Shown: positions 1 through 64,000 of the stretch, piece after piece | Numbering within the stretch: position 1 is the first letter of the stretch | How the letters are laid out: every line of letters starts with the position of its first letter | Source: Escherichia coli | Lineage (GTDB): Bacteria > Pseudomonadota > Gammaproteobacteria > Enterobacterales > Enterobacteriaceae | Assembly: GCF_051903065.1 (NCBI RefSeq) | Contig: NZ_CP178438.1 | DNA: 64,000 nt | Direction: 5' to 3' (one strand) | Made by a program: the position numbers and the translations under genes | Notes under the pieces: generated by a model | Told to the model about the DNA's origin: nothing | The model's input: only the letters and a program-made list of their open reading frames with translations | The model's database searches: none

Positions 1-108
1 TGGTTCTTCGTTATCATGAGCAGCGAACAGATTTGGCAAAGCGTATGCAGCCTGGGGCCCCTTAGGGTTTAAGCCCATATGTAAGCAAATGGCGCATACG
101 CTGAGCCA

Positions 109-151
<43 letters not shown>

Positions 152-168
152 AGCAAGAATGGGCAATA

Positions 169-816
<648 letters not shown>

Positions 817-919
817 AGAAATGTAATGAATCCTGCCATCAGGTTACTCCATAATTTTGTTGGTCAAGACAGTTAATTACGTGACGTATGCTCAGGCACC
901 GGATGCCGTTTTACAGGGC

Positions 920-1651
920 TCACCTGCCATCCAGTAGACGCCCCGGCCCACGACTGCAACCATAATTACGTTGCCCAGAACCGTCATGCTGCTTCGTCTC
1001 ATACTTCACGAGATAACAGGCTCTCTCCATGGCTTTCTGCATCGCTTCCACATCACCACGCTTGACCCAGAGAACAGCGGCTTCACCCGGCTTTTTGTCT
1101 GAAGCCTTCCTGGTTTCAGAACATCCACCCGACAAAGGCGTATCATCGGAAGAAGGGCGAGCATCAGATGATGTCGGTTTACGGAAAGGCGTCCGCCTGG
1201 AAAAATGAACCAGTCCATTACCCTGCCAGGGCTCGAGATGCAGAGCACTGCACCATGCCAGCTTGATCAGCGTCGCCAGCGAAGAAGGAACGGTGAAATC
1301 CCCTGGCGAGCACCAGGTATCTTTGTTGAGCAGTAATATCACGTGATAATGTTTCCTGCCTTTTTCCTTGCCAAACTCCCGACACCAGAAATAACGCAGA
1401 GTGGTTGCACGCACACGCTTGTTGGCACGTCGTTTTTTCCGCTGGTAAGCCTGAATTTTTGCTTTCAGGGATTCGAAAAAACGAGAAATCACTGCTGAAT
1501 CTAAATCGGTATCCATAATAGTGGCAGGCATATACTCAGGAAAACGTAAATCCACCCGAATTAACGAGACGGCACGGTGCTGCACTAGGGCACTGTCGAG
1601 AAGGCTGTCAAAACGGGATAACCAGTAAGCATTGTGTATTGGTTGATTCAT
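920..1651 (-). CDS. YfjJ/YagK-family protein (inovirus Gp2-like) of cryptic prophages
   Basis: 243 aa ORF; recalled similarity to E. coli YfjJ/YagK paralogs; sits beside the CP4-like module. Confidence 0.7.
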   Translation of the reverse strand: MNQPIHNAYWLSRFDSLLDSALVQHRAVSLIRVDLRFPEYMPATIMDTDLDSAVISRFFESLKAKIQAYQRKKRRANKRVRATTLRYFWCREFGKEKGRKHYHVILLLNKDTWCSPGDFTVPSSLATLIKLAWCSALHLEPWQGNGLVHFSRRTPFRKPTSSDARPSSDDTPLSGGCSETRKASDKKPGEAAVLWVKRGDVEAMQKAMERACYLVKYETKQHDGSGQRNYGCSRGPGRLLDGR

Positions 1652-2499
1652 GATGAGAGATCTCCGTTGATTTGGATTGACTTCACATCATTAATCACTG
1701 CGGTAAAACTTTACGGCATCCCGCCATTGAGCAACGCCAATGGCTCCTGATTAAAACAGAATGAATCCCCCACGAAGAAAAGATAAACCTACACGCAGGG
1801 TAAAACACACAACAACGGCATAAATGGTTTTTAAAAACTACAAAGCCCGAAGGGAAACGGATCAACAGAACGTGCAAACAAAACACCAAAAACGCAATCA
1901 GAACGCTTTCTGCTGCTGTGAATCAACAACAATACCAAAACCTACAGCTTAACCACAAAACTCAATCACAGAGCCGAATAGCGCGTTTAAAACCTGTTTA
2001 CAGATAACCCTGCCCCGAGAACAAAAACCACCAACATCAGAATCGATTTTCTTATCCTGAAAACGTTACTTTTCAACACACCATAAAAACGATTAACCAT
2101 CGATAACGTAAATCTCATCTGAATCAAAACACCAGAACCAATCATCACGCTTTTTCTGAAAAGAGCCTTATGATGAAGATAATCACCTTGCACTGAGAAA
2201 AAACACCAGGGCCAGTTAATCATCTCATCAATCTTATCGCTACAAAATCATCCATAAAACCATTTAACAAAATCATCGTAAGCACACAGTAAATCACGCC
2301 AGGTTATCTCAGCCGGATTTGCGTTTTACATAAAAACACTTGTCTCAGGTTAACGACTAAAAACACGAAAACTCATAAAAGGTTAAATGTAACATCAGAA
2401 AAATAGAATATCATATTGATTGCTTAAACAGGAAAGATTGTTTTGTAGTAGCATTAAGCTGATTTTAGTTAACGTAAAAACAGGACTGACAGGTTTACT

Positions 2500-2722
2500 A
2501 AACTGGATGTGTATCAGACAAAGCAATGTGTATAACAATACTTAATGAAAACACTTGTAGAATTGTTTATGAAAACATGTGTATGTCTGGTAAAACACTT
2601 AGTAGAAAATACGTGTATAACACTTACTGAAATGCTTAGTAAAAACACTTAGTAAAATATGTGTAGAATTATCTATTTAAAAAGATATGTATATAACACT
2701 TAATAAAAACATGTGTATATAG
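2500..2722. repeat. Array of degenerate direct repeats (ATGTGTAT / AACACTTA units), iteron- or operator-like
   Basis: At least seven copies of ATGTGTAT-like and five of AACACTTA(G/A)TA-like motifs within about 220 bp of AT-rich DNA; fused unit GTGTATAACACTTA seen at about 2612 and 2687. Confidence 0.55.
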
Positions 2723-3401
2723 TATCATACCGACATTCTCAACATCTTCAGACACTCATGCAGACTGAATGTTCGTTTCAGTTTTTCACGGCCAGCATGG
2801 GGATTTTTGTTCTGAAAACGGAGCAGATTTACTCTGGAATTATTTTTCTGTCCCCGTATTTCAGGCCCCAGAAAAGACAATCCGAAGCAAACCGTTTGTC
2901 AGCTTCCATATCATCTTTTACCCCCGGAAAGTGATCGCGTTTTACAACCAGAATGACAGCCATACTGATTATGTCGTCTCCCGGCCCCCTTCACATATAA
3001 CATGCATGCCTGTCATTGCTTACTGCTCCACATGACAGGATTTCACATACAGGATGCGCATTCAGTGTTTTTATCGCCACTATAACAGACAGATTACTGT
3101 CGCTTTTACTCTTCAGATTGTTAATCTGACCACAAGAACAGTCGAACAGTACAACGACACACCCAAGGAGGATATGAGCAGTAGTTGATAGCATGTTTTA
3201 ATTTATTATGAATAGATCAAGAATAGATCGTGAATAGTTAGAGAATAGTTCTTCAGCATCTCACAGAGTGATCAAGCCTTGAAGTGATTGCTTTTTGAAC
3301 ACAAGTCCGGATGCAATGTTTTTTTGTTAACTTCCTTGCATATTCGATTTCCATGTGATAGTGAAAATCACCAGAAGAGAATGCGATTGAGGCGTAATCA
3401 G

Positions 3402-4211
3402 ATGAAACAATATGAAGATGGTTATAACGTGAATGGATATAGCTGGGAAAATGAAACAATTGAGTATTTGTTGAATGATAAACAACTGACAGATAATCAC
3501 ATACCTGAATGGGTTAAAAAAAATGAAATTGCAGCATTCTGGTTCTGGTTAGTTATAATTAACACAGATCCCAAACTCCTTGGGGTTCGTAATGAATTAG
3601 GGTTCAATACAGCCATGATGGGGCTGATTCCTGCGGGGAGTATACCCATAACAACAATTCCTTCAGATCATGAAATGAGACTGGATGTTATAAGCAAATG
3701 GATTAATGCATTAATCCTTGACAATCAATCAGATTGCTTCATCTCAACAATGCATCAAAACTGGCTGCAGATCGAAAAGAGAAACGAAGCCAAATGGCTT
3801 AAAAAGAATACAGAACAACTCGAATGGGCATGGAAATATATCAATGCACGCATCCCGCACACGTATCTTTCCTGGTTTTATCCTGTAAGTGATAACGAAA
3901 GATACATTGCTATCGTAGTTTTACTAAAAATTTTATTCCCCGCAGATACACCATACTTACAGCAGCCAAAAGTACTTCACTATGGGGTTGCCGCAAAAGA
4001 AAAATTTTTCGACAAGATGCACAATGCATTCCGAAAACAGTTTACCGACGGAAAAAAAGATAAGCGGGTACAAATCAACGTTAAAATATCATCAGATGCA
4101 AAACGTACTCTGGACAGACTGACCAGAGAACTGAAAACAACACAACAGGCTGTCCTGGAACATCTGATTCAGAACCACAGGCTGGTGATTCAGAACCACA
4201 GACTGTATTAA
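3402..4211 (+). CDS. Hypothetical protein with C-terminal ribbon-helix-helix-like segment
   Basis: ORF 3288-4211; preferred ATG at 3402 (MKQYEDG) preceded by GAGG. C-terminus RVQINVKISSDAKRTLDRLTRELKTTQQAVLEHLIQ resembles an RHH DNA-binding motif. N-terminal about 220 aa unrecognised. Confidence 0.5.
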   Translation: MKQYEDGYNVNGYSWENETIEYLLNDKQLTDNHIPEWVKKNEIAAFWFWLVIINTDPKLLGVRNELGFNTAMMGLIPAGSIPITTIPSDHEMRLDVISKWINALILDNQSDCFISTMHQNWLQIEKRNEAKWLKKNTEQLEWAWKYINARIPHTYLSWFYPVSDNERYIAIVVLLKILFPADTPYLQQPKVLHYGVAAKEKFFDKMHNAFRKQFTDGKKDKRVQINVKISSDAKRTLDRLTRELKTTQQAVLEHLIQNHRLVIQNHRLY

Positions 4212-5155
4212 CTTTCACCACTTCTGCTCCTGCCGATTTTCTTCTTTTGGTAGTGTCTCCTGGCTGCGGATATCAGATACTTTTCCGTCATTTTGTTGCA
4301 GAACTCTTCAATGTAGTTAATCATTTTCTGGTGTGCTTTCAGCTTTTCTTCCCCGGGGGACGCTTTCAGATAAATGTCCTCCTTTTCCACAAGCGCATTG
4401 ACAAACTCCCCTAAACATCCCTGGTTATAAAGCGACGTGAAAAACAACACATCCCCCAGTCTCTCCAGTAACTGTGGTTTATCCCCGAAATGTTTTTTTA
4501 TACTTTCAAAAGGTTTTCTATTTTCCGGATCAAAAAAAACACTTAATCCCAGTCGCTTATATTCCTGGTAAAAAAGTTCAAACGTCGGGGATGCTGAACG
4601 GCAAATAAACGAAGACTGCGCCCATGGATTAAAATCTGTGACACGCCTCCCCTCCCGCACTTCCTGTCGTGTCAGCGGTGGTTCAGCAAACCAGGCGTCC
4701 AGCTCAGCCGAATCGTTATCCCTGCTCAAAACCTCATACAAACTGCCCGTGAACGGTTGAGCCGTTTGTTTTGTTGCTTCGCCTTCTGATTGTCTGAATC
4801 CATCCACTTTTCTCCGGATATTACGCGGAATCAGCATAAAAGGCGGGACATTAAGTGATAAACGTTTACCCGTCATGCGATACCATTGACCTACCTCAAC
4901 CTTAATCCGTGTATCTGACTTTAGCTCAAGTGCCATTATGTTAAGCAGGTACAGATAACGCACCGTATAACGATTAAAATGTTTCTCCGGATCAAACGAT
5001 TCTGACCGTTCTCCTCTGTACACGAGTCTGCTGCGCTTCAGTATTCGCAGAGTATATTTCCAGGCCGGACTTTTACAAATGGCGGTAACTCTGGCCTTAT
5101 TAACAATGTCGCGTAATGCATCAATCTGTTGTGCAGTCATCTCTTCCCTCCACAC
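4208..5155 (-). CDS. Hypothetical protein, no recognisable domain
   Basis: 315 aa ORF (alternative start 5140, MTAQQ). Convergent with the previous gene; stop codons overlap within TTAA. Uninterrupted long ORF, basic C-terminal tail. Confidence 0.5.
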   Translation of the reverse strand: MWREEMTAQQIDALRDIVNKARVTAICKSPAWKYTLRILKRSRLVYRGERSESFDPEKHFNRYTVRYLYLLNIMALELKSDTRIKVEVGQWYRMTGKRLSLNVPPFMLIPRNIRRKVDGFRQSEGEATKQTAQPFTGSLYEVLSRDNDSAELDAWFAEPPLTRQEVREGRRVTDFNPWAQSSFICRSASPTFELFYQEYKRLGLSVFFDPENRKPFESIKKHFGDKPQLLERLGDVLFFTSLYNQGCLGEFVNALVEKEDIYLKASPGEEKLKAHQKMINYIEEFCNKMTEKYLISAARRHYQKKKIGRSRSGES

Positions 5156-5246
5156 TTTGTCACTCCAGATTTTTTCACGCCCATATTACCTGAATGATAA
5201 ACCGGATTAGTGTGATCCGGTTCAGTGAAATCAACAGGATACCGGT

Positions 5247-6131
5247 ATGTCATTCAGCCATTCTTCCCTCTCCGCACAAGTGAAATCATATCTGACGTTT
5301 CTTCCTGAAGAAATTCGCCAGAAAATCCTTGAACATCTCCACGGTGTTATTCATTACGAGCCCGTGATTGGCATTATGGGTAAATCCGGCACCGGCAAAA
5401 GCAGTCTGTGTAATGCCATTTTTCAGTCCCGTATCTGCGCCACGCATCCCCTGAACGGCTGCACCCGCCAGGCTCATCGCCTCACCCTGCAGATTGGTGA
5501 ACGCAGAATGACGCTGGTCGATCTGCCCGGCATTGGTGAAACACCGCAGCATGATCAGGAATACCGGGAGCTTTACCGTCAGTTACTGCCGGAACTGGAT
5601 CTGATTATCTGGATCCTGCGGGCTGATGAACGTGCGTATGCTGCTGATATTGCCATGCATCAGTTTTTACTGAATGAAGGTGCAGATCCCTCGCGTTTTC
5701 TGTTTGTTCTCAGCCATGCCGATCGCGTGTTTCCTGCTGAAGAATGGAACGACGCAGAAAAATGCCCGTCCCGTCAGCAGGAACTCTCACTGGCGACAGT
5801 AACAGCCCGGGTGGCCACCCTGTTCCCGTCATCATTTCCGGTACTCTCCGTTGCAGCGCCTGTCGGCTGGAATCTTCCGGCACTGGTGTCACTGATGATC
5901 CACGCACTGCCACCACAGGCAACCAGCGCGGTTTATTCACATATCCGGGGGGAAAACCGCTCTGAACAGGCCCGGAAACACGCACAACAGACTTTTGGTG
6001 ACGCCATCGGGAAAAGTTTTGACGACGCCGTTGCCCGGTTCAGTTTTCCGGCCTGGATGTTACAGCTTCTGCGTAAAGCCCGGGCCCGCATTATCCACCT
6101 ACTGGTCACACTGTGGGATCACCTGTTCTGA
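5247..6131 (+). CDS. YeeP/YkfA/YfjP-family P-loop GTPase of CP4-like islands
   Basis: Walker A GIMGKSGTGKSS; G3-like DLPGIGE; recalled similarity to the YeeP/YfjP/YkfA family. Confidence 0.8.
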   Translation: MSFSHSSLSAQVKSYLTFLPEEIRQKILEHLHGVIHYEPVIGIMGKSGTGKSSLCNAIFQSRICATHPLNGCTRQAHRLTLQIGERRMTLVDLPGIGETPQHDQEYRELYRQLLPELDLIIWILRADERAYAADIAMHQFLLNEGADPSRFLFVLSHADRVFPAEEWNDAEKCPSRQQELSLATVTARVATLFPSSFPVLSVAAPVGWNLPALVSLMIHALPPQATSAVYSHIRGENRSEQARKHAQQTFGDAIGKSFDDAVARFSFPAWMLQLLRKARARIIHLLVTLWDHLF

Positions 6132-6249
6132 GCGCCCCGGAGTCCCCCGTGGCAACCGTATACCTTTACACGACAACGGATTACGGTAACCACTGCCGTA
6201 TACCGTCTGTCATTATCAATAACACGCTCTTTAATTTCAGAGGTCAGTC

Positions 6250-6927
6250 ATGAATACCAGAATGCTTTTTCCCCTGCTGTTCACTGTGGCATCCTTCTCC
6301 ACCTCCGCCGGTAACTGGGCTGTCAAAAACGGCTGGTGTCAGACCATGACGGAAGATGGTCAGGCGCTGGTAATGCTGAAAAATGGCACGATTGGTATTA
6401 CCGGCCTGATGCAGGGATGCCCGAATGGCGTACAGACGCTCCTGGGCAGCCGTATCAGTATTAACGGTAACCTGATCCCCACATCACAAATGTGTAATCA
6501 GCAGACAGGATTCAGGGCTGTTGAGGTGGAAGTCGGACAGGCGCCGGAAATGGTCAAAAAAGCCGTTCACTCCATAGCAGAGCGTGATGTGTCCGTTTTA
6601 CAGGCATTTGGTGTACGAATGGAATTCACCCGCGGTGATATGCTGAAGGTCTGTCCGAAATTTGTCACATCACTTGCCGGTTTTTCCCCGAAACAGACAC
6701 CCGCCATTAATAAAGATTCCGTCCTGCAGGCTGCCCGGCTGGCATACGCCCGGGAATATGACGAGGAAACAACAGAAACCGCTGATTTTGGCTCTTACGA
6801 AGTAAAAGGCAATAAGGTTGAGTTTGAAGTGTTCAATCCTGAAGACCGTGCGTACGACAAAGTGACCGTCACGGTTGGTGCTGACGGTAATGCCACCGGT
6901 GCCAGCGTTGAATTTATCGGAAAATAG
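6250..6927 (+). CDS. Secreted protein of unknown function (N-terminal signal peptide)
   Basis: 225 aa; hydrophobic N-terminus MNTRMLFPLLFTVASFSTSAG; occupies the slot downstream of the GTPase where flu (Ag43) sits in CP4-44. Confidence 0.55.
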   Translation: MNTRMLFPLLFTVASFSTSAGNWAVKNGWCQTMTEDGQALVMLKNGTIGITGLMQGCPNGVQTLLGSRISINGNLIPTSQMCNQQTGFRAVEVEVGQAPEMVKKAVHSIAERDVSVLQAFGVRMEFTRGDMLKVCPKFVTSLAGFSPKQTPAINKDSVLQAARLAYAREYDEETTETADFGSYEVKGNKVEFEVFNPEDRAYDKVTVTVGADGNATGASVEFIGK

Positions 6928-6956
6928 CCGGTATGTCGGACTGTCACCCTGTTTAA

Positions 6957-7166
6957 TTGCCCGAAGGCCCTTTCTCACGCGAACAGGCGGTTGCCGTCAC
7001 AACAGCTTACCGCAATGTGCTTATTGAAGATGACCAGGGAACGCATTTCCGGCTGGTTATCCGTAATGCTGAAGGTCAGTTGCGCTGGCGGTACTGGAAT
7101 TTTGAATCCGATGCCGGAAAACAGCTTAATGTGTGGCTCGCCAGTGAAGGGCTTCTCAGACAATAA
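6957..7166 (+). CDS. Small conserved island protein (DUF905-like)
   Basis: 69 aa ORF followed directly by a hairpin plus T-tract terminator; family recalled from CP4-like islands; start uncertain. Confidence 0.4.
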
Positions 7167-7189
7167 ACGTCATTCATTTCATCCATCAG

Positions 7190-7220
7190 GCCGCGTCTTC
7201 TCCGGGAGGCGCGGCTTTTT
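7190..7220 (+). terminator. Rho-independent terminator
   Basis: GCCGCG ... CGCGGC stem followed by TTTTT. Confidence 0.6.
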
Positions 7221-7256
7221 CATTTATATCGCTAACTCATTCATAAGGAGCAAATC

Positions 7257-8075
7257 ATGCGATTAGCAAGTCGTTTTGGTTATGCGAACCAGATACGCCG
7301 TGACCGCCCCTTAACTCGCGAAGAACTGATGCAGGTCGTCCCCAGCGTATTCGGGGAAGATAAGCACACATCCAGAAGCGAGAACTATACCTGGATCCCC
7401 ACCATCACCGTGCTGGAAAGCCTGCAGCGGGAAGGCTTTCAGCCCTTCTTTGCCTGCCAGACCCGCGTACGTGACCCGGGCCGCCGGGGGTATACCAAAC
7501 ACATGCTGCGTCTGCGCCGTGACGGGGAGATAAACGGACAACATGTCCCTGAAATCATCCTGCTGAACTCCCATGACGGTACCTCCAGCTACCAGATGCT
7601 GCCGGGTTACTTCAGGTTCGTCTGCCAGAACGGCTGCGTCTGTGGTCAGTCTCTGGGGGAAGTGCGTGTTCCGCACCGGGGAAATGTGGTGGACAGAGTC
7701 ATTGAAGGGGCTTACGAAGTGGTGGGCGTTTTTGACCGGATTGAGGAAAAGCGTGATGCCATGCAGTCGCTGGTCCTGCCGCCACCGGCACGCCAGGCGC
7801 TGGCACAGGCGGCACTGACTTACCGTTATGGTGACGAACATCAGCCCGTCACCACCGCCGACATTCTGACGCCACGACGCCGGGAGGATTACGGTAAGGA
7901 CCTGTGGAGTGCTTATCAGACCATCCAGGAAAATATGCTGAAAGGCGGGATTTCTGGTCGCAGCGCTAAAGGAAAACGTATCCACACCCGTGCCATTCAC
8001 AGCATCGACACGGACATTAAGCTCAATCGCGCATTGTGGGTGATGGCAGAAACGCTGCTGGAGAGCATGCGCTGA
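7257..8075 (+). CDS. DUF932-family protein (YfjQ/YafZ-like)
   Basis: 272 aa; recalled similarity to YfjQ/YafZ; conserved position upstream of the antirestriction gene. Confidence 0.75.
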   Translation: MRLASRFGYANQIRRDRPLTREELMQVVPSVFGEDKHTSRSENYTWIPTITVLESLQREGFQPFFACQTRVRDPGRRGYTKHMLRLRRDGEINGQHVPEIILLNSHDGTSSYQMLPGYFRFVCQNGCVCGQSLGEVRVPHRGNVVDRVIEGAYEVVGVFDRIEEKRDAMQSLVLPPPARQALAQAALTYRYGDEHQPVTTADILTPRRREDYGKDLWSAYQTIQENMLKGGISGRSAKGKRIHTRAIHSIDTDIKLNRALWVMAETLLESMR

Positions 8076-8166
8076 TGCTGTTTCCCTGAAAGTGCAACCC
8101 TGACTCACGTCTGTACCAGTCCCCGGGCATTCTTCCATTCATTTACTTTTTATAAGGAATCATCTC

Positions 8167-8652
8167 ATGACAACCTTTTCGCATAGCTCCACCACGCCTT
8201 CTGTTTCCGTAACCACTGCACCAGGGAATAACCAGTCTCAACTGGTTGCCACTCCCGTCCCTGATGAACAGCGCATCAGTTTCTGGCCGCAACATTTTGG
8301 CCTCATTCCACAGTGGGTGACCCTGGAGCCCCGTGTCTTCGGCTGGATGGACCGTCTTTGCGAAGACTACTGCGGTGGTATCTGGAATCTGTACACCCTG
8401 AACAACGGTGGGGCATTTATGGTACCCGAACCGGATGACGATGATGACGAAACATGGGTACTGTTCAATGCCATGAACGGCAACCGCGCTGAAATGAGCC
8501 CGGAAGCCGCCGGCATTGCCGCCTGTCTGATGGCGTACAGTCATCACGCCTGTCGTACAGAGAATTATGCCATGACGGTCCATTATTATCGGTTGCGGGA
8601 TTACGCCCTGCAGCATCCGGAATGCAACGCCATTATGCGCATCATCGACTGA
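8167..8652 (+). CDS. Antirestriction protein, ArdB/KlcA-like (YfjX/YafX family)
   Basis: 161 aa; acidic stretch PEPDDDDDETW; family and position typical of CP4-like islands. Confidence 0.75.
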   Translation: MTTFSHSSTTPSVSVTTAPGNNQSQLVATPVPDEQRISFWPQHFGLIPQWVTLEPRVFGWMDRLCEDYCGGIWNLYTLNNGGAFMVPEPDDDDDETWVLFNAMNGNRAEMSPEAAGIAACLMAYSHHACRTENYAMTVHYYRLRDYALQHPECNAIMRIID

Positions 8653-8667
8653 ATGGAGAGAAGCACA

Positions 8668-9144
8668 ATGCAACAGCTTTCCTTTCTGCCCGGAGAGATG
8701 ACGCCCGGCGAGCGCAGCCTCATTCTGCGGGCCCTGAAAACCCTGGACCGCCATCTTCATGAACCCGGTGTGGCCTTCACCTCCACGCATGCGGCACGGG
8801 AATGGCTGATTCTGAACATGGCGGGACTGGAGCGGGAAGAGTTCCGGGTACTGTATCTGAACAACCAGAATCAGCTGATTGCCGGTGAAACCCTCTTCAC
8901 AGGCACCATCAACCGCACGGAAGTCCATCCCCGGGAGGTAATTAAACGTGCCCTGTACCACAATGCCGCTGCCGTGATACTGGCACACAACCACCCGTCC
9001 GGTGAAGTCACCCCCAGTAAGGCAGATCGCCTTATCACGGAACGCCTGGTACAGGCACTGGCCCTGGTGGATATCCGGGTACCGGACCATCTGATAGTTG
9101 GTGGCAACCAGGTTTTCTCCTTTGCGGAACACGGTCTGCTTTAA
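8668..9144 (+). CDS. yeeS: RadC-like JAB/MPN domain protein (YeeS/YfjY/YkfG family)
   Basis: JAMM motif HNHPSG; near identity to recalled YeeS from MQQLSFLPGEMTPGERSL; ORF track starts 15 nt upstream at 8653. Confidence 0.85.
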   Translation: MQQLSFLPGEMTPGERSLILRALKTLDRHLHEPGVAFTSTHAAREWLILNMAGLEREEFRVLYLNNQNQLIAGETLFTGTINRTEVHPREVIKRALYHNAAAVILAHNHPSGEVTPSKADRLITERLVQALALVDIRVPDHLIVGGNQVFSFAEHGLL

Positions 9145-9212
9145 CCCGTCACCGCCACAACCATATCACACCTGTTTTCACTTTTATCTTCTGTCTTCAG
9201 AGGTATCCCACT

Positions 9213-9434
9213 ATGAAAATCATCACCCGTGGCGAAGCCATGCGTATTCACCGTCAGCATCCGGCATCCCGTCTTTTTCCGTTCTGTACCGGCAAATACC
9301 GCTGGCACGGCAGTGCTGAAGCGTATACCGGTCGTGAAGTGCAGGATATTCCCGGTGTGCTGGCCGTGTTTGCTGAACGCCGTAAGGACAGTTTTGGCCC
9401 GTATGTCCGGCTGATGAGCGTCACCCTGAACTGA
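9213..9434 (+). CDS. yeeT: DUF987 protein (YeeT-like)
   Basis: 73 aa MKIITRGEAMRIHRQHPASRLFPF... matches recalled YeeT. Confidence 0.85.
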   Translation: MKIITRGEAMRIHRQHPASRLFPFCTGKYRWHGSAEAYTGREVQDIPGVLAVFAERRKDSFGPYVRLMSVTLN

Positions 9435-9513
9435 GTCTGGAAGGGCATTCAGAAGAGCAGAATTATCGCCACCACCGGACCATTCTTAACCAATTTTCTG
9501 TGAGGATTTTATC

Positions 9514-9888
9514 GTGTCAGACACTCTCCCCGGGACAACGCATCCCGACGATAACAACGACCGCCCCTGGTGGGGGCTACCCTGCACCGTGACGCCCTGT
9601 TTTGGGGCACGTCTGGTGCAGGAGGGTAACCGGTTGCATTACCTTGCAGACCGCGCCGGTATCAGAGGCCGGTTCAGCGACGCGGATGCGTACCATCTGG
9701 ACCAGGCCTTTCCGCTGCTGATGAAACAACTGGAACTCATGCTCACCAGCGGTGAACTGAATCCCCGCCATCAGCATACCGTCACGCTGTATGCAAAAGG
9801 GCTGACCTGCAAAGCCGATACCCTCAGCAGTTGTGGTTACGTTTATATGGCTGTTTATCCGACACTGGCACCCGCAACCACCTCATAA
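9514..9888 (+). CDS. cbeA: CbeA (YeeU) antitoxin of the CbtA/CbeA type IV toxin-antitoxin system
   Basis: 124 aa; near identity to recalled YeeU (MSDTLPGTT...WWGLPCTVTPCFGARLVQEGNRLHYLADRAGIRG). Confidence 0.9.
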   Translation: MSDTLPGTTHPDDNNDRPWWGLPCTVTPCFGARLVQEGNRLHYLADRAGIRGRFSDADAYHLDQAFPLLMKQLELMLTSGELNPRHQHTVTLYAKGLTCKADTLSSCGYVYMAVYPTLAPATTS

Positions 9889-9934
9889 CCCCGAATATCT
9901 CACCTTTAGCACTACCAGTTACAGAGAACTTAAG

Positions 9935-10312
9935 ATGAAAACATTACCTGACACACACGTACGGGAGGCATCGCGCTGCCCGTCTCCCGTCACCATCTGG
10001 CAGACACTGCTCACCCGACTGTTGGACCAGCATTACGGCCTCACACTGAATGACACACCGTTCGCTGATGAACGTGTGATTGAGCAGCATATTGAGGCAG
10101 GCATTTCACTGTGCGATGCGGTGAACTTTCTCGTTGAAAAATACGCACTGGTACGTACCGACCAGCCAGGATTCAGCGCCTGTACCCGTTCTCAGTTAAT
10201 AAACAGTATTGATATCCTCCGGGCCCGCCGGGCAACCGGCCTGATGGCCCGCGACAATTACAGAACGGTAAATAACATTACCCTGGGTAAACATCCGGGG
10301 GCGAAACAATGA
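9935..10312 (+). CDS. cbtA: CbtA (YeeV) toxin, cytoskeleton-binding type IV toxin
   Basis: 125 aa from ATG 9935 (MKTLPDTHV...); matches recalled YeeV (LNDTPFADERVIEQHIEAGISLCDAVNFLVEKYALVRTDQPGFSA); directly downstream of cbeA. Confidence 0.9.
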   Translation: MKTLPDTHVREASRCPSPVTIWQTLLTRLLDQHYGLTLNDTPFADERVIEQHIEAGISLCDAVNFLVEKYALVRTDQPGFSACTRSQLINSIDILRARRATGLMARDNYRTVNNITLGKHPGAKQ

Positions 10313-10800
10313 AACTGGCCCTGACGCTGGAAGCCGACAGCATTAACGTGCAGGCACTGAACATGGGGCGCATTGTCGTTGACGTCGATGGTGTTACTCT
10401 CGCTGAACTGATTAACGTGGTCTGCGATAACGGTTACTCCCTTCGTGTTGTTGATGAATCTGACCGGACATCAGCAGAGCGCACGCCATCATCTGCGGCG
10501 GCCCTTACCGGCATACGCTGCAGTACCGCGCATATCACGGCAAAGGACAACGCCTGGCTGTACTCGCTGTCACATCAGACGAATGGCACCGGCGAATCAG
10601 AATGGATTCATTTCACAGGTAGCGGATATCTGTTACGTACCGATGCGTGGTCATACCCGGTTCTGCGGCTTAAGCGCCTGGGCCTGTCAAAAACGTTCCG
10701 TCGTCTGGTTGTCACACTTACCCGACGTTATGGCGTCAGTCTCATTCATCTGGATGCCAGCGCTGAATGTCTGCCGGACCTGCCCACTTTCGACTGGTAA
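10309..10800 (+). CDS. YeeW-like protein
   Basis: 163 aa ORF whose start overlaps the cbtA stop; conserved position after cbtA. Confidence 0.65.
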   Translation: MKLALTLEADSINVQALNMGRIVVDVDGVTLAELINVVCDNGYSLRVVDESDRTSAERTPSSAAALTGIRCSTAHITAKDNAWLYSLSHQTNGTGESEWIHFTGSGYLLRTDAWSYPVLRLKRLGLSKTFRRLVVTLTRRYGVSLIHLDASAECLPDLPTFDW

Positions 10801-10811
10801 CCAGGAACAAC

Positions 10812-11009
10812 ATGAAATCATTAACCACGGAAACCGCACTGGATATTCTGATTGCGTGGCTACAGGACAATATCGACTGCGAATCGGGAATTATCTTTGA
10901 CAACGATGAGGATAGAACGGATTCGGCAGCACTGTTGCCCTGTATCGAACAGGCCAGGGAGGATATCCGTATCCTGCGCCAGTTGCAGCTTCTGCAACAG
11001 AACCGGTGA
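10812..11009 (+). CDS. Small hypothetical protein
   Basis: 65 aa from ATG 10812 (MKSLTTETALD...); followed by a hairpin plus T-tract terminator. Confidence 0.4.
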   Translation: MKSLTTETALDILIAWLQDNIDCESGIIFDNDEDRTDSAALLPCIEQAREDIRILRQLQLLQQNR

Positions 11010-11038
11010 GTCTTACTCACCAGACTTCATTCCACTGA

Positions 11039-11066
11039 CGCCAGCCTGAACAGGGCTGGCGTTTTC
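11039..11066 (+). terminator. Rho-independent terminator
   Basis: CGCCAGCC-TGAACAG-GGCTGGCG stem-loop followed by TTTTC. Confidence 0.65.
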
Positions 11067-11093
11067 ATTTATCTGCAAAAAGGAATATCGATT

Positions 11094-11960
11094 ATGTCTG
11101 AAATCACAGCCCCCCGTCCGGAAGTGGTCAACGGGCATACGGACGTTATCGGCTCAACCAGCATCCGCCACATTCTGGCTGTACGAAAGAGTGCGCTGCT
11201 GCAAATCGACACACTTATCCGGCAACTGGCAGAAATCTCGGTGCTGACGGAAAGCATCGGAGGTAAAACTGCACTGGACTGGGCCATGAAACAGGATTTT
11301 CGCTGCGGTTGCTGGCTGATGGAAAAACCGGAAACCGCAATGAAAGCCATCACCCGCAACCTTGACCGCGAAATCTGGCGTGATCTGATGCAACGTTCAG
11401 GGATGCTGTCATTAATGGATGCACAAGCCCGTGATACATGGTACCGGTCACTGGAGTACGATAATTTTCCGGAAATCAGCGAAGCAAATATCCTGAGCAC
11501 GTTTGAACAACTGCACCAGAACAAAGATGAAGTGTTTGAGCGAGGGGTGCTCAACGTTTTCAGAGGACTGAGCTGGAATTACAAAACCAATTCACCCTGC
11601 AAATTTGGCAGTAAAATTATCGTCAACAATCTGGTGAGGTGGGACCGGTGGGGGTTTCATCTTATCACCGGACAACAGGCCGATCGACTTGCCGATCTGG
11701 AAAGAATGCTGCACCTGTTCAGCGGCAAACCGATCCCCGACAACCGGGAAAACATCACCATTCATCTGGATGATCACATCCAGTCTGTTCAGGGTAAAGA
11801 GGACTATGAAGATGAGATGTTCAGCATCAGATACTTTAAGAAGGGCTCCGCGCACATCACGTTCAGGAAACCAGAGCTGGTTGACAGGCTTAATGATATT
11901 ATTGCCAGACACTACCCGGAAGCCCTGGCAAGCACAGTGAACAAAAGCCGCAAGGCATAA
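11094..11960 (+). CDS. Hypothetical protein (conserved island cargo)
   Basis: 288 aa uninterrupted ORF with AAAGGAA ribosome-binding site upstream; no catalytic motif recognised. Confidence 0.6.
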   Translation: MSEITAPRPEVVNGHTDVIGSTSIRHILAVRKSALLQIDTLIRQLAEISVLTESIGGKTALDWAMKQDFRCGCWLMEKPETAMKAITRNLDREIWRDLMQRSGMLSLMDAQARDTWYRSLEYDNFPEISEANILSTFEQLHQNKDEVFERGVLNVFRGLSWNYKTNSPCKFGSKIIVNNLVRWDRWGFHLITGQQADRLADLERMLHLFSGKPIPDNRENITIHLDDHIQSVQGKEDYEDEMFSIRYFKKGSAHITFRKPELVDRLNDIIARHYPEALASTVNKSRKA

Positions 11961-12031
11961 AAGAGGTATTTTACAATTCGCGAATATTAACTATTATTAA
12001 TTGATAGTAATCAATCGGCGAGAAAATAACC

Positions 12032-12295
12032 ATGCCTACCAGTGTATCCCTCAGTCCTTACTTTGAAACGTTTATCCGCGAACAAATAGAAAGTGGTCGG
12101 TACAACAATACAAGTGAAGTCATTCGTGCCGGACTTCGTGCTCTGGAAGAACGGGAACAGCAGATAAAGCTTGAATCACTCCAGAGCGCCGTGGCCGCAG
12201 GCATCAACAGCGGTGAAAGTAAAAGTGCTGAAGAGGTATTCGGGCGACTGACGCACAAATACAAAAAGATGGCAGAAGGTGAACAGCCAATATGA
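12032..12295 (+). CDS. parD: ParD-family type II antitoxin (RHH)
   Basis: 87 aa; start overlaps ParE by ATGA; motif SEVIRAGLRALEEREQ typical of ParD/COG3609. Confidence 0.8.
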   Translation: MPTSVSLSPYFETFIREQIESGRYNNTSEVIRAGLRALEEREQQIKLESLQSAVAAGINSGESKSAEEVFGRLTHKYKKMAEGEQPI

Positions 12296-12618
12296 AACTG
12301 ACTGTTTCACCATTAGCAGAACACGATCTTGAAGCTATAGGTGACTGGATCGCTCAGGATAATCCTGTCCGTGCAATCAGTTTTACCGAAGAGCTTTACC
12401 AACAATGTCTGTTGATAGCCGAATCGCCAGTACTCTACAGAGAAAGACCCGAGTTAGGGGCTGGGATCAGAGGTTGTTCGTATGGTCGTTACCTTCTGCT
12501 GTTCAGGGTACTGGATACTGAAGTTCGTATCGAACGTATCGTTCATGGTTCCCGGGATATCAACAGGGTACTTGCAGAGCCAGACGACAAACCATCAGAT
12601 CATTTCTGGCAGCCATAA
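12292..12618 (+). CDS. parE: ParE/RelE-family type II toxin
   Basis: 108 aa; 4-bp overlap with the upstream antitoxin; RelE/ParE-like size and context. Confidence 0.8.
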   Translation: MKLTVSPLAEHDLEAIGDWIAQDNPVRAISFTEELYQQCLLIAESPVLYRERPELGAGIRGCSYGRYLLLFRVLDTEVRIERIVHGSRDINRVLAEPDDKPSDHFWQP

Positions 12619-12895
12619 ACAAAATCTGTGCGTTAACGCTCCCTAACACAGGTAGCCAGGTATTTTATAAATCTCTGTATTTTGTTGTCACTTCGATTCC
12701 GCGATTCAGCATATCGAACCAGACAAAATGATTACAACAAACCACAAGAAAGAGGGATTATAGCGTCAAAAGAATTCGAATTGCACATGGGGGCCTCATT
12801 GGTGGCCTCAAAAAGAACAAGGATAAAACAGTCGATACAAAACAATTGGTTATATAACCAGTTTCATTCCGAGTCCGGGCACCACTATTCATAAG

Positions 12896-12920
12896 GCCTC
12901 GCTGCAAAGCGGGGCTTTTT
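12896..12920 (+). terminator. Rho-independent terminator
   Basis: GCCTCGC-TGCAAA-GCGGGGC hairpin (one G-U pair) followed by TTTTT. Confidence 0.5.
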
Positions 12921-13244
12921 CACTTTCTGGCTACGGTAGATTTCTGGCCATTGCAAAGCATTATCTATTGGCTGGTTTTTTTCGCCTTTTCACGGATGTT
13001 CGTGACGTTTATACACCTCAGTACCCTCTGATATACCTTCTCTCTGCTGCCTGAAAACAAGAAATTCAATAGGTTAATAATTTATGCGTTTGTCCATCTA
13101 AAGGCGACAGTTGCCACAGTATCTAAACTGACTGATGCAAAGTCCCTCTACCCGGTAAGGTATCAGGACCATCAACGCAGACTTTTCGCAACAACCACTA
13201 CCAAAATACCGCGTAAATAACCTTCCAGAACAAGCATGACTTTT

Positions 13245-13928
13245 TTAACTCTCTTTTCCCCACCTGAGAAGCACCTCTTCCGCAATCCCCACAGGCAAAA
13301 ACTCCTGCTCCAGACGACCACGCGGTAAACGGGTTAAGTAGCGATAAAAATCGGCCTCCTCGTTAAGCAAGCCATCAGGTACAGCTTCCTTCGCTATGAC
13401 CGGTTCTGGAACGGCGCTATGACTGGCATACTGCTCAAACAACTCACGGTTCATGAGCAGGGCATCAAGCGTCGGACGACAACGCCTGGCTCTCGCCAGC
13501 ATCAGTAGTCCCCAGCTATCCATGTCCCCCCAATAGGCAACGCGTTTTTCATCCAGAACAGAACTGGATAGCCATTGCACGTCCAGGCCACAGCCTAAAA
13601 TCGCGATAGTGTCAGATAATGCTGGAAGATGATGCAAACACTGCTCATTTTCAACCACCAGCACTTGCGACGCGGGTAATGTTGTTTCCGCCAGTTCCGC
13701 CGTTGTTACCCGGCATTTTTTAAAAGGAAGCAAGCCGGGTGATAATGGTACAACTAAAACCCAGTGACTGGACTCATCAAAAGCATCAAGAAAAGTTGTT
13801 AATCCCTGCTCGCTGGCTTCTCCTGAAAATCGCACGTCCAACTGACCATAGTGTTGTTCCACAAACGTAATTTCGGCAACCGTCCACTGTGCCCAGTGAT
13901 TACGGTAATGCTGCGTTTTATCCACCAT
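13245..13928 (-). CDS. Toprim-like (Topo VI-A/Spo11/JetD C-terminal-type) domain protein, standalone
   Basis: 227 aa; motifs VLVVENEQCLHHL and YWGDMDSWGLLML resemble the Toprim glutamate and DxD signatures of DUF2220/JetD; family assignment from recall only. Confidence 0.5.
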   Translation of the reverse strand: MVDKTQHYRNHWAQWTVAEITFVEQHYGQLDVRFSGEASEQGLTTFLDAFDESSHWVLVVPLSPGLLPFKKCRVTTAELAETTLPASQVLVVENEQCLHHLPALSDTIAILGCGLDVQWLSSSVLDEKRVAYWGDMDSWGLLMLARARRCRPTLDALLMNRELFEQYASHSAVPEPVIAKEAVPDGLLNEEADFYRYLTRLPRGRLEQEFLPVGIAEEVLLRWGKES

Positions 13929-13945
13929 GTCAGACCTCCCGGGTA

Positions 13946-15400
13946 TCAGTCTCGTTGTTTTTCCTGCGCCAGCGTAAAGATTTGAGCCCGGAGTTGTTGT
14001 TCAGCCTGCAGGACCGCCTGCTGACGCTGCAGTGAGACTTCAGGGAGCAACTTCAACTGCCGAAGCTGCTCTTCTACCGGTACGGTCTGCCGGAAGCTTG
14101 TCAGCATGCCAAAGACCTGCGATTTAAGCTCACTGACGGTAATGTATTTTCCTCTCTGACCATCAAGCGCATTCAGTTTATGGGCAAGTGCCTGAAGCTG
14201 TGTCATTCCTTCATGCCAGCCATTCATTGTATCGACAGGAAGTACTGAGACATTAACCTGTTGCTGCCACTGCTGTGTCAGAGGCTTAGCCTGCTCCGGC
14301 CACAACGACTGAGCTTGTTCTGTAAGTTTTCTGGCATAAGTGATATTCCAGTCAGGAGGTGATTTATCCAGTCGGGCCAGCTGCTGCTGTGTCTGTGCAA
14401 TAAGATCCTGCGGTAACGGAGTCTGCTGACGCAACATCCGCAGCTGTTCAGACGTGAGAGGTGCAGGGAACGGAGCCAGTGAAGCAGCTAGCTGATTCTG
14501 TAGAGGGTCTGGCCGGTGAATAAAATGCCAGCTCCACACTGAAACTATGCTTATCACCAACATGGTACACATCCCGGCGGCAAAGGATTTCCACTTTTTA
14601 ACCGGAACAGGCATTGTCGACAGCACTTCCACATTCGGCTGCGACTGCGGTTCCCGTTGAGCAACGTAAACCCACTGTACTGCACTCCCTGGCGTATCTT
14701 CATTCGGTCCACCAGAAAAGTCTCTCGTGGATGCTATCGCATCATTTGTCACGGTGGCAGGCAACCCGATACCAGGCTGAATGCTCGAGCCGGTACTGGT
14801 TATGCCATTGCTGTTTTCCAGCCGGGCAGCACTATTGTGCATCAGGATACGCAATGTATCGAGTTGGCTGAGATGTTTTAGCTCCAGGCGCTGTAGTACC
14901 TCTCCAAGGCCTGTAAGCAGTTGCTCCACCCGGTACAGCTGGTTGATGTCGCTGTAATTTAACGGGAGCGATCGCATTCGTTGCTGCAGGCGCTGACTCA
15001 GGCTGCTGAGGATTTCCATGCGGGCATGAACTGGATGCGGCCACAGAGTCCCCCACTGATGGCTTATCAGTGCCTCGAGTATCGCCAGCCCTTCATTGAG
15101 CCCGAATAAGCCAGCCAGCTGCGTACGCGCAAGCGTATACCAGGCTGCCGTTTGCAACTCCACGCCGTTCTGCTCAAACAGTGAGAGACAAAGTTTTTCG
15201 ACATACTGCCAGCTCACATCCGGGCGAGCCGGATGTGTTAGCTTACTCAGTTCATCACGCAGGGCGGCATAATCCGGTAGCATGCGCGGGTCGCCGCCGG
15301 TTTTTAATTTACGCTTGGGGATATCATTCATGGTCAGTTGTCCATTAGACGTACCAGGGGCTATTAAAGGGTATTGTTTATGCGGCTTCACTTTCTGCAT
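13946..15400 (-). CDS. ImpA_N-domain, membrane-anchored type VI secretion accessory protein (VasL/TagA-like)
   Basis: N-terminal GGDPRMLPDYAALRDEL...DVSWQYVEKL...LQTAAWYTLAR...GLNEGLAILEALISHQWGTLWP matches the ImpA_N signature; one predicted transmembrane helix (FAAGMCTMLVISIVSVWSW); start may be the internal ATG at 15331. Confidence 0.7.
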   Translation of the reverse strand: MQKVKPHKQYPLIAPGTSNGQLTMNDIPKRKLKTGGDPRMLPDYAALRDELSKLTHPARPDVSWQYVEKLCLSLFEQNGVELQTAAWYTLARTQLAGLFGLNEGLAILEALISHQWGTLWPHPVHARMEILSSLSQRLQQRMRSLPLNYSDINQLYRVEQLLTGLGEVLQRLELKHLSQLDTLRILMHNSAARLENSNGITSTGSSIQPGIGLPATVTNDAIASTRDFSGGPNEDTPGSAVQWVYVAQREPQSQPNVEVLSTMPVPVKKWKSFAAGMCTMLVISIVSVWSWHFIHRPDPLQNQLAASLAPFPAPLTSEQLRMLRQQTPLPQDLIAQTQQQLARLDKSPPDWNITYARKLTEQAQSLWPEQAKPLTQQWQQQVNVSVLPVDTMNGWHEGMTQLQALAHKLNALDGQRGKYITVSELKSQVFGMLTSFRQTVPVEEQLRQLKLLPEVSLQRQQAVLQAEQQLRAQIFTLAQEKQRD

Positions 15401-15995
15401 ATTCGAGACTCTGCAGATACTTTAGCGCCAGCGGGTCAGCAATATATTCAACCTGCCCGTGGTGACGCTCCACCTCATCGATTATCCGGCTGAGTTCACC
15501 CCGGAAAAACTTCTTATGCAGGTTGATTCGGTTAATCCGGTAGCTTTCCAGAGGGTCATGTAGTGTCTTTTCAAGCGCAGGAGCGTCATCGCTGGAAATC
15601 ATGGCGTGTGCGTCAAAATCAAACAGCACGGCTGCCCCGCTCAGTTCTTTCACGCGCTCCATAGGCTCCAGCCGTCGGGCCATGCCGATTTTGAAGACGT
15701 TTTCACCGAAGGAGCCGATATTAGAAATTACATACACATGTCCCTGCTTCGTGAACTGGGCCATAGATTTGGCGCGTTCATACTGCTGATGAACGTCCTG
15801 TATTTTCCGCTCCAGCTCCAGACGCTGTCTTTCCAGTTCATCCCTGTGAGCACCTTCTACGGCGAGCAGGGCTTCTTCCAGGAATACCGGTACACATTTT
15901 ACCGACCGGTCGTCGATACGAAGAACGAGTGCGCCAATATCAAATACTCCCCACTCAACCAGCAGGTCCGTAACGGATGTACTGATCAGTGTCAA
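15378..15995 (-). CDS. T5orf172 (GIY-YIG-like) domain protein with N-terminal coiled coil
   Basis: GHVYVISN...FKIGMARRLEPMERVKEL...LEKTLHDPL...INLHKKFFRGEL matches the T5orf172/Mug113 pattern; overlaps tssE by 41 bp and the VasL ORF by 23 bp, so the start is uncertain. Confidence 0.55.
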   Translation of the reverse strand: MTLISTSVTDLLVEWGVFDIGALVLRIDDRSVKCVPVFLEEALLAVEGAHRDELERQRLELERKIQDVHQQYERAKSMAQFTKQGHVYVISNIGSFGENVFKIGMARRLEPMERVKELSGAAVLFDFDAHAMISSDDAPALEKTLHDPLESYRINRINLHKKFFRGELSRIIDEVERHHGQVEYIADPLALKYLQSLEYAESEAA

Positions 15996-16425
15996 GATAC
16001 TGCTGTTGCTTCAGGTGTCTCAGCATCACTCGTCCCTCGGGCATAAACTCGGTGCCGTAACGCACGAGGCCAATCCCCTTAAGCTCAGCATCAATGGCAT
16101 AACGAAGCTCGCCGGGGACGCTCTGCTCCAGCAGGATGACAGTAATTTTTTTCAGGCGCGGTTCGTATTTGAGCAGGACGGCAGACAATGTGCCCATCAG
16201 CTCATGGGCCGTTCCCGGCATGCCCTGGAGAACTCTGGTCATATCCGGCAGGCCATAGTCCGGCAGATGCGCCAGCGTGCCGGCACGGCAGTTGAGGATA
16301 CGCTGCATATTGTCGAGTACGGACAAAATGACCTGGTTCTGCTCGCTGACCTGGTGCAGGTCGAGGCCGCCGGTGAAGTTGCCATAAAGAGTTTCATACA
16401 ATGAAGGACGGGATGACTCACTCAT
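15955..16425 (-). CDS. tssE: Type VI secretion baseplate subunit TssE (gp25-like)
   Basis: 156 aa; motifs SLYETL, LDNMQRILNCRAGTLAHLPDYGLPD, LKYEPRL typical of the TssE/GPW-gp25 family. Confidence 0.75.
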   Translation of the reverse strand: MSESSRPSLYETLYGNFTGGLDLHQVSEQNQVILSVLDNMQRILNCRAGTLAHLPDYGLPDMTRVLQGMPGTAHELMGTLSAVLLKYEPRLKKITVILLEQSVPGELRYAIDAELKGIGLVRYGTEFMPEGRVMLRHLKQQQYLDTDQYIRYGPAG

Positions 16426-16960
16426 CTTTCAGCGCCTTCAGGGTCAGGCGGTTGTTACCGGCCTCAATCACCCGGGCTTTATCCGGATCAAGGTCATCAC
16501 GGCTCAGCACCACCCGCCAGGTGTTGTTCACCTGGTCTGGCGACATAAACATGCCAGCCACTGCGACATACTGCGCATTTTCATCCATCGGCATATCCAC
16601 CATCACCGCCCCACCCGGCTGCAGGCGGATGTCTTTCTCAGCTACCAGGTCTGCTTTAATGGCCTGACTGTCCGCCCTGAACAGTGACGGGTAGTCCGTC
16701 GTGTCAAAGGTTTTGCGGTCTTTAAGCTGGTAAATACGCACCACCGTCGACAATGCCACGCCGCCTGCATTGCTGTTCACTGCCTCACGGGCCCGAATAT
16801 CCAGATGCAGAGTTTTTATCTGCTTATAAAAAATCGATTTGGTCACAGCAACGGTGCCGTCTGTCACTTTTTGCGTCAGCCCACAGCCCGCCAGCATCAA
16901 GGTGATACCCGCGGCCAGCGCAGCCAGAGGAAATTTACCAGCGGTAATCGCCATCTTCAT
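16418..16960 (-). CDS. tssJ: Type VI secretion lipoprotein TssJ (SciN/VasD-like)
   Basis: Start MKMAITAG with lipobox LAGC; VVRIYQLKD...LQPGG...AVAGMF pattern of the TssJ family; ATG at 16960 checked on the sequence. Confidence 0.75.
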   Translation of the reverse strand: MKMAITAGKFPLAALAAGITLMLAGCGLTQKVTDGTVAVTKSIFYKQIKTLHLDIRAREAVNSNAGGVALSTVVRIYQLKDRKTFDTTDYPSLFRADSQAIKADLVAEKDIRLQPGGAVMVDMPMDENAQYVAVAGMFMSPDQVNNTWRVVLSRDDLDPDKARVIEAGNNRLTLKALKDE

Positions 16961-17580
16961 CGGTCTCCCTGCGGTGAATATTTTCCTGTACCCGCTCATA
17001 GCGGCCCAGATTAATGGTGATTGTTTTTGGGTGTGATGCGGTCCTGGCCGCATTCAGCGGTCGCATCACGGCAGTGCGGCCCAGTTGCACCGCCCCTGCG
17101 TTGGGTTTACTGCTCATGGTCGCGTCAGGAAGCAGACTGCGATCGACACACAGCTGTAGCCGCACATCCAGGCGAGACCCAAGATACACGTGCAGGAGCG
17201 CCATCAGGTCCGCGTGAAGCTCCCCGCCCGATAACCAGCCCTGCACTTCTGCCGGGTCAGTGGTGGTCAGGCGCATCAGCACCTGGCTGTTCACGTCGGC
17301 GGCATAGTTGCCCATCACCGGTCGGTTTGTCAGGGTGACGGGCTGGCTAACGCTCATGGTCAATGGCTTCTTCAGCGGCACACGGCGTTTGTCGTGGTGC
17401 CAGATTTTCGCCTGCGTGTTGGGTGCCAGCAGGCGCACCAGCGAGGCCATGCCTTCTGCGGTACGCCCCGGCAGTAACATGACCGGCAGCAGTGCCAGAA
17501 AGCGCGAAGCCGGGGTCGCGATACTGTCCGTGCAGCCGTTAATCCCGAGCCCGGCCAGTCCCAGCAGGTACTGCGAGGTT
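16935..17580 (-). pseudogene. C-terminal fragment of a type VI secretion-associated gene, truncated by IS1
   Basis: The reading frame runs without a native start into the IS1 end at 17581; identity (TssG or other) not resolved. Confidence 0.5.
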
Positions 17581-17595
17581 GGTAATGACTCCAAC

Positions 17596-18099
17596 TTATT
17601 GATAGTGTTTTATGTTCAGATAATGCCCGATGACTTTGTCATGCAGCTCCACCGATTTTGAGAACGACAGCGACTTCCGTCCCAGCCGTGCCAGGTGCTG
17701 CCTCAGATTCAGGTTATGCCGCTCAATTCGCTGCGTATATCGCTTGCTGATTACGTGCAGCTTTCCCTTCAGGCGGGATTCATACAGCGGCCAGCCATCC
17801 GTCATCCATATCACCACGTCAAAGGGTGACAGCAGGCTCATAAGACGCCCCAGCGTCGCCATAGTGCGTTCACCGAATACGTGCGCAACAACCGTCTTCC
17901 GGAGCCTGTCATACGCGTAAAACAGCCAGCGCTGGCGCGATTTAGCCCCGACATAGCCCCACTGTTCGTCCATTTCCGCGCAGACGATGACGTCACTGCC
18001 CGGCTGTATGCGCGAGGTTACCGACTGCGGCCTGAGTTTTTTAAGTGACGTAAAATCGTGTTGAGGCCAACGCCCATAATGCGGGCTGTTGCCCGGCAT
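17596..18099 (-). CDS. insB: IS1 InsB
   Basis: 167 aa matching recalled IS1 InsB. Confidence 0.9.
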
Positions 18100-18293
18100 C
18101 CAACGCCATTCATGGCCATATCAATGATTTTCTGGTGCGTACCGGGTTGAGAAGCGGTGTAAGTGAACTGCAGTTGCCATGTTTTACGGCAGTGAGAGCA
18201 GAGATAGCGCTGATGTCCGGCGGTGCTTTTGCCGTTACGCACCACCCCGTCAGTAGCTGAACAGGAGGGACAGCTGATAGAAACAGAAGCCAC
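18018..18293 (-). CDS. insA: IS1 InsA
   Basis: 91 aa [43 protein letters not shown]... matches IS1 InsA. Confidence 0.9.
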
Positions 18294-18457
18294 TGGAGCA
18301 CCTCAAAAACACCATCATACACTAAATCAGTAAGTTGGCAGCATCACCAACGGAGACTATGTATTAAGAAGCCAATCGTAAAAACGGTTCCCTGGCGAGA
18401 TAAACGACAAACAAATGGAAAGCCGGATGATATTTACCTTCATCCGGCATTATTGAC

Positions 18458-20140
18458 TTACGAAACTAACATCCCGGTAAACACATACGCCTGCAACAGC
18501 GTGATAATGCCGATAACGCTGGCAAAAATCAGACTGTGCTTCACGGTGTAGCGGAACAGTTCAGATTCTCGGCCCACCATGCCCGTCGCGGCGCAGGCCA
18601 CGGCGATAGATTGCGGGGAGATCATCTTGCCAGTTACGCCGCCGCTGGTATTTGCTGCCACCAGCAGAGTGTCAGAGACGTTGATTTGCTGCGCCGTGGT
18701 CGATTGCAGTGAACCAAACAGGGCGTTAGAGGAGGTGTCCGAGCCGGTAAGGAATACGCCCAGCCAGCCGAGAAACGGTGAGAAGAACGGGAACATCACG
18801 CCTGTACCTGCCAGTACCAGCGCCAGCGTGGTGGACATGCCGGAATAGTTGGTGACGAAAGCGAACGCCAGCACCATGCCAATCGACAATATCGGCCACT
18901 TCAGACTAATTAGCGTTTCGGCAAAGACGCCAATCCCTTTCTTGATGCCCACGCCGAGGATGAAGATAGAGATAATCGCCGCAATAAAAATAGCGGTGCC
19001 GCCAGCCGAGAGGGGGTCGAATTTAAACACCGCATCCATCGGCGTTGGTTGGGCGACAATGGGTGCCGCTTTCAACACTTGTTGATGCAAATGAGGGATC
19101 TGGAAATTAATCACCAGTGAATAAAACGCGCCGCCCGGAGCAAATAACGCTTTAAACGGCTTCATGGTCCAGATGGTGACCAGCACCGTTAAGATTAAAA
19201 ACGGTGACCACGCTCGAATGATTTGCCCCAGACTATATTCTGAAGGCACGGGACCGCCAGAAGATGGCTTATTTACCACCATCGCACCTGCGGATTGTCC
19301 CATGCTGATTGCCGTTTCGGTATTTTTCGGCCGCCAGACTTTAAGGAATAAAGCGAGTGAGACGATACTCACCAGCGCCGAAGTAATATCCGGCAGTTCC
19401 GGACCAATATAATTAGAGGTAAAGAACTGAGTGACAGCGAAGCTTCCCCCAGCAACCAGCGCCGCTGGCCACGTCTCTTTCACCCCTTTCCAGCCGTCCA
19501 TCATTGCTACCAGCCAGAACGGCACAAGAACCGACAGGAACGGTAACTGACGTCCCGCCATTGCGCCAATGTGGAACGGATCGATTCCCGTTACCTGACC
19601 GGCGACCAGAATCGGCACGCCCAACGCACCAAACGCCACCGGCGCAGTATTGGCAATCAGACACAGCCCTGCCGCGTATAAAGGTTTGAAGCCCAGGCCC
19701 ACCAGCAGAGCACCAGTAATCGCCACCGGAGCACCAAAGCCAGCCGCCCCTTCCAGCAGCGCGCCAAAGGAGAAACCAATCAGTAACACCTGCAAACGCT
19801 GATCGTCAGTGATGGAGATGACCGAGCTGCGGATAATATCAAACTGACCGCTGGCAACGGTTAATTTATAGAGGAATACCGCTGCAACAATAATCCAGGC
19901 AATAGGCCATAAACCATAAATAAAGCCATAGCCCGCAGCAGCAAATGCCATATCAATCGGCATTTTAAAGGCGAATATCGCAATCAGGATAGATAATATA
20001 AGGGTTATCGCTCCAGCGACATGTCCTTTCAGACGTAATACCGCGAGTGCAACGAAGAAGAATATTATCGGGATCAGGGCGACCAGAGCGGATAGCCCCA
20101 GTCCTCCCATCGGCATATACATTTGGGTCCAGGTAACCAT
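18458..20140 (-). CDS. glcA: Glycolate/lactate permease GlcA (LctP family)
   Basis: 560 aa polytopic membrane protein; position downstream of glcB. Confidence 0.85.
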
Positions 20141-20495
20141 ATTGTTCAGTCTCTTATTATCTTTATATGCTTGATATACTTAAGGTTGTAATAAGCAAAA
20201 GAGGACTGAACTGTAAAATATAGGCGTTATACTTTACAGCAACAGTACGCCGCTAACGCAATTGCTACCTCTGGCATAACAAGTATATCGGGTAAGGGTT
20301 TCTGTTCCGCACACGCAGGCGCAGAGTATCGTTAAGATATCCATATTGTTGTTTTAGGCCCGCTAGTAATGCGCTACGGGTATTTAATATTGTTAAACCC
20401 TGATAATCGCTCCGGTTATTTCCGGGATAAATGTACTACCGCAGTTACTATCATAGCCCCGACAATAAAACTTGCCGGGGCTTTTTTTGACGCTA

Positions 20496-22667
20496 TTAAT
20501 GACTTTCTTTTTCGCGCAAACGCCAGGCGTGTAATAACGGTTCGGTATAGCCGTTTGGCTGTTTCACGCCAAGGAAGATTAAATCGCTGGCAGCCTTAAA
20601 GGCACACGAGTTAGCGAAATTCCCCGCCATCGGACGATAAGCCGGATCGCCAGCGTTTTGCTGATCAACCACTTTCGCCATATTCTCCAGCGACGCCTGC
20701 ACCTGTTCTTTGGTCAGAATACCGTGACGTAACCAGTTGGCGATATGCTGGCTGGAGATACGCAGCGTTGCGCGGTCTTCCATCAGCGCCACATTGTGAA
20801 TATCCGGCACTTTTGAACAACCAATCCCCTGCTCCACCCAGCGCACCACGTACCCCAGAATCCCCTGCACGTTGTTATCCAGCTCTTGTTGGATCTCTTG
20901 CGCCGACCAGTTAGCGTTTTCAGCAACCGGAATAGTCAGCAGATCGTCCAGCAGCGGTTCAAATTCAGCATTGAACTCGGTCTGGGCAATGTTGGCTTGC
21001 ACGCTCTGTACGTTGGTTTGGTGGTAGTGCAGCGCATGGAGCGTAGCAGCGGTTGGTGACGGAACCCAGGCTGTGTTTGCCCCGGCACGCAGTTGGTCGC
21101 CCTTCTGGCTGTACATGTCTGCCATCAGGTCCGGCATTGCCCACATGCCTTTACCAATTTGCGCTTTACCGCGCAGCCCACAGAACAGACCGGAAAGCAC
21201 GTTATTACGCTCGTAGGCTTTGATCCAAGGCGTCGATTTCATCTGATTTTTACGCAGCATCGGGCCAGCTTCCATCACCGAATGCATTTCATCGCCGGTA
21301 CGGTCGAGGAAACCGGTATTGATGAACGCCACGCGGTTGTGCGCCTGAGCGATACAGCTACGCAAGTTCAGCGAGGTCCGACGTTCTTCATCCATAATGC
21401 CCATTTTCAGGGTATTCGGTGCCATACCGAGCATTGTCTCAATGCGGGTAAACAGTTTGTTGGCGAACGCCACTTCCAGCGGACCGTGCATTTTCGGTTT
21501 CACAATATAGACGCTGCCAGTGCGCGAGTTTTTCTGCACTTTTAAATCATAGAGGGCAATCGCGCCAGTCATGACGCCATCAAGAATGCCTTCCGGTATT
21601 TCATTACCTTCGCTGTCCCAAATCACAGGAATGGTCATCAAATGACCCACGTTGCGGATAAACAGCAACGAGCGTCCGTGCAGAGAAATTTCAGAGCCAT
21701 CGGCGGCGGTGTACTGACGATCGTCATTCAGTTTACGTACGATTTGCCGACCGTTTTTCTCCATTTTCTCTTGCAGAGTCCCCTGCATCAGGCCCAGCAG
21801 GTTGCGGTACAGCAGGATTTTATCTTCCGCATCAACCGCCGCGACCGAATCTTCGCAGTCGAGAATGGTACTGATGGCCGCTTCGACGATAACATCGTTG
21901 ATGTGCGCCGGATCGTCTTTGCCAATCCGCCCGTTGGCATCGATTTGTAGCTCAATATGCAGGCCGTTATTTTTCAGCAAAATGCAGGTCGGCGCAGCGG
22001 TATCGCCACGGTAACCGACAAACTGCGCCGGGGTACGTAACGTGGTTTCTTTACCATTTTTCAACTGGATGCGTAATTGTTTATCGACCACCTTAAACGC
22101 CACCACATCCTGATAGCTGCCGTTTTCCAGCGGTAGAGATTCATCGAGGAAACGCCGAACCCAGGCGATAACTTGCTCACCGCGTTGCGGATCGTAGCCG
22201 CTGACCATCGCCCCTTCCTGTGGGATGATGTCGCTGCCGTATAACGCATCGTACAGTGAGCCCCAGCGAGCGTTCGCCGCGTTCAGCGCGTAGCGGGTGT
22301 TCATTGCCGGAACCACCAGCTGTGGCCCCGCCTGACTGGTGATTTCGCTGTCAATGCCCGTGGTTTCCACCGTCACGCGCTCCGGTTGCGGCACCAGGTA
22401 GCCCAGTTCACGCAGGAAAGATTTATAGGCCGCTTTATCTTTTACCGGCCCCGGATTGCTGCGATGCCACTCATCAAGCGCCGCCTGAATGCGATCGCGT
22501 TCTGCCAGCAACTGACGATTTTCTGGTGCCAGATCGTGAACGATCTCATCAAAATTGCGCCAGAACGCCGCAGCGTCCAGCCCTGTTCCCGGTAAAACTT
22601 CTTCATCCACAAAACGTTTAAAATTGGCGTCAATGCGTAAACGGCCCTGGGTTATGGTTTGACTCAT
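20496..22667 (-). CDS. glcB: Malate synthase G
   Basis: 723 aa; matches recalled GlcB ([31 protein letters not shown]...). Confidence 0.95.
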
Positions 22668-22688
22668 TGTTTCTCTCCTCGTTTTCGC

Positions 22689-23093
22689 TTATTTCGCCAA
22701 CACCGCTGCTGCCGCTTTCGCGACCTGCGCATCCTGTGCTCCGGTTAAACCAGAAACGCCCACGGCACCAATAATTTGCCCATCAACAACAACCGGTACG
22801 CCGCCTTCCAGCGACGTTAATAACGGCGCAGTCACGAACGCGGTACGTCCGTTGTTCACCATCTCTTCATAGCCCTTAGTTTCACGACGCCCCAGCGCGG
22901 CGGTACGCGCTTTCTCTTGGGAGATGTAAGCCGCAATCGGCGCGCAATCGTCCATGCGACTTAACGCCAGCAGATGACCGCCGTCATCGGCAACAGCAAT
23001 GGAAACAGACCAGTTATTTTTCTGCGCCTCTTCCTGACCTGCGGCAATAATTGCACTCGCCATTTGCTGGCTAAGAATGACTTTAGTTTTCAT
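22689..23093 (-). CDS. glcG: GlcG protein
   Basis: Start MKTKVILSQQMASAIIAAGQEEA; ORF track extends to 23111. Confidence 0.85.
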   Translation of the reverse strand: MKTKVILSQQMASAIIAAGQEEAQKNNWSVSIAVADDGGHLLALSRMDDCAPIAAYISQEKARTAALGRRETKGYEEMVNNGRTAFVTAPLLTSLEGGVPVVVDGQIIGAVGVSGLTGAQDAQVAKAAAAVLAK

Positions 23094-23097
23094 TTTT

Positions 23098-24321
23098 TTA
23101 TTCCTTTTCAAGGGCTTGTTCTACAATTTCAATCCAGTGACGCACAGAGGTACGACCGGCGCTCGCCAGATGCGTCTGGCAACCAATGTTGGCGGTGACG
23201 ATCATTTCCGGTTTGCCGCTTTCCAGCGCATTCATTTTGTTATCCCGCAGCTGGCGTGCCAGATCGGGATGCGTGAACGCATATGTTCCCGCTGAACCGC
23301 AGCACAGATGGCTGTCGGGAACGTCCGTTAAGGTAAATCCAAGACGAAGCAACACTTTTTCCACTTCGCCGTTCAGCTTTTGCGCATGTTGTAGGGTACA
23401 CGGGCAGTGGAAGGCCAGTTTTTTATCGCCGCGAATTGCCAGTTTTTCCAGCGGTTCCTCGCGCAGAAGCTCGACTAAATCGACCGCCAGTTCACTGACC
23501 TGACGCGCTTTATCGGCATATAACGCATCGTTTTTCAGCATCTGCCCATACTCTTTGACAAACGCGCCGCAACCGCTGGCGGTTTGCAAAATTGCCTCGG
23601 CACCTGCTTCAATCGCGGGCCACCAGGCATCAATATTATTGCGCACCCGTGCCAGCCCTTTCTCCTGCGCATTAAGATGATAGTCCACCGCGCCACAACA
23701 GCCTGCTTCGTTAGCTGGCATGACGCTGATCCCCAGACGATCCAGCACTCGCGCAGTTGCCGCGTTGGTGTTGGGCGAAAGCGTAGGCTGGGCGCAGCCT
23801 TCCAGCATTAAAACCCGACGCTTATGGCGCAGCGGCGGACGCGGTTTAGCTTTCACCGTTTCAGCAGGCAGTTTTGCTCTGACCTGTTCCGGTAAAAACG
23901 GTCGCAGCACCAGCCCTACCTGCGTCAGCGCACGGAAGACCGCCGGACGCGGCACTACCTGGCGCAATCCTTCGCGCAGTATTCGCTCCGGCAGTGGGCG
24001 TTTCACTTTCTGCTCGACAATATCACGCCCGATATCCAGCAAATTGTGATAGCGCACACCAGAAGGACAGGTGGTTTCACAATTGCGGCAAGTGAGGCAG
24101 CGATCGAGATGCTCCTGTGTTTTAAGCGTGACTTCGTTGCCTTCCAGCACCTGTTTAATCAGATAGATGCGCCCGCGCGGCCCGTCCAGTTCATCGCCCA
24201 GAAGCTGATAGGTTGGGCAGGTTGCGGTACAAAATCCGCAGTGAACACAGGCGCGCAGGATGCTGTCGGCTTCCAGCGCGCGCGCGTTCTGCCGCATCTC
24301 TTCAGTTAATTGGGTTTGCAT
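23098..24321 (-). CDS. glcF: Glycolate oxidase iron-sulfur subunit GlcF
   Basis: Start MQTQLTEEM; two CxxCxxC ferredoxin-type clusters (CVHCGFCTATCP, CLTCRNCETTCP). Confidence 0.9.
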   Translation of the reverse strand: MQTQLTEEMRQNARALEADSILRACVHCGFCTATCPTYQLLGDELDGPRGRIYLIKQVLEGNEVTLKTQEHLDRCLTCRNCETTCPSGVRYHNLLDIGRDIVEQKVKRPLPERILREGLRQVVPRPAVFRALTQVGLVLRPFLPEQVRAKLPAETVKAKPRPPLRHKRRVLMLEGCAQPTLSPNTNAATARVLDRLGISVMPANEAGCCGAVDYHLNAQEKGLARVRNNIDAWWPAIEAGAEAILQTASGCGAFVKEYGQMLKNDALYADKARQVSELAVDLVELLREEPLEKLAIRGDKKLAFHCPCTLQHAQKLNGEVEKVLLRLGFTLTDVPDSHLCCGSAGTYAFTHPDLARQLRDNKMNALESGKPEMIVTANIGCQTHLASAGRTSVRHWIEIVEQALEKE

Positions 24322-24331
24322 AGCCTGCTCC

Positions 24332-25384
24332 TCAAAGTTCCGCGTACATGCGACCGGGGTTAAACACGCCGCAAGGGTCGAGCTGCTGTTTAAGCTGCTG
24401 GTGATAGCGGAATAAAGGAGCCGATAGCGGGGCAAAGCCACCATCTCCGGCACTAAAGCGGGTCGCATGACCGCCAGCGTTGCGGGCGATGCGATGGATT
24501 TGATTGTCCTCGGCTGTCGATTTCAGCCAGCGTAACGCCCCGCCCCAGTCGATCAGTTGCTCGCCGGGTAAATCCATCATCGGCGCATCGCTGGGTAATG
24601 AAATGCGCCATAAGGTACCTGGTAACGAGAAGAACGGCAGTTGTTGTTCACGCAATTGCTGCCAGAACTGACCCGCCACCTCTTCGCCACCCAGCAGTTC
24701 ACGCGCTGCTTTTACCGATCCTTCGCCGCCCTCAAGGCGGATCCACAACGCATTGTCGAAGTAACATAAGCCACTAATGGGTAATGGCTGGAGTTGCCAC
24801 TCGGCGATTTCACTCATGGCTTCTTGCAGGCTGATTTCCCGACGCAGGCTCAGGGAGGCGCGCGGTCGCGGTAACACTTTCATTGAGATTTCAGTGAGCA
24901 CGCCAAGACAACCGTAGCTTCCGGCCATTAACCGTGAGAGATCGTATCCGGCAACGTTTTTCATCACTTCGCCACCAAAACGCAGATGTTTTCCAGCGCC
25001 GGTAATGATGCGCGTGCCGAGGACAAAATCGCGGACCGAACCGCTCCACGGGCGACGCGGCCCCGCCAGCCCGCAGGCGACCATCCCGCCCCAGGTGGCT
25101 TCTTCACCATAATGTGGCGGCTCGCAGGGGAGCATTTGCCCCGCGCTCTCCAGCGCCGCTTCAATCGCCACCAGCGGCGTTCCGGCACGAGCGGTTATCA
25201 CCAGCTCGGTCGGGTCGTAATTAACAATGCCGCGATGACAACGCACATCCAGCGTTTGCCCGGTGACAGGGCGACCTAAAAAGGCTTTGCTATTGCTGCC
25301 CTGAATCACCAGCGGCGTTTTATTGCTAATTGCCTGATTCACCTGCTCCAGCAGCGCCTGGCTGTAATCACACTCGCGTAGCAT
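24332..25384 (-). CDS. glcE: Glycolate oxidase FAD-binding subunit GlcE
   Basis: 350 aa; synteny between glcF and glcD. Confidence 0.9.
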   Translation of the reverse strand: MLRECDYSQALLEQVNQAISNKTPLVIQGSNSKAFLGRPVTGQTLDVRCHRGIVNYDPTELVITARAGTPLVAIEAALESAGQMLPCEPPHYGEEATWGGMVACGLAGPRRPWSGSVRDFVLGTRIITGAGKHLRFGGEVMKNVAGYDLSRLMAGSYGCLGVLTEISMKVLPRPRASLSLRREISLQEAMSEIAEWQLQPLPISGLCYFDNALWIRLEGGEGSVKAARELLGGEEVAGQFWQQLREQQLPFFSLPGTLWRISLPSDAPMMDLPGEQLIDWGGALRWLKSTAEDNQIHRIARNAGGHATRFSAGDGGFAPLSAPLFRYHQQLKQQLDPCGVFNPGRMYAEL

Positions 25385-26883
25385 CAGAAACGCTCCAGTT
25401 CAGGAAAAGGTAAATGACCGTGATGCACGTGCATGGCACCAAATTCAGCACAGCGGTGTAGCGTGGGAATGTTTTTTCCTGGGTTCAGCAAACCATCCGG
25501 ATCAAACGCCGCCTTGACCGCATGAAAGGTCGTGATTTCATCGCTGTTGAACTGGGCGCACATTTGATTGATTTTTTCTCGCCCGATGCCATGTTCCCCA
25601 CTGATGCTGCCGCCAACTTCAACGCAGAGTTCGAGGATCTTCCCGCCCAGCACTTCCGCGCGGGCAAATTCACCGGGTTCGTTGGCATCGAAAAGGATTA
25701 AAGGGTGCATGTTGCCGTCTCCGGCATGAAAGACGTTGGCAACGCGTAAATCATATTGCTGCGATAAACGGGCAATGCCTTCCAGTACGCCAGGCAGCGC
25801 GCGGCGCGGGATGGTGCCATCCATGCAGTAGTAATCCGGGGAGATACGTCCTACCGCCGGGAATGCATTTTTGCGACCGGCCCAGAAACGTACGCGCTCT
25901 GCTTCGTCCTGTGCCAGACGGACGTCAGTCGCGCCCGCTTTCAACAAGATGTCGTTAACCCGCTCGCAGTCTTCCTGTACATCAGACTCCACGCCGTCCA
26001 GCTCGCATAACAAAATCGCTTCGGCGTCGACGGGATAACCGGCATGAATAAAATCTTCCGCCGCGCGGATCGACAGGTTATCCATCATCTCCAGCCCGCC
26101 GGGGATAATGCCATTGGCGATGATGTCACCAACCGCAAGTCCGGCTTTTTCTACCGAGTCAAAGCTTGCTAACAGAACCCGCGCCACGGGCGGCTTCGGC
26201 AGCAGTTTTACCGTCACTTCGGTGGTCACGCCGAGCATACCTTCCGATCCGGTGAACAACGCCAGCAGGTCAAAACCAGGCGAATCCAGCGCATCCGATC
26301 CCAGCGTCAGCGCCTCGCCATCCAGCGTTTGCACTTCAATTTTCAGCAGGTTATGTACGGTCAGACCATATTTCAGGCAGTGGACGCCGCCGGCATTTTC
26401 AGCCACATTGCCGCCAATCGAACAGGCGATTTGTGATGAAGGATCCGGCGCGTAATAGAGATTATGCGGCGCAACGGCCTGGGAGATCGCCAGGTTACGC
26501 ACGCCCGGCTGCACACGCGCGCGGCGACCAACGGGGTTAATGTCGAGGATCTCTTTAAAGCGCGCCATCACCAACAACACACCTTTTTCCAGCGGCAGCG
26601 CGCCACCAGAAAGCCCGGTGCCTGCACCACGGGTCACCACCGGTACACGCAGGCGGTGGCAGACAGCCAGAATCGCTGTCACCTGTTCCATCTGCTTAGG
26701 CAGAACAACCAGTAATGGACGCGTGCGATACGCGCTCAACCCGTCACACTCGTAAGGAATGATCTCCTCATCGGTATGCAGGATCTCCAGTCCAGGGACA
26801 TGCTCACGCAGTGCCATCAGTACCGATGTGCGGTCGACATCGGGTAAAGCGCCATCAAGACGCTCTTCGTACAAGATGCTCAT
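25384..26883 (-). CDS. glcD: Glycolate oxidase subunit GlcD (FAD-linked oxidase)
   Basis: 499 aa; first gene of the glcDEFGBA operon. Confidence 0.9.
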   Translation of the reverse strand: MSILYEERLDGALPDVDRTSVLMALREHVPGLEILHTDEEIIPYECDGLSAYRTRPLLVVLPKQMEQVTAILAVCHRLRVPVVTRGAGTGLSGGALPLEKGVLLVMARFKEILDINPVGRRARVQPGVRNLAISQAVAPHNLYYAPDPSSQIACSIGGNVAENAGGVHCLKYGLTVHNLLKIEVQTLDGEALTLGSDALDSPGFDLLALFTGSEGMLGVTTEVTVKLLPKPPVARVLLASFDSVEKAGLAVGDIIANGIIPGGLEMMDNLSIRAAEDFIHAGYPVDAEAILLCELDGVESDVQEDCERVNDILLKAGATDVRLAQDEAERVRFWAGRKNAFPAVGRISPDYYCMDGTIPRRALPGVLEGIARLSQQYDLRVANVFHAGDGNMHPLILFDANEPGEFARAEVLGGKILELCVEVGGSISGEHGIGREKINQMCAQFNSDEITTFHAVKAAFDPDGLLNPGKNIPTLHRCAEFGAMHVHHGHLPFPELERF

Positions 26884-27133
26884 GAGTAGGCTTCGCTTTG
26901 TTATGTTGTGTGGCAGCTGATTTTTGCGCGCTGCTTCTGTGAACAGTTATTAAGCGGGCTTTTCGTTTTCGTCTATCTCTTTAGCTACCGGTCAGACCAT
27001 TTTTTTTCCAGCTCTGTGACCTTGTCTTGGTTAACTTAATGTTAAATTGATGTAACATAATCACTTACGTGATGTGCGTGTTTTGCGAGTTAAGAACAGA
27101 AAAATTGGTCCTACCTGTGCACGAGGTCCGGGA
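26884..27133. promoter_or_regulatory. Divergent glcD / glcC promoter region
   Basis: Intergenic region between divergently transcribed glcD and glcC; individual sites not mapped. Confidence 0.5.
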
Positions 27134-27898
27134 ATGAAAGATGAACGTCGCCCTATTTGCGAAGTGGTTGCAGAGAGTATCGAACGGTTAATTATCGACG
27201 GCGTACTGAAGGTCGGTCAGCCGCTTCCCTCGGAACGTCGACTGTGTGAAAAGCTCGGCTTCTCACGCTCCGCACTGCGTGAAGGGCTGACCGTGCTGCG
27301 CGGGCGCGGGATTATTGAAACGGCGCAGGGTCGCGATTCTCGTGTCGCACGGCTTAATCGGGTGCAGGACACCAGTCCGCTGATCCATCTGTTCAGTACG
27401 CAACCGCGAACGCTGTACGATCTGCTCGATGTTCGCGCATTACTGGAGGGCGAATCGGCAAGGCTTGCGGCAACGCTGGGAACCCAGGCTGATTTTGTTG
27501 TGATAACCCGCTGTTATGAAAAAATGCTCGCCGCCAGTGAGAACAACAAAGAGATTTCGCTGATCGAACATGCGCAGTTGGATCACGCTTTCCATCTCGC
27601 CATTTGTCAGGCTTCTCACAATCAGGTGCTGGTGTTTACGCTGCAATCATTGACCGATCTGATGTTTAATTCAGTGTTTGCCAGCGTAAATAATCTCTAC
27701 CATCGACCACAGCAAAAAAAGCAGATCGATCGCCAGCATGCGCGGATCTACAACGCGGTGTTGCAGCGGCTGCCGCACGTCGCCCAGCGCGCAGCACGCG
27801 ATCATGTGCGGACCGTGAAAAAGAATCTCCACGATATCGAGCTGGAAGGCCACCATTTGATTCGCTCGGCGGTGCCGCTGGAGATGAACCTGAGTTAG
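27134..27898 (+). CDS. glcC: GntR-family transcriptional activator GlcC
   Basis: Start MKDERRPICEVVAESIERLIIDG; ATG at 27134 checked on the sequence. Confidence 0.9.
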   Translation: MKDERRPICEVVAESIERLIIDGVLKVGQPLPSERRLCEKLGFSRSALREGLTVLRGRGIIETAQGRDSRVARLNRVQDTSPLIHLFSTQPRTLYDLLDVRALLEGESARLAATLGTQADFVVITRCYEKMLAASENNKEISLIEHAQLDHAFHLAICQASHNQVLVFTLQSLTDLMFNSVFASVNNLYHRPQQKKQIDRQHARIYNAVLQRLPHVAQRAARDHVRTVKKNLHDIELEGHHLIRSAVPLEMNLS

Positions 27899-27904
27899 CT
27901 GGTA

Positions 27905-29047
27905 TTAAATCTGCTTTTCATACAATCGGTAACGCTTGTACGGCTCCGCCCCAATGCGTTCCAGCATGTTATTCATGCCTGTATTGGTTTCGAGGATCCA
28001 TGACATCTCCAGCGCATCGATCTTCCGGCGGGCAAACGGATCGCGTAAGGCTTCAATCAATAACAGCGCAATCACCGGGCCGATGCGGCTGAACTGATAC
28101 TCGTCGCGCACGCCCATCAGCGGTACTCTCGCAGTTCGCACACCGCTGACTTTCAAACGCCACAGCAATTTTGCCCAGCCGAAGGGAAAGAGCGATCCGT
28201 TCAGATCGGCAATCGCCTCGTTGATGTTCGGCAAGCCGACAATAAACGCGCAGGGTGCAGAATCAATCTCAGCGATGTAGATCATATCGTCCGGCACCAG
28301 ATATTTAAGTTGGTCGCCCATGGTCGCGAATTCATGTTCGGTAAACGGCACAAATCCCCAGTTGTGCTGCCAGCCAGAGTTGAAAATCTCACGCAGGATC
28401 TGCATCTCTTCGGCAAACCGCTGACGATTGATGCAGCGAATGGTCACCTTTTTGCGCACCTGATCCATCAGTTTTTTTAGCGCCGGAGAGAAAGTGAGAT
28501 CGGTTCGCTGCATCCACCACGCCAGTAAATCAATGCCTTTGTGATAACCCAGTTGTTCAATATGCGCGGCATACCACGGTTTGCCGTGTGGCATCATCGC
28601 ACAGGGTGGTGTATCGAAACCTTCAATCAGTAATCCGCTTTCCTGATTGATATTCAGGCTGAAAGGACCGCTGATCTTACTTGCACCTTGTGACTTCAAC
28701 CACGCTTCCGCTGCGCCAAACAACGCGGCAAAAACCTGCGGATCATCAATGGCGTCAATCATGCCGAAATGACCGGTATCTTCGCCGTAACGCTCGCGGT
28801 GTAAGGTATCGATTTGCGCGGTAATACGCCCAACTATCTGCCCGGCTATTTTTGCCACCCACGCCTGCCAGATGATATGGTCCGTCCCCGGATTTTTCAC
28901 AGACAAATGCTCGTTGCGTTCAATGAATAAAGGGGGTATCCAGTTTGGATCGTCGGGATAAAGTGATGACGGAAAAGCGATAAATGCCTTAAGGTCATTT
29001 TTATTAGTTACTTTTTCAATTTGAATCATTAGCAGATCGCATTCCAT
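27905..29047 (-). CDS. yghO: YghO, predicted acyl-CoA N-acyltransferase fold (candidate ceramide-synthase-like enzyme)
   Basis: 380 aa intact ORF matching recalled YghO; acyltransferase fold is recalled annotation, not verified here. Confidence 0.75.
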   Translation of the reverse strand: MECDLLMIQIEKVTNKNDLKAFIAFPSSLYPDDPNWIPPLFIERNEHLSVKNPGTDHIIWQAWVAKIAGQIVGRITAQIDTLHRERYGEDTGHFGMIDAIDDPQVFAALFGAAEAWLKSQGASKISGPFSLNINQESGLLIEGFDTPPCAMMPHGKPWYAAHIEQLGYHKGIDLLAWWMQRTDLTFSPALKKLMDQVRKKVTIRCINRQRFAEEMQILREIFNSGWQHNWGFVPFTEHEFATMGDQLKYLVPDDMIYIAEIDSAPCAFIVGLPNINEAIADLNGSLFPFGWAKLLWRLKVSGVRTARVPLMGVRDEYQFSRIGPVIALLLIEALRDPFARRKIDALEMSWILETNTGMNNMLERIGAEPYKRYRLYEKQI

Positions 29048-29418
29048 AGTTCTGTAGATAACAAAAAATTAACGGTGACAAACAGGTTGCAACAGCAACG
29101 AACGGCATCTTAATAATCAACCCAATGAATACAAACGACGAATAAATAGTATTTATTAATGATTACGATAAGGTCAGAGACTACACAGAAGCGCCACAAT
29201 GCCTTTTGTCGATTTAAGGCGACCGGACAAGGCTTCTTCTTAATATATTCATAAATTAAATATCATTCACAATAAAAACAAAAAAACTCAAACTCATTAT
29301 TTAAATCAATGTTCATTTTCACACTGATGAAAATACTATCTCATTTATCTTTTATGCCTATATAATCCACCGCATTATTGTCATTTTATTTTGGATATCC
29401 AATTTTTTCGTGGTGTAT

Positions 29419-31140
29419 ATGTCTAATAAAATCTTTACGCATTCCCTACCTATGCGCTATGCCGATTTTCCAACGCTGGTTGATGCTTTGGACTACGCCG
29501 CTCTGAGTAGCGCTGGAATGAATTTTTATGACAGACGTTGCCAACTTGAAGATCAACTGGAATATCAGACGTTAAAAGCGCGTGCCGAAGCTGGTGCGAA
29601 GCGGTTGTTATCGCTAAACCTGAAAAAAGGCGATCGCGTGGCGCTGATTGCCGAAACCAGTAGCGGGTTCGTAGAGGCTTTTTTTTCCTGCCAGTATGCC
29701 GGCTTAGTCGCCGTCCCGTTGGCGATTCCAATGGGCGTCGGTCAGCGGGATTCCTGGAGCGCCAAACTGCAGGGTTTACTGGCAAGTTGCCAGCCCGCTG
29801 CCATTATCACTGGTGATGAGTGGTTGCCGCTGGTCAATGCCGCCACGCATAACAACCCCGAATTGCATGTATTAAGCCACACCTGGTTTAAGGCATTACC
29901 GGAAGCCGATGTTGCGCTCCAGCGTCCAGTTCCGAACGATATCGCCTACCTCCAGTACACCTCCGGCAGCACCCGTTTTCCCCGTGGCGTCATTATCACC
30001 CATCGCGAAGTGATGGCTAATCTACGTGCTATAAGCCACGACGGCATTAAATTACGCCCTGGCGACCGCTGCGTCTCCTGGCTGCCTTTCTACCATGATA
30101 TGGGACTGGTCGGCTTTCTCCTGACCCCCGTCGCCACGCAGCTTTCAGTAGATTATTTGCGCACTCAGGATTTTGCCATGCGTCCTCTGCAATGGCTTAA
30201 ATTGATCAGTAAAAATCGCGGCACCGTTTCCGTTGCGCCGCCGTTTGGCTATGAATTGTGCCAGCGCCGCGTGAATGAAAAAGATCTCGCTGAACTGGAT
30301 CTTTCCTGCTGGCGCGTCGCTGGTATTGGTGCAGAACCCATCTCCACAGAACAACTCCATCAATTCGCTGAATGTTTCCGTCAGGTTAACTTTGACAATA
30401 AAACTTTCATGCCGTGCTACGGACTGGCAGAAAATGCGCTGGCTGTCAGCTTCTCTGATGAAGCCTCCGGGGTTGTGGTTAACGAAGTGGATCGCGACAT
30501 CCTCGAATATCAGGGTAAAGCCGTCGCGCCGGGTGCAGAGACACGCGCCGTATCGACTTTCGTCAACTGCGGCAAAGCGTTGCCGGAACATGGTATTGAA
30601 ATCCGCAATGAAGCAGGTATGCCGGTCGCGGAACGTGTGGTAGGCCATATTTGCATCTCCGGTCCCAGTCTGATGAGCGGTTACTTTGGCGACCAGGCTT
30701 CGCAAGACGAGATTGCCGCGACGGGCTGGTTAGACACTGGCGACCTCGGATATCTGCTGGACGGTTATCTGTATGTCACCGGACGCATTAAAGATCTGAT
30801 TATTATTCGTGGCCGTAATATCTGGCCGCAGGATATTGAATATATAGCGGAACAGGAACCGGAAATTCATTCTGGCGATGCGATTGCTTTTGTTACCGCC
30901 CAGGAAAAAATCATTTTGCAGATCCAGTGTCGGATCAGCGATGAAGAACGTCGCGGGCAGCTTATCCACGCGCTGGCGGCACGGATCCAAAGCGAATTTG
31001 GCGTGACCGCGGCTATCGATCTGTTGCCGCCCCACAGTATTCCCCGAACGTCCTCCGGCAAGCCTGCCCGTGCGGAAGCGAAAAAACGTTATCAGAAGGC
31101 TTATGCTGCAAGCCTTCATGTGCAGGAATCCCTGGCATGA
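29419..31140 (+). CDS. Fatty acyl-AMP ligase / acyl-ACP synthetase (adenylate-forming enzyme)
   Basis: AMP-binding motifs YTSGSTRFPRGV and TGDLGY; ORF track begins at GTG 29410, first ATG at 29419. Confidence 0.85.
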   Translation: MSNKIFTHSLPMRYADFPTLVDALDYAALSSAGMNFYDRRCQLEDQLEYQTLKARAEAGAKRLLSLNLKKGDRVALIAETSSGFVEAFFSCQYAGLVAVPLAIPMGVGQRDSWSAKLQGLLASCQPAAIITGDEWLPLVNAATHNNPELHVLSHTWFKALPEADVALQRPVPNDIAYLQYTSGSTRFPRGVIITHREVMANLRAISHDGIKLRPGDRCVSWLPFYHDMGLVGFLLTPVATQLSVDYLRTQDFAMRPLQWLKLISKNRGTVSVAPPFGYELCQRRVNEKDLAELDLSCWRVAGIGAEPISTEQLHQFAECFRQVNFDNKTFMPCYGLAENALAVSFSDEASGVVVNEVDRDILEYQGKAVAPGAETRAVSTFVNCGKALPEHGIEIRNEAGMPVAERVVGHICISGPSLMSGYFGDQASQDEIAATGWLDTGDLGYLLDGYLYVTGRIKDLIIIRGRNIWPQDIEYIAEQEPEIHSGDAIAFVTAQEKIILQIQCRISDEERRGQLIHALAARIQSEFGVTAAIDLLPPHSIPRTSSGKPARAEAKKRYQKAYAASLHVQESLA

Positions 31141-32051
31141 ATCAAACTGTCGCGGTGACGGGCGCTACCGGTTTTATCGGTAAATATATTATCGATAACC
31201 TGCTCGCCCGCGGCTTTCACGTTCGCGCATTGACGCGTACTGCCCGCGCTCACGTCAATGATAATCTCACCTGGGTGCGCGGTTCGCTGGAAGATACTCA
31301 TTCACTTAGCGAACTGGTTGCCGGAGCCAGTGCGGTGGTCCATTGCGCCGGGCAAGTGCGCGGACACAAAGAGGATGTCTTTACTCGCTGTAACGTTGAC
31401 GGTAGCCTGCGCTTGATGCAGGCGGCAAAAGAGAGCGGCTTTTGCCAACGTTTTCTATTTATCTCTTCGCTGGCGGCGCGCCATCCCGAGCTCTCCTGGT
31501 ATGCAAAATCCAAACATGTCGCCGAACAACGACTGGCAGCAATGGCGGACGCAATTACGCTGGGCGTTTTTCGCCCAACGGCAGTCTATGGCCCCGGCGA
31601 TAAAGAGTTAAAACCACTGTTTGACTGGATGCTGCGCGGCCTGCTGCCACGGCTGGGCGCACCAGATACACAGCTCTCTTTCCTGCACGTCACCGATTTC
31701 GCACAAGCCGTGGGTCAGTGGTTAAGCGCCGACTCCGTACAGACGCAAACGTATGAATTATGTGATGGTGTCGTCGGTGGCTATGACTGGCAGCGCATAC
31801 AACAACTGGCCGCCGCCGCCCGCCAGGGAGCTGTACGGATGGTCGGCGTTCCTCTGCCGTTGCTCACCTGCCTTGCGGATATCAGTACCGCGTTGAGTCG
31901 CCTGGCAGGTAAAGAACCTATGCTGACCCGCTCGAAAATTCGTGAATTAACCCACGCCGACTGGTCGGCAAGTAATAACCGTATTTCTGAAGATATTAAT
32001 TGGTTTCCCGGGATTAGCCTGGAACACGCATTACGCAACGGGCTATTTTGA
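31137..32051 (+). CDS. Extended SDR (NAD-dependent epimerase/dehydratase family) reductase
   Basis: Rossmann GATGFIG at N-terminus and YAKSK (YxxxK) motif; start overlaps the upstream stop (ATGA). Confidence 0.85.
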   Translation: MNQTVAVTGATGFIGKYIIDNLLARGFHVRALTRTARAHVNDNLTWVRGSLEDTHSLSELVAGASAVVHCAGQVRGHKEDVFTRCNVDGSLRLMQAAKESGFCQRFLFISSLAARHPELSWYAKSKHVAEQRLAAMADAITLGVFRPTAVYGPGDKELKPLFDWMLRGLLPRLGAPDTQLSFLHVTDFAQAVGQWLSADSVQTQTYELCDGVVGGYDWQRIQQLAAAARQGAVRMVGVPLPLLTCLADISTALSRLAGKEPMLTRSKIRELTHADWSASNNRISEDINWFPGISLEHALRNGLF

Positions 32052-32082
32052 TTGTCTTGTTTAAAGGTGTGTTAACGTTTCT

Positions 32083-32331
32083 ATGGTAAATCGTGAAATA
32101 GTAATGGATTACATCCTTTCCTGTTTACAGGATTTGGTCGAAAACGGTGTGGAAATTAAGCCCGACAGCGATCTCGTCAACGATCTTGGCCTGGAGTCGA
32201 TCAAAGTGATGGATCTCTTAATGATGCTGGAAGACAGATTCGATATTTCCATTCCTATTAATATTCTGCTGGATGTCAAAACCCCTGCGCAATTAATGGA
32301 AACTCTACTTCCATGGCTGGAGAATAAATAA
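32083..32331 (+). CDS. Acyl carrier protein
   Basis: 82 aa; DLGLESIKVMDLLMMLED resembles the phosphopantetheine attachment region; AAGGTG upstream of ATG 32083. Confidence 0.7.
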   Translation: MVNREIVMDYILSCLQDLVENGVEIKPDSDLVNDLGLESIKVMDLLMMLEDRFDISIPINILLDVKTPAQLMETLLPWLENK

Positions 32332-33503
32332 TGGGGCTATACGATAAATATGCGCGCCTTGCTGGCGAGCGACTGCAATTTAGTGACAACGGGTTAACAC
32401 CGTTTGGCACCTGTATTGATGAAGTGTATTCCGCCACCGAAGGCCGGATCGGCAATAAAAAAGTGATTCTGGCCGGGACCAATAATTACCTCGGTTTAAC
32501 CTTTAATCATGATGCCATCGCCGAAGGTCAGGCAGCGTTAGCGACCCAAGGCACCGGCACCACCGGTTCTCGTATGGCAAACGGCAGTTATGCGCCGCAC
32601 CTGGCGTTAGAGAAAGAGATTGCCGAGTTTTTCAATCGCCCTACCGCTATCGTTTTTTCAACCGGTTATACCGCTAATTTAGGCGTCATCAGCGCACTTG
32701 CCGACCATAACGCCGTGGTGTTACTGGATGCCGACAGCCACGCCAGTATTTATGACGCCTGTTCTCTCGGTGGCGCGGAAATTATTCGTTTCCGCCATAA
32801 CGATGCTAAAGATCTGGAACGGCGCATGGTTCGCCTCGGTGAACGGGCGAAAGAGGCGATTATCATCGTTGAGGGCATCTACAGTATGCTCGGTGACGTT
32901 GCGCCACTGGCGGAAATTGTTGATATCAAACGTCGTCTCGGTGGTTATTTGATTGTCGATGAAGCGCATTCGTTTGGCGTGTTAGGCGCAACGGGGCGCG
33001 GACTGGCTGAAGCTGTAGGCGTTGAAGATGATGTGGATATTATCGTTGGCACCTTCAGTAAAAGTCTGGCCTCGATTGGCGGTTTTGCTGTCGGTTCGGA
33101 AGCGATGGAAGTGCTGCGCTACGGCAGCCGCCCGTATATTTTTACCGCCTCTCCTTCTCCGTCCTGCATTGCGACCGTGCGCTCGTCGTTAAGAACTATT
33201 GCCACACAACCAGAGCTGCGGCAAAAGCTGATGGATAATGCCAACCATCTGTATGACGGTCTGCAAAAACTGGGTTATGAGTTAAGTTCACATATTAGCC
33301 CGGTAGTGCCGGTAATAATCGGTTCGAAAGAGGACGGTTTACGCATCTGGCGCGAGCTTATTTCGCTGGGCGTTTATGTGAATCTTATCCTGCCACCTGC
33401 CGCGCCTGCAGGCATCACGCTGCTGCGCTGTAGCGTAAACGCTGCCCACAGTCGTGAGCAAATCGATGCCATCATTCAAGCGTTCGCTACTCTGAAGCAG
33501 TAA
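32331..33503 (+). CDS. PLP-dependent alpha-oxoamine synthase (serine palmitoyltransferase/BioF/Kbl family)
   Basis: 390 aa; PLP-lysine motif GTFSKSLASIGGF; start overlaps the ACP stop. Confidence 0.85.
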   Translation: MGLYDKYARLAGERLQFSDNGLTPFGTCIDEVYSATEGRIGNKKVILAGTNNYLGLTFNHDAIAEGQAALATQGTGTTGSRMANGSYAPHLALEKEIAEFFNRPTAIVFSTGYTANLGVISALADHNAVVLLDADSHASIYDACSLGGAEIIRFRHNDAKDLERRMVRLGERAKEAIIIVEGIYSMLGDVAPLAEIVDIKRRLGGYLIVDEAHSFGVLGATGRGLAEAVGVEDDVDIIVGTFSKSLASIGGFAVGSEAMEVLRYGSRPYIFTASPSPSCIATVRSSLRTIATQPELRQKLMDNANHLYDGLQKLGYELSSHISPVVPVIIGSKEDGLRIWRELISLGVYVNLILPPAAPAGITLLRCSVNAAHSREQIDAIIQAFATLKQ

Positions 33504-33537
33504 TGTGAGCCCGCTGTGGTGTTGCGCCACGGCGGGT

Positions 33538-34617
33538 TTAATGTTGTCTGTCATACCAATACACCAGGCTCAACGCCATCAACACAAACGCTACCGGTAA
33601 ACCGAGCGCGATAACAGGTGCGCTCAACGCAAATAGCAAACCCAGATTGACCATGATTTGATAGCTGATCCAGGTGAGTAAGCCAACGATGACGCCTACA
33701 GCGAGACGGCTACCCATCCCTGGCGAGCGCGGGGCGCTAAAGGTAAACGGCACAGCCAGCAAAATCATCGCCAGGGTCAGGATCGGTTGCCCCAGTTTTT
33801 CCCACAGTGCAAGGCGGTATTCGCTGCTGGGTTGCCCGGTTTCCTGCAAATAATGGATGTAATGATTAAGCTGACGGACAGAAAAAGTATTCCCCGGCAT
33901 CGATAGCTCTTCAAGATCCATACTGGTGAAGGCCGATTGCCAGGCAAGATTATCTGATGTTTCCAGCGTTTCTTTACCGTTAAGCCATTTTTTATGATTC
34001 ACACCATGCAGGATCCACATTTTGTCGTCTTTAATGGTGGCACTGCGTGCATAAATGTAGGATTCGAGCGAGAGATCGTCGCGATAATGAAATATCTCCA
34101 CGCCCACCGGCTGGCCCTGCTCGTTCAGCGATTTCACCGTTACAAATTCATTACCGCGCCTGGCCCAAAGCATATTGCCGGTAATATCATCGTCCTCCCC
34201 CAACGCAGTGGCGGTCGATTTGATTTGCAGCGCCTGTTGCTGCAATGGCGACGCTACCCACTCATCTATCGCGCCTAACGAAACAGTCCACAATATCCCG
34301 GCAACCAGCGCCACCAGTGCAATACGGAAGATAGAAAACCCCGTGCTGCGAATGGCGGTAAGCTCACTGTTTTTCGATAACTGCCCCAGGCCAACAATCC
34401 CTCCCAATAAGGCGATAAACGGCGAAAGTTCGACCAGTGTGCGCGGTAAGGTCATTAGCACCACCAGCACCGCCTGAGTCCAGCGATAACCGCCCGGGCT
34501 GACATCATCCAGTTCGTTAATCAGGTTGAAGGTGGTAAAAAGCGGCAGCAATAGCCCTGCGGCGGCGGCAAAACCGAGAAAGAGATGACGGATTAAATAG
34601 CGACTGAAAACATTCAT
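33538..34617 (-). CDS. LptG-like permease (YjgP/YjgQ family)
   Basis: Start MNVFSRYLIRHLFLGF; six-helix permease pattern; 4-bp overlap with the upstream LptF-like gene. Confidence 0.75.
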   Translation of the reverse strand: MNVFSRYLIRHLFLGFAAAAGLLLPLFTTFNLINELDDVSPGGYRWTQAVLVVLMTLPRTLVELSPFIALLGGIVGLGQLSKNSELTAIRSTGFSIFRIALVALVAGILWTVSLGAIDEWVASPLQQQALQIKSTATALGEDDDITGNMLWARRGNEFVTVKSLNEQGQPVGVEIFHYRDDLSLESYIYARSATIKDDKMWILHGVNHKKWLNGKETLETSDNLAWQSAFTSMDLEELSMPGNTFSVRQLNHYIHYLQETGQPSSEYRLALWEKLGQPILTLAMILLAVPFTFSAPRSPGMGSRLAVGVIVGLLTWISYQIMVNLGLLFALSAPVIALGLPVAFVLMALSLVYWYDRQH

Positions 34618-35684
34618 CGGGAAAATTTCTGCAGCAAAGAGAAGTCGCGTGCGACCAGCATCAGCAGGCCCATTAGCATGAGTCCGGGCACTAACCACAA
34701 ACCAGGAATGAGAGGAATCGCGCCGTTAGCCACCAGCGTACGGCAGACGTCGCCGCCATAAAAAATGACAACAAACAGCAACGTCAGTGGCAATAACGTT
34801 GAAAATCGCCCTTGCCGCGGTTTTACCCGACTTAATGAAATGGCCAGCAGCGCCATCAACAATGCGGTCAGGCCACGGCTTTGTCGCCATTGCAGTTCGG
34901 CATGATCGGCCGGAAAGACGGAGCGCGCCAGCTCCGTGACCGATTTTGCTTTGCGTTTGACGTTAGGGCTTTGATCCAGCGGATTCAGATGTAATTGCAG
35001 ATTACGGTAGATCTGTTCGTTGTCGTCACGCCCCTGATGATCGAGAAGATAGGCGGTGCCGTTGTGCAACATAACGGTCGGTTTCTCGGGAGATGGGTCA
35101 ACCACATCAACCGAACGGGCGCGGAAAATGCGGGTTCGATTGGCAGTAGAAGTATAAATCAGCGCGTCAGTCAGGCGATTATTATCCTGATCAACCGTCT
35201 GCGAAAGGATCATTCGTCCGTTATCGTTAGTGTTAAATTTCTTTGCCCGCAACTGGCGAACATCCAGCTCCGACTGCGACTGCTGCTCCAGTTGATAAAT
35301 CTGCGCATAAGCCCACGGACGACCATACATCGACAGAAGGGTGACAAAAATACTTAGCGGTATCGCCAGATAAAGAACGGCTTTGTACAAGCGTCCCGGA
35401 CTGCCCCCTGCCGCAGAGATAGCAGTAATTTCCGAGTCGGTATACATCTGCCCTAGCGTCACGCCAACTGACACATACAGTCCAACAGGTAACAACATCT
35501 CCAGTGCAATCAGCACCTTGTAGAAAACGATATCCAGCACAACATCAAGTGCTAATGTCCCATTTGCCGCTTCGGTCAGATAACGCTGTGCGGAGTAGCT
35601 GGCGAAAATAAAGATCAGAAAACCGACGATAATCAGCACCAGACGGCGCGTACCACGCATGATGTAGTGTTCAACCAGCTTCAT
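34614..35684 (-). CDS. LptF-like permease (YjgP/YjgQ family)
   Basis: 356 aa; MKLVEHYIMRGTRRLVLII; paired with the LptG-like gene. Confidence 0.75.
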   Translation of the reverse strand: MKLVEHYIMRGTRRLVLIIVGFLIFIFASYSAQRYLTEAANGTLALDVVLDIVFYKVLIALEMLLPVGLYVSVGVTLGQMYTDSEITAISAAGGSPGRLYKAVLYLAIPLSIFVTLLSMYGRPWAYAQIYQLEQQSQSELDVRQLRAKKFNTNDNGRMILSQTVDQDNNRLTDALIYTSTANRTRIFRARSVDVVDPSPEKPTVMLHNGTAYLLDHQGRDDNEQIYRNLQLHLNPLDQSPNVKRKAKSVTELARSVFPADHAELQWRQSRGLTALLMALLAISLSRVKPRQGRFSTLLPLTLLFVVIFYGGDVCRTLVANGAIPLIPGLWLVPGLMLMGLLMLVARDFSLLQKFSR

Positions 35685-35714
35685 CTCACTAACGCCCTCA
35701 ATCCTTTGAATTTT

Positions 35715-36278
35715 TTATTCATTGATCAGTTTCTGCGCCAGCGCAATGACATGATCTACCTCTTCCGGCGTCAGGCTGCCGTCCTTTGCCCACTGAATTT
35801 GCCCGGTTTTATTCAGCACCAGAATGGTTGAACTCTGCTCCGGCAAGCGCCAGGCAACGCGTCCCTGTCCATTGCCGTCAATAACGAATTGCGCCCACGG
35901 ATAGCGGCGTTTATTTTTTTCGATTTTGCCAACGACAAAATAGCCAGTACCAAAGATGGCATCATCAGTGTTCACAATGGTGGTGGGCTGAAAACGATCC
36001 TGTGGAAAGTTTGCCGCTTCAACCGCTTTAATTAACAGTGAGTTCTTTTTCTTCGCCGACTTACGCCCGGCGATATACTGGATAATGCGGACTTTTCCCG
36101 CCAATTGTGTGCTGTTCCACTTTTGGTAGTGAATTTCGTCGTCGCTATTCAGAAGCAGCTCGCCGCCTTCCTGAATATAAACAGGGGTAACCGTTTTGCC
36201 AGTGACGAAATTGTGTGCCTGCACACCCGGGGCTAAGAGCATGATAATCAGCGCAATAATCAAACGAGATGACATCAT
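35715..36278 (-). CDS. YtfJ-family periplasmic protein (paralog)
   Basis: 187 aa with signal peptide; clear similarity to recalled YtfJ (TTIVNTDDAI...YPW.QF..D.NG...WQL...VLDK.G..QWAKDG.LTPEEV). Confidence 0.75.
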   Translation of the reverse strand: MMSSRLIIALIIMLLAPGVQAHNFVTGKTVTPVYIQEGGELLLNSDDEIHYQKWNSTQLAGKVRIIQYIAGRKSAKKKNSLLIKAVEAANFPQDRFQPTTIVNTDDAIFGTGYFVVGKIEKNKRRYPWAQFVIDGNGQGRVAWRLPEQSSTILVLNKTGQIQWAKDGSLTPEEVDHVIALAQKLINE

Positions 36279-36286
36279 TGCTCCGG

Positions 36287-37111
36287 TTATAGCGGAAAAC
36301 GCGAAATCAGCAGCTCTAAGCGCTGGCGAATATCGCTATCCAGCGCCACCGGTGCATCATACGACTGGCGGTTTTCCATATCATCCGCCACCATGTCGTC
36401 GTGTTTATCCCCCATCAGGCCATTAATGGCGGCGAGGAAACGGGAAATCTGTAACGCCTCTTTATTTTCAGGATCAAGCGATCTTAAGGTGTCGTAATAA
36501 GAAACCTGCTGGCTGATGATTTTTCGCACATCATGAAATTCCCTGCCGGTTAGTCGCGGTTTGGCAATTATCTCTTTCAGGGCATGCATTTGCTTTTGCC
36601 GATAGGCAATAAAACCGCTTACGCTTTCTAACTGGCTATGGCGTAATGAATAGTTCACCAACGACCAGACCGGAGAGCTTAAATAAATCCGTAACAGGTT
36701 GCCGTAATACGACACAATATTTTTCTTACCGTTACGAAACCCGTCCTGAAAACGTCCCAGAAAAACGGTCGTTTTGCCGAATAAAAATCCGGCCTGATGC
36801 TTCTTTAAATACAGCCGTTGCGCAAAACGCAGGTGCTTGTAGCGCGCTCGCATGTATTTAAATTGTTTGCGCTCATCAGCAGTCAGCTCATCGCCTTTGG
36901 CTTGTTTGCGAACTAAACGCAGTAATTCCTGACGATTAACGCCATTGAGCCAGAATTGCAGGCATAACGCGTAATTATCATGAATGATTTCGGTGGTACA
37001 ACTTAGTGCAATAGTCGGCGGCAAACTAACCTGTGCATCAACGACATCATCTTCTTCAATCGCAACAAATAGACGCTCGCTCGCCTCAAGCGGGAAATAT
37101 TTTCTCATCAT
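36287..37111 (-). CDS. Hypothetical protein
   Basis: 274 aa ORF between the YtfJ-like gene and yghQ; no motif recognised. Confidence 0.55.
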   Translation of the reverse strand: MMRKYFPLEASERLFVAIEEDDVVDAQVSLPPTIALSCTTEIIHDNYALCLQFWLNGVNRQELLRLVRKQAKGDELTADERKQFKYMRARYKHLRFAQRLYLKKHQAGFLFGKTTVFLGRFQDGFRNGKKNIVSYYGNLLRIYLSSPVWSLVNYSLRHSQLESVSGFIAYRQKQMHALKEIIAKPRLTGREFHDVRKIISQQVSYYDTLRSLDPENKEALQISRFLAAINGLMGDKHDDMVADDMENRQSYDAPVALDSDIRQRLELLISRFPL

Positions 37112-38460
37112 CAGGATTTCTCTCCGGCTGCGTTATAAAGCAAGGAATGGCGCTGAAAAAATGCCTTTAAGGTTGGAATTAACGAGAGCGCCACGTCCAG
37201 ACATTGCCCACCGAAGTAAGCAAACGCTGCTCCCAGCACGCCAAACAGATGACAGAACATGAACAGCAATACGATGTAGCCGATTGAGGCGATGGTTTGC
37301 GCCACGAGAAAAGCGCGCTGTTTTCCCGCCATCAATAGCAATGACTCCTGAGGGAAGCCCAGCATCGAGATCACAATTGCGCCCAGCATCACCTGAATCA
37401 GGTCATACGCTTCGAGATACTTAACGCCAAACACCAGCGAAATGAGCGGCTTGCCGACGATCAACACCGCGAGCGCCACCAGAATACCGATTCCGCCCGC
37501 CAGTAAACCGGACTTCACGCCTAACAACCACGGTCTGGTGGTGCGCGGATCTAAACGCATCACCTCTGGGTAAAAACTTTTACCCAGTAAACCCGCTGGC
37601 GTTCCGGCGGCGTCGAAGAATGTCATGGCGATTTTAAATAACCCGGCGGCAGCGGGTCCTAACACGATCCCCACCAACACTGTGCTGCACGAGTTACGTG
37701 CCGACCAGATGGAGTGGGCAATGTTGGTCGACCAGACAAAACTCCACGCGCCTTTAATGTGTCGGGCAGACTCAAACAGATTCAATTTGAAGGCGTTATG
37801 GATATTTCTGCGGCGTAATTCGCGCGCGGCAAACCACCAGTACATGGTGCCGCCAACCAGATTCGACACGTACCAGGCAATAACAAAACCCGCAAAACCA
37901 AAGTCAAAATACCAGGCTACGACGCTCCCCGCTGCGCGCAGAAAAGGTTTCGTCGCCTGCTGTACAGCAATCAAATCAAAGCGATCTACCGCACGCAGAA
38001 TGCCGGTCGGCGTGGAGGAAGCCATTGAAGGAATGAGCGTGCAATACAGCGCCGCCAGCCAAAAGCTTTGGTCATCCAGACCTAATGAATGGGAAAGGAA
38101 TGGCAGTAAGGCAATGCCGCCGACAATCGCCACCGCGCCGCTGACGATATCCAGCGAGAAGGAAAATGAGACGACATTGCGAAATTGCTGCGGATTATTG
38201 TTGGTTAATGCTGGTGTTCCGTACTGAACCACCAGCTGCCATGTCTGAAACTTAATAAAATCGCTGATCGACTTGGCGTACGATTGCACAATCACCAGTA
38301 CGCCAAACATGGCGGGCGTCATCCCTTTACCGGCACACGAGAGCGCCAACAGCCCCAGCAAAGCGCTCACGACATTACTGGAGCCTAACCAGGCGCTATT
38401 GCGAATAATGGTGCGAAACGCGCCATCTGCAAACCAATGTTTGATGTTAAAACCCGCCAA
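37111..38460 (-). CDS. yghQ: YghQ, MOP/Wzx-like polysaccharide/lipid flippase family membrane protein
   Basis: 449 aa polytopic membrane protein; synteny with yghRST. Confidence 0.75.
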   Translation of the reverse strand: MAGFNIKHWFADGAFRTIIRNSAWLGSSNVVSALLGLLALSCAGKGMTPAMFGVLVIVQSYAKSISDFIKFQTWQLVVQYGTPALTNNNPQQFRNVVSFSFSLDIVSGAVAIVGGIALLPFLSHSLGLDDQSFWLAALYCTLIPSMASSTPTGILRAVDRFDLIAVQQATKPFLRAAGSVVAWYFDFGFAGFVIAWYVSNLVGGTMYWWFAARELRRRNIHNAFKLNLFESARHIKGAWSFVWSTNIAHSIWSARNSCSTVLVGIVLGPAAAGLFKIAMTFFDAAGTPAGLLGKSFYPEVMRLDPRTTRPWLLGVKSGLLAGGIGILVALAVLIVGKPLISLVFGVKYLEAYDLIQVMLGAIVISMLGFPQESLLLMAGKQRAFLVAQTIASIGYIVLLFMFCHLFGVLGAAFAYFGGQCLDVALSLIPTLKAFFQRHSLLYNAAGEKS

Positions 38461-38505
38461 TTCAGCCTGACCTTATCGTTGATAGTAAAAAGTATCCCGC
38501 CAGCC

Positions 38506-39264
38506 TTAAGTTAAACTTCGGCGGTCAGAAACGATGGCAACCAGAGAAACCGCCTTCTGTGCCTGTTCCAGCACTTCGCTGTAGGGCGCTCTGGAATCAA
38601 TCTCAAGAATTTTTGTGCCGTTATAGCCAATCGTCGACATAACACCGATTTTGTCCTGCAGCTCGGCATAGTCATGGTCAGGCTTGCGGGAGATGGCAGT
38701 CTCAATATCAATGCCCAGGCGAATAATTAATTCCGGGCGATATTGCGCCATTTGTTGGTATAAACGCCGTTCGCGCTGCGCCAGAAACATGCTTATTTTC
38801 CCGGTCGCACGTTCGACGCCAATCCCCGGTCCATCATAATAAAAGCCCGAAATTTCAGCCTGCGGGAAGCGATCGCTGACCACCAGAACGCCACTTTGCG
38901 CCAGTCGCTGAACCTTGCGTAGATTCGCCATTCTTCGCAGCGAGAAGCAGTACATAATCACCGCCGCCCATAGCGCCGGAGATTTGGTTTTCATGCTTTG
39001 GGTTTTCGAGGATTTGGCCGCCAGTCGCCGTTCCAGCCAGACGCCAACCAACGGCAATCGTTTGATTTTGTCGCCGTCTTCGCCCGAGAGCAGCCCCAAA
39101 TAGCGGCGCTCGGTTTGCCAGTGTTGTTGCAGCGATTTCACCAGGTCGGTGGTCAGCGTGGATTTACCGGTGCCATCACACCCGACCACCGCAATCAGCC
39201 CCGGAATGTAGTTGGGCTGCGGTGCGGTTGTACTATTAACAGTTTGTGTTTGTAGTGCATCCAT
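38506..39264 (-). CDS. yghR: YghR, P-loop ATP-binding protein
   Basis: Walker A GCDGTGKST; matches recalled YghR (MDALQTQTVNSTTAPQPNYIPGLIAVVGCDGTGKSTL). Confidence 0.85.
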   Translation of the reverse strand: MDALQTQTVNSTTAPQPNYIPGLIAVVGCDGTGKSTLTTDLVKSLQQHWQTERRYLGLLSGEDGDKIKRLPLVGVWLERRLAAKSSKTQSMKTKSPALWAAVIMYCFSLRRMANLRKVQRLAQSGVLVVSDRFPQAEISGFYYDGPGIGVERATGKISMFLAQRERRLYQQMAQYRPELIIRLGIDIETAISRKPDHDYAELQDKIGVMSTIGYNGTKILEIDSRAPYSEVLEQAQKAVSLVAIVSDRRSLT

Positions 39265-39295
39265 TCGTTAAATCATCCCCTATCCATTTTGGTGA

Positions 39296-40009
39296 TCAGG
39301 AAAGCGCGGCGTGAATTGCGCGTAGTGACGCTTGCATAATTTCATCGGCTGGTTGCCGACCATCCAGTTCAAGGATCTTTGCGCCATTGAATGTCAGTTG
39401 CGGCGTAACGGCGATTTTTTCCTGTAACGCTGCCAGTTGGTGGTCAGGTTTACGCGCAAACGCGGTTTGTTCATCAATGCCAAGACGAATCAACAATACG
39501 GGTAAATAAGACGCCATCCATTGGTACAGCTTCAACTCGCGCTGCCTTAACATTTTTATCCAACCGTTACCGCCCGTGGTTTTTGCCAATTGCGGGCCAT
39601 CAAAGCGAAAACCCGGCACTTCAACCTGCGGGTAGCGGTCGGTGATGAGCAGATGGCCTTGCTGGCTTCTACACAACATTTTGCGAAACTTGTACGCCCG
39701 CCAGCAGGAAAGCAGATAGATAACCAGCGCAGTAATATTGCCAGGCGGTGTTGAGGGCTTTTCGTGCACATGTGCCGCTTTACTTCGCAGATAACGCCCA
39801 AAAGGTGCGCCAATAACAGGGAGCTGTGAAATCCATTCGCCAATTCGCCCGGACGATTGCCCGAGATAAATGCGTTCTGTTGGCATTCTTGCTGCCAGTT
39901 CATTTACCAGGCTTGCCGTGAGGGTCGATTTACCTGAACCATCACATCCTACAATGGCAATAACACGCACTGGCGTGGAATTAATTATTGACATATTACG
40001 TTGATTCAC
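39296..40009 (-). CDS. yghS: YghS, P-loop ATP-binding protein (YghR paralog)
   Basis: Walker A GCDGSGKST; 237 aa. Confidence 0.85.
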   Translation of the reverse strand: MNQRNMSIINSTPVRVIAIVGCDGSGKSTLTASLVNELAARMPTERIYLGQSSGRIGEWISQLPVIGAPFGRYLRSKAAHVHEKPSTPPGNITALVIYLLSCWRAYKFRKMLCRSQQGHLLITDRYPQVEVPGFRFDGPQLAKTTGGNGWIKMLRQRELKLYQWMASYLPVLLIRLGIDEQTAFARKPDHQLAALQEKIAVTPQLTFNGAKILELDGRQPADEIMQASLRAIHAALS

Positions 40010-40182
40010 GAAAAACCCGGCAGTAAATAATGTATTGAATATTACGTGGTCCGTGCTCAGAATATCCGTTCAACCTTATTGTGACAATGGTTAATTGTGA
40101 CATTGACCTGAATTACGCTTTCATAAAAACATATTAACCAAATAAATATTTTGGATGGATATTTAAATTAAAGGATATATTC

Positions 40183-40875
40183 ATGCAGTCAATAACACCT
40201 CCATTAATTGCCGTTATTGGTAGCGATGGTTCAGGCAAGTCAACGGTGTGTGAACATCTCATTACCGTTGTCGAAAAATATGGTGCTGCCGAAAGAGTTC
40301 ATTTAGGAAAACAAGCCGGAAATGTCGGTCGTGCAGTGACAAAATTACCGTTGATGGGAAAATCCTTACATAAAACAATTGAACGAAATCAGGTGAAAAC
40401 AGCAAAAAAATTGCCAGGACCAGTTCCGGCGCTGGTAATTACAGCGTTTGTCGCCCGTCGCTTACTGCGCTTTCGTCATATGCTTGCCTGTCGTCGTCGC
40501 GGGTTAATTGTTCTAACCGACCGTTATCCTCAGGACCAAATTCCTGGCGCTTACGATGGTACGGTGTTCCCACCTAACGTTGAAGGTGGTCGTTTTGTCT
40601 CATGGCTGGCAAGCCAGGAACGTAAAGCGTTTCACTGGATGGCGAGCCATAAGCCTGATCTGGTCATCAAACTCAATGTCGATCTAGACGTGGCCTGCGC
40701 GCGTAAGCCTGACCACAAAAGGGAGTCGCTGGCAAGAAAGATAGCCATAACGCCACAGTTAACCTTTGGTGGTGCACAACTGGTTGATATCGACGCCAAT
40801 CAGCCACTGGAACAGGTGTTAGTTGATGCAGAAAAAGCGATTACGGATTTTATGACCGCGCGTGGTTATCACTAG
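40183..40875 (+). CDS. yghT: YghT, P-loop ATP-binding protein (YghR/S paralog)
   Basis: Walker [10 protein letters not shown]; 230 aa. Confidence 0.85.
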
Positions 40876-40922
40876 CCAAAAATGGAAATGCCCGATCGCC
40901 AGGACCGGGCATTTCAGGAAGG

Positions 40923-52906: not shown

Positions 52907-53794
52907 TCAGGAGAGATATTTATCGAACCATTTCAGTGTCCTTTGCCAGGCAAGATCGGCGGCAGATTTGTCATAACGGGGCGTGGAATCATTATGGAAT
53001 CCGTGATTAACCCCCGGATAGATATACGCCTCATAAACCTTATTATTGGCTTTCAACGCCGCCTCGTAAGCAGGCCAGCCCTCGTTGATTCGGGTGTCCA
53101 GTTCCGCGAAGTGGAGTAGTAAAGGCGCTTCAATCTTCGCCACATCGGCAGTGGGTGCCTGACGACCATAAAACGGCACCGCGCAGGCCAGTTCCGGATA
53201 CGCGACAGCCGCCGCGTTCGATACGCCACCGCCATAGCAAAATCCGGTAATACCCACTTTGCCTGTCGCTTGCGGATAGCGTTGCATAAACTCAATTGCG
53301 GCAAAAAAATCATTCATCAGTTTGGTTGGATCAACCTGCTGTTGCAGCTCACGACCTTTATCATCATTTCCCGGATAACCTCCAACGGAACTTAAGCCGT
53401 CAGGTGCCAGGGCGATATACCCCGCCTTCGCCACTCGCCGTGCCACATCTTCGATATACGGATTCAGTCCACGATTCTCATGCACCACCACCACGGCTGG
53501 CGTTTTGCCGCTCATCCTTGCGGGTTTCACCAGATAACCCCGTACCTCGCCGTGACCATTTGGCGAAGGATACGTGATGTACTCAGCAACAATCTCCGGG
53601 TCGGTAAACTCTACCTGAGTCGCCAGCGCATAATTTGGCTTGAGCAAATCAAACAACGCTAATGCCGTCATCCCGCCTACCGCATACTTCGCCGCAAGGT
53701 TGAGGAACTCACGTTTCGAGATTTTCCCGTGAGCGTAATAGTCGTAGTAATCCAGCAACTCTTGTGGGAAATCTTTGGCGGTTAAACGCGGCAT
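52907..53794 (-). CDS. yghX: Dienelactone hydrolase family protein (intact yghX)
   Basis: Start MPRLTAKDFPQELLDYYDYY; continuous reading frame; ORF track extends to 53839. Confidence 0.75.
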   Translation of the reverse strand: MPRLTAKDFPQELLDYYDYYAHGKISKREFLNLAAKYAVGGMTALALFDLLKPNYALATQVEFTDPEIVAEYITYPSPNGHGEVRGYLVKPARMSGKTPAVVVVHENRGLNPYIEDVARRVAKAGYIALAPDGLSSVGGYPGNDDKGRELQQQVDPTKLMNDFFAAIEFMQRYPQATGKVGITGFCYGGGVSNAAAVAYPELACAVPFYGRQAPTADVAKIEAPLLLHFAELDTRINEGWPAYEAALKANNKVYEAYIYPGVNHGFHNDSTPRYDKSAADLAWQRTLKWFDKYLS

Positions 53795-53950
53795 CGTTGC
53801 ACTCCTCAGTTGGTGTTTTTTTAAGCAAAGCATAAGCACGTGTTTTTGCCCAGTTTTTCGTCACTCTGTGAGCCAGACTACGGGATACGCGCTGGCGAAT
53901 CGCTAAACTAGAAACATTGTTTCGAAATTGAACGGTGGAAAGGAGAGGTC

Positions 53951-54991
53951 ATGGTCTGGTTAGCGAATCCCGAACGTTACGGGCAGATGCAATACCGCTA
54001 TTGCGGAAAAAGCGGTTTACGCCTGCCCGCGTTATCGCTCGGTTTATGGCACAATTTCGGTCACGTTAACGCGCTGGAATCACAGCGTGCGATCCTGCGT
54101 AAAGCGTTTGATTTGGGCATTACGCACTTTGATTTAGCCAACAATTACGGGCCGCCTCCAGGAAGCGCAGAAGAGAACTTTGGTCGCCTGCTGCGGGAGG
54201 ATTTTGCCGCTTATCGCGATGAACTGATTATCTCTACCAAGGCTGGCTACGATATGTGGCCCGGCCCTTACGGCTCTGGCGGTTCACGTAAATACCTGCT
54301 CGCCAGCCTCGACCAAAGCCTGAAGCGTATGGGGCTTGAGTATGTCGATATCTTTTACTCTCATCGCGTCGATGAAAATACGCCGATGGAAGAAACCGCC
54401 TCTGCGCTGGCTCATGCGGTACAAAGCGGTAAGGCGCTGTATGTCGGGATCTCCTCTTACTCGCCAGAGCGGACGCAAAAAATGGTCGAGTTACTGCGCG
54501 AGTGGAAAATTCCGCTGTTAATTCATCAACCTTCGTACAATTTACTAAACCGCTGGGTGGATAAAAGCGGCCTGCTGGATACCCTGCAAAATAACGGCGT
54601 GGGCTGCATTGCCTTTACTCCTCTGGCTCAGGGATTGCTGACCGGAAAATATCTCAACGGCATTCCTGAAGATTCACGAATGCATCGTGAAGGGAATAAA
54701 GTTCGTGGCCTGACGCCGAAAATGCTCACCGAAGCCAACCTCAACAGCCTGCGCTTATTGAATGAAATGGCACAGCAGCGTGGACAATCAATGGCGCAAA
54801 TGGCGTTAAGCTGGTTGCTGAAAGATGAGCGAGTGACGTCGGTATTGATTGGTGCCAGCCGCGCGGAGCAACTTGAGGAGAACGTGCAGGCGCTGAGTAA
54901 TCTGACGTTTAGCACCGAGGAGCTGGCGCAGATTGATCAGCATATCGCCGATGGCGAGCTGAATCTGTGGCAGGCGTCTTCCGATAAATGA
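53951..54991 (+). CDS. gpr: L-glyceraldehyde 3-phosphate reductase (aldo-keto reductase)
   Basis: 346 aa AKR family; synteny (yghZ). Confidence 0.9.
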   Translation: MVWLANPERYGQMQYRYCGKSGLRLPALSLGLWHNFGHVNALESQRAILRKAFDLGITHFDLANNYGPPPGSAEENFGRLLREDFAAYRDELIISTKAGYDMWPGPYGSGGSRKYLLASLDQSLKRMGLEYVDIFYSHRVDENTPMEETASALAHAVQSGKALYVGISSYSPERTQKMVELLREWKIPLLIHQPSYNLLNRWVDKSGLLDTLQNNGVGCIAFTPLAQGLLTGKYLNGIPEDSRMHREGNKVRGLTPKMLTEANLNSLRLLNEMAQQRGQSMAQMALSWLLKDERVTSVLIGASRAEQLEENVQALSNLTFSTEELAQIDQHIADGELNLWQASSDK

Positions 54992-55030
54992 CCTGTTAAT
55001 AACGGGCGCGAGAACCGCGCCCGAATCAGA

Positions 55031-55594
<564 letters not shown>

Positions 55595-55715
55595 TCAACA
55601 TATCCGTTAAACCTTTGTCGCATAATTCTGAGGGTTAGGGATCTTCCTGGTTCCCTTATCAACGCATCGAGAGCGTCTACCCTTAAAGGACGTTGAACCT
55701 GAAGGGAGAAAAACG

Positions 55716-56600
55716 ATGTCTCATTTAAAAGACCCGACCACGCAGTATTACACTGGTGAATATCCCAAACAGAAACAACCGACGCCAGGCATCCAGGCGA
55801 AGATGACACCGGTACCGGATTGCGGCGAGAAAACCTATGTTGGTAGCGGTCGCCTGAAAGATCGTAAAGCCCTGGTGACAGGGGGCGATTCCGGAATCGG
55901 TCGCGCTGCCGCCATCGCTTACGCGCGTGAAGGGGCTGACGTGGCGATCAGTTATCTTCCCGTGGAAGAAGAAGACGCTCAGGATGTGAAAAAGATCATT
56001 GAAGAATGCGGACGCAAAGCCGTTCTGCTGCCAGGCGATTTAAGCGATGAGAAATTCGCCCGTTCGCTGGTTCACGAAGCGCACAAGGCGTTAGGCGGGC
56101 TGGATATTATGGCGCTGGTCGCCGGGAAACAGGTTGCCATTCCTGATATTGCAGACCTCACCAGCGAACAGTTTCAAAAGACCTTTGCCATTAACGTTTT
56201 CGCGCTGTTCTGGCTAACCCAGGAAGCGATCCCCCTGCTACCGAAAGGTGCAAGTATCATCACCACTTCGTCAATCCAGGCATACCAGCCAAGTCCGCAT
56301 TTACTGGACTATGCGGCTACGAAGGCGGCGATTCTGAACTACAGCCGTGGCCTGGCAAAACAGGTCGCGGAGAAAGGTATTCGGGTGAATATTGTCGCGC
56401 CAGGCCCTATCTGGACGGCACTACAAATTTCCGGCGGACAAACGCAGGATAAGATCCCGCAGTTTGGTCAGAAAACGCCGATGAAGCGTGCGGGGCAACC
56501 GGCGGAACTGGCCCCAGTATATGTTTATCTGGCAAGTCAGGAGTCGAGCTACGTCACCGCAGAAGTGCACGGTGTGTGCGGCGGCGAGCATTTAGGTTAA
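55716..56600 (+). CDS. yghA: NADP-dependent SDR oxidoreductase YghA
   Basis: 294 aa; GGDSGIGRA Rossmann motif. Confidence 0.9.
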
Positions 56601-56624
56601 AAAAATGCCCGGTTGTGAAAAGCA

Positions 56625-56870
56625 ACCGGGCATCATTGTGAATTCACTCTTACCTGATGTGGCGAAAACGCCTTATCCGCCTACAAACGCATGAAGATTC
56701 AACATGTTGCAATAGATTTTGTAGGCCTGATAAGCGTAGCGCATCAGGCATTGAGCACCTAATGCCGGATGCGGCGTGAACGCCTTATCCGGCCTACAAA
56801 CGCACGAAGATTCAACATGTTGCAATAGATTTTGTAGGCCTGATGAGCGTAGCGCATCAGGCAATTCTAC
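56625..56870. repeat. BIME/REP repeat cluster (two tandem copies of an about 100 bp unit)
   Basis: Near-duplicate units CCTTATCCG(G)CCTACAAACGCA(T/C)GAAGATTCAACATGTTGCAATAGATTTTGTAGGCCTGAT(A/G)AGCGTAGCGCATCAGGCA. Confidence 0.8.
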
Positions 56871-56871
56871 T

Positions 56872-57297
56872 TTACTTCGCTTTGGCGGTTTCTTCGCCGA
56901 CCAGACCTATCTTCAGGTAACCCGCCTGATGCAGCGTATCCATTACCTTCATCAACGTCTCGTAATCGACGGTTTTGTCCGCTCGGAAGAAGATGGTGGT
57001 GTCTTTCTTACCTTCGGTTAACGCATTCAACGCCGTAATCATTGTTTCATCGGTGACTGGATCGTTACCGATAAACATCGAGTTGTCTGCCTTCACCGAC
57101 AGATAAACCGGTTTTTCCGGGCGCGGCTGCGGCGTGCTGGTAGAAGCAGGCAAGTTCACCTTCACATCTACCGTCGCTAACGGTGCCGCCACCATAAAGA
57201 TAATCAGCAGAACCAACATCACGTCGATAAACGGCGTCACGTTGATATCATGCATTTCGCCGTTATCATCGAGGTTTTCGTTAAGATGCATTGCCAT
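56872..57297 (-). CDS. exbD: TonB-system protein ExbD
   Basis: 141 aa; synteny with exbB. Confidence 0.9.
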   Translation of the reverse strand: MAMHLNENLDDNGEMHDINVTPFIDVMLVLLIIFMVAAPLATVDVKVNLPASTSTPQPRPEKPVYLSVKADNSMFIGNDPVTDETMITALNALTEGKKDTTIFFRADKTVDYETLMKVMDTLHQAGYLKIGLVGEETAKAK

Positions 57298-57303
57298 CGG
57301 ACA

Positions 57304-58038
57304 TTATCCTGCACGTAATTTTTGTGCGACACGAACCGGATGCGCAGCGGCGCTGGCTTCCAGATCCAGGTCACGGCTTTGCAGCAACAATACCTGCGCT
57401 GCGACATCACCCAGCATCGCTTTAAAGCCGCCAATCTGACGCGCGAATACGTTATAGATAACGACCGCCGGAATCGCTGCCACCAGACCGATTGCCGTTG
57501 CTAACAGAGCTTCTGCGATACCCGGCGCAACGACTGCCAGGTTAGTAGTCTGCGTTTGCGCGATACCAATAAAGCTGTTCATGATGCCCCAGACCGTACC
57601 AAACAGCCCAACGAACGGCGAAATCGCGCCGATGGTTGCCAGATAGCCGTTACCGCGGCCCATTTGACGACCTACTGCGGCGACCCGACGCTCCAGACGA
57701 AAGCTGGTACGTTCTTTAATACCTTCGTTATCGTCGCTGCCTTCTGACAGTTCCAGCTCATTCTGCGCTTCATTGAGCAAATGCAGGCTTAAGCTTTTGC
57801 TACCAAAATCAGCGGCGATATCGTTGGCCTGGTTTAAGGAACGCGCTTCAGCCAGCAGTTGCTGCTCGCGCTTAAGGCGACGCTTCTGATTGAAGAACTC
57901 TACGCTCTTACTGAAGAAGATTGCCCAGGTGACTACGGAGGCCAAAATAAGCCCAATCATCACGCACTTAACGACAATATCGGCGTGCTGATACATACCC
58001 CAGACGGAAAGGTCCGTCTGCATTAAATTATTACCCAC
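57304..58038 (-). CDS. exbB: TonB-system protein ExbB
   Basis: 244 aa MotA/TolQ/ExbB family. Confidence 0.9.
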   Translation of the reverse strand: MGNNLMQTDLSVWGMYQHADIVVKCVMIGLILASVVTWAIFFSKSVEFFNQKRRLKREQQLLAEARSLNQANDIAADFGSKSLSLHLLNEAQNELELSEGSDDNEGIKERTSFRLERRVAAVGRQMGRGNGYLATIGAISPFVGLFGTVWGIMNSFIGIAQTQTTNLAVVAPGIAEALLATAIGLVAAIPAVVIYNVFARQIGGFKAMLGDVAAQVLLLQSRDLDLEASAAAHPVRVAQKLRAG

Positions 58039-58289
58039 TGTGTATCTCCAGGACGCAAGTCACAAAATCTGCGCATAATAATATCAAAACGACGTCGAAT
58101 TGATAGTCGTTCTCATTACTATTTGCATACTGCCGTACCTTTGCTTTCTTTTCCTTGCGTTTACGCAGTAAAAAAGTCACCAGCACGCCATTTGCGAAAA
58201 TTTTCTGCTTTATGCCAATTCTTCAGGATGCGCCCGCGAATATTCATGCTAGTTTAGACATCCAGACGTATAAAAACAGGAATCCCGAC

Positions 58290-59477
58290 ATGGCGGACAA
58301 AAAGCTTGATACTCAACTGGTGAATGCAGGACGCAGCAAAAAATACACTCTCGGCGCGGTAAATAGCGTGATTCAGCGCGCTTCTTCGCTGGTATTTGAG
58401 AGTATGGAAGCCAAAAAGCACGCGACGCGCAATCGCGCCAATGGCGAGTTGTTCTATGGACGGCGCGGAACGTTAACCCATTTTTCCTTACAACAAGCGA
58501 TGTGTGAACTGGAAGGTGGCGCAGGCTGCGCGCTATTTCCCTGCGGGGCGGCAGCGGTTGCTAATTCGATTCTTGCTTTTGTCGAACAGGGCGATCATGT
58601 GTTGATGACCAACACCGCCTATGAACCGAGTCAGGATTTCTGTAGCAAAATCCTCAGCAAACTGGGCGTAACGACATCATGGTTTGATCCGCTGATTGGT
58701 GCCGATATCGTTAAGCATCTGCAGCCAAACACTAAAATCGTATTTCTGGAATCGCCGGGTTCCATCACTATGGAAGTCCACGACGTTCCGGCGATTGTTG
58801 CCGCCGTGCGCAGTGTGGTGCCGGATGCCATCATTATGATCGACAACACCTGGGCAGCCGGTGTGCTGTTTAAGGCGCTGGATTTTGGCATCGATGTTTC
58901 TATTCAGGCCGCCACCAAATATCTGGTTGGGCATTCAGATGCGATGATTGGCACTGCCGTGTGCAATGCCCGTTGCTGGGAGCAGCTACGGGAAAATGCC
59001 TATCTGATGGGCCAGATGGTCGATGCCGATACCGCCTATATAACCAGCCGTGGCCTGCGCACATTAGGTGTGCGTTTGCGTCAACATCATGAAAGCAGTC
59101 TGAAAGTGGCTGAATGGCTGGCAGAACATCCGCAAGTTGCGCGAGTTAACCACCCTGCCCTGCCTGGCAGTAAAGGACACGAATTCTGGAAACGAGACTT
59201 TACAGGCAGCAGCGGGCTATTTTCCTTTGTGCTTAAGAAAAAACTCAATGATGAAGAGCTGGCGAACTATCTGGATAACTTCAGTTTATTCAGCATGGCC
59301 TACTCGTGGGGCGGGTATGAATCGTTGATCCTGGCAAATCAACCAGAACATATCGCCGCCATTCGCCCACAAGGCGAGATCGATTTTAGCGGGACCTTGA
59401 TTCGCCTGCATATTGGTCTGGAAGATGTCGACGATCTGATTGCCGATCTGGACGCCGGTTTTGCGCGGATTGTATAA
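58290..59477 (+). CDS. metC: Cystathionine beta-lyase
   Basis: Start [20 protein letters not shown]; ORF track extends upstream to 58155. Confidence 0.9.
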
Positions 59478-59616
59478 CATTGCCACTTTTGGACAATTTT
59501 GCAGACATTTTATTGTGAAAAGTCTTAAATTGTTGCGTCCGGGATCAAGGCGTCCCGGACGATTCAGGAGTACAATAGGCAGATAAAGGCTTAAACGCTG
59601 TTCCACAGGAAAGTCC

Positions 59617-60270
59617 ATGGCTGTTATTCAAGATATCATCGCTGCGCTCTGGCAACACGACTTTGCCGCGCTGGCGGATCCTCATATTGTTAGCGTTGTT
59701 TACTTTGTCATGTTTGCCACGCTGTTTTTAGAAAACGGCCTGCTGCCCGCCTCATTTTTGCCAGGCGACAGCTTGTTGATACTGGCAGGCGCATTGATTG
59801 CCCAGGGGGTTATGGATTTTCTGCCTACGATTGCGATTCTGACCGCCGCAGCAAGTCTGGGCTGCTGGCTAAGTTATCTTCAGGGGCGCTGGTTAGGGAA
59901 TACCAAAACGGTGAAAGGCTGGCTGGCACAGCTTCCTGCTAAATATCATCAGCGCGCCACCTGCATGTTTGACCGCCACGGTCTGCTGGCGCTGCTGGCT
60001 GGACGTTTTCTTGCATTTGTCCGTACGCTGCTGCCAACCATGGCGGGAATTTCCGGTCTGCCAAACCGCCGTTTCCAGTTTTTCAACTGGTTAAGCGGAT
60101 TGCTGTGGGTCAGCGTGGTAACCAGTTTCGGCTATGCCTTAAGTATGATTCCGTTCGTTAAACGCCATGAAGATCAGGTAATGACGTTCCTGATGATCCT
60201 GCCAATTGCCTTGTTAACCGCTGGCTTGTTAGGCACGCTGTTTGTGGTGATTAAAAAAAAAATACTGTAA
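59617..60270 (+). CDS. yghB: DedA-family inner membrane protein YghB
   Basis: 217 aa; synteny between metC and yqhC. Confidence 0.85.
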
Positions 60271-60316
60271 CGCCTGACGATTTTCCCTGTTCCCGGTTGC
60301 TGTACCGGGAACGTAT

Positions 60317-61273
60317 TTAATTCCCCTGCATCGCCCGCATTCTTGCCGCATCTTCCCCCGGCGTCACACCGAAGTAACGTTTAAACTCACGGCTAAATTG
60401 CGATGCGCTTTCATAGCCGACGCGCATCGCTGCTGCGCTGGCCTTCATGCCGTCATGGATGATCATCATCCGCGCCTTATGCAGACGGTAATTCTTCAAA
60501 TACTGCAACGGCGAGGTGCTGGTGACAGACTTAAAATTATGGTGGAACGCCGATACGCTCATATTGGCTTCTGCCGCCAGTTGCTCGACGCTCAGGTTTT
60601 CGGTGTATTTATTCTCAATCCGTTTCAGCACGCGGCTAATCAGACTGAAGTGAGTCTGGCGACTGACCAGCGCCAGTAACGCGCCGCCGCAAGGTCCGGT
60701 CAGCACGTAGTACAGAATTTCGCGGATGATCTGTTTGCCGAGAATACGCGCATCCAGTGGTCGCTCCATCACGTCGAGTAACCGCTCCGCCGCGCATAAA
60801 ATCTCTTCTGATAACGTGGCGGAGTTAATCCCGCTGGCTGCCATCGACGGCTGGAAATGCTCATCTTCGCCAATGTCCATCAACAGTTCCTGTAACTGCA
60901 AAATATCGACATTGAGACGCAACCCTGCCAGCGGCACCTCTGACGTGGCATAGGTTTCGCACTCAAACGGCAACGGCACCGTCAGCAGCAGGTATTCATT
61001 GGCATCATAACGAAACACGCGTTCATTGATATAACCGATTTTATGTCCGGAAAAGAGAATTATGATGCCAGGCTCGTACATCACCGGTGTACGTGCGAAA
61101 GGCGTCTCGCCATACAACAAACGCACATCGGGCAACATTTCTGACAAACTATTTTCTTTATTTTTCAGTTTATTAACTTTATCCGCCAGCAAGCGGCAAA
61201 TCTCTTCACGTTTCATATCGCGTAATTTCTTAGGAATAATGCGGCAATTTGATTGTGCGCAATTTTGTAGCAT
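60317..61273 (-). CDS. yqhC: AraC-family transcriptional regulator YqhC
   Basis: Start [10 protein letters not shown]; ATG 61273 checked; ORF track extends to 61444. Confidence 0.85.
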
Positions 61274-61409
61274 TTCTCCAGCACTCTGGAGAAATAGGCA
61301 AGACATTGGCAGAAATGAGCATTGAGAGCCAGGGCGCTGGCGATCACAATGAAAAACATCAGGCAGATCGTTCTCTGCCCTCATATTGGCCCAGCAAAGG
61401 GAGCAAGTA

Positions 61410-62573
61410 ATGAACAACTTTAATCTGCACACCCCAACCCGCATTCTGTTTGGTAAAGGCGCAATCGCTGGTTTACGCGAACAAATTCCTCACGATGCTC
61501 GCGTATTGATTACCTACGGCGGCGGCAGCGTGAAAAAAACCGGCGTTCTCGATCAAGTTCTGGATGCCCTGAAAGGCATGGACGTGCTGGAATTTGGCGG
61601 TATTGAGCCAAACCCGGCTTATGAAACGCTGATGAACGCCGTGAAACTGGTTCGCGAACAGAAAGTGACTTTCCTGCTGGCGGTTGGCGGCGGTTCTGTA
61701 CTGGACGGCACCAAATTTATCGCCGCAGCGGCTAACTATCCGGAAAATATCGATCCGTGGCACATTCTGCAAACGGGCGGTAAAGAGATTAAAAGCGCCA
61801 TCCCGATGGGCTGTGTGCTGACGCTGCCAGCAACCGGTTCAGAATCCAACGCCGGTGCGGTGATCTCCCGTAAAACCACAGGCGATAAGCAGGCGTTCCA
61901 TTCTGCCCATGTTCAGCCGGTATTTGCCGTGCTCGATCCGGTTTATACCTACACCCTGCCGCCGCGTCAGGTGGCTAACGGCGTAGTGGACGCCTTTGTA
62001 CACACCGTGGAACAGTATGTTACCAAACCGGTTGATGCCAAAATTCAGGACCGTTTCGCAGAAGGCATTTTGCTGACGCTGATCGAAGATGGTCCGAAAG
62101 CCCTGAAAGAGCCAGAAAACTACGATGTGCGCGCCAACGTCATGTGGGCGGCGACTCAGGCGCTGAACGGTTTGATTGGCGCTGGCGTACCGCAGGACTG
62201 GGCAACGCATATGCTGGGCCACGAACTGACTGCGATGCACGGTCTGGATCACGCGCAAACACTGGCTATCGTCCTGCCTGCACTGTGGAATGAAAAACGC
62301 GATACCAAGCGCGCTAAGCTGCTGCAATATGCTGAACGCGTCTGGAACATCACTGAAGGTTCCGACGATGAGCGTATTGACGCCGCGATTGCCGCAACCC
62401 GCAATTTCTTTGAGCAATTAGGCGTGCCGACCCACCTCTCCGACTACGGTCTGGACGGCAGCTCCATCCCGGCTTTGCTGAAAAAACTGGAAGAGCACGG
62501 CATGACCCAACTGGGCGAAAATCATGACATTACGCTGGATGTCAGCCGCCGTATATACGAAGCCGCCCGCTAA
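61410..62573 (+). CDS. yqhD: NADPH-dependent aldehyde reductase YqhD
   Basis: Start [22 protein letters not shown]; iron-type alcohol dehydrogenase family. Confidence 0.9.
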
Positions 62574-62677
62574 GCTTTTTACGCCTCAAACTTTCGTTTT
62601 CGGGCATTTCGTCCAGACTTAAGTTCACAACACCTCACCGGAGCCTGCTCCGGTGAGTTCATATAAAGGAGGAACGT

Positions 62678-63505
62678 ATGGCTAATCCAACCGTTATTAA
62701 GCTACAGGATGGCAATGTCATGCCCCAGTTGGGACTGGGCGTCTGGCAAGCAAGTAATGAGGAAGTAATCACCGCCATTCAAAAAGCGTTAGAAGTGGGT
62801 TATCGCTCGATTGATACCGCCGCGGCCTATAAGAACGAAGAAGGTGTCGGCAAAGCCCTGAAAAATGCCTCAGTCAACAGAGAAGAACTGTTCATCACCA
62901 CTAAGCTGTGGAACGACGACCACAAGCGCCCCCGCGAAGCCCTGCTCGACAGCCTGAAAAAACTCCAGCTTGATTATATCGACCTCTACTTAATGCACTG
63001 GCCCGTTCCCGCTATCGACCATTATGTCGAAGCATGGAAAGGCATGATCGAATTGCAAAAAGAGGGATTAATCAAAAGCATCGGCGTGTGCAACTTCCAG
63101 ATCCATCACCTGCAACGCCTGATTGATGAAACTGGCGTGACACCTGTTATTAATCAGATCGAACTTCACCCGCTGATGCAACAACGCCAGCTACACGCCT
63201 GGAACGCGACACACAAAATCCAGACCGAATCCTGGAGCCCATTAGCGCAAGGAGGGAAAGGCGTTTTCGATCAGAAAGTCATTCGCGATCTGGCAGATAA
63301 ATACGGCAAAACCCCGGCGCAGATTGTTATCCGCTGGCATCTGGATAGCGGCCTGGTGGTGATCCCGAAATCGGTCACACCTTCACGCATTGCCGAAAAC
63401 TTTGATGTCTGGGATTTCCGTCTCGACAAAGACGAACTCGGCGAAATTGCAAAACTCGATCAGGGCAAGCGTCTCGGTCCCGATCCTGACCAGTTCGGCG
63501 GCTAA
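62678..63505 (+). CDS. dkgA: 2,5-diketo-D-gluconate reductase A (aldo-keto reductase)
   Basis: 275 aa MANPTVIKLQDGNVMPQLGLGVWQ. Confidence 0.9.
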   Translation: MANPTVIKLQDGNVMPQLGLGVWQASNEEVITAIQKALEVGYRSIDTAAAYKNEEGVGKALKNASVNREELFITTKLWNDDHKRPREALLDSLKKLQLDYIDLYLMHWPVPAIDHYVEAWKGMIELQKEGLIKSIGVCNFQIHHLQRLIDETGVTPVINQIELHPLMQQRQLHAWNATHKIQTESWSPLAQGGKGVFDQKVIRDLADKYGKTPAQIVIRWHLDSGLVVIPKSVTPSRIAENFDVWDFRLDKDELGEIAKLDQGKRLGPDPDQFGG

Positions 63506-63704
63506 CGTGCAAATTCTCCCGGTGGCGGTAATGTTCCGCTACCGGACTTTTCAGAAATCATTTATTCCCCTCGCGTCCCGCCCGTTGTTACTCTTCCTTG
63601 TTCAGGAATGCCAAATATAAGGACATCATCATGCAGAGCCGGAAGCTCTTAAAAGAACAACTCATCTATATCCGGGATAAACGCAACGGAGAGGTGAAAA
63701 ACAG

Positions 63705-64000
63705 ATGAAAATAATACTTCTGTTTTTAGCAGCCCTGGCAAGTTTTACCGTACACGCACAGCCCCCCTCACAGACCGTAGAACAAACAGTCCGGCATATT
63801 TATCAGAACTATAAATCAGATGCCACTGCCCCTTATTTTGGTGAAACCGGAGAGCGGGCGATAACTTCTGCGCGTATTCAACAGGCGCTTACCCTGAACG
63901 ACAATCTTACGCTGCCGGGCAATATTGGCTGGCTGGATTATGATCCGGTTTGTGATTGTCAGGATTTTGGCGATCTGGTGCTAGAAAGCGTAGCGATAAC
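63705..64000 (+). CDS. yqhG: YqhG (DUF3828) periplasmic protein, 5' part only
   Basis: MKIILLFLAALASFTVHAQPPSQ... runs off the window end. Confidence 0.7.
   Translation, partial: MKIILLFLAALASFTVHAQPPSQTVEQTVRHIYQNYKSDATAPYFGETGERAITSARIQQALTLNDNLTLPGNIGWLDYDPVCDCQDFGDLVLESVAI

Follow-up and report, generated by a model that had tools for sequence, protein, structure and literature searches.

The locus examined here raises two questions, whether this strain of Escherichia coli has kept a whole gene where K-12 has a broken one and, if so, which of the two states is the original. The window, meaning the complete stretch of DNA that was analysed, comprises 64,000 nucleotides of one strand of contig NZ_CP178438.1 (assembly GCF_051903065.1). 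A preliminary description made from these letters had pointed to an intact dienelactone hydrolase gene at 52907-53839, at a place where K-12 was thought to carry a pseudogene, and had suggested that the strain may retain the functional enzyme. Our own reading, to which we would give a probability of about 0.9, is that positions 52907-53794 (minus strand) hold the intact and ancestral yghX, coding for a cysteine hydrolase of 295 amino acids from the dienelactone hydrolase (DLH) family, and that the K-12 allele is the derived one, inactivated in two steps.

The coordinates first proposed for the gene coincide exactly with an open reading frame, which lies on the minus strand (no strand had been given), and the suggested length of about 296-310 amino acids fits both its 310 codons and the 295 residues of the supported product. 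The features that bear on identity and start are these.

52907..53839, minus strand: mechanical open reading frame that begins at a GTG and has 310 codons, as found in the ORF listing
52907..53794, minus strand: yghX coding sequence, 295 codons plus stop, with ATG at 53794-53792 and TGA at 52909-52907
53795..53839, minus strand: upstream in-frame extension to the GTG, present only in the 310-codon frame
53802..53807, minus strand: Shine-Dalgarno sequence GAGGAG, 7 nt 5' of the ATG, read from the sequence
52913..53542, minus strand: DLH alpha/beta-hydrolase domain, residues 85-294 (PF01738)
53687..53794, minus strand: codons 1-36, Pfam 'YqhI-like' (PF23678, 75.9 bits), equal to the first 36 amino acids of K-12 YqhI

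A chance open frame is discarded by two profile matches, one to the NCBIfam model NF041440, 'YghX family hydrolase' (586.5 bits, E=8e-177, cutoff 460), and one to the Pfam DLH family (163.9 bits, E=5.2e-48, cutoff 21). The first of them runs from residue 3 to residue 294 of the 295-residue YghX and covers the model completely (positions 1-292 of 292). A RefSeq gene with 100% identical DNA (strain ECNB21-M121) is an 888-bp yghX that starts at the same ATG, its product being named 'YghX family hydrolase' (WP_001625980.1), and the order of genes around the window yghX (hybO-yghW-yghX/gpr/yqhA) is syntenic with that of K-12. Taken together, the Shine-Dalgarno sequence, the RefSeq start, the coverage of NF041440 and the N-termini of the homologues, all 120 of the 120 close ones starting at the same Met with M-[PT]-R-L-T, support ATG 53794 as the true start and hence a predicted product of 295 amino acids. 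It is very improbable that the real product is a protein of 310 amino acids initiated at GTG 53839. The mechanical frame does extend to this codon, but no Shine-Dalgarno sequence precedes it (GAGGAG stands in front of the ATG instead), RefSeq gives 295 amino acids, the close homologues share the shorter N-terminus, NF041440 begins at residue 3 of the shorter form, and in K-12 the YqhI product of this locus was detected from the ATG. The GTG start was rejected on the ribosome binding site, the model coverage, the RefSeq start and the homologue N-termini. The 45 positions of the extension are probably an untranslated 5' leader.

A consensus scan for promoters and terminators between 52700 and 54000 returned no sites on the minus strand, and its total was no higher than in shuffled sequence. 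In the gap that separates the yghX stop codon from the start of yghW, at 52801-52826, there is a perfect 11-bp inverted repeat (TCGCTATATAT TACC ATATATAGCGA), in the loop of which two bases (52813 and 52814) differ from K-12. It is not an obvious yghX terminator, since no run of T follows it on the minus strand.

As to what kind of protein the frame encodes, the residues predicted to carry out catalysis were located by alignment with Pseudomonas ClcD (1DIN and variants; EC 3.1.1.45).

53237..53239, minus strand: Cys186 (TGC), predicted nucleophile within G-F-C-Y-G-G, aligned with ClcD C123, nearly invariant
53096..53098, minus strand: Asp233, predicted acid of the triad, aligned with ClcD D171, invariant among 40 homologues
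53003..53005, minus strand: His264, predicted base of the triad, aligned with ClcD H202, nearly invariant

In the 40 homologues, which go down to about 37% identity, the triad is invariant or nearly so; Cys186 sits in the G-x-C-x-G nucleophile elbow that characterizes the DLH family, and Glu106 of YghX aligns with ClcD E36. The AlphaFold2 (AF2) model of the window protein (pLDDT 95.8) has an alpha/beta-hydrolase fold that superposes in Foldseek on PDB entry 4ZV9 with an rmsd of 0.4 Å and on ClcD (1din) with a TMt of 0.83 and an rmsd of 2.4 Å. Entry 4ZV9, deposited as 'uncharacterized protein' and also called 'EcoDLH', is the YghX of E. coli O157:H7 Sakai, that is, the same gene at the same locus; it matches YghX residues 59-294 (E=5e-161, 99% identity), the crystallised construct lacking the N-terminal 58 residues that the full-length protein has. 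The EDL933 allele is separated from that of the window by three conservative substitutions (V69F, R93K, and S135N). ClcD shares with YghX the Pfam family, the fold, the Cys-Asp-His triad and the equivalent of Glu36, although identity between the two is only about 25%; furthermore, ClcD is cytoplasmic, has no N-terminal extension and belongs to a chlorocatechol operon, whereas YghX bears a signal-like N-terminus of 58 residues and has no aromatic-degradation neighbours. The next-closest solved structure, Klebsiella pneumoniae KpDLH (3F67; E=2e-23, 28% identity), has a similar elbow (G-F-C-W-G-G) but comes from another subfamily, outside NF041440.

Given the triad and the fold, YghX is most likely, by analogy with ClcD, an acyl-cysteine hydrolase acting on an ester, a lactone or a thioester. 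Like ClcD, it would form a covalent acyl-cysteine intermediate in cleaving its substrate, with the predicted triad Cys186-Asp233-His264 helped by Glu106. The term 'dienelactone hydrolase' has to be taken as a family label for YghX and not as a demonstrated activity. True dienelactone hydrolase (carboxymethylenebutenolidase, EC 3.1.1.45) activity, which is usually encoded in chlorocatechol or beta-ketoadipate clusters, is doubtful, because no chlorocatechol, dienelactone or other aromatic-catabolism genes are found nearby, the neighbours being hyb, yghW, gpr, and yqhA. A 2026 preprint detected no phosphotriesterase activity in purified EcoDLH (4ZV9), in contrast to the weak one of KpDLH (10.1101/2025.10.30.685675). 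The papers found on YghX name no substrate.

In MG1655 (NC_000913.3) the orthologous locus, with identical neighbours, is annotated as the pseudogene yghX (b4658) plus yqhI (b4755), a gene of 47 amino acids. Alignment of the window with MG1655 and with a second K-12-type genome reveals two lesions in K-12, a 2-bp deletion at codon 37 and a 1-bp deletion at codon 157, and both sites are intact here.

53684..53686, minus strand: Tyr codon 37 (TAT); K-12 is 2 bp short here (TA/AT), and by alignment the window is undamaged
53324..53326, minus strand: Thr codon 157 (ACC); K-12 is 1 bp short here, having lost a C from the CC, and by alignment the window is undamaged

The net change in K-12 is of −3 bases, so that the original frame is recovered after codon 157 and codons 38-157 are read out of frame. 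The pseudogene that had been proposed for K-12 is thus supported, both by the mapped deletions and by the annotation of b4658, and the same alignment, examined for a frame in K-12 as intact as that of the window, finds none, only the two frame-breaking deletions. The window gene falls outside the K-12-type pseudogene allele class. Of the proposed split into yghX and yghY, the broken state of the locus stands; the current record has the yghX pseudogene and yqhI. Our literature search returned no gene called yghY, only unrelated peptide strings, and a 2018 paper names the pieces yghX_2. Apart from the deletions, K-12 yghX has seven differences from the window, only one of them non-synonymous (K93R), and the upstream 156 bp of the window gene are one base apart from K-12.

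Translated in three frames, the K-12 gene gives from the yghX start codon only YghX residues 1-36, followed by CGRRDDGISVV and a stop. This 47-residue product is an exact match to the published sequence of YqhI, 36 residues of YghX plus an 11-residue out-of-frame tail (PMC6001520), and YqhI and the Pfam 'YqhI-like' family correspond to the N-terminal stub of YghX. The start is translated in K-12, as detected with a chromosomal SPA tag (PMC6001520), and by ribosome profiling the footprints on YqhI rise in K-12 under low Mg2+ (PMC11429745). The latter study, on small proteins, considers YqhI a protein in its own right, with yghX nowhere mentioned, and reports a phenotype for the yqhI deletion that YqhI failed to complement (PMC11429745). 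Where phenotypes and regulation have been ascribed to yqhI, they should be taken to describe a truncated yghX.

To see which state prevails in the species, alleles were counted in 5,426 complete E. coli genomes by exact matches to allele-specific 77-80-mers. The locus was found in 5,425 of them. At least 1,501 (27.7%) carry the K-12 2-bp deletion by these exact-match counts, made up of 1,247 genomes with the K-12 sequence and 254 with a nearby SNP, a variant that was verified in three genomes; about 72% are without this deletion. The K-12 1-bp deletion was matched exactly in 1,187 genomes (21.9%). We also took 40 evenly spaced genomes and read the yghX class in each. Intact-length genes appeared in 27, and the 13 disrupted ones comprised nine with the K-12 double lesion, two with only the first (2-bp) lesion, and two interrupted by IS1. 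Most E. coli carry the intact allele, and parsimony makes it the ancestral one. In this strain the frame is open, as had been suggested, but such intactness is common in E. coli and in no way peculiar to the strain.

Two genomes, TUM9803 and NT1N31, have the 2-bp deletion only, in an allele that is otherwise identical to that of K-12, which indicates that the pseudogene arose stepwise and that the 2-bp deletion came first. In the sequence of events that we propose, the deletion at codon 37 would have stopped translation after 47 amino acids, giving YqhI, and the deletion at codon 157 would have followed. The window strain has neither lesion, and about a quarter of the sequenced E. coli share the K-12-type inactivated allele. 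One could think of the K-12 pseudogene as an artefact of sequencing or of domestication in the laboratory, for which we found no supporting evidence. This is exceedingly improbable, as over 1,100 genomes sequenced independently share the same two deletions, the carriers are not laboratory strains alone (some came from patients, pigs, cattle, and wastewater), and the intermediate alleles carry just the first deletion.

Other disruptions involve IS1, which in EM18-18-42 is inserted within yghX and in IAL7255 is associated with a rearrangement. These IS1 disruptions are independent of each other and were seen in natural isolates (NZ_CP063473.1 and NZ_CM130730.1). In IAL7255 the leftover 3' fragment of yghX is joined to the mdtM/yjiN region, a position that points to an IS1-mediated rearrangement.

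An open frame is one thing and a gene under selection another. Pairwise Nei-Gojobori comparisons of eight alleles, seven of them intact and the eighth that of K-12 after repair, gave dN/dS values of 0.02-0.11 with dS up to 0.24, which indicates strong purifying selection on intact yghX. The window protein departs from the repaired K-12 protein and from the consensus only by K93R. We asked whether this change might impair the window allele and discarded the idea, position 93 being variable or gapped in homologues. Retention of a functional enzyme, as had been suggested for this strain, is a reasonable expectation from sequence comparison, the frame being intact, the triad kept, purifying selection evident and the protein 99% identical to one that has been purified and crystallised.

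At the same time, yghX is shown to be dispensable in many lineages by the 28% of genomes that are frameshifted and by the IS1 insertions. A sceptic may then argue that the frame is intact in the window but the gene is dispensable and drifting toward loss, so that an open frame would say little about a working enzyme. The numbers that speak for this are those already given, at least 1,501 of the 5,426 complete genomes with the 2-bp frameshift, 13 disrupted among the 40 evenly sampled ones, and the independent IS1 events in EM18-18-42 and IAL7255; besides, K-12 grows well without yghX, and the locus is a neutral integration site used by engineers. We nevertheless consider it improbable, since dN/dS among intact alleles is low even where dS reaches its maximum, homologues of about 37% identity still keep the triad and much the greater part of the core, and the single deviation of the window allele falls at a variable position.

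The part of the protein that is absent from the crystal, and most of which forms the K-12 stub, deserves separate attention.

53621..53794, minus strand: signal-like region, codons 1-58, with a conserved n-region, S-K-R-E-F-L, a moderately hydrophobic stretch, and A-L-A before T59

The segment covered by YqhI and PF23678 (53687-53794) takes in the signal-like n-region and the KR motif. The motif of YghX, S-K-R-E-F-L-N, resembles the Tat consensus S/T-R-R-x-F-L-K, with KR where RR is expected. In 41 of 53 distant full-length homologues there is an RR pair, followed by F-L, a hydrophobic stretch and A-x-A. YghX itself has the further elements expected of a Tat signal, namely a hydrophobic region, a basic residue in the c-region (K52) and A56-L57-A58 before T59, and its best 15-residue Kyte-Doolittle mean (1.55, vs. 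1.46 for the HybO Tat signal) is below usual transmembrane values. A natural Tat signal with KR has a precedent in TtrB (PMC1182353). The first 58 residues could therefore be pictured as a Tat-type export signal, with KR replacing RR and a cleavage site at A-L-A, that would deliver a mature enzyme to the periplasm. To export of YghX through Tat, as judged from these motifs, we give slightly less than even odds, and the mature protein is probably periplasmic.

The profile models do not file this N-terminus as a Tat signal, because neither PF10518 (TAT_signal) nor TIGR01409 finds YghX at any E value up to 10, whereas HybO, taken as control, is recognised with 29.2 bits. Two homologues that do have RR (P0169 and P0126) obtain only sub-threshold scores with the Tat models. 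The main rival is that residues 1-58 are a retained, structured extension, either a helical cap or a membrane-associated element, of a cytoplasmic or inner-membrane-associated enzyme. The lack of a Tat model match and the KR in place of RR both favour it, and so do two features of the region itself. AF2 builds residues 1-60 as three helices with a pLDDT of 88-94, atypical for a cleaved signal, and homologues with as little as about 40% identity still share the n-region FPQELLDxYDxYxHG, a degree of conservation far above that of ordinary signal peptides. On the other side, the architecture of the 41 distant homologues is that of Tat signals, the crystallised construct folds without residues 1-58, hydrophobicity is near that of HybO and under usual transmembrane values, and the basic K52 precedes A-L-A. 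We regard a retained extension as unlikely, and export by Tat as the better candidate. Combining the two sets of traits, a tentative and rather unlikely proposal is that YghX would be a Tat-exported periplasmic cysteine hydrolase with a natural Lys-Arg signal and a conserved structured n-region, overlooked in the lists of Tat substrates, and that YqhI would be the remnant of its signal. If this were true, the pseudogene state of K-12 would explain why the gene is missing from the canonical lists of Tat substrates in E. coli, and Mg2+ limitation would lead E. coli other than K-12 to produce the complete hydrolase.

Elsewhere in the window, two regions also differ from K-12. Between yghO and yghQ, at 29007-37391, there is a segment of 8.4 kb where K-12 has only an IS5 (insH9). 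Its open reading frames include a fatty acyl-AMP ligase, an NAD-dependent epimerase/reductase-like protein, a YtfJ-family protein, LptF- and LptG-like permeases, and an enzyme of the serine palmitoyltransferase type (BioF/Kbl family; NF047599, 599 bits). The presence of the segment here vs. the IS5 there suggests an IS5-associated deletion in K-12 of a cluster for lipid-type biosynthesis and export. Positions 1-18412 gave no megablast match to the K-12 region before glcA (yghJ/sslE, type II secretion genes, pheV side); open reading frames in this part match YagK/YfjJ, a GTPase, DUF4942, JetD_C, and the type VI secretion VasL/ImpA_N domains, and the region looks like a genomic island.

The intact yghX is not new as such. 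The intact gene already has its name in RefSeq, where alleles of the K-12 type are marked as frameshifted, a crystal structure of YghX is available, and the pseudogene of K-12 commonly serves as an integration site. The significance of the finding goes little beyond correct annotation, K-12 being an atypical reference at the yghX locus. Strains with an intact yghX, like the one from which the window comes, are the proper background in which to look for the substrate and the location of the enzyme.
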